DNA from: an uncultured delta proteobacterium
Lineage (GTDB): Bacteria > Desulfobacterota > Binatia > Bin18
DNA: 64,000 bases
NCBI GenBank assembly: GCA_963733195.1
Contig: CAVTCR010000009.1
Coordinates: forward strand, 96,001-160,000
Direction: 5' to 3'
Shown: piece by piece, positions 1-64,000 of the stretch
Layout: every line of letters starts with the position of its first letter
Position numbering within the stretch: the stretch's first letter is position 1
Made by a program: the position numbers and the translations under genes
Notes under the pieces: model-generated
Told to the model about the DNA's origin: nothing
What the model saw: only the letters and a program-made list of their open reading frames with translations
Database searches by the model: none

Positions 1-712
1 GTCGGCAACTTCTGTATGATTGCGCAGGAGATCCCGCAGTTTGGTGAGCAGATCATCGTAGTCCAGTAGACTACGCTCATGTTTGTAGTGCCGGTAATAT
101 TCATCGATGCGCATCAGCTCTTCGAGTTCAGAGAAGAGATGCGGGAATTGGTCATCCAGAACCTCAGCAACACTGCACATTTTGTTGGCTGCGAGACTGA
201 CGATCTCCATGATCGTCTGCTTCTTTGGGAAATCGTCGTTCTTTCTTATCGAGCCCGAGACGCGCACGGATCAAATTGATGACATCCTCTGAATCGCCAC
301 GGTCCAGAATAGTGAAAGAATTGGCGAATCCTAGTAACGAAGCGTAGCGGCGCAAGACTGTATTGGCAAACGAGTGAAACGTACCGCCGGTAACACGGTC
401 ACATTGTGCACCCAGCAGTGCACCTGCCCGTTCAAGCATCTCCTCCGCAGCGCGACGAGTGAATGTCATGAGGAGAATCGACGTCGGATCGATCCCTTCT
501 TCGACCATCCGTGCCACACGAAAGACGAGGGTACGAGTTTTGCCGCTGCCCGCACCGGCAAGCACTAGCATTGGTCCTTTGTGGGTAATGGCGGCTTCAT
601 ACTGGGAGGGATTGAGCTCCGCCTGATAATCAATCAGGAACCGCCGAGGTTGCGTCGATTCGGTTTCGGGCTGCAACACATACTTCTGCGGACGTGTATC
701 TTCGTTCACCAC
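1..712 (-). CDS. UvrD/PcrA/Rep family ATP-dependent DNA helicase, N-terminal part (one frameshift near 225; runs off the window start)
   Basis: LNPSQYEA Q-motif, Walker A VLAGAGSGKT, TFTRRAAEEM and GTFHSF motifs. After RRFPK the alternative frame continues KQTIMEIVSL...LLDYDDLL to the window edge. GTG start near 709-712 follows a GGAG RBS. Confidence 0.9.
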
Positions 713-916
713 ACCACTCCGCTGGAAACAGGATGAGGGGAACATAGCGGAAAAGCGTTCAACAGTCAGTAGCAAAGAAGGGGACAGGCCAGGAGTCGGG
801 AGACGGTTTTTCCATATTCAGTAGTCAATCTTCTTGTCGGTTTTACTGACCCCTGATTCCCGTCCACTGGCTCCAGTTACTGACTACTGACGGCCGCTCT
901 GCTATGAATTGAAGAT

Positions 917-1144
917 ATGAGTGCGAAGACCGAACGTATCAATCTCTATGGCGTGAAGTGTCCACTCAATTGGGCGAAAGCGAAAGTGCGACTTGAAGAT
1001 CTTAATCGCGGTGACATTCTTGATGTGTTGATTGACGATCCCAAAGGCCGACGTGATATTCCTCGTGCCGCAGAAGCTGAAGGGTACGCTATTGCGCATA
1101 TCGATGAAATTCCCGGTGGTTGGTGTATCGCAATTGAAAAATAA
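917..1144 (+). CDS. TusA/SirA family sulfur carrier protein
   Basis: 75 aa with N-terminal L-x-G-x-x-C-P motif (NLYGVKCPL) and VLIDDP...DIP segment typical of the TusA fold. Confidence 0.85.
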   Translation: MSAKTERINLYGVKCPLNWAKAKVRLEDLNRGDILDVLIDDPKGRRDIPRAAEAEGYAIAHIDEIPGGWCIAIEK

Positions 1145-1217
1145 AGGAACTGCTTCTGTCCATGTCTACCCTTCGACAAGTTCAGGGTGATTGGCTCCGT
1201 CCGAGAAAGGATTCTCT

Positions 1218-1988
1218 ATGCCTGTTGGTATCGAAAAAAGCGGCCCTGTCACAACCGTGATTATGAACCGGCCTGATGTTCGTAACGCAGTGAATCATGC
1301 CACTGCCCTGGAATTGCAGGAGGCGTTCCGTGCCTTCGATGCTGATCCGGACGCGTTAGTCGGAGTGCTCTGGGGAGACAATGGCACGTTTTGCGCCGGA
1401 TATGATCTAAAGACTGTCTCTTCTGGACAGGGGCTTGGAACGTATGATCCAGAAGGCGATGGCCCGATGGGCCCAAGCAGAATGTTGTTGAGCAAACCTG
1501 TCATTGCCGCAGTGAGTGGGTACGCGGTTGCTGGTGGACTGGAACTTGCCCTCTGGTGTGACATGCGCGTGATGGAAGAAGATGCCCAGGTTGGAGTGTT
1601 CTGTCGTCGTTGGGGGGTACCTCTGATTGACGGTGGCACTGTACGTCTGCCGCGCTTAGTTGGTATGGGGCGTGCGATGGATCTCATTCTCACTGGCCGT
1701 GCAGTTGGTGCGCAGGAAGCACTAGCAATGGGATTGTGTAATCGTGTCGTACCCAAAGGCAAGGCGCGCGAGGAAGCCGAAAGCCTTGCTCACGAGATCG
1801 CCCGGTTTCCGCAGATTTGCATGCGAGCGGATCGCATGTCTGCGTACCAACAATGGGACCTCGACTTGGTGAACGCGCTCAAAAATGAAGCGCGTGGTGG
1901 TATCGAACCACTTCGATATGAAGCTCGTGCAGGTGCAGCTCGCTTTTCCGGCGGCAAAGGACGTGGTGGATCGTTTAAGGAGATATAA
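1218..1988 (+). CDS. Enoyl-CoA hydratase/crotonase family protein
   Basis: NRPDVRNAV, FCAGYDL, KPVIAAVSGYAVAGGLELALWCD motifs; ATG at 1218 after AAGGA. Confidence 0.92.
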   Translation: MPVGIEKSGPVTTVIMNRPDVRNAVNHATALELQEAFRAFDADPDALVGVLWGDNGTFCAGYDLKTVSSGQGLGTYDPEGDGPMGPSRMLLSKPVIAAVSGYAVAGGLELALWCDMRVMEEDAQVGVFCRRWGVPLIDGGTVRLPRLVGMGRAMDLILTGRAVGAQEALAMGLCNRVVPKGKAREEAESLAHEIARFPQICMRADRMSAYQQWDLDLVNALKNEARGGIEPLRYEARAGAARFSGGKGRGGSFKEI

Positions 1989-1994
1989 CCCTTC

Positions 1995-3318
1995 TTAATC
2001 GAACACCCGCTCTCCCGTGGCAAACAGCCACCACACGATGAGACCGAATACGTAAATCCCCGCAGAGATCAGGAACACCAACTGCCACGAGCCAGTAGTG
2101 TCGAGAATAACACCAGTGAGAGTCACTCCGATGATGCCAGGGAGTGTCCCCGCGGTATTAGAGAACCCGAGAAGAATGCCCGCGTAACGTGGCCCGATGT
2201 CCAGGTGATTCACGGCAAACCCTGATAAGGCAAACGCACCGAGTCCGAGCGCGCAACACATATAGAAGATCGCGAGCCCGATAGTGTTAACTCCGCTAAG
2301 CAGGGTGAGAAACGTTGCCGCGCCAAGAAAGCCGACGGTTTGCATCAGCTTGCGAACCAACGTGAGAGAGAATTCCTGCCGTCAGGAGTCGATCCGCTGT
2401 CCAACCCGCGACGTTACTCATCAAGAACATGACTAGCCACGGCAGTACGGTGTAGATGCCGACCTTATGGAGTTCGGCGTGCAGCACTTGCGTGAAGTAG
2501 GTCGGTAGCCACGTGAGGATGACATAAAATCCCCAGTTCGAGCAAAAATGGTTGATGATGATCGCCCACACCGGAGCTTTCGAGAGCAACAGACCCCAGG
2601 GGATTTTTTCATTCTTTGCCGGAGCGGGAGTATTGGCGCGGATTGCTTCTACTTCATCGTGGCTAATAGACGAGTGGGTTTCTGGAGAGTCAGACGCAAA
2701 GAAATGCCAGAAAGCGTACCACACGAATCCCAACATGCCGAACGCATAGAAGACGGCAGGCCAGCCCCACTGTGTAACGATGACTGGAGTGAAGAACAGT
2801 GCTGCGACAGTTCCCAATGGAATACCACTGGCATTAAACGCGACTGATCGGGCCCGTTCTTGACGCGGAATCCACTGTGCAAACAGATTGTGAATAGCTG
2901 GAAACGCAACTCCTTCGCCAAAGCCCATACCGACCCGGGCGATAAATAGCCAGGTAAACGAGACAAAGGCTGCTGGTGGTGTAAGTAGTGTGAAGACTGA
3001 CCACCAGAGGACTCCGAAGCCCAGCACAACCTTGCCACCATAGCGATCAGCTAACCAGCCGCCGAGAACTTGTGTAGCGAGATACCCATAAAAGAACGAC
3101 GAGAGGACAATGCCACGCGTGGTTTGATCCCACCCAAACTCCGTGACCATTGGGATCACCGCCACCGACATGTTGACGCGATCGATGTAGCAAATAAACG
3201 TACTGAAAAAACACAAGATGACGAGCGTGAAACGTCGCGGCCAATATTGGCTGAGTGGAACGGTAGAGATCGGCGTTGATGAAAAACTGCTTGGTTCTGG
3301 TGCCGACTGCACAGCCAT
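1995..3318 (-). CDS. MFS transporter, anion:cation symporter (ACS/sialin-like) family; frameshift near 2370
   Basis: YIDRVNMSVA, GGWLADRYGGK, GEGVAFPA and NHLDIGPRYAGILLG motifs, split over the two overlapping ORFs 2296-3318 and 1995-2360. Confidence 0.88.
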
Positions 3319-3602
3319 GGTGCCCTCCTTATGCCGCTGTTCCCCGTGCGGTCTCCTTCTCTATGCGGAGTGAGGGGCTGCGGTCAACGGGAGGGTGGGA
3401 GCCACAAGGTGCGAAAGTTCTCTTGCTGAACCCTCAAGAGACCATGGTGCCGAATTTCATTTCACTGCTACTCTGATGCCCCGAACTACTATGATGCACA
3501 TTGATGTCTCAGAGCCATGGTTCGGTTTCGTTGACAAAATCGTTTCGTATACTACCGCTGTTTGCTATGATGCCGCGTAAAACTAGTTGATGAGGTCAGC
3601 CA

Positions 3603-3923
3603 ATGAGTACGCATGCAAGCGACCTGGATGTCGCAGTCACGCCACAGTTTGCCGTTCCCACCGCTCACGAGGCAATCGCACGAGTTAATCGTTGGCTGCA
3701 TCGTGAAATTGGAATCGCCATTCATGCGGCGGGAGCGGCCTTTGACCCCGTCACGTTTTATTGGCATGTGCCCATTGAACTGGCCTACGGTGCGACCGGC
3801 CCACTTGGAGTAGTCGGGGACGTATATATACATGCGGCAACAGGCGATTTCGCTGGTCGACCTAATACTGAGGAATTTCGCCAACGTGCGGAAGCGTTAG
3901 CCATCGCGCATGGAATCGAGTGA
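3603..3923 (+). CDS. Hypothetical protein, PepSY-like beta-hairpin C-terminus
   Basis: 106 aa with GAGG RBS; WHVPIEL...VGDVYIHAATGD resembles PepSY-type motifs; overlaps the next gene (GTGA). Confidence 0.55.
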   Translation: MSTHASDLDVAVTPQFAVPTAHEAIARVNRWLHREIGIAIHAAGAAFDPVTFYWHVPIELAYGATGPLGVVGDVYIHAATGDFAGRPNTEEFRQRAEALAIAHGIE

Positions 3924-4375
3924 TGCTGGTCTGGTACGCCCAGGAACTTCAGTCCTCGTGCGTTGCCGCGTGTGTGCGAATGGTCCTTGGGGGGCTGGGA
4001 ACACAGATTGCCGAATCCCAGGTTCGCCGTCTCGTCGGCCACTCGCGATTAGGGACATCTCTCACTTTAGCCCAGATGCAACTGAGTAAAGCTGGAATAA
4101 CCGTGCGAATGCATACAGACTGGAGTCTTGATGATCTACGCGACGCGTTACGCGCGGGCTACCATCCAATTGTGGGAGTTGAGCGCCATCTGCTGGGATA
4201 CTCGCGCGCTTTTCATGCGGTCGTTTTGGTTGAGATCACCAGCGCGACGGTGACTGCTCTCGATCCTCTCGATGGTCCAGAACCACGGCGCTACGAAGTT
4301 CCAGCTTTCGTATCAGCTTGGGATATGGCTGGACGGGAAGCTTTAGTGATCAACGCAGCACCACTCACTCTGTGA
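3920..4375 (+). CDS. Stand-alone C39-like cysteine peptidase
   Basis: Q-x4-SC (QELQSSCVAACVRM), HAVVL and LDP motifs give a Cys-His-Asp triad. Confidence 0.8.
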   Translation: MMLVWYAQELQSSCVAACVRMVLGGLGTQIAESQVRRLVGHSRLGTSLTLAQMQLSKAGITVRMHTDWSLDDLRDALRAGYHPIVGVERHLLGYSRAFHAVVLVEITSATVTALDPLDGPEPRRYEVPAFVSAWDMAGREALVINAAPLTL

Positions 4376-4508
4376 GCGTTCAGGAGGACTTCACCATGAT
4401 AGATGAGGTGTACATCAATTCGGTCAAACTGAAGACCACATCCTAGGCGATTGAAATCGCTGCGTAAGTCCACCGAGAAATTCAGCAACGCAGTGGAGGG
4501 ACGACCCC

Positions 4509-4775
4509 ATGAGTGGCACTCCATACCGAACCGATCAACAACTCGCTTTTGCGGTCACGCGCTTTATTGAAGAAGTGCATAGGCAGGTGCCGCAGGCACG
4601 ACTTGAACCGATGACGCCGTACGAAAATGAAGACTTCACACTAGCAGTGATTGTTCCTGCTAGCGTAGACGAAGAACGAGTGCTGGATCAATGCTTAGCC
4701 GCGAGCGCTATGATTGAGGACGAAATGGAGATCTACATTCTGCCAAGGGTGCGCGTTGAGGGCCAAAAAACATAA
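4509..4775 (+). CDS. Hypothetical small acidic protein
   Basis: 88-aa ORF after a GGAGG RBS; no recognisable motif. Confidence 0.5.
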   Translation: MSGTPYRTDQQLAFAVTRFIEEVHRQVPQARLEPMTPYENEDFTLAVIVPASVDEERVLDQCLAASAMIEDEMEIYILPRVRVEGQKT

Positions 4776-4780
4776 CCTCA

Positions 4781-5404
4781 TCACTGAGGCCGCCTCAATG
4801 CCACGCCACTTCCCGATGCTCTCTCGGTTGCCGCATCGAGTTGTAACCCAAACCCATCAGCTAAGCGGGTGAGATAGTTGAAAATCCCGACGACATGAGC
4901 GACTTCGAGGCAGGCTTGGTCGTTAAAGCCGAGACCTCGCAGCGGTTGCCAATCCTCTTCGACCATCTTTGTTGGTGTAGCGCTGAGCTTTTCCGCGACC
5001 GTACACAGCGCTTGCTCACGAGCAGAGAGGTCTGGCACTTCGCGCCAGCACTTTTGCTTGATCGCTTCCACTAGCATTGGATTACCAAGCTCTGCACGCA
5101 GGAACTCTGCGTGAGATTGCGTTCAATAGTGACAGTCTTGCGCAGCCGCGGCGACACCAGCGATCATCTCACGCTCTTGCCGCGAAAGGACACTCTCTGG
5201 TGACCACATAATCTCGCTAAAAAGCTTGCTCCAAGTTTGGGCGATACGTGGATGGGTACGAATGAGTCGCCCCATCGCAGGAAGAAAGCCAAAATCATAT
5301 GGATATCTCGAACCGGGTGGAAGCTGAGCTCGGACGTCTGCCTCGGTCGGGATCGTCACCCACGCTTCTCGCCTTGCCTCAGGCGATTTGCTTGCAGTTG
5401 CCAT
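4781..5404 (-). CDS. AhpD/carboxymuconolactone decarboxylase-like peroxidase, selenoprotein (C-H-Y-U; UGA at 5123-5125)
   Basis: The two annotated ORFs are in the same frame, separated only by TGA plus 15 sense codons: LSRQEREMIAGVAAAAQDCHY-U-TQSHAEFLR...LSAREQAL...FNYLTRLADGFG. Start ATG 5404 after GAGGAG. Confidence 0.85.
5091..5116 (-). promoter_or_regulatory. Putative bacterial SECIS hairpin
   Basis: Minus-strand UCU-CACGCAG-[AGUUC]-CUGCGUG-C-AGA. The loop starts 16 nt after the UGA and has G as its second base. Confidence 0.75.
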
Positions 5405-5560
5405 AACGTACTCCTCGGAAATCAATTTGTGGGACAGTACCATGTCTACTTGTGAAAGGGCAAGAAAAAGCTGCGGGAGAAAAGCCCCAACTCACTTGCA
5501 AAAGACTGCACCGTAAGGCAGGGTAACCCCCTATCTGCCCGCAGGAGGAATAGGTGAGCC

Positions 5561-8500
5561 ATGGCCCGAGTCTCTCGGACGGTAGTGATACTTTGCTTTT
5601 TAGGATTGCTTGTTGTTCACGTTGCTTCTGCTGATAATCAAAATGCACCGGCGTTTACCGCGCACGGCCATCACGGCCACCATGGCCATCACGGGATGTT
5701 CTTCGATCAAGGCCAGACACGGGAGTCTCGTGAGCAAAGTGCCTCTTCAACGTTCGAGCGCATTCAGAATGAAGTTTTTACCCAAAGTTGCGCCTTGCAA
5801 TCATGCCACGGCTCAAATGCCAAAGCTGGAGATTTAGTGCTTGAAGCTGGGGCGTCGTATAACGCGCTGGTGAACACCTCTCCAGCCAACCCCATTGCGA
5901 ATGGTGCTGGAAAAAAACGCATTCTTCCCGGAGATCTTGATCGTAGCTTTCTGTGGAACAAGATTAGTGCTCCGCTTGCGAGTGGTGAAGGGGCTTCGAT
6001 GCCTCTCGGGTCAAACGGATTCATCAACCTGAACCCCGAACTGACAGAAGTGATCCGCAAGTGGATTCTCGCTGGTGCTCCCAAAGAAGGAATTGTCGAG
6101 GGAACGGGTGGCAGCGGCGGTAGTTCGTCTCAGCAACAGCCACCGATTGAGCCGTTGGCTCCGCCTGCTGCGGGGCAAGGGTTCCAGGTGAAGATTCCTG
6201 CTTTTGGACTCAACAATCAGCCAGAGCGTGAAGGCTGCCTCTTTGTGCGGTTGCCGAATACGGAACCAATTTACATGTCTGGGTATGAAATCCACATGCG
6301 TCCCGGAAGCCACCATTTCATTGTCTACAGTTACAATGGTGAAGCCTGCGACAAAGACAGTGACAACGATGGGACACCCAACTGCCTGGACCAAGATTCC
6401 GGCGAGGCATTCCCCCCTGAGTTTATCGATGACATCGGCTGTAACGACAAAGGGCCGCGTGACAGTTTCCAGAAGTCGTTCATTGCCGGTGCACAGACGC
6501 CAACCTCAAAAGTCTTCTATCCACAAGGCATCGCTCTTAAACTAGAACCGCACCAAGGTCTGCTCCTTAATGCCCATTACATTAACTACTATCAGAACAC
6601 CCAAGGCGAAGTGCTGCTGAATATCAACACCGTGCCAGCCAGTGCCGTGCAGTATGAGGCGAAGATTATTTTCGATGTCATTGCCAATTCGTTTATTTCC
6701 GTTCCCCCACAAGCAGTGAAAGAATCACGCTGGGCGTGGTCACCGAGTAAACGCTCTGCAATTTTAGGTTTGACCTCGCATATGCATAAGCGCGGGACAC
6801 AGTTTACTATTGACCACTTTGGTGCTGATGGGGCCGACAAAAATCCGGCCAACGGACCAATGGATGACCAAGGAAAGCGGCATCTATATGTGAATAATGA
6901 CTACGCCGACCCGGCCAATCTGAATTTTGCCTCACCGCTCATTCTCGAACCTGGCGAACTGCTGTCCTACACGTGTCGACATGACAACGGTATGTCCCGT
7001 CCAATCAAGATGGGATGTGAAGAGACGGCTGGTGTTGCTCCTGGACGTCCGCTCGAAGCTGCTCGCCGCTGTCAGAGTGACACTGAGTGTACGGGTTTTG
7101 GTACTGGGCGCTGTGTGCCTGCAAACTTGGTGTTTGGCTATACCTCAGACGACGAGATGTGCATCATGCCTGGAGTCTACTACGAGTTAGAAGCCAATAC
7201 TGGTGGTGGTGGATCGTCTTCTTTTGCGATGACCCAGGTGACACGCAGCACTGATAACCCAGCAAGTGCGCTCGCGGAAGAAAGTTTTACGACCTCGCTC
7301 AGTGGAGATGGAACTCGCTTGGCGTTTACTTCTAGCGCCGATCTCGTGGGACAGAATGCCGATGGATCGCTAGAGGTGTTTACTGCTGACCTTGCGACCG
7401 CACCACCGACTGTACGCCAATTGACGTCGGCAAGCGGGGGAACGCTTGCAAGTGCTTTCCCTGCCCTCAGCAATGATGGAACAACGGTTGCGTTTACCTC
7501 AAACGTGGACCTGTTGAAGAACGGGACGAACGGAGATGGCAATGTGGAAATCTTCGTTGCCGATTTCGACGGGGGGAATCTGCGCCAACTGACAAATACA
7601 TCAACTGGCGCCAATGGTCCGTTCTTGAGCAGTACGGGTGAGTTGCTGAACCTGTTAGGGCTCGCGATTAATGGCAATGGCAGTGTCGTTGCGTTTACCT
7701 CTACAGCGCCGTTAGGTGGACGGAGTAGCACCTCACAAGAGGTTTTTATTCTTGGTACGAACGGGAGTGGGCTCCGTCAACTCACGAGTGGGACGGTTGG
7801 CAACAGCACAAACCCCAATTTAGCGATTAACGGAGTAACGATCACTGAAGATGGCTCTCGGATCGCGTTCTCCTCGACCGGCGACTACTTGAGCAGCAAT
7901 AGTTTCCAGATTCCTCAGATATTCACCATTGCCAGCGACGGCTCTGGGTTACGGCAACTGACCGTTTTCAGTCAGGGCTCCTGTGAAGAAAGTGGTGGGA
8001 CCGTGTGTGTCGGCACCTTTGTTACCCCGACCTTTAGTGACGATGGCAGTCGTATTGGTTTCTTGCGATTACTGGTGAACCTCGACAACCTCACTTCGCC
8101 GAAGTTGCTCAATACCGAGCCGTTTATTATGAATGCAGACGGAACTGGGCGACAGCAGCTTTTCGATGCGCCTTCTGCGCAGGTGAACTGTTCTCCAGTC
8201 GCGTTAAGTCGGAACGGAAGCCAAACTTCCTTCATCTGTACCGACGACGCTGTGCAGCAAGGAAAACTGTACGTGAATAGCTCCGGAGGCGGGTCACTAC
8301 AAACGGTGATTGGCCCCTTCCCGAACTCCGGTTTAACTGCACCGCCGGCGCTCAGTGATGCCGGTAGCACGATTGCATTTCCCGCTAAAGCCAATCCCAG
8401 CGGACAGAATGGTGATGGGAATGCTGAGGTTTTTGTTGCTGCTCAGAGTGGAGGTGGAACGGCATCTGCGCTAGAGAACCCTCGTGCAGGTTCAACTCAG

Positions 8501-9322
8501 AGCGGTATCGGCATTATTAGTGGCTGGGCGTGTCGCGCCAATCGCATTGATATTGTGATCGACGATACGCACCAGCTGCAAGCAGTGTATGGAACAGGTC
8601 GAGAAGACACGCGCTCAATGTGTAACGATACCGATAATGGATTTTCACTCTTGGTGAACTGGAACCTCTTACCCAGTGGAACTCACACTGCTCGCGTGTT
8701 AGCCGACGGAGTAGAAATTGCACGAACGACTTTTAACGTGAGTTCCTTAGGGTCGGAGTTCCTCAAAGGTCTTAGTGGGGAATGTACCGTACCGAACTTC
8801 CCACAGTCAGGAACCACTACTCCAGTACATTGGGATGAAAGTCTACAAAACTTTGTCCTTGGCCCGAATCAGAACAGTGGTGGAAACACTGGAGTCGATG
8901 GCAACGCTACTGCGAAACTCGAAAATCCTGCTAGTGGGTCGACGCAAAGTGGCATCAGCGTGGTGAGTGGGTGGGCGTGTCAAGCTGGGAAAGTGGAACT
9001 TGTCATTGATGGTACGATTCGCTTACCCGCCGACTACGGTTCAGACCGTGAAGATACACGTCAGATCTGTAATGATACGAACAATGGCTTTGCCCTCTTG
9101 GTAAACTGGAACCTCCTTCCGAAGGGGCCGCACACGCTAGCGGTTGTTATTGATGGAACCGAAGTTGCCAACGTCCCGTTTACCGTGACAAATCTTGGTT
9201 CGGAATTTCTGACTGGTGTGAGCGGCGAATGTTCAGTGTCAAACTTCCCGCAGTCGGGGAAGACAACGAAAGTCCGTTGGGATGAAGGCTTGCAGCGTTT
9301 CGGAATTGTTGAGGTGGAGTGA
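5561..9322 (+). CDS. Large secreted multidomain protein: His-rich tag, cytochrome c-like domain, copper type II (PHM/DBM-like) monooxygenase, TolB-like propeller, two C-terminal repeated beta domains
   Basis: Signal peptide; (HGH)n; CALQSCH...MP...IRKWILAGAP; GSHHF, SHMHKRG and DEMC copper motifs; LSxDGxxxAFTS repeats; duplicated LENPxxGSTQSGIxxxSGWAC domains. Confidence 0.8.
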   Translation: MARVSRTVVILCFLGLLVVHVASADNQNAPAFTAHGHHGHHGHHGMFFDQGQTRESREQSASSTFERIQNEVFTQSCALQSCHGSNAKAGDLVLEAGASYNALVNTSPANPIANGAGKKRILPGDLDRSFLWNKISAPLASGEGASMPLGSNGFINLNPELTEVIRKWILAGAPKEGIVEGTGGSGGSSSQQQPPIEPLAPPAAGQGFQVKIPAFGLNNQPEREGCLFVRLPNTEPIYMSGYEIHMRPGSHHFIVYSYNGEACDKDSDNDGTPNCLDQDSGEAFPPEFIDDIGCNDKGPRDSFQKSFIAGAQTPTSKVFYPQGIALKLEPHQGLLLNAHYINYYQNTQGEVLLNINTVPASAVQYEAKIIFDVIANSFISVPPQAVKESRWAWSPSKRSAILGLTSHMHKRGTQFTIDHFGADGADKNPANGPMDDQGKRHLYVNNDYADPANLNFASPLILEPGELLSYTCRHDNGMSRPIKMGCEETAGVAPGRPLEAARRCQSDTECTGFGTGRCVPANLVFGYTSDDEMCIMPGVYYELEANTGGGGSSSFAMTQVTRSTDNPASALAEESFTTSLSGDGTRLAFTSSADLVGQNADGSLEVFTADLATAPPTVRQLTSASGGTLASAFPALSNDGTTVAFTSNVDLLKNGTNGDGNVEIFVADFDGGNLRQLTNTSTGANGPFLSSTGELLNLLGLAINGNGSVVAFTSTAPLGGRSSTSQEVFILGTNGSGLRQLTSGTVGNSTNPNLAINGVTITEDGSRIAFSSTGDYLSSNSFQIPQIFTIASDGSGLRQLTVFSQGSCEESGGTVCVGTFVTPTFSDDGSRIGFLRLLVNLDNLTSPKLLNTEPFIMNADGTGRQQLFDAPSAQVNCSPVALSRNGSQTSFICTDDAVQQGKLYVNSSGGGSLQTVIGPFPNSGLTAPPALSDAGSTIAFPAKANPSGQNGDGNAEVFVAAQSGGGTASALENPRAGSTQSGIGIISGWACRANRIDIVIDDTHQLQAVYGTGREDTRSMCNDTDNGFSLLVNWNLLPSGTHTARVLADGVEIARTTFNVSSLGSEFLKGLSGECTVPNFPQSGTTTPVHWDESLQNFVLGPNQNSGGNTGVDGNATAKLENPASGSTQSGISVVSGWACQAGKVELVIDGTIRLPADYGSDREDTRQICNDTNNGFALLVNWNLLPKGPHTLAVVIDGTEVANVPFTVTNLGSEFLTGVSGECSVSNFPQSGKTTKVRWDEGLQRFGIVEVE

Positions 9323-9364
9323 GTTCTGTCAAAAGATCGGGGCGTACGGATACGCTCCGATAAA

Positions 9365-9790
9365 CTACCCCTCTTCGCCGTGAACGCGGTTCACCGTTCC
9401 ATCCGCAAACTCAAAATAGATCGCGACTCGTTCTTCAGGTGCTAGGGCGGGGAGGCGTAGCTGTGCAGGTTGTGCTTCATAATAGAGCTGCTCTGCTTGC
9501 TGACACAACGACAATAAGATGGTGACGCGTGCGCGGTACGTGTAATCTGAAGCACCAAGCTGCCGCAATCGAAAGAGTTCATCGTCTTCTTGGCGAATCA
9601 GTTGCCAGAGATGCGGTGCATGTTCAGCCAGCCAAGCATCAATCTCAGAGAAGTGTTCGGACAGCAGGATTGTTGCTGTCTCGTAACGCTGTTGGAGGGA
9701 TAGTGCTGAGGAAGTAGCACGCCTCGCCGTTGACGTGGATCGCGTTCCCCTTTTGGGAAGGGCGTTTGCCTGTGTTTGTGATAATGCCAT
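9365..9790 (-). CDS. Hypothetical protein
   Basis: 141-aa ORF with an AAGG RBS and helical composition; no family recognised. Confidence 0.5.
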   Translation of the reverse strand: MALSQTQANALPKRGTRSTSTARRATSSALSLQQRYETATILLSEHFSEIDAWLAEHAPHLWQLIRQEDDELFRLRQLGASDYTYRARVTILLSLCQQAEQLYYEAQPAQLRLPALAPEERVAIYFEFADGTVNRVHGEEG

Positions 9791-9967
9791 GCGACAACCT
9801 TTCTCTCGGTAGATCGGTCACCGTCGCCCGGCCTTAATTTTCAACCTCCGCTGTTCCTGATTCCTCCTCCTTCTCCTCAGATCAAGGCTCCGGAACGCCT
9901 TATTTTTGACTACTCTGAGAGGAGATGCAATACCAAAAAGCGAAAAAAAAGCGAAAAAGTTAAAAGT

Positions 9968-10999
9968 TCACAATTGAGGGTGTACGTCAAATTGGCTGAG
10001 GGAGTTTGGTCCGAGCAATTGTTCACCGACTTTGCGGCCCGGTCCCCCGCGATCAATCATCGCTTGCGCGTCTCGACGCAAATGCGCCCAACACAGCTGG
10101 CGTTGGCGGAGCGGAGAACAGTCATACGCTTTGGCCCGATCACTCCCAATTATTCCGGCGTAGTCCTTTCCTAACAACTCGTGGAGGACTTTTGCTCCAC
10201 GCGAGCGCCGAATCGCATACACACTGGCCTGCGGTGTTACCACGGTCCATAAGTGCACCCGGCGATTCTGCTCCCGCCATCGCGTTTCATCTACATTCGT
10301 ATCGCTCCACCGCACACAATCTCGGACATCGTCGACGGGGTCGCTCACCGCACGCCTCACCACCTGTTCTAACCCACAGACTTCGCCAAGCGAGAGCGGA
10401 ATGCCCCACACTTCACGGCTGAAGTGCGCAATCATACGCTTGCTCATCCGGTACGCCCCACTACATAAGGCCACAATACTGGTGAAGCATGGCCCATAGC
10501 CCGTCGTGGGAACGCCTTGCGGTAATTCTCCACACGTCGTGATCCCACAGTGATCGCAGGACAACCGGTGTTGTTGATACTCCGTCACGTGCGGCAGCGG
10601 CGGCGGCAATTCCACTACTTGATGCCGATGGGGTTGCGGATCGCTCCCGTGCAACCCTTGGCCACACCGCCGACAGTGGGTCGGGGTACAGACAATCACT
10701 TCATTGACCTGCTCCACGGGCACTAACGTGCGGTGATGCGCGGGATGGCCTGGTTGTCCGCCTCGTTTACGGCCTGAGGAGGGACACGGTGGCTTGCGCT
10801 TCACGTGCGGCCCATCACTCAAGGGTGGTTTGGAGGAGTTCTGGGAATTCTGGTTGCGCTGTGCTTTCAACTCGGCCACTTCGGCTTCAAGTTTGGTAAT
10901 CCGCGCTTCCTGACGATCGAACACCTCCCACAACACCGCTTGCACATGCAGTGGAATCTGCTCCCATAACTCGACCGGTATTGGCGGCGTGCGTTCCAT
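9968..10999 (-). mobile_element. IS66 family transposase, C-terminally truncated
   Basis: Coiled coil then NSQNSSKPPLSD, GGQPGH, zinc ribbon CRRCG/CDHCG, VDETRW, SDRAKAY and QLCWAHLRRD. The sequence stops before the usual C-terminal catalytic Glu region. Confidence 0.88.
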
Positions 11000-11069
11000 C
11001 TGCGCGCTCTCTTACCCTAAACAACTTCTGTTTCTTTTTGCTCCTAGTAGTAAACACTTGTCCCTATCC

Positions 11070-12380
11070 CTATTTGCCCTTGCGCAAAATCTCCATCAAC
11101 TCGAACCGTTGCGCTGCGAGTGGAGCGTTGTAGGTCATCGAGTCACCTACCGTGAAGAGTGTCGCGCGATCTTTTACATAGTTGATCCATGATGAACCGA
11201 CAAAGACGGGCAGCGGAAGGCCGTTACTCCCTGGGTGAGCCGTTGGGTGCGTATGCGCCGTGAGTACAAGCCGGACGAAAGCTCCCTCTGTATTATATGT
11301 GAGAATCATCAGCGGAGTATAAGTTTGCTGATCAAGCACGAACACACGCTTGCCGAATGGATGGGACCGACGTGGAGTGCATTCGAGCAGGAGCACATGC
11401 CGAAGCTCCCATGGCACCTGTAGATACCAATTGTTCTTGCCGCCAAAGTTGAGTTCTGTGGTCTTGAGAAACCCAGGAACGAGTAGAAGACGGGAACCAC
11501 CATATGCCCAGGTATACTCATGGAGATACCCTTGGAAGAAAAACGGCGGTTGCTCTTCTTGCAGCATTTCATAGTAGCCACCAATGGGAGTGACGAAATT
11601 CACATGATCCTTACGAGTGCGGCGATTGTGTGGGGAATAACGCCACTGCTCGGTCGCACGCTGATCATTCGCGTAGAACGTACGTAGGTTCATGACTCCC
11701 TCTTGGTCGGACGGGGCGAGCAGTTCGAAGGAGTTCTTCAAATAGATGCCTTGCGCCTGCCACTGTGGGTCATTGTCGGTCGGATTTGGACGATACATGC
11801 CGAAACGAATACGCATATGCCCACGGTTGCTGTGCTCGACTCCGCCTGAGGCGTTGACCTGGCGCGGATTGGCACGGAGTTCGAATGTTTCCCCCATATC
11901 GCGATGGCGCAGGTTCCAGGCCAATTTTTCTCCGGCTTGTGGATCTGCGGAATCAAGGAGAGGGAATGGCGTACCAGCGAGATAATTGACCGGAGGACCC
12001 CCACCATCCAGCGAGACGGTATGGGAGTGCTGGATCGTAGCATCAAGATAAGCTTGGCGAGGTGGGAGGTCAGTGGTTTCCTGAATAGCAACTTCGAGGG
12101 CTCCGGATTCAATCAGTTGTAGAATCTCTGGCGGTAGCATTTCCTTGGCAGAGTGGACATTGTTGCGAGAGAGGATGACCCCAGGTTCAAGACCAGGAAT
12201 ACGTGGCGTACCTTGGCTATAGGGACGAAAATGCGTCAGAATAGCAGACTCATCCGCCCACAATGACCGACATTGCAGCATGCTAAGAACCAAAGATGCC
12301 ACGGTGGTATACAGCAGGAATATGACAGCGGAAGAACCGCCGCTATTTCTGTCACGAGCGAGGTTACGCTGCCGTTTCAC
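11070..12380 (-). CDS. DUF1329 family exported protein (LolA-like C-terminus)
   Basis: GTPFPLLDSADPQAGEKLAWN, WRYSPHNRRTR and HPFGKRVFVLDQQT motifs; hydrophobic N-terminus; GTG at 12380 after AAGGAGG. Confidence 0.8.
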   Translation of the reverse strand: MKRQRNLARDRNSGGSSAVIFLLYTTVASLVLSMLQCRSLWADESAILTHFRPYSQGTPRIPGLEPGVILSRNNVHSAKEMLPPEILQLIESGALEVAIQETTDLPPRQAYLDATIQHSHTVSLDGGGPPVNYLAGTPFPLLDSADPQAGEKLAWNLRHRDMGETFELRANPRQVNASGGVEHSNRGHMRIRFGMYRPNPTDNDPQWQAQGIYLKNSFELLAPSDQEGVMNLRTFYANDQRATEQWRYSPHNRRTRKDHVNFVTPIGGYYEMLQEEQPPFFFQGYLHEYTWAYGGSRLLLVPGFLKTTELNFGGKNNWYLQVPWELRHVLLLECTPRRSHPFGKRVFVLDQQTYTPLMILTYNTEGAFVRLVLTAHTHPTAHPGSNGLPLPVFVGSSWINYVKDRATLFTVGDSMTYNAPLAAQRFELMEILRKGK

Positions 12381-12493
12381 AGACCCCTCCTTTGACGATG
12401 ATCGAGTCAGAATGTTATCAAGGAACATACTATGGGCATGGATGATGGGACAATCAAGCTGGATAGAGAGAAAGGACAACCGCGAGTAAGCGT

Positions 12494-13003
12494 ATGAAGA
12501 TACTGACGAGCCTGATACTGACAGCCGGGTTGTCTGCCATCGGGACGGTGGCAGGAGCGGAGATGTTCACCGATGAGGTTACCAATGCGCTGAAGACCGA
12601 GAGTTACATTTATGTGGCGACGCGACGCCTGAATGGCCAATGGAGTACCGCCGCGCCAGTGTGGTTCATGTACGATGGTGAAGAACTCTATTTCACAACC
12701 GCGCCGAGCAGTCACAAAGCCCACCGCATCCATCGTGGGAGCCCAGTCAAGATTTGGGTGGGAACGAAAGATGGCCCATCATTTGAAGGAAAAGCCCAGT
12801 TTGTGAAAGGTGGCGTATTAGCGGAACGCATGGGAAAAGCGTACAGCGACAAATACTGGGTCGCCTGGCTGGGATTTTTCAAACCCCGACCCGCACGAGT
12901 TGGATCGGGGAAGACCCTTATTGTGAAGGTCACGCCAAAGGTGCAACCCTCTACGCAAGAGGCAACCAAAGAGGTCACCCCAACAGACACGAGTCAAAAG
13001 TGA
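12494..13003 (+). CDS. Pyridoxamine 5'-phosphate oxidase-like (split beta-barrel flavin/deazaflavin-binding) protein with signal peptide
   Basis: YVATRRLNG...APVWFMYDGEELYFTT...SHKAHRI motif; N-terminal MKILTSLILTAGLSAIGTVAGA. Confidence 0.75.
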   Translation: MKILTSLILTAGLSAIGTVAGAEMFTDEVTNALKTESYIYVATRRLNGQWSTAAPVWFMYDGEELYFTTAPSSHKAHRIHRGSPVKIWVGTKDGPSFEGKAQFVKGGVLAERMGKAYSDKYWVAWLGFFKPRPARVGSGKTLIVKVTPKVQPSTQEATKEVTPTDTSQK

Positions 13004-13038
13004 GGGCACGTGTCAACATGCCCTTCTCTGCTTAATGA

Positions 13039-13827
13039 CTATTTGTTAGTAAATTTTCCTGTCCGCTTTTCGAGAAATGCGGTGATCCCTTCCTTTCCAT
13101 CGGCGGTGCGGGCTCGTGCCGCGATGACTTGCGATTCCAGTTCCATCTGTGTCTCCAGCGTTTCGCTAAAACCACTATGGAGCAGTCGTTTCGCCCCACC
13201 AAATGCGCCGGTCGCTCCGGCGGCGAGTTGCGCAGCGAGGGTGTCGGCCTCTGCTTGCAGATTGGCATCAGGCACGACCTTGGTAACAATGCCCCACTCC
13301 AGAGCCTCCTGGGCGGACAGTACACGATTGGTGAGTGTCAGTTCTAACGCACGTTTGAGGCCAACGATGCGCGGTAGGAAGTACGTGGAAGACCCGTCCG
13401 GAGTCAGGCCCACGCGCGTATAGGCCATGGTAAATTTTGCTGATTCGGCGGCAAGCACGAGATCGCAGAAGCAGCACAAACTCATCCCCGCTCCTCCCGC
13501 AGTGCCGTTGACCGCGGCAATGAGCGGAGCATCCATGCGCGTGAAACGGGATACGGCAGCATGCAGATAGGTCGTCACTTCTTTGAGGTGGTACGCTATG
13601 TTCTCATCCTGAGCGGCAAAACTTTTCAAGTCACCGCCGCCGGAGAATAAACGCCCGGCGCCGGTCAGAATGACGGCACGAATTTCGGGGTCTTCACTGC
13701 ACCTGAGTGCAGCGTGCATGAGATCTTTGCCCATCTCCGCATTGAGTGCATTGGCTGCCTCTGGACGATTCATGGTAATCCGAGCAACGTTGTTCTTTAC
13801 CTCGAATAAAATGGTGGAATATTGCAT
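13039..13827 (-). CDS. Enoyl-CoA hydratase/isomerase family protein
   Basis: NRPEAANAL, FSGGGDL, AAVNGTAGGAG, GLTPDGSSTYFLPRIVG. Confidence 0.92.
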   Translation of the reverse strand: MQYSTILFEVKNNVARITMNRPEAANALNAEMGKDLMHAALRCSEDPEIRAVILTGAGRLFSGGGDLKSFAAQDENIAYHLKEVTTYLHAAVSRFTRMDAPLIAAVNGTAGGAGMSLCCFCDLVLAAESAKFTMAYTRVGLTPDGSSTYFLPRIVGLKRALELTLTNRVLSAQEALEWGIVTKVVPDANLQAEADTLAAQLAAGATGAFGGAKRLLHSGFSETLETQMELESQVIAARARTADGKEGITAFLEKRTGKFTNK

Positions 13828-13937
13828 ATAGCTCCTCCGTATCGATGTTGAGTAGAAACACCTATGGAAATTACAGAAGACGTAATACGTAAAACGTAAA
13901 AGGAGAGGAGAGGGGGTTACGTATTACGTCTTACGCT

Positions 13938-14813
13938 TTACGTCTTCAGAAACTTCGCCACTGCCTGTCCAATCTCAGCCGGTGAATCTTCTTGAATAAA
14001 GTGCAACCCTTTCACCGTCACTTCTTGTTGGTTCGGCCAGGTGCGACAGAAATCCCGCGCTTTTCCCGCGAGAATCATTCCTGGGTCAGCATTGATAAAG
14101 AGTTTAGGGATGTTGCTGGCAGAAAGCCATTGGCCATAGCGATCGACGATTTCAACGACGTCGGCTGGCTCGCCTGCCAGTGGAATCTGCCGTGGCCAGG
14201 TCAACATCGGGCGTCGAACCTCGCCAGCTTCCAGATACGGGCGGCGATAGACTGCCATCTCTTCTTCGGTTAGACCACGTTGCACGCTGGCAGGCAGAAT
14301 ACGTTCGATAAAAATGTTCTTCTGTAACACGACTTCTTCACCGGCCGGCGAACGCATGAGTTGAAAAATTTTCGTTGCTGACTCTGGCCAGTCGCCCCAC
14401 CCCAACGACTGCACAATCGCCTCCATATACACAAGCCCTTTGACTCGGTCAGGATGACGCTGGGCCCAATGAAATCCCAACGCTGATCCCCAATCATGAA
14501 TAACAAGCGTGACATTCTTGGTGAGGCTCATCGTGTCGAACCATGCATCGAGATACCGTGCATGGTCGACGAAACGATACGAACCGTCAGGTGCTTTGCC
14601 GGAATCGCCCATACCGATGAGGTCTGGTGCGAGACAGCGACCGAAGCGTTCGACATGTGGGATGATATTCCGCCATAGGTACGACGAGGTCGGATTGCCG
14701 TGCAGGAACACAATTGGATCACCGACGCCGACATCGACATAGGCCATGTCTGAGTCGAGAACTTTAACGCGATGGCGGGTGTAAGGGTCGTGTGGGGAAG
14801 TCGTTCGGCTCAT
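13938..14813 (-). CDS. Haloalkane dehalogenase (LinB/DhaA-like, HLD-II)
   Basis: HGNPTSSYLWRN, nucleophile IHDWG, acid YMEA, base GLHFIQED and LTWPRQIP. Confidence 0.93.
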   Translation of the reverse strand: MSRTTSPHDPYTRHRVKVLDSDMAYVDVGVGDPIVFLHGNPTSSYLWRNIIPHVERFGRCLAPDLIGMGDSGKAPDGSYRFVDHARYLDAWFDTMSLTKNVTLVIHDWGSALGFHWAQRHPDRVKGLVYMEAIVQSLGWGDWPESATKIFQLMRSPAGEEVVLQKNIFIERILPASVQRGLTEEEMAVYRRPYLEAGEVRRPMLTWPRQIPLAGEPADVVEIVDRYGQWLSASNIPKLFINADPGMILAGKARDFCRTWPNQQEVTVKGLHFIQEDSPAEIGQAVAKFLKT

Positions 14814-14874
14814 AATTCCCTCCGAGACGAGTGCAAAATGCAAGTCTACAGCGACACGTATTACGCATCACGCA

Positions 14875-15912
14875 TTACGTACTCGCCCCCACAATCCCCG
14901 CCATCAGTTTGAACGCCTGCGGCTGACTCGACTGCACCAGCATCGTGGAAACGCCAGCGTCCTCCCATGTTTTGAAGCGTTGACGAATACGCGACTCAGG
15001 ACCGCACAACGACATTTCATCACAGAGTTCATCTGGGACGAGTGCTGTCGCTTCTTGTTTACGACCGGAGAGATAGAGGTCCTGAATTTTCGCTGCGACG
15101 TCACCATAACCGTACCGCGAAACCATCTCGTTATGGAAATTTTTGTTCTTCGCCCCCATACCGCCGACATAGAGTGCGAGCGTCGGCTTTAGCTGCGCCA
15201 GGCAGGCTTTGACATCATCACCGATGACAACGGTGCAACCAGCGGCAACGTCAAAATCTTTCCATGACTTGCTGTTACCTGCACGTTGGAAACCTTCTTC
15301 GATAGCCGGTTTGAACATGCCCATGCGTTGCGGTGAGAACCAGATTGGTAGCCAGCCATCAGCGACTTCGGCGGTAAGTCGAATACTCTGGGGCTGCATC
15401 GTTGCGAGATAGATTGGCAACTGTCGTCCATGCAGGATCGACTTCAACGGCTTGCCGAGACCCGTAGCATCAGCACCACGATAAGGTACCTGATAGGCTT
15501 TGCCTTCGAGGACAACCGGTTTCTCTCGTGCCCAGATTTGTCGCAGGATATTCACGTATTCGCGCAACCGAGCGACCGGCTTGTCATAGGGTTGCCCGTG
15601 CCAACCTTCGACTACTTGCGGGCCAGAGAGACCGAGACCGACCAGCACGCGCCCACCGCCAGCAAGGGCATCAAGCGTAGACATCGTCATGGCACACATT
15701 GCTGGCGTACGACCTGCAAGTTGCATGATACCAGTGCCGAACTTGATGCGTGAGGTTTTGGCTGCGAGATATGCCAACGGCGTCACTGCATCCGATCCGT
15801 AGGCTTCCGCGGTCCACACCGAATCATAGCCAAGTCGTTCTGCTTCGAGCACGAAATCGACCGGCAGTTTAACCTCACTACCAGTATAGCCAATGCTGAT
15901 GCCGAGTTTCAT
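14875..15912 (-). CDS. LLM-class F420-dependent oxidoreductase
   Basis: WTAEAYGSDA, GLGLSGPQVVEGWHG and LYVGGMGAKNKNFHN motifs of the actinobacterial-type F420 LLM subfamily. Confidence 0.9.
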   Translation of the reverse strand: MKLGISIGYTGSEVKLPVDFVLEAERLGYDSVWTAEAYGSDAVTPLAYLAAKTSRIKFGTGIMQLAGRTPAMCAMTMSTLDALAGGGRVLVGLGLSGPQVVEGWHGQPYDKPVARLREYVNILRQIWAREKPVVLEGKAYQVPYRGADATGLGKPLKSILHGRQLPIYLATMQPQSIRLTAEVADGWLPIWFSPQRMGMFKPAIEEGFQRAGNSKSWKDFDVAAGCTVVIGDDVKACLAQLKPTLALYVGGMGAKNKNFHNEMVSRYGYGDVAAKIQDLYLSGRKQEATALVPDELCDEMSLCGPESRIRQRFKTWEDAGVSTMLVQSSQPQAFKLMAGIVGAST

Positions 15913-16238
15913 GTATGCCTCCTAATCCGTTCGTCCTGAGCGTACCCTGAGCTTGTCGAAGGGGAAGTCGAAGGATGAACAGGGGATTATTGCTCGTGCC
16001 GAGAATGACCCCGGCCCACTGCTACCCGTGCAGCAGCGGTACGTCAATCGGGGATCAGAAACGGGGTAGCTAGCGTCCGTCCTATGGTAGTGCTATCCAG
16101 GTAATGCTCTGCTGAGAGCATACTGCAAAAAAGCTCTGCTGATTCACTCCGGTGCAGAGTAGTATTTGCTTGCTGGCATTACTTGGATACCACTACCCAA
16201 ATGTTGTCCTTCAACGGCATCCAGGAACTGACACCTGA

Positions 16239-17095
16239 GAGGCTGTCTGAGAAGTTCAAACCGGTGCCAACCGTCTGAGCATCAAGCGAATCATCGCGAT
16301 GTAAATCATGGCTTCACTGCTAGCGGGTAACACCTCATAGTCTTTGCTCAAGCGACGATACTGATTGAGCCAGGCCCAAGTCCGCTCCACGATCCAGCGG
16401 CGCGGGAGGACCACGAACCCCTTCTGTGCGTCGGACCGAAGCACGGGCTGTAAGCGAAACCAAAAGTGCGTAGCTCCCACCCGACCAACTGGCCCCGATA
16501 GGCCCCATCCACCCATATCACCCGCAGCTTCTTGCACGCCCCACCCACGCGGCGCAACAAGCACCGCGCCCCGGCGGGGTCCGAGCACGACGCGACCGTC
16601 ACGACTACCACCATCACCAACCCCAAAGTATCGACGAGCAGATGCCGCTTCCGCCCTTTGACCTGTTTGCCCGCATCATAGCCCCGCACGCCCTCGATCT
16701 CCGTCGTCTTGACACTTTGACTGTCCAGACACCCGGCTGTCGGATGTTTATGCCGCCCGGCTTGCTGCCGGACCCGCGCTCGTAGCGTGTCGTGCAGCCG
16801 CTGCCACGTGCCGTTGTCCCTCCACTGGCGAAAATAATGGTACACACTCTTCCAGTTCGGATATTCGCGAGGTAACATCCGCCACTTGATCCCCCCGACC
16901 ACAACATACAGAATCGCGTTCAGGACTTGGCGCATGTCCAGGGTCCGCGGTCGCCCGCCCGGCTTTGCGGGCGGAATCAATTCTTTGCTAATGTCCCATT
17001 GACTGTCGGTTAAATCCGTTGGGTATAATTGGTTATGCATTCTCCAACGATACCCACCTGAGCCGATCGACAGTCAACCCTTCTCAGACAGCCTC
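16239..17095 (-). mobile_element. IS5 family (IS1031-like) insertion sequence; transposase 16256-17040 with one frameshift
   Basis: Perfect 16-bp terminal inverted repeats GAGGCTGTCTGAGAAG (16239-16254 and 17080-17095), 3-bp TGA direct repeats on both sides, and [38 protein letters not shown] motifs. Confidence 0.95.
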
Positions 17096-17103
17096 TGAGA
17101 CGC

Positions 17104-17219
17104 TCACTTGGGAAAGAGGAACTGAATTGGGACGCGTAGTTGCCAATCCGGTCCGAACTCGGGCTTCTCGGCGTTGTAGAATGCCTGAATCTGTGTGTTG
17201 ACCGGCAGCCCAACTTTGC
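17104..17219 (-). pseudogene. C-terminal remnant of an outer-membrane beta-barrel-type protein gene, cut by IS1
   Basis: KVGLPVNTQIQAFYNAEKPEFGPDWQLRVPIQFLFPK-stop begins at the IS1 end; alternating strand pattern with a C-terminal F-L-F-P-K. Confidence 0.55.
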
Positions 17220-18063
17220 GGTCGTGTCTCCCCTTTGTTGATAGGAGAAAAGACAGGTATCGTGTGGTCAGAAGGAGAAACAACCGATGGCTGAGGCAGC
17301 AGTAAAGTGTCCCCATTGTCAGAGTAAGGCGGTCGTGAAGTATGGCAAGACGAGCAATGGCAAGGAGCGGTGTCGCTGTCAGCAAAGCGCGGCGTGTGGG
17401 CGGACATTTTTACGCAGCTCTGCCTCTCCCGGCTGTTTGCCGACAGTGAAGCAGCAGAGCGTGGACCTGACACTCAAGGGGAGGGGGATCCGCGATAGTG
17501 CCCGCGTCCTGCAGGTCGGGTCCAACCCGGGCTTCGCGAATTAAAAAAAAGCCGCCGGGCTGTCCCAGGTCAACACGAGCGGCGGGCGAGGGCTGTTGTC
17601 CGGAGGCGCTCACGGTCGAAGTGCGGCGCGTCGAAGCCGCAGAGGGCGATGAGAGGTGGAGTTTCGTGCAAAGCAAAGCCCCCCAGCGCTGGTTGTGGCA
17701 GGCGATTGATCATGTGAGCGGCGTGGTCCTGGCGTCTGTCTTCGGCAGTCGAGCGGACTCAGTCTTCATCGAGTTGCAGAAGTTGCTCAAGCCTTTTGGC
17801 CTGGAGCCCTTCTACACGGCTGCGGCGGGCGTCTCTGCGCGGCCCCTTCCCACAGCCGCGCACACCATGGGCAAAATCAACCCCCAGCAGCTCGAACGCA
17901 AACATCTCACGCGACGGACCCGAATCAAGCGCTTAGCTCGCAAAACAATTTGGTTCTCGAAATCCGGGTTCATGCACGATACCGTCATAGGACTCTTTGT
18001 GCATCGCTATGAATTTGGCACACTCGTCTAAACTTCACGAACCAACAATTCGAGAACACGACC
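17220..18063 (+). mobile_element. IS1 family element (insA 17287-17544, insB to 18031), degenerate
   Basis: InsA CPHCQS...YGK...RCRCQ zinc finger; A8 slippery run at about 17543; InsB DERWSFV...WLWQAID...LERKHLTRRTRIKRLARKT. Imperfect IRs GGTCGTGT-N7-TTGTTG. The second catalytic Asp appears lost (YTAA). Confidence 0.85.
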
Positions 18064-18802
18064 GCAGGAGGTGGTCCTGCCCGCCTGGGGTAAGAAAGTG
18101 GTAGTGGTAGCGGATGCGGCCTATCCCGCGCGCGCGAATCTGCAAGCGATTCAAGCCCGCGGCTGGTACTTTGTGATCGCCTTTCCGCGCACCTGGCAGC
18201 TGGCCAACGGCCAATAGCTGCGCGATCTTGTGCCCCATTTGCCGATCCCTCATTATCGTCAAGTCCGCGTCCCCTTGGTGGTCCCTAACACCCAGCGCCG
18301 GGTCTTCTGGACGTTTGCCCAGCAGGCACAGTGGGCGCACGTGGGAGAGGTCACCGTGGTGCTCAGTCGCCGGCGGCGTAACGAGAGCCCCAAACACACC
18401 AAACTGCTCGTGACCAATCTACCGCACGCGACCGCGCCCCTGACCGTGGCACTCTATCTGCGACGCTGGCCGGTGGAACTCTGTATCAAAGAACTCAAGA
18501 GCGTTGTGGGGTTGGGACAACATCCAGTCACCAAGGACGTGGCCCGGGTGGAGCGTTCGGTCGCAGTAGCGGTGATGGCGTACCTGCTGTTGCTGCGGCT
18601 GCGAGCGAAGCAGATCAAGCCAGGAACAATCCTGGAGTGCGTTCACGCTCAAGCAAGAGTTGGCGTGGGAGTGGGGCATGGACCACCTGCATCGGACGGT
18701 CCGGCAAGAAGCCCGCAAGGAGATCCGTCGGCAACGGACAGCTGAACCGCCCCCATTGCGGCTGGCAGCGTAAGCACCTCGCTCAACCTGTCAACTTTGA
18801 GT
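18064..18802 (+). mobile_element. IS701/IS4-like transposase, C-terminal fragment (pseudogene)
   Basis: VVVVADAAY, LLVTNLP, YLRRWPVELCIKELKSVVGLG motifs; internal TAG and frameshift; N-terminus missing. Confidence 0.75.
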
Positions 18803-18824
18803 AAATAAGGAATCCCGCTCTTTC

Positions 18825-18999
18825 TTCCCCTCATCCTGACCTTCTCCCGAAGGGAGAAGGAACCTCAGGTCGTACTTGCCTAAAGAGTGCCGAACAGTAT
18901 TGCATCGACAGCCCCGCTGAGGCTGAGATCCAAATCCATGGATACGAGGAACGCCCCAGACGGGGCGCTTGAGGATAGCCGGGGAATTCATTCCCCGGC
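18825..18999. repeat. Cluster of REP-like palindromes
   Basis: CCTTCTCCC-GAA-GGGAGAAGG, CAGCC-N7-GGCTG, GCCCC-AGAC-GGGGC and GCCGGGGAAT-TC-ATTCCCCGGC hairpins downstream of the LLM gene. Confidence 0.65.
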
Positions 19000-19010
19000 A
19001 CGCTTTCTCG

Positions 19011-20144
19011 TTACTTGCCAGCCCGAGTCGTTGCTGACGTGCTCACATCCACCGCCGTGCGACGCGGTTGCGGCGACGGCTTCCAGCTCTTAATCTCGGG
19101 GCCGACTTCTTTGGCGAATAGCTTCATGCACTGTTCGACTTGGTCATACGGTATGCTTTGGTAGCTGAACGCACCGTTGACTTCAAAGTCACCAATCAGT
19201 TCGCGACGTTTGCGCAATTTGGCAAGGATCATGTCAGGCGTTCCCCACAGGTTCGCACTGAGGAAATCTTCCACGACTGCATCTTGACCCGCAGTCTTCA
19301 TTGCTTCCGATGCCTTGGCGTAATGCTGATACGAATTACCAGTGCCAGCAAAATGGTCGCCGAGCATTTCGTAGTGCTCCATCACACTAAAGTAGTAGCC
19401 GACTATGTTCTTATGCGCGACTTCTTCAGCTTTCTTCTGGTCAGGATAGCAAGCAACGAAGTCAGCAATGTGGATCGGTGGTGCTTCCTCTCCGTTATTC
19501 TTCTGGCGATATTCTTCACGATACGCCCAGATGACATCAGCGACCTTCTCCCATGACATTTGCGAGAACAACATCGCGCCAAGTCCGAGAGATGCTGCCA
19601 CTGAGAATGACTCAGGCGACATACACACCATATAACGGCGGCCTTTGAAACTCTTGATCGGGCGCGGACGCACTTCGATACGACTCTGTGGATAGTATTT
19701 ACCGTTGCCTTCGACGAAACCGGTTTCCAGACCTTTGACGATCATCTCAGAGGCTTCGTTAAAACGATCGCGCGCTTCGGACATGTCAACGCCCATCCCA
19801 CGATATTCCCGACGTGCGAGCCCACGTCCAAGGCCAAGTACAGCACGACCATCAGACAGATGATCAAGCAGCACCATTTTTTCTACCATACGCATTGGAT
19901 TGTTCCACGGAACAATAATCGCGCCAGTTGCCAGCTCGATGCGCTCGGTCCGTGCCGCAACATAACTGAGATACTGCATATTGTCCGGGCAGATCGAATA
20001 GTCGAAGAAGTGATGTTCTACTGGCCACAGGATGTCGTATCCCCAGCCCTCTGCTTCAATCGCCAGACGCAATTCGTGTTTGTACATCTCGCGGTCGGAG
20101 TAATCTTTATGGTTCTGAATGACCATCTGAATGCCAACTCTCAT
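19011..20144 (-). CDS. LLM-class flavin-dependent oxidoreductase
   Basis: WPVEHHF, LSYVAARTERIELAT, LDHLSDGRAVLGLGRG, WGTPD. Confidence 0.9.
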   Translation of the reverse strand: MRVGIQMVIQNHKDYSDREMYKHELRLAIEAEGWGYDILWPVEHHFFDYSICPDNMQYLSYVAARTERIELATGAIIVPWNNPMRMVEKMVLLDHLSDGRAVLGLGRGLARREYRGMGVDMSEARDRFNEASEMIVKGLETGFVEGNGKYYPQSRIEVRPRPIKSFKGRRYMVCMSPESFSVAASLGLGAMLFSQMSWEKVADVIWAYREEYRQKNNGEEAPPIHIADFVACYPDQKKAEEVAHKNIVGYYFSVMEHYEMLGDHFAGTGNSYQHYAKASEAMKTAGQDAVVEDFLSANLWGTPDMILAKLRKRRELIGDFEVNGAFSYQSIPYDQVEQCMKLFAKEVGPEIKSWKPSPQPRRTAVDVSTSATTRAGK

Positions 20145-20265
20145 GTCGACTCCTTTCGTGTCACTCCGCACGAGGCTTTCCAGGGCATCGGGCAGGAGCA
20201 GGAAGAATTTGTGCGGTACGCTACCTTAATCAGATAGAGAGGGCAAGAAGAAGCGCTCACACAAC

Positions 20266-21144
20266 TCAATACAGCTCCCCATCCTGGACCACTCTCTCCT
20301 CCTGAATGAGTTTCCCGAGGTGAAATTGCATCGAGTTCTTTTCGACTGCATCAATCCAGACGAGGTTGTCGTAGTCTTTACGATACACAATCCGCTTCTT
20401 AATGATGTCAGTTAAAGTGCGGGGATGAGCAAGAAACTCTAACAGCAACTCCTCACGCTCATAGACGATATCGAGGTAACGCTGGACCACCGCTTCTTGA
20501 TCCTTCTCGCAAATGCCTACGTGGTGGAAACTGACCAGCGTATTGCTACTCAACGCCCGAATCTGCTCCAGCGACGTGATAGTAGAAACAAGATCAGAGG
20601 TGGCATCTCCATAAACCGGCCCGAACCTGGTGAGATCCCAATCGCCTAAGAACAAGAGTCCTTCATTTTCAAAGAAGAAACAGCAATGTCCGCCGGTGTG
20701 TCCAGGCATATGCAGCACCCGCATACGGGTATGGCCGAAGTCGAACACTTGGCCATCCTGAAGCTCAATGATCTGTTCGCGTGGCTGATAGTGATATTTC
20801 TCGACCAGGACAGGTTTCCAGATTTCGTTGGCAGCTTCATTCATACCGTAATAATCAAAGAGGGTATCGAGCGAGCGCATCGCCGGGGCGTCGAGTGCGT
20901 GGATATGTAATGGCACCTCAGGAAACCAATGATTCCCGATCCAGTGATCTTCGTGGTAATGACTATTGATCAGCATATCCACAGGTCGGTCTGTCACCTC
21001 CCCTCGCATTTCGTACACCGTCTGTGAAGAGTCAATCAGTGCGGTAATGTCATCCTCAATCAGGATCGAGTTCCCATGCGGGTACTTACCGTTTCTTTCA
21101 CCGAGGATGACTTTGACTCGACCAAAACTGCGAATTTCTGCCAT
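20266..21144 (-). CDS. MBL-fold metallo-hydrolase
   Basis: SHYHEDH, PGHTGGH, FLGD and SFHH metal-binding motifs. Confidence 0.88.
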   Translation of the reverse strand: MAEIRSFGRVKVILGERNGKYPHGNSILIEDDITALIDSSQTVYEMRGEVTDRPVDMLINSHYHEDHWIGNHWFPEVPLHIHALDAPAMRSLDTLFDYYGMNEAANEIWKPVLVEKYHYQPREQIIELQDGQVFDFGHTRMRVLHMPGHTGGHCCFFFENEGLLFLGDWDLTRFGPVYGDATSDLVSTITSLEQIRALSSNTLVSFHHVGICEKDQEAVVQRYLDIVYEREELLLEFLAHPRTLTDIIKKRIVYRKDYDNLVWIDAVEKNSMQFHLGKLIQEERVVQDGELY

Positions 21145-21235
21145 GAAACCTCCATGACGCGATTGCTCTCGTTGAGGGCAGGATTATATGTTGAACTTCA
21201 TGAATCAAGAAGGTGGGACCGATTCCATATCAGCA

Positions 21236-22216
21236 ATGTATGATCTCAATCGGCTTTTTGCTTTGCACCAAGCCGTGGAAACCTTCGACCTTTCTGCTCC
21301 GCCAACAGTGCGCCTTGTCTCTCCTGACACCGTACTGCCGCTCCGTCGTGTCGGAATTCTGTGTGGGTCATTTAACCCGCTGACGTTTGCCCATACCGAA
21401 CTTGCCAACCAAGCGATCGAGGTATTCGGACTTGATCACGTATTCTTTACGCTTGCCAAAGTCACAGTCGATAAAGAACAGGTGACCGGCATGAGCATAG
21501 AGGATCGCTTGTTGTCACTGTCTCTTTATGCCGAACAGCACACGAGGCTTGGAGTTGCGCTCGTTAATCGCGGACTGTATTTCGAGCAAGCCCAGGCATT
21601 TCACTCGTTGTTTGGAGACCAGACTGAGTTGAACTTTCTCATTGGCATGGACAAACTGCTGCAAATCTTCGATGCACGGTATTATCACGATCGGGACGCG
21701 GCGCTGAGGCAGCTCTTTAGTCTTGCCTCACTGATTGTTGCGAATCGCGGAGATATGGATGAGCAAAGTTTTACCCAATTACTCGATCGCCCAGAGAATC
21801 AACCGTTCCGACAACATATTCGCTTCTTTACTCTTCCGGAAAGCATCACCGATCTGTCCGCAACCCAAGTTCGCCAGAACCTCGCTGCAGCGCAGCCAAT
21901 CTCAGCGTATGTCCCTCCAGAAGTAGAAACATTCATCAGCGAAACCCGTGCCTATCAACCGCCGCTTCACTTCGACAATGAAGTAATCGACGCTTATGCT
22001 GTTCGCCAGACCTTGCTTGCCTCGTTGTACGTCGATCGTTCCTGGGTGGAGCAGGAAGTGGATTTTCACCGTCTTGTAACCGTCGCGCTCTCATCAGATG
22101 CACAAGGTCAAGCATTACGTCATACCGCCGACAGTAAAGACCTTGCGCGCTTGGTTCGCTCTCTCTCCCTCAAGCCTACAGCCTTGCGTTCTTTTTCTCC
22201 CCCCCGTGACAACTAA
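21236..22216 (+). CDS. Cytidylyltransferase-like/NadD-type nucleotidyltransferase
   Basis: GSFNPLTFAH (HIGH-like), FLIGMDK and LSATQVR motifs. Start uncertain (21188-21236). Confidence 0.8.
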   Translation: MYDLNRLFALHQAVETFDLSAPPTVRLVSPDTVLPLRRVGILCGSFNPLTFAHTELANQAIEVFGLDHVFFTLAKVTVDKEQVTGMSIEDRLLSLSLYAEQHTRLGVALVNRGLYFEQAQAFHSLFGDQTELNFLIGMDKLLQIFDARYYHDRDAALRQLFSLASLIVANRGDMDEQSFTQLLDRPENQPFRQHIRFFTLPESITDLSATQVRQNLAAAQPISAYVPPEVETFISETRAYQPPLHFDNEVIDAYAVRQTLLASLYVDRSWVEQEVDFHRLVTVALSSDAQGQALRHTADSKDLARLVRSLSLKPTALRSFSPPRDN

Positions 22217-22307
22217 AAGCAGGGGTGCTTCGTTCTTTACTCTCCGGTTTCCTCATCTTACAGGCACCATAGCCCTTGAACCACGAAGTTTATATAATGT
22301 AGGAGTC

Positions 22308-23204
22308 ATGGAGCAGCCAACTACAACTCTTGTCATCCTCTTCGCCGACATTAGTGGGAGTACCCGCCTGTACGAAACCCTCGGTGATGCACTTGCTCGG
22401 CAGCGGGTTGCCGATTGTCTGTCGGTACTCACCGAAGCGATTCAGCAATGTGGGGGAACAGTCATCAAAACTATCGGCGATGAGGTGATGAGTACGTTCC
22501 CGAGTGCCGAAGTTGGGGTTCGGGCTGCCTGTGCCATGCAGGAGGCCCTGGCTGAGCGTGCTGCGCTCAGTAAAACCCCGCTCACCATTCGGGTCGGTTT
22601 GCACTATGGCCCTGCCCTGATCGAAGCTGGCGACGTTTTTGGTGATGTCGTCAATTTGGCGGCCCGGATTGTGGGTCTCGCAAAGGCGAATCAGATTCTC
22701 ACCTCACGCCAAACTGTTGACAGCCTTCCAGAAACAATGCGCACGATGACCCGTCACGTTGATCGCGCGCCACTCAAAGGGAAGCAAGAGGAAACCGATA
22801 TTTATGAAGTGATTTGGCGCGAGGACGAACTCACGCGCATGGAAGGCCCAAGCCTCTCTCCGCTCCCGACCACTTCAGGGACCCGGCTCAGTTTGCGCTT
22901 TCGCGGTAAAGAACTGGAAGTCAACCAAAATCACTCCGCGATCACCCTTGGTCGTGGGCAAGAGAATGACTTGGTGATTGCTGACGAATTCGCTTCACGG
23001 TTACATGCCCGTATTGAGTTTCGCCGCGGCAAATTCGTCCTCCTCGATCAAAGTACCAACGGCACCTTCGTCGCCACCCATGGAGAGAAGCCGTTGTACC
23101 TGCATCGTGAGGAATACCTGCTCCAGGGCACAGGAGCCATCAGTCTTGGACGTCCACTCGAAGGCGAGCCTCCAACCGTTATTCATTTTACTTGTGAACC
23201 GTAA
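22308..23204 (+). CDS. Class III adenylate cyclase with C-terminal FHA domain
   Basis: LFADISGST, IKTIGDEVM, IRVGLHYG, DVFGDVVNLAAR; FHA LGRG...ASRLHA...STNGTFV. ATG at 22308 after AGGAG. Confidence 0.92.
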   Translation: MEQPTTTLVILFADISGSTRLYETLGDALARQRVADCLSVLTEAIQQCGGTVIKTIGDEVMSTFPSAEVGVRAACAMQEALAERAALSKTPLTIRVGLHYGPALIEAGDVFGDVVNLAARIVGLAKANQILTSRQTVDSLPETMRTMTRHVDRAPLKGKQEETDIYEVIWREDELTRMEGPSLSPLPTTSGTRLSLRFRGKELEVNQNHSAITLGRGQENDLVIADEFASRLHARIEFRRGKFVLLDQSTNGTFVATHGEKPLYLHREEYLLQGTGAISLGRPLEGEPPTVIHFTCEP

Positions 23205-23281
23205 GCTCGCAGAATTCTCACTGTTCTTCTTTGTCCAGGCCTCTCTTTTTTTCTTTTTCCTTCTCTTTCTGTGGAAAAGAT

Positions 23282-23311
23282 TTGACATTACAAAGTAGGG
23301 TTTAGTAGGCT
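23282..23311 (+). promoter_or_regulatory. Putative sigma70 promoter of the pentose phosphate operon
   Basis: TTGACA-18 nt-TAGGCT about 110 bp upstream of the transketolase start. Confidence 0.45.
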
Positions 23312-23419
23312 GACAAAGGGACACCCAACACCCTCTTTCTCCTCCTCCTTGGTCCCTCAGCTGCGGTTACTATCTACACTCACCGTAACGGCATAACGGT
23401 CAGGAACGAGGAGAAACGT

Positions 23420-24253
23420 ATGAGTGACAATCAGGAACTCGATCGTCTCCGGGAAAAGGCCCAGCACATCCGTCGGTATATTATTGAGATGCTGGCAGCC
23501 GCAGGATCAGGTCACCCAGGTGGCAGCCTCTCGGCTGCTGACCTCGTCACCTGTCTGTATTTTAAGGTAATGCGCCATAAACCAGACGATCCAACCTGGC
23601 AGGATCGTGACCGTTTTATTCTGTCGAAAGGACATGCGTGTCCGGTGCTGTACGCGGCGCTGGCCGAGGCAGGATACATTACTCCAGACTTGTTGACCTC
23701 CTTGCGTCGCTTCGGCAGCCCGCTACAAGGACATCCCGACCGTCGCAAGTTTGGCCTCATGGAAGCGTCAACTGGTTCGCTGGGGATTGGTTTATCACTC
23801 GGCGTTGGTATGGCCCTCGCCGCTCGTCTACGGAACAGCCCTTCCCGTACCTACATCATGCTTGGGGATGGCGAGTGTGAAGAAGGACAGATTTGGGAAG
23901 CCGCGATGTGGGCGGCTCACCAGAAACTCGACAACCTCTGTGCTATCGTCGATTACAATCGCCTGCAACTTGACGCCAGTGTCGAGGAAATTACCAGCCT
24001 TGAACCACTGGCCGACAAATGGCGTGCGTTTCAGTGGAACGTACAGGAAATCGACGGCCATAATTACGAACACATCTTGAGCGCATTCACCCAAGCCCAA
24101 CAGACCAAAGGGAAACCCACGGTCTTGGTGGCCACGACGGTGAAAGGCAAAGGGGTGTCGTATATGGAGAATCAGATCAAATTTCATGGCAGTGTTCCCG
24201 AGAAAGCCGAACAAATCCAACAAGCCTTGCAGGAAATCACCACCGGGAGGTAA
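23420..24253 (+). CDS. tkt: Transketolase, N-terminal (ThDP-binding) subunit
   Basis: SGHPGGSLS, DRFILSKGH, GDGECEEGQIWEA. Confidence 0.95.
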   Translation: MSDNQELDRLREKAQHIRRYIIEMLAAAGSGHPGGSLSAADLVTCLYFKVMRHKPDDPTWQDRDRFILSKGHACPVLYAALAEAGYITPDLLTSLRRFGSPLQGHPDRRKFGLMEASTGSLGIGLSLGVGMALAARLRNSPSRTYIMLGDGECEEGQIWEAAMWAAHQKLDNLCAIVDYNRLQLDASVEEITSLEPLADKWRAFQWNVQEIDGHNYEHILSAFTQAQQTKGKPTVLVATTVKGKGVSYMENQIKFHGSVPEKAEQIQQALQEITTGR

Positions 24254-24258
24254 GCGCC

Positions 24259-25248
24259 ATGATCAAACGCTGGCCGACACAATGGGACATGGGCATGGCG
24301 ACGCGTGAGGCATATGGCCATGCGTTAGCACAACTAGGAGAAGAAAACCCCAAGGTCGTGGTCCTTGATGCCGACCTGTCAAAGTCGACCTACACATCTC
24401 TATTCGGCAAAAAATATCCAACTCGCTTCTTTGATGTTGGGATCGCTGAAGCCAATATGTGCGCCGTCGCCGCCGGGCTTGCCTCCGGTGGCTTCATCCC
24501 GTTCGCATCGAGTTTCGCTTCGTTTCTCTTGTGCAAAGGCTATGAACAACTGCGCATTTGTTGTTCATACATGGAAATGAACGTCAACTTTGTCGGCTCG
24601 CATGGCGGCATCAGCTTGGGTGAAGACGGCCCATCACAGCAATCGATTGAAGACATTACTCTTGCTTGTTGCCTCCCAGGTTTTACCGTAGCTATGCCTG
24701 CAGATGAGGTAGCAACGCGCGAATTGGTGCGTGCCGCCGCTGATCACTATGGGCCAGTCTATCTGCGTGTGAGTCGCCCACGCGCTGCGAAAATTTATCC
24801 TGCCGGAGAGCGCTTTGCCTTTGGTCGTGCGAAGACGCTTTCAGATGGTGAGGATGTCACCGTGATCGCCAATGGACTGATGGTTGCCCTGGCCTGCCAA
24901 GCAGCGGAATTGGCGGAGCGCAAAGGGATTCATACCCGAGTGATCGATTTACATACGGCCAAGCCACTTGATGAAGCCACTATCGAGATTGCGGCACGTG
25001 ATACTGGAGCGATTGTGATTGTCGAGGAGCATCTGAGCCGACCAGGACTCGGGTCACTCGTCGCTCAAGTCGTTGCCAATCGTTGTCCGGTGCCGATGGA
25101 GTTTGTCGGTCTGCCTGACAGTTTCGCTGAGTCTGGAACGCCACAAGAACTCTTTCGCGCGTATGGTCTGACGGTCGAACATGTTCTCGGTGCCATCCAG
25201 CAGGTCGTTCGGCGGAAAGATAAACGGCAACCAGTCGTAGTACGCTAG
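24259..25248 (+). CDS. tkt: Transketolase, C-terminal subunit
   Basis: DADLSKST, DVGIAEANM, GEDGPSQQ, VEEH. Confidence 0.95.
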   Translation: MIKRWPTQWDMGMATREAYGHALAQLGEENPKVVVLDADLSKSTYTSLFGKKYPTRFFDVGIAEANMCAVAAGLASGGFIPFASSFASFLLCKGYEQLRICCSYMEMNVNFVGSHGGISLGEDGPSQQSIEDITLACCLPGFTVAMPADEVATRELVRAAADHYGPVYLRVSRPRAAKIYPAGERFAFGRAKTLSDGEDVTVIANGLMVALACQAAELAERKGIHTRVIDLHTAKPLDEATIEIAARDTGAIVIVEEHLSRPGLGSLVAQVVANRCPVPMEFVGLPDSFAESGTPQELFRAYGLTVEHVLGAIQQVVRRKDKRQPVVVR

Positions 25249-25259
25249 GAGGAGCGACG

Positions 25260-28154
25260 ATGGCAAATCAATTACTCGACCTGCGTCAGTATGGCCAAAG
25301 TGTGTGGTATGACTTCATCAGTCGCCAGCTCCTCGCGTCGGGAGAGTTGCTGCGCATCATCACCCGTGATGGGGTTGCAGGGGTCACCTCCAACCCAACC
25401 ATTCTTGAGCAGGCAATCAACAAAACCGATGCCTACGACGAAGAAATTGCCATCCTCGCCCGGCACGGTTTGTCTGCCGAAGACATCTACACCCGCATCG
25501 CCGTGCAAGATATCACCGAAGCTGCAGATATTTTGCAGACTGTGTATGCAGCGACCAACGGTGGCGATGGTTATGTCAGCCTCGAAGTCTCTCCACGTCT
25601 GGCGGATGACACCGAGGGCACCATCGTAGAAGCGCATCGCTTGTGGCAACAGCTCAAGCGCGACAATGTAATGATTAAAGTCCCTGGTACGCCAGCCGGG
25701 TTTAGCGCCGTGCGGAGGCTCATCGGTGACGGCATCAATGTGAACATCACCTTGCTTTTCTCGCTCGCAGATTATGAGGCTGCCGCACGGGCGTATATCG
25801 CTGGGATTTCCGATCGGCTCAATAACGGTGGTGATGTGAGTCGTGTTGCATCAGTCGCCAGCGTCTTCGTCAGTCGTATTGATACCCTGGCTGACAAAGT
25901 GCTTGATCAAACATTGTCGGCAACCCGTGACGGCGAAGCCCGACAAGCAATCGACAACTTGAAAGGGAAAGCTGCCGTTGCCAACGCCAAGCTGGTCTAC
26001 CAGTGTTTCAAAATCCTCTTCTCCAGTAGTGAATGGAAAACCTTAGAGGAACACGGAGCGCGTCGTCAGCGCCCGCTGTGGGCATCGACTGGAACCAAAA
26101 ATCCTAAGTACAGTGATGTCCTCTATATCGAAGAGTTGGTCGGTCCAGATACGGTGAACACTGTTCCTCCCGGTGCACTCGCAGCGTTTCGTGATCACGG
26201 GCGAGCGCGCCCAACGATCGAGTTGAACAGCGTAGAAGCTCAGAACACATTTGATCGCCTTGGATCGCTTGGGATCGATATGCCCAAACTCTGTGGGCAG
26301 CTCAAAGAAGAAGGACTGCAAGCGTTCGCTGATTCGTTTGACACACTCCTCTTAGGTGTGGATACCAAGCGCAAAGCCGCACTCCTGAAGGGACGCTATC
26401 AGATTGCTGGGGCCAAGCTGGGCGAGGCCCTCGACCGCTACAACATCGAGCTTCAACTGCAAGACTATGTCGAAGGAATGTGGAGTAAACGAGCTGATCT
26501 CTGGTCAGATGATCCCGCCGAGCAGAAGCGCGTAGCCAACCGTCTTGGATGGCTAGAATCACCCGAAGTGATGGCGAAAGCGCTTCCGCGACTGAAACGT
26601 TTTGCTGCAACTGTCCGTCGGGACGGAATCAAGCACGTCGTTTTGCTTGGCATGGGCGGCTCAAGTCTTGCGCCAGAAGTGATGCGGGCGATTCTTGGCG
26701 TCCAGTCTGGAGCACCAACGTTCACGATGCTTGACTCCACCGATCCTGGGACAATCAAAGCAGTTGCCGATCGCGTATCGTTGAAAGACACACTCTTTAT
26801 CATCGCCAGCAAGTCAGGCACGACGATTGAACCCAACGCGCTTTCGTCTTACTTCTGTCAGCTTCTGAAAAACGCTGGGGTCACTAACCCCACACGTCAT
26901 CTCGTCGCCATTACCGACGAAGGCACGGCGCTACACGAATTAGCCCAACACGATCATTATCGCGAAGTCTTCGTGAACCCGTCTGACATTGGCGGCCGTT
27001 ACTCTGCCCTCTCTTTCTTCGGGCTTGTGCCCGCAGCCCTCATGGGCATCGATATCGTCGACTTACTCGCCTGGGGACGTGGGATGGCGTTGCTGTGTGG
27101 TCCGACAAACGCCATCGCCCAGAATCCTGGAGTCGCTTTAGGGATCGCTATGGGTGCAGCAGCTCGCACTGGTCGAGACAAGCTCACCCTTGTCACTGGC
27201 CCACGCCTACGTTCGTTTGGCTTGTGGATTGAGCAACTCATTGCCGAATCCACGGGGAAGAAAGGGACAGGGATCGTCCCGATCGTCGGCGAACCACTCG
27301 GGCTGCCAGAGGTATACGGCGATGACCGACTGTTTGTCCGCCTCCGATTGCATGGGGGCGACCCGGAAGAACACGATCGGGACGGCAAGATGGAGCAGCT
27401 TCGCGCCGCGGGGTTTCCGATCATCACTATCAGTTTACAATCTCCTACTGCAATCGGTGCCGAGTTCGTGCGCTGGGAAATCGCAACTGCGACGGCTGGC
27501 GCTATTCTCGATATTAATCCATTCGATGAGCCCAACGTACAGCAAGCAAAGGATGCAACGAAGGCACTGCTCCAACGGTTTACATCTGAAGGACATCTTC
27601 CTATTCCTGCAGCGCAGGTGCAAATCCATGGCACCTCGTTGACCTGTGATCGTGCCAGTTGGGACAAGATTCAAGCGCGCGGCAGTGATGTATCCCGTCC
27701 GCTGAGTGCGCTTGCAGAGTTCCTACGCACTGTGGAGAAAGGCGATTACCTTGGACTGCTCGCCTATCTCCCGATCAACGACGCTATTGAGGCATCGCTG
27801 CAGCGCGTACGCGCCCAGCTCCGTGATCGTTGTCGGGTGGCAACGATGTTCGGGTATGGCCCACGGTATCTCCACTCTACAGGGCAGTTACACAAAGGCG
27901 GTCCAAACAGTGGTGTGTTTATAATGCTCACCGCAACACCACAGGAAGATCTGGTCATTCCTGGTGAGCAATTTTCCTTTGGTACGCTAGAACTGGCACA
28001 AGCGTTAGGCGACTTTGCCTCACTTGAGGCGACTGGACGCCGCGTCGTACGTTTGCATCTGGACTCGCCGGAACCAGGGCATGTCGAACGTGTATGTGAT
28101 TTGATTGCAGGAGCAGCAACCATAAAAAATGAAGAATGCATGAATGATGAATGA
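25260..28154 (+). CDS. Bifunctional transaldolase/glucose-6-phosphate isomerase
   Basis: Tal: GVTSNPTI, VMIKVPGT, NITLLFS, LWASTGTK. Pgi: GMGGSSL, ASKSGTT, GGRYS, NPFDEPNVQQAK. Confidence 0.95.
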   Translation: MANQLLDLRQYGQSVWYDFISRQLLASGELLRIITRDGVAGVTSNPTILEQAINKTDAYDEEIAILARHGLSAEDIYTRIAVQDITEAADILQTVYAATNGGDGYVSLEVSPRLADDTEGTIVEAHRLWQQLKRDNVMIKVPGTPAGFSAVRRLIGDGINVNITLLFSLADYEAAARAYIAGISDRLNNGGDVSRVASVASVFVSRIDTLADKVLDQTLSATRDGEARQAIDNLKGKAAVANAKLVYQCFKILFSSSEWKTLEEHGARRQRPLWASTGTKNPKYSDVLYIEELVGPDTVNTVPPGALAAFRDHGRARPTIELNSVEAQNTFDRLGSLGIDMPKLCGQLKEEGLQAFADSFDTLLLGVDTKRKAALLKGRYQIAGAKLGEALDRYNIELQLQDYVEGMWSKRADLWSDDPAEQKRVANRLGWLESPEVMAKALPRLKRFAATVRRDGIKHVVLLGMGGSSLAPEVMRAILGVQSGAPTFTMLDSTDPGTIKAVADRVSLKDTLFIIASKSGTTIEPNALSSYFCQLLKNAGVTNPTRHLVAITDEGTALHELAQHDHYREVFVNPSDIGGRYSALSFFGLVPAALMGIDIVDLLAWGRGMALLCGPTNAIAQNPGVALGIAMGAAARTGRDKLTLVTGPRLRSFGLWIEQLIAESTGKKGTGIVPIVGEPLGLPEVYGDDRLFVRLRLHGGDPEEHDRDGKMEQLRAAGFPIITISLQSPTAIGAEFVRWEIATATAGAILDINPFDEPNVQQAKDATKALLQRFTSEGHLPIPAAQVQIHGTSLTCDRASWDKIQARGSDVSRPLSALAEFLRTVEKGDYLGLLAYLPINDAIEASLQRVRAQLRDRCRVATMFGYGPRYLHSTGQLHKGGPNSGVFIMLTATPQEDLVIPGEQFSFGTLELAQALGDFASLEATGRRVVRLHLDSPEPGHVERVCDLIAGAATIKNEECMNDE

Positions 28155-28270
28155 TGAATGAGAGAAGAGAGAACGAAGACATCAGAGCTAAAAGGTCTCT
28201 CATCCCCACAGCCTATAGCCTGAAGCCTTCAGCCTCATCTTCATCATTCATCATTCTACATTTTGCATTT
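28124..28270. repeat. Inverted pair of heptamer (ATGATGA/TCATCAT-type) short tandem repeats
   Basis: ATGAATGATGAATGATGAATG at the end of tal-pgi, with complementary TCATCATTCATCATTC before gnd. Confidence 0.7.
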
Positions 28271-28287
28271 CTTAGAGGAGGCATAGT

Positions 28288-29184
28288 ATGCAACTAGGAT
28301 TTAGTGGTTTAGGTCGTATGGGTGGAAACATGGTCCGGCGTTTACTGCAAGGTGGGCATCAGATTGTCGCCTACAACCGTAGTCCGGAACCGACCCGCGA
28401 AGTTGAGAAACTTGGGGCAACTGCCACCTACTCACTCGAAGAGCTGGTCAAAAAGCTCCCTGCCCCTCGCACTGTGTGGGTGATGGTTCCCTCAGGAAAG
28501 CCAACGGCTGAAAATATTACCACTTTGTCAAATCTCCTCAGTGCCGGGGACACCATTATTGAGGGTGGGAATTCCCACTACAAAGATGATGCCGTCAACG
28601 CAGCAATGCTCAAGAAGAAAGGTATTCACTATCTTGATGCTGGCACCAGTGGTGGCATTTGGGGTCTGAAGATCGGCTACTGTATGATGGTGGGCGGTGA
28701 CCGCGAGGTGTTTACAAAACACGAGCCAATTTTCAAAACCCTCGCTCCTGAGAACGGCTATGGCTACATGGGCGGGCACGGTGCTGGACATTACGTCAAA
28801 ATGATCCATAACGGCATCGAATACGGCATGATGCAAGCGTATGCTGAGGGGTTCGAGCTGATGCAGAAAAGTGATTTCAAACTCGATCTGCCTGCCATTG
28901 CCAACCTGTGGATGCAAGGAAGCGTCGTACGCTCGTGGCTGTTAGACCTTGCAGCGAGCGCATTAAGTAAAGACCCGCAACTCGCTCGTATTCAAGGATA
29001 CGTAGAAGACTCGGGGGAAGGTCGTTGGACGATTCTCGATGCGATCGAGAAAGATGTCCCGGCTCCGGTAATCACACAGTCGTTATATACGCGTTTCCGC
29101 TCGCGCCAATCTGAATCCTTTGGTGAGAAAGTGCTCGCCGCGTTGCGGAATGAATTTGGTGGACATGCGGTGAAGGCGAAGTAA
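28288..29184 (+). CDS. gnd: 6-phosphogluconate dehydrogenase (decarboxylating, short form)
   Basis: GLGRMG, DAGTSGG, KMIHNGIEYG, DSGEGRWT, LRNEFGGH. Confidence 0.96.
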   Translation: MQLGFSGLGRMGGNMVRRLLQGGHQIVAYNRSPEPTREVEKLGATATYSLEELVKKLPAPRTVWVMVPSGKPTAENITTLSNLLSAGDTIIEGGNSHYKDDAVNAAMLKKKGIHYLDAGTSGGIWGLKIGYCMMVGGDREVFTKHEPIFKTLAPENGYGYMGGHGAGHYVKMIHNGIEYGMMQAYAEGFELMQKSDFKLDLPAIANLWMQGSVVRSWLLDLAASALSKDPQLARIQGYVEDSGEGRWTILDAIEKDVPAPVITQSLYTRFRSRQSESFGEKVLAALRNEFGGHAVKAK

Positions 29185-29223
29185 CTCGGACTTTCCGCCC
29201 GGCCATAAAGTGACTTTGTTGCT

Positions 29224-29332
29224 AAATCCCCCGAGCCCCCTTTTTCTAAGGAGGGAATCTGAACGCCCCATTTGGCAAAACCTGTCCTGAGCTTTGTCGA
29301 AGGAGGGGCCGCGCGGCGCGCGGGGGGATTTG
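29224..29332. repeat. Intergenic composite palindrome including a CCTGAGC...GTCGAAGG REP-like unit
   Basis: AAATCCCCC...GGGGGATTT ends; inner GTCCTGAGCTTTGTCGAAGGA similar to copies at 1169 and 15927. Confidence 0.6.
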
Positions 29333-29406
29333 AGCCGTAATGGTAAGGCACCGGGGCTTGCAACAGTGTCGTTGCTCGCTGGGAAAAGCGAATCAGAGGA
29401 TACACT

Positions 29407-31008
29407 ATGGATAGTGCAGGTGAAGTCAAAACTTCCGTTGCCGGTAATCGTGGAACAGGAACCGACGTAAGTGACGAATTCTTCCGCGCAAAAGATCCAG
29501 TCACAGTTGTGATCTTTGGTGCCTCCGGCGATCTCAGTAAGCGCAAGCTCATCCCAGCGCTCTATCAACTGCAAATGGCCGGCTATCTACCGGATCGGTA
29601 TGCCGTTGTGGGGTTCTCGCGCACACCAATGAGCGACGAGGTGTACCGCGAAAGCATGCGCGCAGTCTTGCAAGAACAACTCGCAAGCGAAGGTCATACA
29701 GTGACCGCCGATAATCAGCTTGTGCAAGCCTTGCACTACCACGCTGGGAATAACGATGACCTTACCTCGTTCAAAACTCTGAAAGAGAAACTTGAACAAC
29801 TGGACCGTGAGCGCAATCTCCCAGGAAACAGATTGTTCTACCTGTCCGTCGCACCCGAATTCTTCACTGTTATCATCCAGAATCTCTGTAGCGCAGGATT
29901 AATTTGCGGACGCCAAGAGAAGACCTGGTCTCGGGTTATTATCGAAAAGCCTTTTGGGAGGGACCTCACCAGCGCACGGCAACTGAATAATGATGTCACG
30001 AGCCTCCTTGATGAGAGCCAAATCTACCGTATCGATCACTATCTCGGAAAAGAAACCGTCCAGAATATTTTGAGCTTCCGTTTTGGTAACTCAATCTTTG
30101 AACCACTGTTCAACCAAAAATACGTCGATAACGTACAGATCACTGTCGCTGAAACCCTCGGCATGGAAGGACGACGGGGTGCCTATTACGACACCGCCGG
30201 GGCGATGCGTGACATCGTGCAGAATCACATGCTCCAGTTGCTGTGCTTGATCGCGATGGAACCACCGGCAGCACTAGAAGCTCAGGCAATTCGCGACGAG
30301 AAGGTAAAAGTGTTGCGCGCAGTCTTACCGCTCTCGCGTGAAGAAGTTGCAGCCAGCACTGTACGCGGGCAGTACGGCGTGGGAGAAATTAATGGCACGA
30401 TTGTCAAAGGCTACCGCCAAGAAGAAGGGGTGAATCCCAAGTCGATCACCGAAACCTATGTCGCTATGCGTCTTAAGATCGACAATTGGCGTTGGGCTGG
30501 TGTGCCGTTCTTTTTGCGTACCGGCAAGCGGTTGAGGAAGCGGGTCTCTGAAATTGCCGTGGAGTTTAAGCAACCGCCGCTCCATTTGTTTGGGCAGTTA
30601 GAACATCATGACGACAGTGAGCCTCCTCGTCCCAAATCTAATATCCTCGTCATGCGCATTCAGCCGGATGAAGGCATTAATCTGTCGTTTGCCTGTAAGC
30701 AGCCGGGCATGCGGGTGCATCTTAAAGATGTTCAGATGGATTTCTTTTACGGCGAAGCGTTTCAACAACGTTCACCGGAAGCGTACGAGCGACTGTTGCT
30801 CGACGCGTTACGTGGTGATGCCTCGCTATTCACCCGCTCAGATGAAGTTGAGTATGCATGGCGGTTTATCTCGTCGATTCATGAAGGCTGGGCGAACCTG
30901 CCATCACCAACCTTTCCCAATTACTATCCATTCACCGACGGCCCGGATGATGCGCAACGGCTCCTCGAAGGAACGCAAGCGCAGTGGCGATCAGTGAGCG
31001 ATATGTAA
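29407..31008 (+). CDS. zwf: Glucose-6-phosphate 1-dehydrogenase
   Basis: GASGDLSKRKL, IEKPFG, RIDHYLGKE, DIVQNH, EAYERL. Confidence 0.97.
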   Translation: MDSAGEVKTSVAGNRGTGTDVSDEFFRAKDPVTVVIFGASGDLSKRKLIPALYQLQMAGYLPDRYAVVGFSRTPMSDEVYRESMRAVLQEQLASEGHTVTADNQLVQALHYHAGNNDDLTSFKTLKEKLEQLDRERNLPGNRLFYLSVAPEFFTVIIQNLCSAGLICGRQEKTWSRVIIEKPFGRDLTSARQLNNDVTSLLDESQIYRIDHYLGKETVQNILSFRFGNSIFEPLFNQKYVDNVQITVAETLGMEGRRGAYYDTAGAMRDIVQNHMLQLLCLIAMEPPAALEAQAIRDEKVKVLRAVLPLSREEVAASTVRGQYGVGEINGTIVKGYRQEEGVNPKSITETYVAMRLKIDNWRWAGVPFFLRTGKRLRKRVSEIAVEFKQPPLHLFGQLEHHDDSEPPRPKSNILVMRIQPDEGINLSFACKQPGMRVHLKDVQMDFFYGEAFQQRSPEAYERLLLDALRGDASLFTRSDEVEYAWRFISSIHEGWANLPSPTFPNYYPFTDGPDDAQRLLEGTQAQWRSVSDM

Positions 31009-31041
31009 GTCACCCATAGTGATAAATAATGCGGGACGCCT

Positions 31042-32031
31042 ATGATACAATATATTTTGGCCGGTGATATCGGCGGTACCAAAACCAATCTCGCACTTTA
31101 CGTGGTCGAGCGCTCTACCCATGTCACGCTCCTGCGAGAGTCCTCCTTCGCTAGCAAGCAATATGATGGGCTGGAAACCGTGATCCGAGAGTTTCTCCAG
31201 TCTGATCATGAACAGGTGTCCGCCGCCGCTTTTGGCATCGCGGGACCGGTCCTCGACGGTGTAGTCCTTGCCACCAACCTGCCGTGGAAAGTCGAGATTG
31301 ATAGCATCGCCAGTGTCCTCGGGTGTTCGCAGATTCGGATCATGAACGATCTGGAAACAACGGCCTACGGTTCGCTATTCTTGCTACCGCATGAGATTCA
31401 GGTCCTCCAGGAGGGAAAAACGCGCTACGGCCATCGGGTCGTCGTCGCCGCTGGCACTGGCCTTGGACAAGCATTTTTGATTTGGGATGGCGCCCGCTAC
31501 CGGCCCGTCGCTACAGAAGGGGGGCATGCCGATTTTGCTCCGACCAACGAAAAAGAGATTGAACTGTTGCAGTTTCTCAAACGCAAATATCCGCGCGTCT
31601 CTTACGAGCGTGTCCTCTCTGGTCCTGGGCTTGTCAACATCTTCAATTTTCTCGACCAACATCTGCATCGACCCGTGGCTCCGATCGTTCGCCAACGGAT
31701 CGTCAATGAAGATCCAGCCGCAGTGATCGGACAAGCGGGTACCGAAGATCTGTGCCCCACTTGCACTGAAGCCGTAGATATTTTTCTCAGTCTTTATGGC
31801 GCCCAGGCTGGCAATCTTGCCCTTGCAATCATGGGGCTGGGCGGTGTGTATATCGGTGGTGGGATCATTGTGAAAATGTTGCCAAAAGTCACTTCTAGTG
31901 CGTTCATGAACAGTTACCTCGCCAAAGGACGCTACACTCAGTTTATGGCCGATATTCCTGTTCGCATTATTCTGAACGCCAAGACCTCGCAATTTGGCGC
32001 AGCCCACGCGGCTCGTGAATTATTGGCTTAG
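31042..32031 (+). CDS. glk: Glucokinase
   Basis: [32 protein letters not shown]. Confidence 0.95.
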
Positions 32032-32057
32032 CAAGAACAAAAACGGAACCGACCCTC

Positions 32058-34769
32058 ATGCCAAAGCGAGCGAAAGCAACTCGACGGACACCCACTGCAG
32101 AAGCCAAACGGCTCGCTGAGGATGCACATGGTAAAACTGCCTGGAAACGTTGGGGTCCCTACGTGAGCGAACGCGCCTGGGGGACCGTGCGTGAAGATTA
32201 TAGTCCGCATGGAACCGCGTGGGATTATTTTCCCCACGATCATGCACGCTCGCGGGCCTATCGCTGGGGCGAAGATGGTCTCGCCGGAATTTGTGATCGC
32301 TATCAACTGCTGGTGTTCGCTGTCGCGTTGTGGAATGGACATGACCCGATTTTGAAAGAACGTGCGTTTGGCCTCGTTCCTAGCGAAGGAAATCATGGTG
32401 AGGATGTTAAAGAATACTTCTTCTATCTTGATTCTACGCCGACGCATTCATACATGAAGTATCTCTACAAGTATCCGCAGGCCGCATATCCGTATGTGCA
32501 ACTAATCGAGGAGAATCGCCGACGACAAGGAAACGGTGAGCCTGAATACGAATTCCTTGATACCGGGATATTCGACGACAACCGCTATTTCGATGTTTTT
32601 GTTGAGTACGCCAAAGCTGGTCCAGAAGATCTCTGCATTCGTATCGAGGTCTGCAACCGTGGCCCGGAAGCCGCACCGATTCATATTCTTCCTCACCTCT
32701 GGTTTCGTAACCGCTGGGCGTGGGAGGCAAATGCCACACCCGAACCATCCATCCAGGTTGGTCCTCAGGGCAAGGGTTTTCTCAGCCTCACTGCTGACGA
32801 TTCTCTCGCTGAGCCACTGACGAACTTGTTGTCTCCTTACCACCTTGGATCACGGTATTTGTACGGTGATGCCGGAGCGCAGCTCCTCTTTACTAATAAT
32901 GAGACTCACGCCGAACGCGTCTGGGGACCATGGGCACAATCACGCAGTCCGTATGTCAAAGATGCCTTTCATCGCCATATCATCAATGGTGAAGAATGCG
33001 TGAACCCGAAACAGACCGGTACCAAAGCCTGCTTTCATTATGCCGAGGTAACAGTCCCGGCCCATGATTCTGTCGTTATCCGCTTACGCTTGACTGACAA
33101 GAAACTTACCAATCCGCTTACCGATGTGGACACCACCGTCAGCAAACGACGAGAGGAAGCAGATGCATTTTACACCTCGATTCACCCACCAAACGCAAGC
33201 GAGGACGAACGCCAGGTTCAACGCCAAGCGCTCGCTGGCATGTTATGGAACAAGCAAAGCTATTTGTATGATGTCAACGTCTGGCTGCACGGTGACAATC
33301 CCCACTGGCCACCACCAGAGTCGCGCCACCACGCCCGCAATACCCATTGGCGGCATCTGAATTCGCAGCGCATCTTGTCAGTGCCAGACAAATGGGAATT
33401 CCCGTGGTTTGCTGCCTGGGATCTCGCGTTTCATTGCATTACCCTTGCTTTAGTCGACCCCGTCTTCGCTAAAGAGCAGCTCTGGCTATTACTCTTCGAG
33501 CAGTTTCAACACCCGAACGGTCAAATTCCCGCCTATGAGTGGGAATTCTCGGATTTGAATCCTCCAGTCCAAGCATGGGCTATATGGCGTGTGTACAACA
33601 TGGACCGTCAGCGCTCCGGCACCGCCGATCGTCAGTTCCTTGAGCAGTGTTTTCACAAACTGTTACTCAACTTTACGTGGTGGGTCAATAAAGTTGACAG
33701 CGAAGGAAACAATGTCTTTGAAGGTGGTTTTCTCGGCTTAGACAATATCACCGTGATCGACCGTAGTCATGAGAAACCACATGGTGCCAAGCTCGAGCAG
33801 TCTGACGCGACGGGTTGGATGGGGATGTTCTGTCTCAACATGATGCGCATTGCACTGGAGCTCGCCAAAGAAAACAAAGTGTACGAGGCGTTAGCAACGA
33901 AATTTTTTGAACACTACGTCTACATTGGCGCGGCAATGAAGAAGATGGGAAACCGTGACTACCAGCTCTGGGATGAAACAGACGGGTTCTTTTACGATGT
34001 CTTGCGTTATCCGAACGGTGAGTTTCACAAGTTTCGCCTACGTTCCCTAGTCGGGTTGATTCCCTTATATGCGATTGAACGTCTCGAAGAAGAATGGATC
34101 GCACCATTTGCAGAGTTTCGCGCCAACCTGCACTGGTTTTTACGTAACCGACAAGATTTGGTGCAGCAGTGTGTCACCACCCTCACGCACGATGGTCAGC
34201 AGGTGCACGTCCTCGCCATCATGGATCCCGAACAGATACGACAACTCCTGGAGCGCGTGTGGAACCCGAACGAGTTTCGTTCGCCCTACGGCGTGCGGAG
34301 CCTCTCCAGGTACCACGAACAGCATCCCTTTCTCTTCGGTAACGATGGCGTAGAGTATGAGCCTGGCGAATCCCGCGCTATGCATAAAGGTGGAAACTCC
34401 AATTGGCGTGGGCCAGTATGGCTACCCACGACCTTTCTCCTCATCGAGTCCCTTCGAAAACTGCGCAAAGCATATGGCGCCACGTTTACTATTGAGGACC
34501 CCACAGACCGTACGAACCAGGTCACACTCGATGAGTTAGCCCGTGGTCTGGCCAATAGTCAGATCCGCTTGTTTACTCGTAATGAGCACGGGGAACGTCC
34601 GGTCCATGGTAACGCCCGGAAGTTTCATGAGGACCCCCACTGGCGCGATTGTCTGCTATTCTATGAACATTTCCATGCCGATACCGGACGTGGACTGGGT
34701 GCATCTCACCAAACTGGATGGACAGGTCTAGTCGCGTCATTGATTGATGAATGGCGACAGGACAAATAA
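32058..34769 (+). CDS. GH63-like glucosidase ((alpha/alpha)6 barrel)
   Basis: [57 protein letters not shown]. Confidence 0.9.
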
Positions 34770-34882
34770 TGATGAATATGCGAGAATTTAGAGTCTTTTT
34801 TATTTGGGGTTCCCATAATTTCATCGCATCGACCTCCTGTCTAAAGAACTCTTTTTCGCCCTTTGATTTTTCTTAATAGCGT

Positions 34883-35635
34883 ATGACAAATCTTCACATC
34901 TGTCAGGATTCCCAAGATCTGTATTACCAAGCCGCGACCCTGTTCACGCGTTTGGCGAACGAAGCTATTGCAAGCCAGGGCCGCTTTACCGTTGCACTCT
35001 CTGGTGGCTCAACGCCTAAAGAAGTGTACTCTCTCCTTGCAAACCGAAACCCACGCATGCAGCCGATTGCATGGCCATATGTCCACGTGTTTTGGGGTGA
35101 CGAGCGTTGCGTGCCGCCGGTTCATATGGACAGTAACTATCGCATGGCGAATGAGGCGTTGCTGGCTCACGTCCCTATTCCACCGGAGAATGTCCACCGT
35201 ATCCATGCGGATCTGTTGCCGCTCGAGGCCGCGTATAACTACGAACGGGAACTCCGTGAGACGTTCTCACTTCCGCCTGATGGCACGCCGTGTTTCGACC
35301 TCGCTCTCCTTGGTATGGGACCAGACGGGCACACGGCTTCACTCTTCCCTGGAACTAGTGGGGTGCAGGAAGAGAATCGCCTCGTCGTCGCCCATTACGT
35401 CGAGAAGCTTGCAAGCTGGCGTGTCACACTGACCGCCAAGGTCTTCAATGCTGCGGCTCAGGTCGCATTTCTCGTTACCGGTGCGGATAAAGCGGTAACG
35501 TTGAAAGAGGTGCTTGAAGGTCCGTTTCAACCGGACCGACTTCCCTCGCAATTGATCCGACCTGCACCGGAAAATCTCCAATGGTTTGTAGACGAAGCAG
35601 CGGCAAGTGCACTGACAAACAAAGATCGACCGTAG
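34883..35635 (+). CDS. pgl: 6-phosphogluconolactonase
   Basis: ALSGGSTP, WGDERCVP, LLGMGPDGHTASLFP. Confidence 0.96.
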   Translation: MTNLHICQDSQDLYYQAATLFTRLANEAIASQGRFTVALSGGSTPKEVYSLLANRNPRMQPIAWPYVHVFWGDERCVPPVHMDSNYRMANEALLAHVPIPPENVHRIHADLLPLEAAYNYERELRETFSLPPDGTPCFDLALLGMGPDGHTASLFPGTSGVQEENRLVVAHYVEKLASWRVTLTAKVFNAAAQVAFLVTGADKAVTLKEVLEGPFQPDRLPSQLIRPAPENLQWFVDEAAASALTNKDRP

Positions 35636-35684
35636 AGACAATGCCACACAGAAAGCTCACGCATCACGCACAGATGAGGAACCC

Positions 35685-36455
35685 ATGCCCAGCAATTACG
35701 TTATCGACATGGACGGAGTGATTTATCTCGGCAACGAACTCATTCCTGGAGCCAAACAGTTTATTGATCGACTCATGAAGGGAAACCACCGGTTTCTCTT
35801 TCTCACTAACAGTTCAAACCTCACTCCCGTCGATTTGACACAGAAGCTTAGTAAGATGGGCATCGAAGTGAGCGAATATCATTTTTTCACTTCAGCGATG
35901 GCTACCGCGGATTTCCTCAATCATCAGCTCCCGAACGGTCGGGCATTCATCATCGGTGGCGAAGGGCTTCGTGAAGCGCTGCTTGCGGTGGGGTACACCA
36001 TCACCGACGATAAACCAGACTATGTCATCGTTGGTACGACGCGGACGTATGATTACGACCGGATGGAGAAGGCTGTCTCTTTGGTGCGCGCTGGGGCACG
36101 ACTCATCGGCACCAACCCAGATGTGACGGGTCCGTCTGACCATGGTATCATTCCTGCTTGCGGGGCACTGGTTGCGCCCATCCAACTTGTCACCGGAGCG
36201 CATCCCTATTTTGTCGGTAAGCCAAATCCCTTGATGATGCGCACGGCGTTGCGTCGGTTACGTGCCCATTCAGGAGACACCTTTATGGTGGGGGACCGCA
36301 TGGATACAGATGTTATCGCCGGGACCGAAGCCGGTATGCGTACAATCCTCGTTTTGTCAGGTGTCACGAAACGTGAAGACATCGATACCTACGCATTCCG
36401 TCCTCATTACGTCTTCGATACGGCAGGTGATATTCCGGTTGATGAGCTGAGTTGA
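35685..36455 (+). CDS. HAD-IIA family hydrolase (NagD-like phosphatase)
   Basis: DMDGV, LTNSS, GKPN, VGDRMDTD. Confidence 0.92.
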   Translation: MPSNYVIDMDGVIYLGNELIPGAKQFIDRLMKGNHRFLFLTNSSNLTPVDLTQKLSKMGIEVSEYHFFTSAMATADFLNHQLPNGRAFIIGGEGLREALLAVGYTITDDKPDYVIVGTTRTYDYDRMEKAVSLVRAGARLIGTNPDVTGPSDHGIIPACGALVAPIQLVTGAHPYFVGKPNPLMMRTALRRLRAHSGDTFMVGDRMDTDVIAGTEAGMRTILVLSGVTKREDIDTYAFRPHYVFDTAGDIPVDELS

Positions 36456-36563
36456 ACAAGCAATTGCGTGGGAAACAATGATTCGGTCTTTTCCGCGCTT
36501 GAGCCCACGGTATTCTGTTGTTACGTTTAAGCACCCTCTCTGTTTTCCTCAACGGTAGAATAT

Positions 36564-38160
36564 ATGCTATTTACTGAGTCTGCTGGTGAACATCGTCCAG
36601 TCTTTTATCACCCCAAAGGAGAGACGTCCCGACTCGTGACGTTGTCCGTGCCTGAGCGGCTCGACTACTTCACTCGTCTGCCGCTCTTTGAGAACATTCT
36701 CGATCAACTCTTTGAGAAGCGTCCAGTCGTCGCTGCGGACGGAAAGAAACAGATTCGCGACCTGTCCGTGCGCGACGCACTCGTCGAACACGCCGAGTTC
36801 TATGAAGTCCCAGCCAACACTGCCGTCTTTCAGGAAGGCAGCTTTGGTGAGCATCTCTTCATCGTTCTTAAAGGCACCGTCCGCACCAGCACCCATGTCT
36901 CCTTGGATAACGAGCGTAAGGCCGCCGTCAGGCTGGAAGATCTCAAGGATGGGGCGTTTTTTGGCGAAATGTCGGCACTATCGATGAATGCCCATCTGCT
37001 CACTGCCGAAACCGTCACACCGACGTTCTTGTTGCTCGTCCCGCAATTTATCGTCCAAGAGCTCGCGACACTCCAGGAACCACCTCTTCCTTCGATTCCT
37101 CGATTCCCCGATTTTCGCAGTCTGATTATGCAGGAGTACGTGCGGCGAGCCGTGCAAACCCTGATCCGCCGTATCCCAATGCTTCGCTTCACTTCCGACA
37201 ACGACATTGCGAAGCTACTGACAAAAGTCGAGCTGAAGACCTTCGAGGCTGGAGACATTATCTTTGAAGAAGGCGACCCGGCTGACGACTTGTACGTTAT
37301 CCATCAAGGATTCATCAAAATCTCCAAACGTGACGAAACCAAGCAACGTATCCTGAGTTATCTGAGCGAAGGGGATTGTTTTGGTGAGACCGGGGTTCTT
37401 GCCAACGCGCCTCGTTCGGCCAGTGCCACGGCTATGAGTCGGACTGAATTACTGGTTGTGCCCGGCCCACAATTTCAATTGCTCGTGAATGCCAATCCAC
37501 AAGCGATTCAAGAAAGTCGTGGAGTCGCAAACCTGCGCCGCTTGGACGCTGATATGGCACAGGACGTTACCTTTATTGGGGTACGGTTGCAGTTTCAAGC
37601 CGAGGTCATGCCTAACCTCGATGTCCTGGCGATCGACGAGACGCTGTGTGTCCGCTGCGATAACTGTGTGAAAGCCTGCGCTGCCGCCCATGATGATGGG
37701 ATCTCCCGCTTAATCCGCAAGGGCACTATTTTTCAGGAAATGTTACTGCCCACCGCCTGCCGCTTCTGCCAAGACCCAGTGTGTCTCTTATGTAAGTCTG
37801 GCGGGATCAAGCGTGACAAAGATGGGGATATCTACTTCACTGACAGTTGTATCGGTTGTAGTGGGTGCGCCCAGCGGTGCCCGTACGGCAACATCATTAT
37901 GGTCGATACCGAGGAGCTAGAGCATTTGACACGGCCAACTTTAGCTGATCAGCTCTTTCGCATTGGCGCCCAAAAACGCGAGGAAGAGATCCCCACAGAG
38001 CAAACGACCGCGGTTGAAGAAGGTGCCGGTGAAGTGCGACCTCGACAAAGGCCATCTCTTTCCCGCATGTGTGAATAACTGCCCGACCCAAGCGATTAGA
38101 CGTTATCGTGCCGATGAGCTTGATGTCATCATCGCCGGGCAACGTAACAAAAAGTCCTAA
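36564..38160 (+). CDS. Tandem cyclic-nucleotide-binding domains fused to a multi-[4Fe-4S] ferredoxin; frameshift near 38000
   Basis: FFGEMS and CFGETG...PRSASA cNMP motifs; CVRCDNCVKAC, CRFCQDPVC, CIGCSGCAQRCPYG; the shifted frame supplies KCDL...PACVNNCPTQAI. Confidence 0.88.
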
Positions 38161-38183
38161 CGCGTGCAGTAGAAGAGGAGTGT

Positions 38184-39257
38184 ATGCGGTCACCCGCACG
38201 TTGGTACGTCGTCGCGTCGATACTTGTAGCTCTGTTGAACCTTGCCTATTACTACCATTACACCACCCACTTGGTTGGCCCGCCTTCGGGCCGCACGTTT
38301 GAAGGGTTGTTGCTGGGGAATCTTGGGTTTGCCGCCATGCTCGGCGCACTCCTCTACAGCGTACGCCGTCGCTTCTTGAGCCGCGCCATGAACGCGATCC
38401 GTGTGGACCCAGACACACGGCGCAAACTCAAGGAAGGGGAACGACATGCACTTGAGCAGTTACAGAATCTGCAGCGACAGGTCATGCAGAATGCCGCGCT
38501 ACGCGTGTCTGCCGTCCGTCGCCAAGCCAGCGGCATCCTTCGCCAGACCGGTATGAAGCGCTACCTGTATGCTCAGGTTTCCGCTGGACCTGGGGGACGC
38601 GGCACACGCCTGTCCATTGGCCGACGCGAATGGGGTGGCCGTCTCCAGACCTGGTACTACTGGCATCTGATGTTAGGGTGTTTGTCGATTCTGTTGATTC
38701 TCACCCACGCCGGGTTTCGTTTCGGTAACCTTGTCGCTGTGCTTGCACTCGTCTGTCTAATTGGCGTGGTTGCGACGGGGATCTGGGGGTACATCATTTA
38801 TCAACTCATACCCACCGCACTGACCAAGGTTGAAGAACGGGTCGAAAAGACTCCCGAAGAGTTGCGCGACGAATTACAGGAAGTGAATCGAAGGTTGGCC
38901 ACTATCACCCAAAAGAAATCGCAGATCTTTCATGAGATCTATCAACAAGAAGCAGCGATACCGGGAGTGAGTCTCGAACCCACGTGGCGTTGGTTATGGG
39001 CACCGGCAGAAATTGCCCGCGACACGACCCGTCCAGATCGTCTGCGCCTGATTGTCAAAGAAATCCCCAGCCCCGAACAAGAAGATTTCCGCGAAATGGT
39101 CCGGTTACTCTTCCAGAAGGAAAAACTTGAGGTCTCACTCTACCCGCAACTGCGGTATGATTATCTGCTGAAGATCTGGCTCAGCCTGCATATTCCGCTG
39201 ACTGCTGGGCTGATGATCTTTTCACTAATCCACATTGTATCGATCCTCCACTACTGA
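38184..39257 (+). CDS. Polytopic membrane protein with four TM histidines (cytochrome b/ferric-reductase-like)
   Basis: Hydrophobic helices carrying WYYWHLMLG...LILTHAG and WLSLHIPL...SLIHIV, i.e. His pairs 13-15 residues apart. Confidence 0.7.
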   Translation: MRSPARWYVVASILVALLNLAYYYHYTTHLVGPPSGRTFEGLLLGNLGFAAMLGALLYSVRRRFLSRAMNAIRVDPDTRRKLKEGERHALEQLQNLQRQVMQNAALRVSAVRRQASGILRQTGMKRYLYAQVSAGPGGRGTRLSIGRREWGGRLQTWYYWHLMLGCLSILLILTHAGFRFGNLVAVLALVCLIGVVATGIWGYIIYQLIPTALTKVEERVEKTPEELRDELQEVNRRLATITQKKSQIFHEIYQQEAAIPGVSLEPTWRWLWAPAEIARDTTRPDRLRLIVKEIPSPEQEDFREMVRLLFQKEKLEVSLYPQLRYDYLLKIWLSLHIPLTAGLMIFSLIHIVSILHY

Positions 39258-39277
39258 TCGCACAAGGGGCAGAGCCC

Positions 39278-42200
39278 ATGATCAAGCTCACGATACTGAC
39301 CGGAACAGACGCAGGGAAAGAGATCACGCCAGCAAGTGATCCGATTATCCTTGGACGGAGTAGCACCTGCACGATCGTGCTCCATGATGCGGCAGCATCT
39401 CGGCGTCATTCCAGTATTGAACGGCGCGGGACCGACTATGTGTTGACCGACTTGCAAAGCGGCAACGGCACGTTTGTCAACTCACCCGGAACTCGGATTC
39501 ACGCACCATATACGCTGCAGGATGGTGACGAAATCCTCATCGGGAAAAGTCGTGTCCGTATCGGATTATTTATACAAGCCGAAGAAGACGAAGCAGCGAA
39601 AGTCCCCGTACAGCCATCCTCAGCGGCGATCTCTACAGGTTCCGCACAAGTTGACACGACCTCCGGGACAGAACTCGCTCAGCCTGTCCAAATACCTCCA
39701 CCCGCCGCTGATGCAGGACTCAATGCCGTCCATCAACCGGATGTGCCGATCGTCGTCACCATCGTCAGTGGTCCAAACCGCGGTATGGTCTACTCTCCAG
39801 CCCGCGAGGTATTTTCCATTGGGCGTGCAACTACGTGTGATATTGCACTGACCGATTCCACCGCCTCACGTGTGCACGCCACCATCAAACGGGAAGCAGG
39901 GAAATATCGCCTTTACGACGAGAATAGCGTCAACGGTGTCTATCTGCGCACTCCGCAAAATCGTGTCTATCATGCAGATCTGGCTGACGGCGATACGATT
40001 TATATTGGCCAGAACCAGTTACGCGTAGAAATTTCTCTGACGCCACCACCCATCGCGACGGGTAACGAGGATGCCACACGGATCTCCGGTACCATTGGCG
40101 GGAAGAGTTTCACGTTCACTCTGAAAGCACTCGGCAGTAACGCGCGAGCAGCACAGACGGACGAGGCGACCCACTTGGTTACCGGACAAAGCGGCGCGAC
40201 TACGCCCGAAGAAGCAACCAGTGACGTCCCCCAGTCTGTCGCGGCCCAGGGGGGGCCAAAAATTGCACTGCGAGTCATTGCGGGAAAGGATCAAGGAACT
40301 GTTTTCACACCTCCTCCAGGGTCAGATCGTTGTACGATTGGCCGCGGCGAACAAGCAAACTTTCGCTTACAGGACCGTGGGGCGTCGCGTATTCACTGCG
40401 CGATTGAGATTTCTCCTGCCGGATTTTTTCTGGTTGATGATGGCAGCCTCAACGGCACCTTTCTCAACCAGGCTACTGAGCGGGTCACGCGCGTGGCCCT
40501 CAAGGGCGGAGAAGAGATTCAGCTTGCCGATACTCGTCTGAAGGTCGAGATAACACCGCCAGAAGGTGCAGCAGCAGCCGAGGGCGTTAGCGAGGAAAAG
40601 ACAGCACACGTCCCATACCATGCACCACCCGCTCCACCATCTGCAACACCGAGCGAACCAGCACCGATCGTCCTTGTGCAACCCGCAACTGAGAACGTCA
40701 GATCGCGGTCTGCAGCATTCAAAGATCGCCTAGCAACCATCGCCAAACAGAATGGTGTCACACTCCGACCGTTCACCGTTCCTGGAACACCCCGGCAGTG
40801 GGTAGCGCTTGCCTTGATGTTGTTGGCAGCACTCAGTTCGTATGGGTTCGCAGTGCTCGGTCGACAAGCGTATTTTTCTGGTGGCCCCATTTCGGAAAGT
40901 CACGCTAAACTTGAGCAGCAATGCACGTCGTGTCATCCAACGTGGGGTCTCCAGCCAGTGAATGCCACGTGCGCTGCAACAGACTGTCACGCTGATGTAT
41001 TGAAGGTTAAAGACAATACTCGCGACGACTGCGTGAGTTGTCATACCGAACACCGGGGCCGTACCTTCGCGATCAAGGGTGGGGAAGCCCAGTGTTGGAG
41101 CTGTCATAAAGCTGGGATGAACGTTCGCGCCTATGCCTCTCGCCCGATGGGCGTATACCACACTCAGGTATTCTCTGTAGCTGAACAGCTTGTTCCACAA
41201 CCAGGCAAGGTTCCTACCCAAGGAATCCAGCCAGCCGCGCTAATGACTGCTCGCGAGACCTGGCTGAAAGATTTCACCGCTCAACCGACTGGACTCAAAT
41301 ATGCCCATGCAGCACACGCGGCGGATGTTTTAGAAAAGAACAAAAAGCAGGAACAGTGTCTGGATTGCCACGTCAAGTTGCTGGATGGGCAGTTCACACC
41401 GTTCCCAACTCACGCCCAGTGCATTGACTGTCACAAAGAAGTTGCCAACCAAGATCCACAGGTCGCAAAAGCAAGTGCCTCGGAGAAGTGTTTACTGTGC
41501 CACACCCAAAAGGACGGCGGTATCACCCGTGTGAAACAGGACGTAAATTTTGTCGCCTTCCAACATACCGATCATGGGCAAATGCGTTGTGTACAGTGTC
41601 ATGCTGTAGTGACGGCTGAGACGGAGTATCGTCCGGTGCTGCGCTCCGCAGCCGCATACCCGATGCCGATGGACGCCTGTTATTCTTGCCATCAAGACAA
41701 GAAAGTCACAATCGCATGTTTGGACTGCCATCGCCAACATCACAGCTATCCGTCAACCACTGACTTAGTCCAAGGATGGTTCGGCAACCTTCCTTTCAGC
41801 AGCGTCTTACTCACCTTCGTCGGACTGGTCGGCGCGATGGGCGCATATACGTATATGGATATGCGCCTTGCACGTCGCTGGTTAGCCTCGCTCGAAGAAC
41901 CTCCAGCTGCCCCTGCCGGCGGTGCAGCAGCAGGCTCCGCTGCTCAGGGTGCTGCCGGAGTCCCGCCACCACCTCCGCCAGCTGGTGAAGGCGGCGTGCT
42001 CCCCTACCCAACTGTTGATGCCGCTACCTGTATTTCATGTAGCAGTTGCTATGACTCGTGCCCAACCAACGTCTTGGAAGGTGACCACACAACACACAAG
42101 TCTACGGTAGTCAATCCTAATGCGTGCATATCGCTCACCGAAGGTTGCACTATCTGTCAGGACGGCTGTCCGACCGGCGCGATTCGCGTCACGACCGCAC

Positions 42201-43186
42201 CGTTAGTGAAGGAAGTCGAACGTCCACAGACTGACCAACATAACGAAAGCAACCTTCCTGGAGTCTTCTTGGTTGGAGAAGTCATCGGAGCCGCGCTCGT
42301 CAAGAAAGCAGTCAACCAAGGTGACCAAACCATTCGTTATATCGGTAACCGCAAACCTCGTATTGCCGAAGCGCAGTATGATGTCATCATCGTTGGTGCC
42401 GGCCCTGGTGGACTTGCGGCTGGGCTCGAAGCAAAACGGCTGGGGCTGCGGTACCTCATTCTCGAGCGTGAGAGCATTGCCAGCACGATTCAGAACTATC
42501 CCCGCGATAAAGCTGTGCTAGCCGAACCGGTGTTGTTGTCTATCTACGGCTTGCTGCCAATGATGGATGCAAAGAAAGAAGCCTTGGTCTCTTTGTGGGA
42601 GGAGATTGTTCGCAAAAGCGATCTCCAGGTCAACGTTCGTGAGGAAGTTACCGAAGTAAAGAAAGTCAGTAATCTGTTTACAGTAACGACGGTTAAAGGA
42701 TCGTATCAGGGTGCGTATGTTGTTCTGGCGACCGGAACCCGTGGCAACCCGCGCAAGATTGGAGTTAAAGGCGAGGACAATCCCAAGGTCACCTATAACC
42801 TTATCGATGCTGCGGAATGGAAAGGGAAGAACGTGCTTGTAGTCGGTGGCGGTGATAGTGCAATTGAAGCTGCGGTCGCTTTGTCGAACGAACCGGGGAC
42901 GACGGTGACGTTGTCCTATCGGCGCGGAGAATTCAGCCGCGTTAAGCCACGCAATGAGCAAGCAATTAAAGAACAAGCAAAAGCAGGGCGACTGACCTTG
43001 CTGTTTAACTCCAGCGTCACCGACATTAGCGACAAAACAGTCAAGATCAAAGTCGGTGATGAAGTACGAGAGCTAGAGAACGACGCCGTCTTTGCACTGA
43101 TCGGCGCCGATCCGCCGAAGGCTTGGTTAGAAAAGATGGGGGTTAACTTTGTGATCGTGAAAGAAACCGTCGGCGGTGGGTGGTAG
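39278..43186 (+). CDS. Fusion: 3xFHA - TM - multiheme cytochrome c - TM - 2x[4Fe-4S] ferredoxin - FAD/NAD(P)H oxidoreductase (TrxB/YpdA-like)
   Basis: Three GR...SRxH...NG FHA motifs; 9 CxxCH plus one CX4CH; CISCSSCYDSCP and CTICQDGCP; VGAGPGG, ATG, VVGGGDSA and YRR motifs. Confidence 0.9.
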   Translation: MIKLTILTGTDAGKEITPASDPIILGRSSTCTIVLHDAAASRRHSSIERRGTDYVLTDLQSGNGTFVNSPGTRIHAPYTLQDGDEILIGKSRVRIGLFIQAEEDEAAKVPVQPSSAAISTGSAQVDTTSGTELAQPVQIPPPAADAGLNAVHQPDVPIVVTIVSGPNRGMVYSPAREVFSIGRATTCDIALTDSTASRVHATIKREAGKYRLYDENSVNGVYLRTPQNRVYHADLADGDTIYIGQNQLRVEISLTPPPIATGNEDATRISGTIGGKSFTFTLKALGSNARAAQTDEATHLVTGQSGATTPEEATSDVPQSVAAQGGPKIALRVIAGKDQGTVFTPPPGSDRCTIGRGEQANFRLQDRGASRIHCAIEISPAGFFLVDDGSLNGTFLNQATERVTRVALKGGEEIQLADTRLKVEITPPEGAAAAEGVSEEKTAHVPYHAPPAPPSATPSEPAPIVLVQPATENVRSRSAAFKDRLATIAKQNGVTLRPFTVPGTPRQWVALALMLLAALSSYGFAVLGRQAYFSGGPISESHAKLEQQCTSCHPTWGLQPVNATCAATDCHADVLKVKDNTRDDCVSCHTEHRGRTFAIKGGEAQCWSCHKAGMNVRAYASRPMGVYHTQVFSVAEQLVPQPGKVPTQGIQPAALMTARETWLKDFTAQPTGLKYAHAAHAADVLEKNKKQEQCLDCHVKLLDGQFTPFPTHAQCIDCHKEVANQDPQVAKASASEKCLLCHTQKDGGITRVKQDVNFVAFQHTDHGQMRCVQCHAVVTAETEYRPVLRSAAAYPMPMDACYSCHQDKKVTIACLDCHRQHHSYPSTTDLVQGWFGNLPFSSVLLTFVGLVGAMGAYTYMDMRLARRWLASLEEPPAAPAGGAAAGSAAQGAAGVPPPPPPAGEGGVLPYPTVDAATCISCSSCYDSCPTNVLEGDHTTHKSTVVNPNACISLTEGCTICQDGCPTGAIRVTTAPLVKEVERPQTDQHNESNLPGVFLVGEVIGAALVKKAVNQGDQTIRYIGNRKPRIAEAQYDVIIVGAGPGGLAAGLEAKRLGLRYLILERESIASTIQNYPRDKAVLAEPVLLSIYGLLPMMDAKKEALVSLWEEIVRKSDLQVNVREEVTEVKKVSNLFTVTTVKGSYQGAYVVLATGTRGNPRKIGVKGEDNPKVTYNLIDAAEWKGKNVLVVGGGDSAIEAAVALSNEPGTTVTLSYRRGEFSRVKPRNEQAIKEQAKAGRLTLLFNSSVTDISDKTVKIKVGDEVRELENDAVFALIGADPPKAWLEKMGVNFVIVKETVGGGW

Positions 43187-43265
43187 TTCGATCTGTTGTC
43201 CCAAACAACGAAAATCAGCGGAGAGAATCGAGGGGAGGATTTTGGCGGTTGTCATACGGGAGCCT

Positions 43266-43853
43266 TTATGCAAAGAGATTGCGCACAGGTAATTGCAATT
43301 GCGGGAGAACCACAGACGTCAGCGTATCACCCGTGCGGAACAAGAGTGGTGCGCCATAGCAGCCATTCACTAAACGGAACATCGTGACTTCCCGACGGTC
43401 TGTGTCTACTAACCAATATTCGTCGACTCCATTACGTTCGTAGATGGCTTTCTTCTCAGTGCGATCACGTAACGCAGTTGGTGTTGAAAGGATCTCTACG
43501 ACTAGGTTCGGAGCAATCTCCAAAAACTTTCCACGGCGTGGAGTAGGGCCCGCCTGCAGTCGAGCGTAGGAGATAAAAGACACATCTGGTTCAAGAGTAT
43601 CGCCTGACGGGAGACGATAGCCGGCACTTGACCCAAACACCTCTCCCAACTGATATTGAGAGGCACAGTTGAAGAGCGGAGAAACAATTCGTGCTTCGGT
43701 ATTGGCATGCGGCCAGCCAGCAGGTGGAGTCATGACAATACTCCCGTTCAGCAGTTCGTAATGATTCGTATCGGAGTGTGGCAGTTCACTGAGCCACTCT
43801 TCAAACTCATCTTGAGTGAATGTTTCGGTAGAAACGAACGCAGTCTGTGGCAT
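43266..43853 (-). CDS. Uma2/DUF820 family PD-(D/E)XK endonuclease-like protein
   Basis: YELLNG, EPDVSF, APNLVVEILS, GVDEYWLVD. Confidence 0.9.
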   Translation of the reverse strand: MPQTAFVSTETFTQDEFEEWLSELPHSDTNHYELLNGSIVMTPPAGWPHANTEARIVSPLFNCASQYQLGEVFGSSAGYRLPSGDTLEPDVSFISYARLQAGPTPRRGKFLEIAPNLVVEILSTPTALRDRTEKKAIYERNGVDEYWLVDTDRREVTMFRLVNGCYGAPLLFRTGDTLTSVVLPQLQLPVRNLFA

Positions 43854-43955
43854 AATGTACACCAGCAGGGAAAATTTTCAGACGTTACTGTAGCACGAGA
43901 GCCCAAAGGCGGACAGATGCGAGGAATTCACTATCAGCCCTGAGAAGAGGTGCGA

Positions 43956-44069
43956 CGTCATTCCGGGCGAGCACCGCGAGACCCGGAATCCAGGAGCTTG
44001 AAGCAGAGGCCTCCGGTGAGTACGCCTGGATTCCTGGCAGGCACCCCTGGCGGCTTTGTCCGCCAGGGG
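43956..44069. repeat. CGTCATTCC-type REP-like element with an adjacent GC-rich hairpin
   Basis: CGTCATTCCGGG...CCCGGAATCCAG, then CTGGATTCC and CCCCTGGCGG-N6-CCGCCAGGGG; same family as 56990-57069. Confidence 0.7.
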
Positions 44070-44399
44070 TTGAAGTGACTTACGGGTAGACAAGCTGACC
44101 CACAACTCCCTTAACGACTCCTTCCTGGGCACCACGGGTGACTGGTTCATAAAAAATGCTGAATGATGAATGGGGCAAAAGAGTTCAGGGTCTAGCGTCT
44201 GAGAGTCTGGGAGTCAAAAGAGGAATTAGAAAAGGGGTATTGCGGTTGTTGCATCATTCCCCTTCAGTGTTCCCTAAGCCGCAAGAAGGCAGAAGAACCC
44301 CTGATCCCGTAGCTAACACGACAGGCGCAAAATAATGGTAGGTATAGCGGTAGGATGCGGTACACTGATCTGTAGTGTAGCAACGAAAGAGGTATCCTC

Positions 44400-44897
44400 A
44401 TGAACATGCAACGTATCGCTACTTTCTTCATCATGCCGGGGTTGGTTCTTCTAACGGCAACGTCACCCTCGTTCGGCGAATCTGTGCGACCGGCAACTGT
44501 CACCGCTGCCTCGCCGGAGCAAGCTCAGCAAGAGGCTCCGTTGTTTACCTTCTTACAGGCGTATTTCTCTTCGTTAGCGCAAGGTGAGGTCGATAAACTA
44601 GCACAGTACCATCCTACGTTGACCACAGAGCAACTCTCCACCCTACAAGACTATTTTGCTCACACCGTTCGAGACTTACATATCGACGTTCGGAACGTCC
44701 AGGTGCAGCTTACGGCCAATACTGCAACCGTGACATTTTTCCGTACCGATCGCTTTATTGACCGCCTTACTGAACGGCGCATCGAGAAAAGCATCCAACT
44801 TTCTACGGTCCTCGAGTACGGTGCAAATGGTTGGCAGCTCGGTGGACTTGATCTCGTCGCGTTCGCGCTGGGGAATCGTACTAGTCAAGCTGGGTAG
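44400..44897 (+). CDS. Secreted NTF2/SnoaL-like protein
   Basis: Signal peptide, then LQAYFSSLAQGEVDKL...VQVQLTANTATVTF...LEYGANGWQL, an NTF2-like pattern. Confidence 0.7.
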   Translation: MNMQRIATFFIMPGLVLLTATSPSFGESVRPATVTAASPEQAQQEAPLFTFLQAYFSSLAQGEVDKLAQYHPTLTTEQLSTLQDYFAHTVRDLHIDVRNVQVQLTANTATVTFFRTDRFIDRLTERRIEKSIQLSTVLEYGANGWQLGGLDLVAFALGNRTSQAG

Positions 44898-44907
44898 CAA
44901 ACAGGAA

Positions 44908-47900
44908 CTATCGCCGTCGGGCGATACGACCACCATCGCTTTTTTCTAGTGTCACTTCTTTAGGTGGCAATGAGAGAGTCTTGCCGTCGATCGTATCGAC
45001 TCTGGTAAAACGTACGACCGCTCGGTTGCTTTCGCTACGTACGTTGATGTCTTTGAACGATACCCTGTAGCTTTTGTAACCATCCAAGATACCCTTGAGC
45101 TTCGCAGCATCCTGCGCCGAGACCTCACCAAGCTGTACGAGCACGTCAACATTCTTATTTTCCCATGCCTGGCGATAGGTCGTTTCAAGCCAGTTCATCG
45201 CCTCTTGTTGGCTCAACGTCGCGGTTGGTGACTCGATCTTAGGAGGAGGCAGTGGTGGTGGTTGAGGTCGGGCTACTTCGATAGCTTTGACTTCAACCGT
45301 CCAACGTTTTGCCGCACTCTGCAATCCGTCCGGAGCAACAGCAATAGCAGACAACTGATAGGTGCCAGGCCTGGTCTCGGCGAAACGAAACCGTCCACTA
45401 TCCGTGCGCTGTGGACGAGCATCATTGATACTCCACAAATAACTCAGTTCTTTTCTCGTGCCTCCAGATACGCCAGTGATCTCTGCTGTTACGGTAAAAT
45501 CGACCGGTTTCCCGGCGTCGACAGTGAGACTGGTGTCCCCAGGGTCAACATCGATAATACGAGGCGGGACAGCCAGAACCTTCGGCGTCACGTTCCACGC
45601 CACTTGTACCTTCTTGTCTGCTTTATCAACCACCTCAACTTTCACCGCGTGTGACGCATCAGAAATGGATGCCGGGAGTTGCCAACTCCGACTCTCGCCT
45701 CGAGCCACCTCTTGGCCATCAAGCGACCAAACATAGACGAGGCGATCATCTTTATCGGGGTCGGAGGCCTGTACGGTAAAGCTTTGCTCTTCACCAGCTG
45801 TCATTTGAACAGAACCAGCTTTTGGTGAAACACTGGTAATAACCGGCGGACGTGGGGTGTCCTGCACCCGCACAGTCCAGATCTTCTCAAGCGGAGCATT
45901 CTTGCCATCCGAAATTACCGCTTTAACTTCTCGAACTCGGTCCCCACCATCGTCATACCCCGGTTGATAGGTCCACTTCTTTCCGTCTGTTTGTTTCTTG
46001 CCATCAAGAAGCCAGGCAAACTTGAGTGACTGCGGCTGCGCACTCTCCGCATCTACCACGAAAGGCAAGTTGCTTCCCTTCAGCAACTGTCATTTCACCT
46101 GTTGTCATCTGGTTTCGCTGGAGTCAGCTTTGGCGGCGGCGATACAATTCGGCTTCAGCCTGTTCAGGCTTTGCTTGCCGGCTTTGGCTTGTCTATTTAG
46201 CTGCTCGGCTTTCGGTCGTTCTAGCTTTCGCTTAGCTTGTCGGCTTAGTGGTTCGTTGGCTTGCTCGCTTTCGCTGGTCGAGGTTCGGCGGGCTCGGCTT
46301 TCGATCGTTCGGCTGGTCAGCCTTGGCTTGTCCGCTTTAGCGTGCGCTAGGTCTAGCCTGTTCGCTTTACTTGTCGGCGGCTTGGTTCTACTTTACAGTT
46401 TGTTATTAGTTCAGAAGATTGAAAAGCCCCGCTGAAATACAGGCCGAGGGCAGCCGCAACGGCAAGCGCAACCGCACCCGCGACAATCGGCGTGGACTGG
46501 CGCGAGGCAGAAGGGGTCGCCACAGAGACAGAGGAAACTTCTGGGCGGTTTTCTGATTGCGGAACCTGCTCAATAAGCGTCGGCTCATCTTCATCCGTCT
46601 TTTGCGGGCGAAGAGCTGATAGGAGGGCCAGCGCTTCTTCATAACTCGCTTGCGCCTGAGGGTAGCGCTTTTGTTGGAGCAGTTGGTCACCACTAGTGAT
46701 TGCTTTTTCTGCCTGCTTCTTTTGTTTTCCTTTAGAGCTGCGTGTTTGTTCTCGCAGCTCGTAGGCTCGTGTTTTAGCAGACTCAGCCTCTTGCTTTTGC
46801 TGCGCTACGCTGGCTTCTTGGCGGATCTGCTGCCAGCGGACAACCACTCGGTCAAACCGATCGAGCGCATCATCGAACTTTTCGTGCGTGAGCGCCTGTT
46901 CTGCCTCATGTAACAGAGACATTGCTTCTACGTGTTGACCAGGAAGAAACTCTTCGCTTTTGGCCGTCTGAGCCTCTGCCTGTGCAGCTACGGCTTTTTC
47001 TCGCGCCGCCACCGCCATTTGCTTCGTACGGGTGAGCCGTGCAGTCTCACATGCATTACTGAACAGTTCGCTGGCTTGGGCGAAGGCGACAACTGCGTCT
47101 TCAAATTTTTCCGTGGCAACCGCAGCCTCGGCCTGTTCTTTCACCGCTTGTGCTTTGCGGTAAAGCTCTTCAGCGTATTGCAGAGCGTGGGCAGTATCAG
47201 CTTCTTTCTGCCGTTCTTTCGTTTCCTGGCTTGCAGCTATAGCACGCTGCCGTCGCTCTTCTGCCTCAGCCTCGATTCGGGCACGTGCATAGCTCTGAGC
47301 GGCGCGTTCATAGTGCTCACGTGCCTGCTCATAGGCATGCGCCTTCCAGGCTCGTTCACCTTCGGATTCGTGACTTTGCGCTTCTTTCCAGATGGCTGCA
47401 GCAAAACTCGGGGCAAGTGTACCCGCCTCTTGTCTCGCTTGTAGCGCTTTTTGCTTCCCAGTCTCCGCATGCTCTCGCGCAACTTGTTGCTGCACTGCCT
47501 GAGCAAGTTTTACCAGCTGCTGCTGTGCCTGCTCGTAGTCACGTCGTGCAGAAGGAAAATCTTGCCGCTCTTCAGCGGTACGACCTTGCTCCAGGAGTTG
47601 TTGGGCTTGCGTCAGATCTTGAGGAAAACGGTGCGCAGCATCAGCCTCCATCACTGTGGACAACGCCTCCTCAGCATGTTGACGAGCAGTCACCGCCTGT
47701 TGCTTAGCCTGTTCGCGCTGTGCGGTGACTCCAGATTGGATAAAGAGTTCTTCCGCACGACGATAGACGCCAGTGGCTCCAATAAACTCCTGTTGCTGTT
47801 GGTGGCGTCCAGCTTCTGCTATAGCAGCAGTGCCCTGATTGAACTCGGTGGCTGCGTAGCGCGGGGCTCCCGCCTCTTCGGCTTTCTTTTTCGCGGTAGT

Positions 47901-50900
47901 GGCTTGTTTCTCCGCCTGTGCGGTCTCTTGGTAGAGTCGCTCATGTTCTCCGACCTCGACCACCTGAGCGTATGCCTGACTCGTCTGCGCATACCCGGCA
48001 AGCGCCGCTTCATAATCCTGCCCTTTGAACATCCGCTCGGCATCGGCTTCGCGCTTCTGCGCTCCATCCCATGGAGCTTTTGCCCACTGTTTCAGCGTAC
48101 TGGCCTTCTCTTTCGCCAGGAGCATCTGTCGGCGAGCAGTATCAGCTTCTTCTCGTGCCGCCTGTATATCCGCCTCACGCCGTAGCCGTAACAGCTGCTG
48201 GAGGGCCTGCTCATAGAAACTCGTAGCCTGGGCAAAATCCTGTTGCGCCTCTGCTTGTTGTCCTTGCTCCGTCAAGCGTTGCGCGCGGGTGAACTCCTGC
48301 GCGAAGCGCGTGTTCGCTTCTGCTTCTTCGGCAGCGGCACGTGCAGCCTCCAATCGTTGGCGAATGGCAGCGGCGGCTTGACGGGCTTTTTCCTGTTGTG
48401 CGTCATGAGCAGCTTGTGACCACAACGAACGTGCCTGCAAAAACTCCTGACTCGCTTCACTCCAGCGTTGCGCACGAAGATGTTGTTCCGCCTGTTGCTG
48501 AGTTTTAGTCACTTGTTGATACAACGCAGCGGCATACTGTTTTGCTTCAGCTTGTTCTGCTACGGTGCGAGCGTCCTCAGCCTGTTGACGAGCGTCGAGT
48601 GCCCGTTGTCGCAGCCGTTCAATCTCTGCCGCCTTACGGATCTCCTCGGCTTCTTGCCGTGCTTCTCTATAGAGTTGCGCGGCCCGATCATACACCTCCG
48701 CTGCTTCTGTATAGCGTTTGGCACTCCAGGCGCTGTCAGCTTCGCCTTCGCGACGCTGCGCCTCTGTATACTTTGCCCCAAACCATTCATCGAGTCCTGA
48801 GAGCCTGTTGCGTGCCTCAGCCACACGCCCACGAAAGGCTTCTGCTTTCTCTCGTTCGGCTTCCTGAAACGCATCACCAGCGAGGCGTTGCCACGTCTGT
48901 AGCGCTTGCTGGTATCCATCGACTGCCTGAGAAAAATTCTGACGTGTTTCCTCTTGTTTTGCGTGCTCAACAAGATGTGAAGCGTGGGCAAAGTCGTCGG
49001 CAAAGCGTTGGGCAGCTCCAGCCTTCTCTGCAACCTGACGCACATCTTCTGCTCGTTGTCGCGCTGCGGCGGCTTCCTGTTTCTGGCGTTCGTGCTGTGC
49101 AGCCTCTGCCGCTTTGGTCAACAACTCAGCCGCGCGCCAATAGCGCTGAATCGCGACACGTAGATCCTTGGCTTGTATTTGCTGTTCTGCGTCTTTTTGC
49201 GCTGCAAGCCCTTCTCGCCACAGGTCCGCCGCATAGCGAGCAGCGTCAGCCTTCTCAGCTTGTGCTTTCGCCGATTGGGCCTGCTCCTGGGCGTCGTGGG
49301 TTTCTTGCTGCAGTTGCTCGCGTTCGGCATTGGCCCGGGCTTGGGCATACGCCTGCGTTGCCTGCACATAGAGTTCCGCGGCACGACCATACTCTTGTTT
49401 TTGGTACGCGAGCTCGGCTTGCTGCGCTCCCTCTTGCGCTTTTGTCCAACTTGCTTTCGCCCAGGTTTGCAGCGCCTCACTACCCTGAACGACCGCTGTC
49501 ATCTCCTGCCGTGCGACATCGGCACGTTCACGCGCAACGAGGACAGTCGCTTCACGTGCTAATTGCTGAAACCGTTGCGTTGCCTGCGTATAGAAGTCGC
49601 GGGCAGCACTATATTGCTGCTGTTTCTCGTTCTCTTGCCCTTGCGCAGTGAGTCGTTGCACTTCTGCGTACATCGCAGCCGTTCGTTCCTTTGCTCCAGC
49701 CTGATCTGCTTGTGCTTGTGCTTGTTGGAGTTGCTGACGAACTGCCGCAATCTCTTGTTTTTCTTGTTCGAGCTCAGCCTCCTGTGTAGCTCGCTGGTAA
49801 AGATCACGTGCTTGCACGTACGCGTGCACGGCTTTTTCATGGGCCTGCGCTTGCAGGTGCGTATCGCCTTGCTTCTGGAAAATCGCCGCTTGCTGGTATG
49901 ATGGAGAAGCAAGCTCTCGAGCCCGTGCAGCATCAGCGCGGCCCTGTGCCTCTGTGGTTTGCCGTTGAACTGCAAACGCTTCCTGTCGCTGTCGTTCGCT
50001 CTGGGCCTGTTGCTGGGCACGCTCATACTTCTGCGCCGCAGCGAGAAATAACTCACGTGCTTGGGTGAATTCCTCGTGCGCTATCGCCGTATTCGCCCGT
50101 TGCTCCTGATCCACAGCCTCCTGGAAGAGGTTCTCAGCAAACTGCGCAGCTCCTTTTTCTTCTGCCGCAGCCTTCGCTGCAACCACGCGAGTTCGTGCTT
50201 TTTCGGCCTCTTCTTTCAAGGTCTCGCGGTAGGCAAGCTCGCGGGCGTCGGCAAAGAATCTTGCAGCTTCGCCATAGATCTGGGCCGATTGTTGAAAATC
50301 TTGTTTCTCTAAGAATTCGTCGGCTTGCGATTGCAGAGTCAGTCCGCGAGTATAACGGGTGCGAGCATGGTCACGTGCGCCATAGTGCTCAGCCTCCTCT
50401 TTGGCGGCAGCCATATTGTCTCTGGCTTGCTCTGCCTTATGCTTGGCCGCTGCAGCCTTCGCTTCCGTACCTGCTCGGTCAAATATCTGTATGGCCTCTT
50501 CGAACGCTTGCTGGGCGGCAGTGAAATCCCGCTCCCGTAGGCTTTTGGCTCCCTGTTCTTCAGACGTGCGTCCTTGCTGAAGCAGTGTCGCTGCCCATTC
50601 TGCAGCTCCTTCTCGCGTGGCGCGTTCGCGTGCTTCTCGCGCTTGCGTTTGAAACGGTAACACACGACGGCGTTGTTGCTCTTCTTGCAGTTCACGGATG
50701 CGCTGATCGATGTCCTCGTCTGCCGGGGCCTCTGTGCTTTTCTTCTCTTCCGTTCCAGGTCTTGGGATAATAAGCGTACCGGTTTCTTCCTCCTCTGGAC
50801 TTAAATTACGACAGGCATCTAACGCCTGCAGGAGGTCACGCATGCCGGGATAGCGACGGGTGCGGGTTTTGGCGATTGCGCGCGTCAGCAAGTCGGCAAA

Positions 50901-51638
50901 AGCGGTGGGCGGTGGACGGTCAAAGTGGGGCTCATTCTCCTTGTTGTCATACAAGACCCTGCGCAACACCTCATGTTCATCAAGCCCGCCAAAGAATTGC
51001 TTACCGGTGTACATTTCGTACATGACCATGCCGAGCGAATAAACATCAGCACTACCGTCGAGCGGCTCGTGGCGCAGTTGCTCGGGGGAAGCGTATTTCA
51101 GCGTCCCGATCACCATGCCGGTCTTCGTCGAATCTCCATCTCCAAGTTCTTTGGCAATACCAAAATCCATCACCACGACGCGCGAAGAGCGATCTTCAAT
51201 CATGATATTGGCAGGCTTGATGTCGCGGTGAATGATGGGAGGAGTGTGGTTATGCGCGTAGCCGAGCGCATCAGCAACCTGACGGGAGATAGTGAGAAGC
51301 TCGGGGAGCGGCAGCGGTCCCTTTTCACGGAGATACTTGCCGAGGGTCACACCCTCGATGTACTCCATGACAAAGTAGTAGAGGTTCAGACTTTCATCCC
51401 GTTCGATATCAAGCACTTTCACGATATTGTCATGCTTCAAACGAGCCATGACGCGCGCTTCGCGATAGAAGCGGTTCACCATGTCTTCATTTTCCATCAA
51501 GTACGCAGGCAGGACCTTGAGGGCAGAGATGGTCTCTAGGCGGGTATGGCGTACTTTGTACACCAAGCCCATGCCCCCCTGGCCGAGCGAGCCCACGACC
51601 TCGTACTTACGGGAAATCACCATTGCCGGCGTAGCCAT
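44908..51638 (-). CDS. Giant Hanks-type Ser/Thr receptor kinase: kinase, about 18 helical repeats, TM, repetitive linker, Ig/PKD-like domains, NTF2-like C-terminus (frameshifted at about 46100-46410)
   Basis: LGQGGMG, ALKVL, HRDIKPAN, MDFGIAK, YASPEQ; Ala/Glu/Gln-rich repeats; TM IVAGAVALAVAAALGLYF. ORF 44908-46086 has no signal peptide of its own and carries YxWxLDG Ig-like repeats. Confidence 0.85.
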
Positions 51639-51654
51639 AGGTGAAAGTTCCGCG

Positions 51655-52440
51655 TCAGTTGGCTACGGTCGGATCTTCAACGTACGACAGAAGAATAATC
51701 GTACTATTGTCGCGACCCCCACGTTCGTTGGCAAGATTCACCAGCGTATCACAGGCTTTTTCAAGATCTGGAGCCGTCTGTTCAATAATGCGGAGCATGT
51801 CCTCATCATCAATTACCCCGTGGATTCCATCGCTGCAGAGGAGATAGATATCTCCCGACTGCGGCCGTTCGAGGCGGACAGACGGTTGAACGAGCGGGCT
51901 AACGCCGACAGCTTGAGTCAGCACATGACGATGCGGGAAAGTTTTGACCTCGGTCGGTCCGATCTTCCCCTCTTTGAGCAACTGCTGCACCAACGAGTGG
52001 TCTTCGGTGAGGCGTTCAATCACCCCTTCTCGAACACGGTAGACACGGGAGTCACCAACATGACAAATTCCTGCAACACTCTCTTCTTCATCAAATAAGA
52101 CCGCTGCCACCGTGGTCCCCATTCCATTGAGGTTCGGGTCCCGCTGGCTCATCTCAAACACTTTGTTATTTGCTCTCTGGATCGCAAGGAAAAGGCGACG
52201 GCCAGCAACCGAAGACCACCCATTCTGGGTAGTGATAGGCGTCAGATCTTCCCCTTGGGTCTCCTGGAGAACACCATGCATCGTCTCCACAGCTAAAGCA
52301 CTTGCGCGCTCCCCACCGACGTGCCCGCCCATCCCATCCGCCACGATATAAAACGCCGCATCAGGGAAGAATCCTGAAGAATCCTCGTTTTTCGCGCGTA
52401 CCTTACCCGTGTCTGTTTTTACTGCGCCACAGATGGACAC
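51655..52440 (-). CDS. PP2C/Stp1 family Ser/Thr protein phosphatase
   Basis: RAKNED, VADGMGG, GMGTT, HVGDSR, LCSDG, GGRDN; lies directly upstream of the kinase. Confidence 0.95.
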   Translation of the reverse strand: MSICGAVKTDTGKVRAKNEDSSGFFPDAAFYIVADGMGGHVGGERASALAVETMHGVLQETQGEDLTPITTQNGWSSVAGRRLFLAIQRANNKVFEMSQRDPNLNGMGTTVAAVLFDEEESVAGICHVGDSRVYRVREGVIERLTEDHSLVQQLLKEGKIGPTEVKTFPHRHVLTQAVGVSPLVQPSVRLERPQSGDIYLLCSDGIHGVIDDEDMLRIIEQTAPDLEKACDTLVNLANERGGRDNSTIILLSYVEDPTVAN

Positions 52441-52563
52441 GGAACGCTCCTTTCACAACAACGCCAGTATTTTGAGGAATCGGCTGTTTCTGGTCTTTTT
52501 TTTAGTCCTTTCAATCAGTTTTAGCAAACCCACTTTCCTTTTTGCAAAACAGGGATTTTCCTC

Positions 52564-52585
52564 TTATGAAATTTTTATGAAATTT
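52564..52585. promoter_or_regulatory. Perfect 11-bp tandem direct repeat in the divergent promoter region
   Basis: TTATGAAATTT-TTATGAAATTT between the phosphatase/kinase operon and the outer-membrane/cytochrome operon. Confidence 0.5.
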
Positions 52586-52730
52586 TTTGCGTGGTTAAAT
52601 GCTCTTGACGGCAGAATGGCAAGTCGATAGCTACGAGGTGCTCTCACCTGGGGTGCCATTCGCCTTCACTGTATAATTTTGTTATCATCACACTTTGTCG
52701 CGCCGTCTGCCGTTTGGAAGGAGGAGGAGC

Positions 52731-54101
52731 ATGAAGAAAACAATGTTGGTTATAGGAGTTGTGCTCGGCGCAGTGCTTTTTGTTGCTCCAGCTTTTGCCA
52801 GAAGTTTGAAATCCTCGTTGGAGAATACACTTTTTGCCGCTTCGCCAAACGATTCGATTTTTCTCACCATCCCCAACCCAGCTGCAGGCCAACCCGGATT
52901 CTCCTGATTCGTTGGTCTTCTATCAGCCGACTCCAACTCCAAGATCTTTGGCAAACCCATTCAGACCGGTGGTCCAGGTGGAATCGCTAGCCAGTTTGTC
53001 CGTACGTTGAGCAGTAACATCCTCACTGAAAGTGCTGTGGTTGCGCTGCCCTCCGGCAGTGCGGGGTTTGAGTATACATTTAACCCGAGTCTGAATGTTT
53101 TTGAGCGTAGCTCGATCGGCCTTGGCCCAATTTACAATGACCGGGTCAACACCCTGGGCAAAGGCGTATTTGCCTTTGGGGTTGCGTATGTACACCAGGA
53201 TTTTGATACATTTAACGGCCAATCGATCTCTAAGTTATCAACAGCCGACAAAAACCTCTTTTCCGGCCAGCAATCCGTATTCATTACAACAGGGATTGTC
53301 GATGCCCGGGTCAAGTTAAATATTAAAACCGACACCGCCGCTCTCTACGGCATCTATGGCCTCACCGACAGGATTGACATCAGCCTACTGTTACCGCTCA
53401 CCAATATCTCTTACGAGCGAAATCAACTCTTAGACAAGGGAGCCCTACCCTACTCAGTGATTTTGCCGCTTTTCTTCCTGATTCGCGCTGTGACATCTAC
53501 GCAGGCTCAAAATGATCAATGCCGGATCTCCGACTTTACCATCCTCAGACAAGGAACACGCTTTACCTTCCAACAAGGAACGTCAACTTCTACGGTTAAT
53601 AAGGTCGATAAAAGCCGCTTCGGCACCGGAGATATGGTGATACGAGGGAAGGCTCGTCTACTTGACAGGTCCTGGGGGAATTTTGGTGGATTGACCGAGT
53701 TGACCTTTCCCACTGGTAATGAAGACAATTTCCTAGGGGATGGCGCCTTCAAAGCACGCTTCTTGTTGTTGTACTCTCAGAGCTTCTTCTCTAACCGCGT
53801 GAACTTTCATTTGAATGGCGGGGGAAAGGTTACGACGCAAACAAGTCGCAAGGATACTCTGGAGTACGGCTATGCGATTGACTTTATGTTAACCCCACGT
53901 CTCTCGTTAGTAACAGAAATGATCGGCTCCTGGCGAGTAGACCCAGAAGGCCTACCGCAACACTTCCTAGATAGTGCTTTTGGTTTTAAGGCCAATCTAT
54001 ATCGGGGACTGATCGTTAATGTAAGTTTCCGTCTTCCTGCGACTGATGACGGACTACGGTCAGACGTCGTATATCTGGCCGGGTTAGAATACGACTTCTA
54101 A
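52731..54101 (+). CDS. Outer-membrane beta-barrel protein (MetA-pathway/SphA-like); frameshifts near 52900-52970
   Basis: GGAGGAG RBS and signal MKKTMLVIG...AFA; SIGLGPIYNDRVNTLGKG, GTGDMVIRGK, PTGNEDNFLG; C-terminal GLEYDF. Confidence 0.7.
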
Positions 54102-54114
54102 AGGAGAAACACTA

Positions 54115-54729
54115 ATGCAAAGGAAATTCTGGGCCATTGCGACGTTCATTGTTGGCCTGGTCCTCGCAATACGCGTCGAAGCTGTGATGGTCATGCCGTT
54201 CAACATCGAAGAACTGGCAAAACGGGCAGACAAAGTCTTTGTCGGCACCTGCACAAAAGTCTCTCATAGTGTGAATGCGCAAGGGGTTCCGGTCGTCGAA
54301 GTGACATTTGCAGTGACCGAAGCAGTAAAAGGCGAGGTCGGTACCACAGTCACGTTTCAACAAATTGATCCTCATAGCGCAACAACCGTCGGCATCGGCA
54401 CCCACCGTGAACGAGCGGCTCAGGGAAAATCCGCTGGGGATTTTTTCTGCCGCCGCTATCGCGGGTCTCCCGAGTTATACTTCTGGCGAGGAAGTCTTAT
54501 TGTTCCTGGCTGCGCCTGGAAAGTTGGGATTGACAGCACCGATTGGTTTTACCCAAGGGAAATTACCGGTCACGACACTCGCTTCAGGAGAGAAAATGAT
54601 CACCAACACCAGCCTTACAGAAAACCGCACTCAGCTGACGGTGCGTTCCCCGATCCAGGCAAAACCGCACAGTACGATCAATTCCTGAAGGTGCTACGTA
54701 CCTATCACCAGACGCACAATCATAAATAA
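54115..54729 (+). CDS. Small secreted protein (frameshifted near 54410 and 54640)
   Basis: Signal peptide; EELAKRADKVFVGT; the shifted frame gives GLPSYTSGEEVLLFL...PIGFTQGK, a family often found next to matrixin genes. Confidence 0.6.
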   Translation: MQRKFWAIATFIVGLVLAIRVEAVMVMPFNIEELAKRADKVFVGTCTKVSHSVNAQGVPVVEVTFAVTEAVKGEVGTTVTFQQIDPHSATTVGIGTHRERAAQGKSAGDFFCRRYRGSPELYFWRGSLIVPGCAWKVGIDSTDWFYPREITGHDTRFRRENDHQHQPYRKPHSADGAFPDPGKTAQYDQFLKVLRTYHQTHNHK

Positions 54730-54735
54730 GGAGAG

Positions 54736-56879
54736 ATGTATGCACCCAGCGAACGTTGCGACGATGGGGGCTGCTGTTGCGCTCGGCCTCTGTGTGCTGG
54801 TCGGATCTGGCCTACGCCGGTGCACCATTATTTTTCAATGAAACGACCGGGCAGCCATTCTTCTGGCCTGATAACCATTCCTTCTATGTAGTGGAAACTG
54901 GGCCGATCGGGCCCTTAAGTAACGCAAGCTGCCAAGGGACGGTTGACCGCGCATTCCAACGCTGGGCCTGATCTCCCTAGCGTTAATTTACGGATGGATG
55001 ATCTGGATAAAATTCTACCTACCACCTGAGTCTCGCTCCGTTCAAACGTGACTTCACAATCGATGATTTCACTACCATGGTGCCATGTCAGGTATTCCCA
55101 AGCGATCCTCCCGACACACAGCGCTCGCACTTCGACTGCGATTGCGCCGGGCATGTATCGCACAGGATCTGGAGAATTGTCCGAGTCCAATTGTGTTTGA
55201 CAACGACGGACAGATTATCGATTCGATGTTTGGTCAGAATAGTGGCGTGCTCGGGGTCTCCGGCCCTGACGTATTCATCCCGTCTCAATAGTATTGTCGC
55301 CGGATCATCGGTTATTAACGGTGCATTTTTCACCGCCGAAGCGGAACAGCAAAGACAAACCCTCGATCCGAAAGATACCAAATCGCTCCTTTCTTGAAGG
55401 AGTGCTGGTCCACGAGATCGGTCATTTTCTCGGGCTCGGACATAGTGCAGTGAATGGAGATACTGCTTTACTGAATCCAGCAGTACGAAGCATTGGTGGT
55501 AGCGTAGCCTGTAATAATCCTCCAATTGGTCCACCAGTAGACCTTACCGTCTGGACCATTAGACTGGGCTCGTCAGTGACCCGGAGACTGTCGAAACAAT
55601 GTATCCCGACAAGCCTCACGGTACGACGGTCAGCAGAAAGCACCCCCGAACGAGACGACGAAAGCTCAATGGCAAAACTGTATCCGTGTACTACAGAAAG
55701 CGACTGCAGACTGGGGGATGTTCACGCCCGCTCTCTGCGACTGGGACAATCGCGGGCGATCTTCATCCCTGACCCAGACAATCCGGGCCAGTTAAACCTG
55801 CCCAAGGAGTCTTAGTCATTGCTCGGCGAATTGACGCTATGACTCGACCGAAAGTTTAAGAGAAGCAGTGTCGCAACTCACTGGCAATACCTTTGCTCCA
55901 CAACGCTGTAACGGAGTTCTTTTCAGAGAGACAACAGAATAACGGCAAGCCGATAGACAAGTCTCGTTTACTGGACTTTTCGGTGCCTGTACACGAAAGC
56001 GACGATCCATTCAACGCTGGACAAGCCGAATGTCAGGCATTACTCAATGATAAATTTCCTGGCGTCGGGATATCGCTTTCTTGGATTCTGCGGTTCTTTC
56101 GCCTGGGGTTTGGTCAGCCACGCCGATTGGACACCGGAAGAAAATCACTTTACTTACCAATCTTTCTCCCGGAAAGTATCTCGTGCAAGCCTCGCCGCTT
56201 TTTCAAGGGGGATTCTCTTCGCCTGTCCGTTCCACCTCAGGGTTTATTGTGGTCTGTCTGGCAGTTTAAGCCCGTTGATTGTCTACTGATGACAATTCCG
56301 CGATTTGCACTCTTTCCCAATCCGCAAACCGGCGAATTCTACAATGGCCCGGCAACCGGGTGCGGGGCCGATATCACAACCTGTGGTGAAGAGCGGGCGG
56401 CCTCAACAGATAACCCATTTGCGTACACCCAGATCGACGTCACAGCCGGAGGTCGCGTCGACAATGTGAATATCTTGATGAATACCTCAGAACAAGAATT
56501 TTTGTGCGACCCTGGTTTTCAGTTCTGTAGCATCGGCGATGTCAACGCCGATAACATCGTCAATGACACGAAGATATATCGAGGTCCTCAAACAAAAAGA
56601 GAAATCTGATAAGGGAAAAAATTTAATCAACGCGCAGATCTGAACCAGGATGGACAGGTGTCCTTCTTCGATGTTGATCTCATCACCGATATTGTCACGC
56701 TCCCACGCCCCTTCACAGTTAATGCGGCACAACAAGAATTGAAACGTGGCATTGCCTCGTTCGATGCGATTTGCCTTGCGGCTGCGCGTGACGGTTGTAC
56801 TATTGGAGCGCCTGTCAACGAAACTGACGCAGACCGTGATATGACTTGCGCACAGCGAAAGAACTTGGGTGTCGAGTGA
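54736..56879 (+). CDS. Secreted matrixin-like (metzincin) metalloprotease with C-terminal dockerin-like Ca-binding repeats; heavily frameshifted
   Basis: HEIGHFLGLGH at about 55410; GDVNADNIVND and ADLNQDGQVSFFD repeats; fragments lie in several frames. Confidence 0.6.
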
Positions 56880-56989
56880 TTGATTGTCCTTAGGCCGAAA
56901 TACAAGAAGACAAGGAATCAAGTCATTACGAGTTACCCATAATACGGGGAGCTAAGCACGAAGGCAGAAACAAAGGCCACAGTTTTGGC

Positions 56990-57069
56990 CGTCATTCCCG
57001 CGCAAGCGGGAATCCAGTTTTCTGCCCCTGGATTCCGGGTCGCGGCCTGCGGCCTTGCCCGGAATGACG
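56990..57069. repeat. REP-like inverted doublet (CGTCATTCCCGCG...GCGGGAATCCAG / CTGGATTCC...GGAATGACG)
   Basis: Two palindromic units in inverted orientation with CGTCATTCC/GGAATGACG ends. Confidence 0.8.
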
Positions 57070-57226
57070 AGTTGCCAAGAGCATCCGGTGCGAGCTGAGA
57101 ATTTTGTTCCTAAGCAGGAGCCACAGGCGACGAAGCACCCTTGCGTCGCGGATTGTATTTATGTGACAATTTCTTTTAGGGGGCTGCTCGTCACTTTCTG
57201 TGGTCGACTCTGTGCAGTAAGAACGT

Positions 57227-58492
57227 ATGAGACATCTGCTCTTCCTCTTCGTTTGCGCATGGATGCTTGGCAGTGCCAATCCGGTTACCGCACAGGACGG
57301 CAAAGATACTCAGACTGCTCTGTCAGTATCAGCTGCACACGAGTTGTTCGGTAAGCAGTGCGGCCTATGCCACGAGCCTTTCAAAGGCGCGCCTGAACAG
57401 TTATGTCTCAAATGTCACGACGGTCCGCTTCATAACACTGCACAGGCCGTTACTCCGCCCTGTATTTCCTGTCACGTCGAACACAAAGGGCAAGAGAAAC
57501 TCGCTCAGGTCTCGAATGAACAATGTGTGACCTGCCATAAAGATCTGCAGGTCAAAAATAGCGCGCCACTCTTTGCCAAAAAAATTACCGGCTTTGCGCA
57601 AGATCACCCTGAGTTTGCCATCTCGCTGAAAAGCGGCATCGGCATTAAACGACTCCGCCTCAATGAGACAGGTGGAAATCAAAGTGACCGCACGACGTTG
57701 ACCTTCCCGCATGATGTACACTTAAAAGCTGGCCTCAAGAGTCCCAAAGGACAGGTACAGCTAGCGTGTAAAGATTGTCATGCGACCGCAGATGACGGCA
57801 AACAGATTGCGCCAATTGTGTACGAAAAGCACTGCCAAAGCTGTCACCAACTCGCGTTTTCGCCTGACACGCCGAACGTTTTTGCCCCGCACGCAGAACC
57901 ATCGGTCGTGCATGGTTTCTTGGTGGCAACTTTTGCCGAACGTCGTGCTGCGGCGCCCTCGCCTCCTCCAGCTGCATCGACACCAGAACTTCCGACCGGA
58001 CGACTGACCCGCCCAGTGCCTTCAGTATCACCAGTTATCACCGCCCCTACCTCCGGCCAATCGGTCGTTGCTGCGGAAAAGTATCTGTACACCGTCACGT
58101 GTAATAAATGTCATGTCGTTCAGAATCCCCAGGCACGAATTCCGACGATCGCCCGTGTAGCCATTCCTAAAGTGTGGCTTCCACACGGATTATTCTCTCA
58201 TCGTTCTCACCGACTATTAGAGTGTGCATCGTGCCACGATGATGTCACGAAGAGTAAAGTCGCTACCGACGTTAATCTTCCGAGTATTAAAGTCTGCCAG
58301 CAGTGTCATCGAGCGGCTGTGCAAACCGTGGCAGCGCCAGTGTCGCAACACAGTGCCACAACCGATTGTGTCTCCTGTCATGTGTACCACGATAAGTCGA
58401 AGGATTCGGATTGGTTGGGAACATTTACTGTTCAACGCATTTTGACTGAAGGGGCTGACAGTAAAGGAGTAGGACAGCCAAAGAAAAAATAA
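57227..58492 (+). CDS. Secreted decaheme c-type cytochrome (cytochrome c3-like)
   Basis: Signal peptide; ten CxxCH (CGLCH, CLKCH, CISCH, CVTCH, CKDCH, CQSCH, CNKCH, CASCH, CQQCH, CVSCH); FPHDVH and FSHRSH distal-His motifs. Confidence 0.92.
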   Translation: MRHLLFLFVCAWMLGSANPVTAQDGKDTQTALSVSAAHELFGKQCGLCHEPFKGAPEQLCLKCHDGPLHNTAQAVTPPCISCHVEHKGQEKLAQVSNEQCVTCHKDLQVKNSAPLFAKKITGFAQDHPEFAISLKSGIGIKRLRLNETGGNQSDRTTLTFPHDVHLKAGLKSPKGQVQLACKDCHATADDGKQIAPIVYEKHCQSCHQLAFSPDTPNVFAPHAEPSVVHGFLVATFAERRAAAPSPPPAASTPELPTGRLTRPVPSVSPVITAPTSGQSVVAAEKYLYTVTCNKCHVVQNPQARIPTIARVAIPKVWLPHGLFSHRSHRLLECASCHDDVTKSKVATDVNLPSIKVCQQCHRAAVQTVAAPVSQHSATTDCVSCHVYHDKSKDSDWLGTFTVQRILTEGADSKGVGQPKKK

Positions 58493-58656
58493 TCGCGAGA
58501 ACACACGGAGCACCGCATACTTTCTCCAGACAAACCGTCGCACTTCAGGTGATTCCCTGAGGGCTTCTCATATACAGTGTTTCACTTTGCGCTAGTTCAC
58601 CAATTGTGCTACGCTGCCTTGACTAGCGTACCGGGTGGGTAGGGAGGAAAACAATT

Positions 58657-60317
58657 ATGTTGAGAATACGGCTCATGGCTGGGGCTCTGTTTGCTCTGCT
58701 CCTTGCATACGGTTTTAGTCTTCCCTCCTTCGCGGCTGCACAGGCTTGCGACCCTGCAACCCCTCCACTGTGCGCCAGTGAAGTACAAGCAATAATCAAT
58801 CGCGCCATCACTATACTTGATCAGCCAATGGTTGTTGCTGTGGTTGATAGAGTCGGTAACCCTCTTGGGGTATTCCGCAAGACTGGAGCCCCGTTACAAG
58901 TGGCGGGGAATTTCTCTGGTGAATCGTTACTCAACAACCCACTCTACGACGCCGGCGAAGTTGCGGTCTCGCTCGCCCGGACGGCGGCGTTTTTTAGCCA
59001 TAATCAAGCTCCACTCTCTTCTCGTACGGTGCGGTTTATTAGCGGAGTCCATTTTCCTCCAGGCGTCTTGTTCACACCGAACGCCGCTTTATATGGCATC
59101 GAGAACACCAATCGTGGCTGTGACTTCAATGCCACCTTCAACCCGGGCAAGGAGGTGCCGCGCGCTAAAGCGCCCTGAATGGTTTGCCATGTAACAGTAC
59201 CGATCGTCGTGGATGTAGCCTTGGCATCACAACCGGAAAATTGAATTTCTTTGATAATGACTCCACTGCCGTGAATCCCGGTGGCATTCCAATATACAAG
59301 GGGAATACCGAAGTCGGTGGCGTCGGAGTCGTGGGAAATTTCTCTGGCGCTACTGCCGAACTGGTAGCGTTGGGTGCAGCGTTTCTTCCCCCTGGCACGA
59401 GTGTCCTTCCAGTTCCAGCCTTCTTTACCAAGGATTTGCGCGAACGGGTGTTTATCGACGGGATTCGTTTACCCTTTGTGAATCTTGATGTCCCAAAAAT
59501 CGTGAAGCAGATTCGCAAAGGTAAAGTGCCCAAGGGCCTCAAAATCGACCCGGCCCCGACAGGAGAGTTTATTCTTCCCCCTCAGGACGGTCAGTGTTTT
59601 GATCGCGAGGAGAACAATGGTGTGTGTCGGGCTGCTCCGGAAGGATATCTGATCGGCCCTAATGCCGGCTCGAAACTCACACAAGCAGAAGTTGATCAGA
59701 TCGTCCAGAATGCAGTTGAAACCGCTGACGCTACCCGTGCGGTCATTCGTTTCCCGCGTGGAGTGCGGACAAAAATGATGGTTTCCGTCGCTGATGTAGA
59801 CGGCACGCTCTTGGCGGTCTATCGCATGCCAGACGCAACAATCTTCAGCATCGATGTCGCAACCGCAAAGTCGCGGAACGTTATTTATTTCAGTGGACCG
59901 AGAACTAACGTTCGCAATGATCTCCCTCAGGTGCCAGAAGGTACATCGATTAGTAACCGCACGCTGAGTTTTGGTAGCCAACCCCTCTATCCACCAGGTA
60001 TCGATACCGGTGGGGAAGGGCCTTTTTTCCGCACCCTCTATATTCCTGACTCCCTCACTCCCTGCACCCAAGGTACCCAGCCAACCAATCCGAATCAAAG
60101 TGGCATTGTCTTTTTCCCTGGCAGTCTTCCGTTGTTCAGAAACGGGGAAGTCATTGGCGGCCTTGGGATTAGTGGTGATGGGGTGGAACAAGACGATTTT
60201 GTCACTGTTGGTGGAGCGATCGGCTTTGACCCGCCTAATAAGATCCGGGCTGATCAGTTCTTTATTCGTGGCGCCCGTCTGGCATATCTCAAGTTTCCCA
60301 GAAACGCCGAGCGATAA
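58657..60317 (+). CDS. Secreted GlcG/HbpS-family heme-binding protein with two domains; frameshift near 59170
   Basis: VAVVDRVG...SLARTAAFF...PGGIPIYKG...GGVGV, and SVADVDG...ATAKSRN...FPGSLPLFRNGEVIGGLGISGDGVEQDD. Confidence 0.85.
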
Positions 60318-60356
60318 TACCGATGTCTCCGGTTGCGGCGAGATGAGGGGGTTGTG

Positions 60357-62367
60357 ATGCGCGTACGAAAATCAGAGAAGGCAAAGTGGAGAAGAGTAGT
60401 GTGTATTATGCTCTCGCTTTTCCCTCTTGTCGCTGCCCACGAGAGCTGGAGCGCGGAACCCAGCACCCCAACTCTTGTTATTAACCGTGGGTTACCGATT
60501 TATACGTCCGACGTCTCACCGCGTCTGCATGGGACCTCAACCGCGGCTAAAGGTTCGCGCGTCGTTGCCATGATCGGTAAAACGACTGCGTCGACGGTCG
60601 TCTTGGCGGGAAACACCTGGATTCTTGATTGGCCTGAGGTCTTACCGGCGGGAAATTATAAACTTGATAGTGACCGTCACTGACACCAACGGCACGACCA
60701 CAAGTGCGACACAAACGATCACCGTCAGTGGTCCAGGTCGCGCAGTTCGCCGCCCGCTCCTCTCTCCTCCAGATGAATTTAACCCGGTACCGCTCGATGA
60801 ATCGGCTGAAGCCGACTTTCAAGCCACAACCGATCGCTGGCGTATTATTCCACCTCCCTACGAAGTCAACGTTAAGGGCAGCCTGTGGGACCCCTATAAT
60901 CAAAACGTCTTGAAAGGTGATTATCCGGTCTGGGGACAAGATGTTTTCCTAAACCTCACTGGTTCATGGGATACGCTTGTCGAGGTGCGCAAGACACCGG
61001 TGCCAAGCGGTCCCAGTAGTGAACGGGCAGGCAGCGCTCAGTTTTTAGGGAATGATACACAATTTCTGTTGAATCAAAACTTCACGCTATCCGCTGATCT
61101 CTTCAAAGGCGATACCGCCTTCAAACCTTTTGACTGGCGTGCAAAATTCACGTTCATCGGCAACATTAATTATACTCACGTCGAAGAGCGGGGCGTCCTG
61201 TTTCCCGATGTTCGTAGAGGGATTGACCGGACCGATGGTACGCCTGCTTTACAAGAAGCTTTTGTCGAAGCCAAACTTGCAGATCTGAGCCCGAATTATG
61301 ATTTTGTTTCTATTCGCGCCGGTATTCAGCCATTCAATAGTGACTTCAAAGGATTCGTATTCTCCGACCAGACACTTGGTGTTCGTCTGTTCGGCAACTA
61401 CAACAACAATTTAGACCAGTACAATTTGGTGTACTTCGACCGTTTGGAAAAAGATACGAACAGTGGCCTTAATCGCTACCGCTTACGCGATCAAAAACTA
61501 CTGATCGCCAACTACTATCGACAAGACTTTCTCGTCAAAGGTTACACGACTCAGTTCAGCATCCATCAACTGTGGGAAGGAAAGACATTTCACTTCGATC
61601 AAAATGATTTTCTCGTGCGCCCAGATCCGATTGGCTCGTTTCGTGAGCACGCGATTAACGCAACGTATTTAGGCTGGACCAGTTTCGGCCATGTTGAACG
61701 GATCAATATCGACTCAGCGTTCTATTACGTTCTTGGCCATGATACGCGGAATCCAATCGCCGGTCGTAGTATTGATATTGCTGCCTACATGGGTGCCCTC
61801 GAATTATCAATCGATCGCGACTGGCTACGCCCGAAAATTTCCTATTTTCACGCCTCTGGTGATGGTGACCCGCTTGATGGTACAGGTCACGGGTTTGACG
61901 CGATCTTTGATAACCCGTTGTTTGCTGGTGGTGGATTTAGTTACTGGAACCGCCTGGGCGTCAAGCTCACTGGTACTGGGGTGAATCTGGTCAATCGCGG
62001 GAGTCTGCTCCCCGATCTGCGCAGCAGCAAAGACGAAGGGCAACCAAATTTCGTCAACCCAGGTATCCATATTTTCAACGTCGGTCTTGATGCGGAATTC
62101 ACGCCTAAGGTGAAAGGCATCTTTAATGCGAACTATATGTTCTTTGACACGACCAGACCGCTGAAGGTCGTTCTCCAGCAGAATCGTGTTGATGGTGAAA
62201 TCGGTTGGGATCTGAGTGCTGGCATTCGTTATCGGCCCTATCTGAACAACAATGTGATTATTCTCGTAGGAACGGCGGTGTTTTTTCCTGGCAAAGGATT
62301 CAGTGACATCTTCGGTCAGAGGTCAACACAATTCCACAGTTTCAGCAACGTAATTTTGACATTCTAG
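60357..62367 (+). CDS. Exported protein: Ig-like domain plus large outer-membrane beta-barrel; frameshift near 60660
   Basis: Signal-like N-terminus; PRLHGT...WILDWPEVLPAGNY-(shift)-LIVTVTDTNG Ig-like domain; aromatic amphipathic strands; C-terminal VILTF. Confidence 0.75.
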
Positions 62368-62381
62368 GGGGGAGATTGGGG

Positions 62382-64000
62382 ATGCTATCGCCATCACAAT
62401 CCTGGTTCATCCGGTCAGGAGGAGGTTTAGCTCTCGCTGCAATCCTCATTTCGTTCGTCACCCTCATCGCCTGGACCCCGTCTTCTGGTGAGCAAGCAAC
62501 GCGTACAGCAGCAACTCCCCAGAAGCCACCACAACCTGAGTTGATGTTGCAATCACAAGCAGAGGTCGATCAGAAAAGTGCAGGTTGTGTCAGCTGTCAT
62601 CAGGGAATTGAGCCTATGCACGCCTCACCAGCAGTGCGGCTTGGTTGCACCGATTGTCATGGCGGCAATAGCCAGGCCGGCGTTGTGGCTGGAAGTTCGC
62701 AAGACGCGGCGGCTTATGAACAAGTGAAGAATCAGGCCCATGTCCAACCCCGGCATCCTGAATTCTGGCAAAAAGACGGGAAACCAACCTCAGCGAATCC
62801 GGAACGGACGTATACACGTCTCCTCAAAGAGTCTGCGGAGTTTATCCGTTTCATTAATCCCGGCGACCTGCGGATCGCCGATGAGACCTGCGGCTCGTGT
62901 CATCAAGCACAAGTCAACGCCACCAAGAAGAGCCCAATGACCACCTCTTCAATTTTCTGGGCAGCGGCTGGATACGCGAATGGAATTCTTTCGACCAAGC
63001 ACGCAATCGTTGGCGAAGCTTATATGCGAGACGGTGAGGCTGCTGCAATTATACCGAAGACTCCGCCAACAGAAGAAGAGCTGAAGAAAGGCGTTCTCCC
63101 TTCTCTCCTGCCCCTGCCCCGTTGGGAAGCATTGCAACCGGCAGATAATTTTCGTGCTTTTGAAGATGGCGGATTACTCCAACCCTCCGCATTTCCAGAA
63201 ATCGGCAACCCGAATCTGACCGATGATTCCGGCAAGCCAGACATTCGCTTGAGTAGCCGAGGACCAGGCACTGGTCTTCGCGTTAGTATTCCAGTACTGA
63301 ATCTTCACAAAACACGCCTGAATGATCCGCATTTGTCGCTGTTGGGGACCAATGATCATCCAGGTGATTATCGTTCCAGTGGTTGTACGGGGTGTCATGT
63401 CGTCTATGCCAACGACCGCGATCCGGTACGATCAGGCCCGTATGCGCAGTTCGGCCATCTCGGAAAAAGCTTCACCAATGATCCAACTATTCCGAAAGAC
63501 GAATCTGGTCATCCGATTCGTCACCGCCTCACCCGAGCGATTCCGTCGAGCCAATGCATGGTCTGTCACATGCACCAGCCGAATCAGTTCGTCAACACGT
63601 ATTACGGTTTCAACATGTGGGATTATGAATCTGACGGTGAGTTCCTGTGGCCCAAGGAGCAGAAGGATCCCACAGAAAAAGAGAAACGGATTAGTTTGGA
63701 ACACAATCCAGAAGCCGCAGCAGCGCGCGGGTTGTGGACGAACAGAGACTTTCTCGCCAAAGTCAGCGAGTTAAATCCACAACTGAAGCACACCCAGTTT
63801 TCCGACTATCACGGTCACGGCTGGGTATTCAAAGCGGCATACAAACGCGACCGCAAAGGTAATCTCCTCGACAAGAACGGTAAGATCGTCCCATTCGGAG
63901 ATCCCCAATGGGCGAAGAAAGCCGTTCACCTCATGGATATCCATTTAGAAAAAGGCATGCATTGCGTGGATTGCCACTTCACGGTTGATGCCCATGGTGG
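62382..64000 (+). CDS. Large secreted multiheme c-type cytochrome, truncated by the window end (absent from the ORF track)
   Basis: Open frame from ATG 62382 with a hydrophobic leader; six CxxCH visible (CVSCH, CTDCH, CGSCH, CTGCH, CMVCH, CVDCH), including NDHPGDYRSSGCTGCHVVYANDR. Confidence 0.88.
   Translation, partial: MLSPSQSWFIRSGGGLALAAILISFVTLIAWTPSSGEQATRTAATPQKPPQPELMLQSQAEVDQKSAGCVSCHQGIEPMHASPAVRLGCTDCHGGNSQAGVVAGSSQDAAAYEQVKNQAHVQPRHPEFWQKDGKPTSANPERTYTRLLKESAEFIRFINPGDLRIADETCGSCHQAQVNATKKSPMTTSSIFWAAAGYANGILSTKHAIVGEAYMRDGEAAAIIPKTPPTEEELKKGVLPSLLPLPRWEALQPADNFRAFEDGGLLQPSAFPEIGNPNLTDDSGKPDIRLSSRGPGTGLRVSIPVLNLHKTRLNDPHLSLLGTNDHPGDYRSSGCTGCHVVYANDRDPVRSGPYAQFGHLGKSFTNDPTIPKDESGHPIRHRLTRAIPSSQCMVCHMHQPNQFVNTYYGFNMWDYESDGEFLWPKEQKDPTEKEKRISLEHNPEAAAARGLWTNRDFLAKVSELNPQLKHTQFSDYHGHGWVFKAAYKRDRKGNLLDKNGKIVPFGDPQWAKKAVHLMDIHLEKGMHCVDCHFTVDAHG

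Follow-up and report, generated by a model that had tools for sequence, protein, structure and literature searches.

A conserved FHA-decaheme cytochrome c-ferredoxin-flavoenzyme fusion and its four-histidine membrane neighbour: a candidate kinase-controlled route for electrons across the bacterial cell membrane

The window (the whole 64,000-nucleotide stretch of DNA that was analysed) contains an open reading frame for a protein, P0001, in which three FHA domains, a transmembrane (TM) helix, nine CxxCH and one Cx4CH motifs, a second TM helix, a Pro/Ala linker, a 2x[4Fe-4S] ferredoxin and a YpdA-like flavoenzyme follow one another. The stop codon of the upstream gene, which encodes the membrane protein P0002, lies 21 nt before its start.

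38184..39257, + strand: P0002, five-helix membrane protein of 357 aa, His161 and His175 on TM3, His336 and His350 on TM5
39278..43186, + strand: P0001 fusion ORF, 1302 aa, ATG start
39293..39553, + strand: FHA domain 1, aa 6-92 (Pfam FHA at 24-89, Yop-YscD_cpl at 6-92)
39749..40021, + strand: FHA domain 2, aa about 158-248 (GarA/OdhI FHA structure match, E about 1e-9)
40268..40546, + strand: FHA domain 3, aa about 331-423 (third Pfam FHA stretch; PDB matches at 348-423 and 331-418)
40799..40864, + strand: TM helix 1, aa 508-529 (hydropathy; predicted in to out)
40922..41731, + strand: decaheme cytochrome c module, aa 549-818 (9 CxxCH and 1 Cx4CH)
41789..41845, + strand: TM helix 2, aa 838-856 (hydropathy; predicted out to in)
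41894..41995, + strand: Pro/Ala/Gly-rich linker, aa 873-906 (translation)
42008..42193, + strand: predicted 2x[4Fe-4S] ferredoxin domain, aa 911-972 (Fer4_7 and other Fer4 families)
42377..43150, + strand: YpdA-like FAD/NAD(P)H flavoenzyme domain, aa 1034-1291 (Pyr_redox_3, PDB 7a7b)

The original prediction had described a single polypeptide free of internal stops. Translation confirmed that the frame is unbroken over 1302 aa, located the expected Pro/Ala linker at residues 873-906, and placed hydrophobic stretches at 40799-40864 and 41789-41845, where helices had been proposed at about 40800-40860 and 41790-41860. The protein had also been called a Rosetta-stone fusion, with a proposal to search for other full-length and split versions, and both kinds were found. 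Nineteen further full-length clusters, drawn from the ncbi, jgi, ena and lgn repositories, aligned with at least 97% query coverage and 42-85% identity, at lengths of 1222-1337 aa. Conservation is given below for the alignment of P0001 with its full-length homologues (20 sequences), 14 of which share the MIK... N-terminus. Because these 19 clusters have the same architecture, P0001 is not an assembly chimera; the idea that it arose by misassembly or by read-through of separate genes can be practically discounted, given the identical order of parts in clusters from different repositories, on contigs of up to 349 kb, and the even G+C along the gene. Five split proteins (478-670 aa) have the order FHA-TM-(9+1 heme)-TM and end just past the second helix, and P0208 (699 aa) has TM-multiheme-TM-ferredoxin-flavoenzyme without FHA. 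Eleven more distant proteins (1060-1465 aa) have two helices that enclose 6-7 CxxCH; the ferredoxin Cys motif occurs in every one of them, and in 9 it is accompanied by the GGGDSA motif. Judged by these sequences, P0001 is a real, conserved bitopic-hairpin membrane protein.

Pfam FHA (PF00498) matched P0001 in three stretches, the number that had been predicted, with 166.3 bits against a cut-off of 20.7 (E 2.1e-49). In FHA domains the residues that contact phosphothreonine (pThr) are a loop Arg, Ser, His and Asn. This set is present in all three domains of P0001, each residue being kept in 16-20 of the 20 sequences: in the first domain R27 (20/20, as is G26), S41 (17/20), H44 (19/20) and N63 (17/20); in the second R183, S197 and H200 (20/20) and N219 (16/20); and in the third R356, S370, H373 and N392 (all 20/20). 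The three domains are thus predicted pThr readers that would bind phosphoproteins.

The count of nine CxxCH and one Cx4CH motifs in the original prediction was reproduced by script, with CxxCH at residues 549, 585, 606, 694, 715, 738, 771, 801 and 814 and Cx4CH at 565. The stretch between the helices has 20 Cys, each of them part of one of these ten motifs; nine CxxCH within 270 residues, with no Cys left over, would not arise by chance. Each motif is invariant or at least 90% conserved, and ten candidate distal ligands (nine His and M798) are conserved too. The Pfam families Paired_CXXCH_1 (residues 713-746, 29.9 bits against 20.6) and Cytochrom_CIII (755-828, 30.2 against 22.9) were matched above cut-off; Cytochrome_C7 (20.6 against 24.8) and the NCBIfam QrcA and DmsE families scored below theirs. 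By its motifs, distal ligands and profile, the module classifies as a multiheme cytochrome c of class III / c7-like type.

Heme c is attached outside the cytoplasmic membrane. The mean number of Lys and Arg in the 20 residues on either side of the helices (20 sequences) was 3.65 before and 1.3 after the first, and 0.9 before and 2.8 after the second, and therefore the hemes are predicted to be external, and the FHA and flavin parts cytoplasmic. This positive-inside reading agrees with the biology of heme c attachment and with the topology first proposed: a periplasmic heme loop between a cytoplasmic FHA region and a cytoplasmic ferredoxin-flavoenzyme. In a partial structure model the first helix had a pLDDT of 83-84, and the second is equivalent to the N-terminal anchor helix of split ferredoxin-flavoenzyme proteins.

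The two Fe-S Cys clusters that had been claimed correspond to the eight Cys of residues 918-964, which form two ferredoxin-type groups (918/921/924/928 and 950/957/960/964) and are all invariant. With the Fer4_7 match at 917-968 (28.9 bits against a cut-off of 27), they identify this part, from its sequence, as a 2x[4Fe-4S] bacterial ferredoxin. The flavin domain had been called TrxB-like; the thioredoxin-reductase fold held, but the closest relatives are YpdA/Bdr and there is no CxxC. Pyr_redox_3 matched at 1037-1289 (E 5.5e-50), and the nearest solved structures are those of the bacillithiol disulfide reductase YpdA/Bdr, entries 7a7b (E 1e-40) and 7a76 (E 1e-32), which share the two-Rossmann fold of an NADPH-type enzyme. 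Unlike these, P0001 has Gly in place of the YpdA Cys, a fused ferredoxin and a membrane tether. Both glycine motifs, the one for FAD and the one for NAD(P), are kept in 90-100% of the sequences, and Y1214, R1215 and R1221 are kept in 20/20.

P0001 has no Cys beyond residue 964, CxxC is absent from the flavin domain in all 20 homologues, and where YpdA has its Cys, next to the glycine motif for FAD, 4 of the 20 have Gly, 11 Ala and 5 Cys. Because CxxC is lacking and the YpdA Cys position is variable, a disulfide substrate is unlikely, and the fused ferredoxin would be the natural partner. Fold, missing Cys and fused ferredoxin are reminiscent of ferredoxin-NADP+ reductases (FNR) of the thioredoxin-reductase type, although solved FNR structures match less well than YpdA does (E 8e-11 to 2e-4). 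Similarity to YpdA and the conserved Arg residues suggest NADPH rather than NADH as the donor. Two family assignments were rejected: thioredoxin reductase (TIGR01292, 95.1 bits against 343.45, no redox-active CxxC) and YpdA/Bdr (TIGR04018, 191.2 bits against 339.9, Gly at the place of the conserved Cys).

Neither P0001 helix contains a His, as determined by script, in keeping with the proposal that P0001 has no intramembrane cofactor of its own and would need the adjacent four-His protein. P0002 has five helices with the large K/R-rich loops on one side, and the two His of each pair are 14 residues apart; the four His are invariant in 18/18 aligned sequences, distant ones included. P0002 matched no Pfam or NCBIfam family and no heme-protein family, and its AlphaFold model (pLDDT 78) had no PDB neighbour at E <= 0.001. 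Among 29 members of the P0002 family, 17 gave sub-threshold Pfam matches to the di-heme b families Ferric_reduct, DUF4405 or Ni_hydr_CYTB, and one (P0188, DUF4405, 27.3 against 26.7 bits) reached the curated cut-off. The spacing and sidedness of its four His suggest that P0002 may be a di-heme b transmembrane wire. Membership of the ferric-reductase-domain / NOX superfamily (PF01794) was rejected, as P0002 itself gave no match, its relatives matched below threshold only, and the dehydrogenase has another fold. The family comprises about 5,000 unannotated clusters at 50% identity; the fusion names the partners of this large group of membrane proteins, and its function is testable for that reason.

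A P0002-family HMM matched all 17 loci with a relative of the ferredoxin-flavoenzyme (L001-L017) and none of 63 other loci. In three Planctomycetota loci (L003, L013 and L015) the four-His domain lies directly behind the ferredoxin-flavoenzyme in one ORF, and in three alphaproteobacterial loci (L001, L004 and L007) the two genes are 2-5 kb apart on opposite strands. The 17-of-17 pairing and the three fusions bear out the link to the neighbour, the opposite-strand arrangement speaks against it, and nine P0001 and nine P0002 homologues sit on contigs of identical size. The hosts of the four-His family include Bacteroidota, Ignavibacteriota, Acidobacteriota, Planctomycetota, Gemmatimonadota and Alphaproteobacteria. 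Multiheme ORFs of 16-61 CxxCH adjoin in 15 of the 17 loci; L002 had none within the stretch available, and L004 had a fragment at the contig end. In eight loci (L008-L010, L012-L014, L016 and L017) the cytochromes are followed by a conserved signal-peptide protein of about 545 aa (E <= 1e-5), a putative outer-membrane protein, with a C-terminal Phe in three of the four inspected.

P0001 and P0002 probably move electrons over the cell membrane under kinase control, judging from their sequences and gene neighbourhoods. Electrons would pass from NADPH to FAD and the two [4Fe-4S] clusters in the cytoplasmic part of P0001, then to an inner and an outer heme b stacked across the bilayer in P0002, and from there through the ten c hemes to a periplasmic or outer acceptor. 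NOX-type enzymes work by a similar layout, a cytoplasmic NAD(P)H flavoenzyme passing electrons to two b hemes, whose ligands are two pairs of His on the third and the fifth helix, and on to an acceptor at the outer face. Ferric-reductase-domain systems, among them bacterial NOX and MsrQ with its cytosolic flavin reductase, are the subject of published work (PMC5676040, PMC11564096, PMC12525009). P0001 and P0002 resemble NOX in the cytoplasmic flavoenzyme, the His pairs on the third and fifth helices and the proposed outer-face acceptor. They differ in having a thioredoxin-reductase rather than an FNR fold, an inserted 2x[4Fe-4S] step, five helices instead of six and, as acceptor, a built-in decaheme c wire in place of O2, Fe(III) or MsrP. 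The system would thus be a NOX-like, quinone-independent exporter built from unrelated parts. We give an even chance to the whole of this explanation, an NADPH-fed, quinone-independent exporter gated through FHA/pThr and cyclic nucleotides.

To our knowledge, cytoplasm-to-multiheme-cytochrome routes start at the quinone pool, and CbcL and ImcH are quinol dehydrogenases that partner periplasmic multiheme cytochromes. By analogy, P0002 could be a quinone-reactive cytochrome b of the NarI/FdnI/CbcL kind; the decaheme loop would exchange electrons with the quinone pool, which the ferredoxin-flavoenzyme would feed or drain, and NAD(P)H would not be wired straight to the c hemes. The sub-threshold family matches to Ni_hydr_CYTB, a quinone-reactive family, point this way. 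CymA and NrfH are likewise inner-membrane quinol dehydrogenase partners of such cytochromes, and quinone reduction is favoured for a related FHA-nonaheme protein by the authors of a preprint (bioRxiv 10.64898/2026.01.22.701106). However, the fusion of the four-His domain behind the ferredoxin-flavoenzyme and the complete co-location of the two argue for direct hand-over from Fe-S to heme b, and we consider the quinone-linked alternative unlikely.

The direction of flow also has to be weighed. Directly upstream, on the same strand, lie genes for glucose-6-phosphate dehydrogenase, 6-phosphogluconate dehydrogenase, lactonase, glucokinase, transketolase and transaldolase, which make up the NADPH-making pentose phosphate route and which we take as support for an NADPH donor. 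The decaheme loop might instead take up electrons from periplasmic or extracellular donors, such as Fe(II) oxidases, and pass them through P0002 to the flavoenzyme, reducing NAD(P)+ or another cytoplasmic acceptor. Inward flow against the membrane potential, uphill to the NAD(P)+ couple, requires energy coupling; no energy-coupling device is visible in the three genes (P0001, P0002 and P0003, below), and the upstream NADPH-producing genes fit a donor role better. Published relatives speak for the inward direction. Cluster 403 of a Gallionellaceae cytochrome catalogue, a 'Forkhead-associated protein' found in 27 genomes, resembles P0001 in combining FHA with ten CXXCH motifs; its entry mentions no flavoenzyme and does not go into architecture, partner or function (PMC10734462). 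The Ferrigenium straubiae 'NHC' cluster encodes a protein with a cytosolic FHA domain, a membrane helix and a periplasmic nine-heme c loop, with no function assigned, expressed in this Fe(II) oxidiser under all tested conditions; adjoining it are a five-helix membrane protein without InterPro match and a [4Fe-4S] protein, and inward flow toward quinone was proposed for these obligate Fe(II) oxidisers (bioRxiv 10.64898/2026.01.22.701106). By description, then, FHA, helix, multiheme c loop and both neighbours are alike; P0001 differs in its three FHA domains, second helix, tenth (Cx4CH) heme and fused ferredoxin-flavoenzyme, and heme b in the five-helix protein is proposed here for P0002, not by the authors of the preprint. 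We regard the inward reading as somewhat less probable than the quinone-linked one.

In the Hmc, Tmc and DsrMKJOP complexes of sulfate reducers, a membrane cytochrome b joins a multiheme cytochrome c in the periplasm to an Fe-S protein in the cytoplasm. They have neither a flavoenzyme nor an FHA domain; their Fe-S proteins are of the HdrD-like CCG type and their membrane subunits of the NarI/NrfD type. Neither of these families occurred among the Pfam matches of P0001, P0002 and P0003 (the best 24 of 24, 2 and 9). A route from NAD(P)H straight to cytochrome c would give bacteria a new means of disposing of reducing power, or of supplying it, outside the cell. It would matter for the reduction of metals and humics, for how little-known phyla of soil and sediment balance their redox state, and for bioelectrochemistry. 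A broader reading, which we put forward only tentatively, is that the four-His proteins are di-heme transmembrane b cytochromes of a new class and form, with a tethered ferredoxin-flavoenzyme, a widespread quinone-independent NAD(P)H entry to periplasmic and extracellular multiheme wires, and that in Binatia and Methylomirabilota this entry is fused, controlled through FHA and cyclic nucleotides, and fed by the pentose phosphate route.

Candidate regulators, and the third gene, were identified in the window.

22098..23204, + strand: nucleotide cyclase with C-terminal FHA, first in the run of same-strand genes (Guanylate_cyc E 2.7e-18, FHA E 1.9e-11)
36564..38078, + strand: P0003, cytoplasmic, two cyclic-nucleotide-binding domains and a C-terminal poly-ferredoxin (Pfam cNMP_binding x2, E 1.1e-37; Fer4 families)
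46353..51638, - strand: Ser/Thr kinase of 1761 aa, long coiled coil, membrane anchor at the C-terminus (Pkinase E 6e-50, translation)
51655..52440, - strand: PP2C phosphatase, immediately upstream of the gene for the kinase (PP2C_2 E 4.5e-12)

The FHA triplet would switch or scaffold the exporter on Ser/Thr phosphorylation, for which the kinase and PP2C are candidates; the cyclase is a further candidate regulator. An FHA region on a respiratory-type protein would couple Ser/Thr kinase signalling directly to electron flow and, if the broader reading above is true, would make P0001 the first component of an electron-transport chain to be gated by a pThr reader. The literature that we found on FHA domains tied to a respiratory-type protein does not go beyond noting that the combination exists, and the split FHA-nonaheme relative noted there, in a 2026 preprint, has no assigned function (bioRxiv 10.64898/2026.01.22.701106). 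The unusual signalling content (three FHA domains, a cyclic-nucleotide-binding Fe-S protein, an FHA-cyclase, a kinase and a PP2C) could also mean that P0001 is a redox sensor rather than a conduit, with the heme loop reporting periplasmic redox state, FHA and cyclic nucleotides relaying it and the flavoenzyme resetting the sensor. This is improbable, as ten hemes, two Fe-S clusters and FAD far exceed the needs of sensing, and FHA-less relatives lie in operons with the 16- to 61-heme cytochromes and, in the eight loci above, with the putative outer-membrane protein.

The links to P0003, the kinase and the pentose phosphate genes are drawn from this window alone, because none of these has a counterpart in L001-L017. 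In the exporter, P0003 would bring in a second messenger as an input or serve as another point of electron entry. It contains no hydrophobic stretch, and relatives of P0003 are fused to a flavoenzyme homologous with that of P0001; one of them, the 844-aa flavo-cNMPx2-FeS protein P0119, aligned over its residues 426-809 with 30% identity (E 4e-46). The last Fe-S motif of P0003 runs on in the +1 frame to 38160, and reading in three frames placed an apparent frameshift between about 37945 and 38017.

The fusion protein P0001 is encoded by an uninterrupted ORF on the plus strand (39278-43186, 1302 aa), in agreement with the single polypeptide originally predicted, for which all coordinates were correct to within a few bases. 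Three FHA stretches were recovered using Pfam, which also matched the heme stretch to class III/paired-CXXCH cytochrome families. A motif script located the nine CxxCH motifs and one CX4CH motif that had been claimed to residues 549-818, and the two proposed transmembrane helices (508-529 and 838-856) bracket exactly this stretch. All 20 Cys residues between the helices belong to heme motifs, and the script found no Cys beyond residue 964. C-terminal to the second helix lies the expected Pro/Ala linker, seen here as a Pro/Ala/Gly segment (873-906), followed by eight Cys in two ferredoxin-type groups (918-964) within a Pfam 4Fe-4S dicluster domain, which accounts for the two Fe-S clusters noticed earlier. 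FHA domains and NAD(P)H enzymes are cytoplasmic, and heme c is attached in the periplasm. Across 20 sequences, the 20-residue flank on the N-terminal side of helix 1 averaged 3.65 K+R and that on its C-terminal side 1.3; for helix 2 the corresponding means were 0.9 and 2.8. Taken with these known locations, the counts support the claim that the hemes lie outside and the FHA and flavin parts inside, so that a cytoplasmic N-terminus, an external heme loop and a cytoplasmic C-terminus would be the only consistent layout. The AlphaFold model of the TM1-decaheme-TM2 stretch had a mean pLDDT of 50.7 and was confident in the two helices only; the best match of the heme loop to PDB sequences, a c7-like domain protein (8k9e, E 4.8e-4), was too weak for naming a fold relative. 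Scans for promoters and terminators found fewer sites than in shuffled sequence.

Searching 5.8 billion proteins with P0001 (E <= 0.001) returned 127 matches, of which 120 were listed. The original prediction had suggested looking for further full-length fusions and for split versions, and both were found. Among the matches listed, at least 19 other clusters (1222-1337 aa) aligned over 97% or more of the query, with identities of 42-85%; they came from the ncbi, jgi, ena and lgn sources, and those with names were Candidatus Binatia and Methylomirabilota MAGs. An assembly chimera is excluded as far as sequence data allow. When 20 full-length members were aligned, invariance or conservation of at least 90% was seen for each of the ten heme motifs, for ten candidate distal ligands (Met798 and nine His), for all eight Fe-S Cys, for the glycine motifs of the FAD and NAD(P) sites, and for Tyr1214, Arg1215 and Arg1221, and the Arg/Ser/His/Asn set of each FHA domain was kept in 16-20 of the 20 sequences. 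Eleven more distant relatives (1060-1465 aa) carry six or seven CxxCH motifs between two helices, a cytochrome part overlooked by precomputed Pfam; the ferredoxin Cys motif is present in all 11 and the GGGDSA motif in nine. Restricting the search to shorter proteins gave 12 matches. Five of these (478-670 aa) are FHA-TM-(9+1 heme)-TM proteins that end a few residues past helix 2, P0208 (699 aa) is a TM-multiheme-TM-ferredoxin-flavoenzyme protein without FHA domains, and P0207 (711 aa) starts inside the heme module and continues into the ferredoxin-flavoenzyme. Since its modules exist separately, in P0208 and in the five FHA-TM-heme-TM proteins, P0001 is a true Rosetta-stone join, as had been proposed. 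We are highly confident of its architecture and conservation, and the original interpretation is supported as a structural one.

The TrxB-like fold that had been assigned to the C-terminal domain stood in part. Pfam identified a Pyr_redox_3 flavoenzyme, but the domain lacks a CxxC motif and is nearer to the bacillithiol disulfide reductases (YpdA/Bdr) than to thioredoxin reductases (TrxR). Its nearest solved relatives are NADPH-dependent YpdA/Bdr enzymes (7a7b, E 1e-40; 7a76, E 1e-32), and TrxRs and TrxR-type ferredoxin-NADP+ reductases matched much more weakly. Membership of either family was rejected: the domain scored 191 bits against the NCBIfam cut-off of 340 for YpdA and has Gly at the YpdA Cys position, and it scored 95 against 343 bits for TrxR. 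Across 20 members of the P0001 family, the YpdA-cysteine position is occupied by Gly in four, Ala in 11 and Cys in five. A thiol substrate is unlikely, because there is no CxxC and the YpdA-Cys position is Gly in P0001 and variable in the family. The enzyme's obvious redox partner is the ferredoxin fused to it.

The five-helix membrane protein encoded just upstream, P0002 (38184-39257), had no match in Pfam or NCBIfam. Searching for family members yielded 73 matches, 71 of them at 49-96% identity, none with a functional name: all were nameless or 'hypothetical protein', save one labelled DUF1049/YciS. ESM Atlas returned only unnamed or 'hypothetical protein' clusters. Nine P0002 homologues come from contigs of exactly the same length as those of nine P0001 homologues, and so from the same contigs. 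His161, His175, His336 and His350 are invariant in all 18 sequences of an alignment that included four distant members. Five helices were indicated by the AlphaFold model (pLDDT 78) and by hydropathy. Both long loops rich in K/R (22 and 19 K+R) lie on the side of the N-terminus, which predicts His161 and His336 close to the inner face and His175 and His350 close to the outer one. Such a placement is the geometry of a putative two-heme transmembrane wire. NADPH oxidases carry two His pairs on their third and fifth helices, and P0002 resembles them in having its pairs on helices three and five. When 1.84 billion clusters at 50% identity were searched with a family profile, 4,993 representatives matched at E <= 0.001, 3,054 at 1e-10 and 200 at 1e-30; most of the 150 listed were 260-300 aa long, and one short relative is a 273-aa protein of Thermobacterium salinum (L009 7012-7833). 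Of 29 members scanned, 17 weakly matched one of the di-heme b families Ferric_reduct, DUF4405 or Ni_hydr_CYTB, and only one reached a curated cut-off. The profile found no relative among PDB sequences, with chance-level coiled-coil matches only, and the model matched no PDB fold at E <= 0.001, the top hits being TTYH channels with a meaningless TM-score of about 0.16. Some members (P0309, P0336, P0356 and P0243) have N-terminal extras such as a GYF_2 domain, zinc ribbons or DUF6572, which hints at cytoplasmic partners other than the ferredoxin-flavoenzyme.

Genome contigs scanned with generic flavoenzyme patterns yielded 80 loci among the matches listed, none with a full-length fusion. In 17 (L001-L017) the match included the ferredoxin part, at 35-42% identity; the other 63 were ordinary TrxR/YpdA flavoenzyme genes. 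The P0002-family HMM had matches in all 17 of the former versus none of the 63 latter. Hosts of the 17 were Bacteroidota, Ignavibacteriota, Acidobacteriota, Planctomycetota, Gemmatimonadota, Omnitrophota and Alphaproteobacteria. In most, a helix-ferredoxin-flavoenzyme gene lies directly downstream of the 4-His gene. The two are joined in one ORF of about 750 aa in L003, L013 and L015, as in P0052 of Engelhardtia mirabilis (742 aa), and are 2-5 kb apart on opposite strands in L001, L004 and L007. P0002 is thus probably the partner of P0001. In 15 of the 17 loci these genes are accompanied by ORFs with 16-61 CxxCH motifs; the stretch examined contained no multiheme ORF in L002 and a fragment only in L004. 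After the cytochromes, a conserved signal-peptide protein of about 545 aa closes the split operons in eight of the 17 loci at E <= 1e-5 (L008, L009, L010, L012, L013, L014, L016 and L017; for example, L009 12455-14086). It has no Pfam family, and three of four inspected end in Arg-Phe. Outer-membrane barrels usually end in Phe, and the protein is probably the outer-membrane component; the split operons look like complete envelope-spanning electron conduits. In L017, from a Bacteroidales MAG, the 4-His gene is split between two ORFs, and the ferredoxin-flavoenzyme gene is fragmented (6956-9010), representing either pseudogenes or assembly errors.

We propose that electrons would pass from NADPH through FAD to 2[4Fe-4S] in the cytoplasmic part of P0001, across the membrane through an inner and then an outer heme b of P0002, and through the ten periplasmic c hemes of P0001 to an acceptor. 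The FHA triplet would serve as a gate or scaffold for the complex upon phosphorylation, and P0003, the upstream cNMP-binding poly-ferredoxin protein, would bring in control by cNMP or a second input. Such a system would work like a NOX or Hmc-type link but lies outside both families; it appears to be an uncharacterised variant of transmembrane redox conduits, and a member of neither the TrxR nor the YpdA family. When residues 825-1302 of P0001 were modelled in complex with P0002 and two hemes, the score was 0.27 (mark 0.32), and it was weighed neither way. Rival explanations are a quinone-linked hub, a redox sensor and inward electron uptake, the last suggested by the authors of a 2026 preprint for the FHA-multiheme protein of Ferrigenium (bioRxiv 10.64898/2026.01.22.701106). 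For electrons to flow inward to NAD(P)+, some coupling device would be required, and none is visible; outward flow is favoured because of the redox span and the membrane potential. We consider the outward direction and the NADPH donor about an even call.

In the part of that preprint that describes the cluster, a Ferrigenium straubiae FHA-helix-nonaheme protein adjoins a five-helix protein without an InterPro match and a [4Fe-4S] protein; its function is given as unknown, and the combination of FHA with multiheme cytochromes is called previously unreported (bioRxiv 10.64898/2026.01.22.701106). Judged by this description of its parts, the cluster may be related to the genes studied here. In a passage of a pangenome paper from 2023, 27 Gallionellaceae genomes are listed with a 'Forkhead-associated protein' that has 10 CXXCH motifs (PMC10734462). 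Literature searches found no published account of the fused protein, the 4-His family or the cNMP-FeS-flavoenzyme family; PMC9386147 and a preprint on peat had no bearing on them.

Genes around the redox genes in the window are as follows.

22098-23204, plus strand: class III nucleotide cyclase with a C-terminal FHA domain
23420-35635, plus strand: complete set of pentose phosphate genes, both oxidative and non-oxidative, immediately preceding the redox genes
43266-43862, minus strand: Uma2-family endonuclease, convergent with the fusion gene at its 3' end
44400-44897: uncharacterised 165-aa ORF, beyond the Uma2-family gene
44908-46086: PKD-like protein, after the 165-aa ORF
46353-52440, minus strand: 1761-aa Ser/Thr kinase and PP2C phosphatase, the PP2C gene directly upstream of the kinase gene

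The plus-strand order is cyclase with FHA, transketolase, transaldolase-PGI, 6-phosphogluconate dehydrogenase, glucose-6-phosphate dehydrogenase, glucokinase, a GH63-like (GH63/mannosylglycerate-hydrolase-like) hydrolase, 6-phosphogluconolactonase, HAD phosphatase, P0003, P0002 and P0001, with intergenic gaps of 21-114 nt from glucose-6-phosphate dehydrogenase through P0001. NADPH is the product of the oxidative pentose phosphate route, and this arrangement, in one genome only, fits NADPH as the donor. P0003 (36564-38078) has two cNMP-binding domains, the second with an FGE...RSA-type cassette, and a poly-ferredoxin tail. It aligns with residues 426-809 of P0119 (844 aa; 30% identity, E 4e-46), a protein that starts with a flavoenzyme homologous to the one in P0001; at least about 45 clusters of roughly 800 aa resemble P0119 among the matches listed. 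No P0003 counterpart was found in L001-L017. The cyclase could make the P0003 ligand under the control of the same kinase, which consists of a kinase domain, about 1,350 residues of Q/A/E/R-rich coiled coil and a C-terminal membrane anchor; kinase control of the complex itself is a tentative proposal, to which we give slightly less than even weight. The coiled coil also accounts for the AT skew of -0.3 in the kinase gene. An apparent frameshift was seen near the 3' end of the P0003 gene, at 37945-38017 (annotated stop 38076-38078). The +1 frame, open over 37945-38160, encodes the missing last ferredoxin motif (...C-x11-C-x3-C-P...), which aligns with the C-terminus of P0119; either an error of assembly or a genuine lesion could explain the frameshift.

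A second cytochrome cluster lies at 53007-64000 on the plus strand, and transposase genes occur far upstream.

53007-54101 and 60625-62367, plus strand: two Phe-ending proteins, candidate outer-membrane barrels
57227-58492, plus strand: secreted decaheme cytochrome
59184-60317, plus strand: HbpS-like protein
62376 onwards, plus strand: multiheme ORF running off the window
9968-10999, 16348-17040 and 17498-18031: three transposase genes, of IS66, IS4/5 and IS1 types

No homologue of the secreted protein of about 545 aa was found among the window ORFs, and three second-cluster proteins searched against the listed loci gave one short cytochrome match, in L004, and nothing else. The transposase genes are interspersed with luciferase-like monooxygenase and enoyl-CoA hydratase genes.
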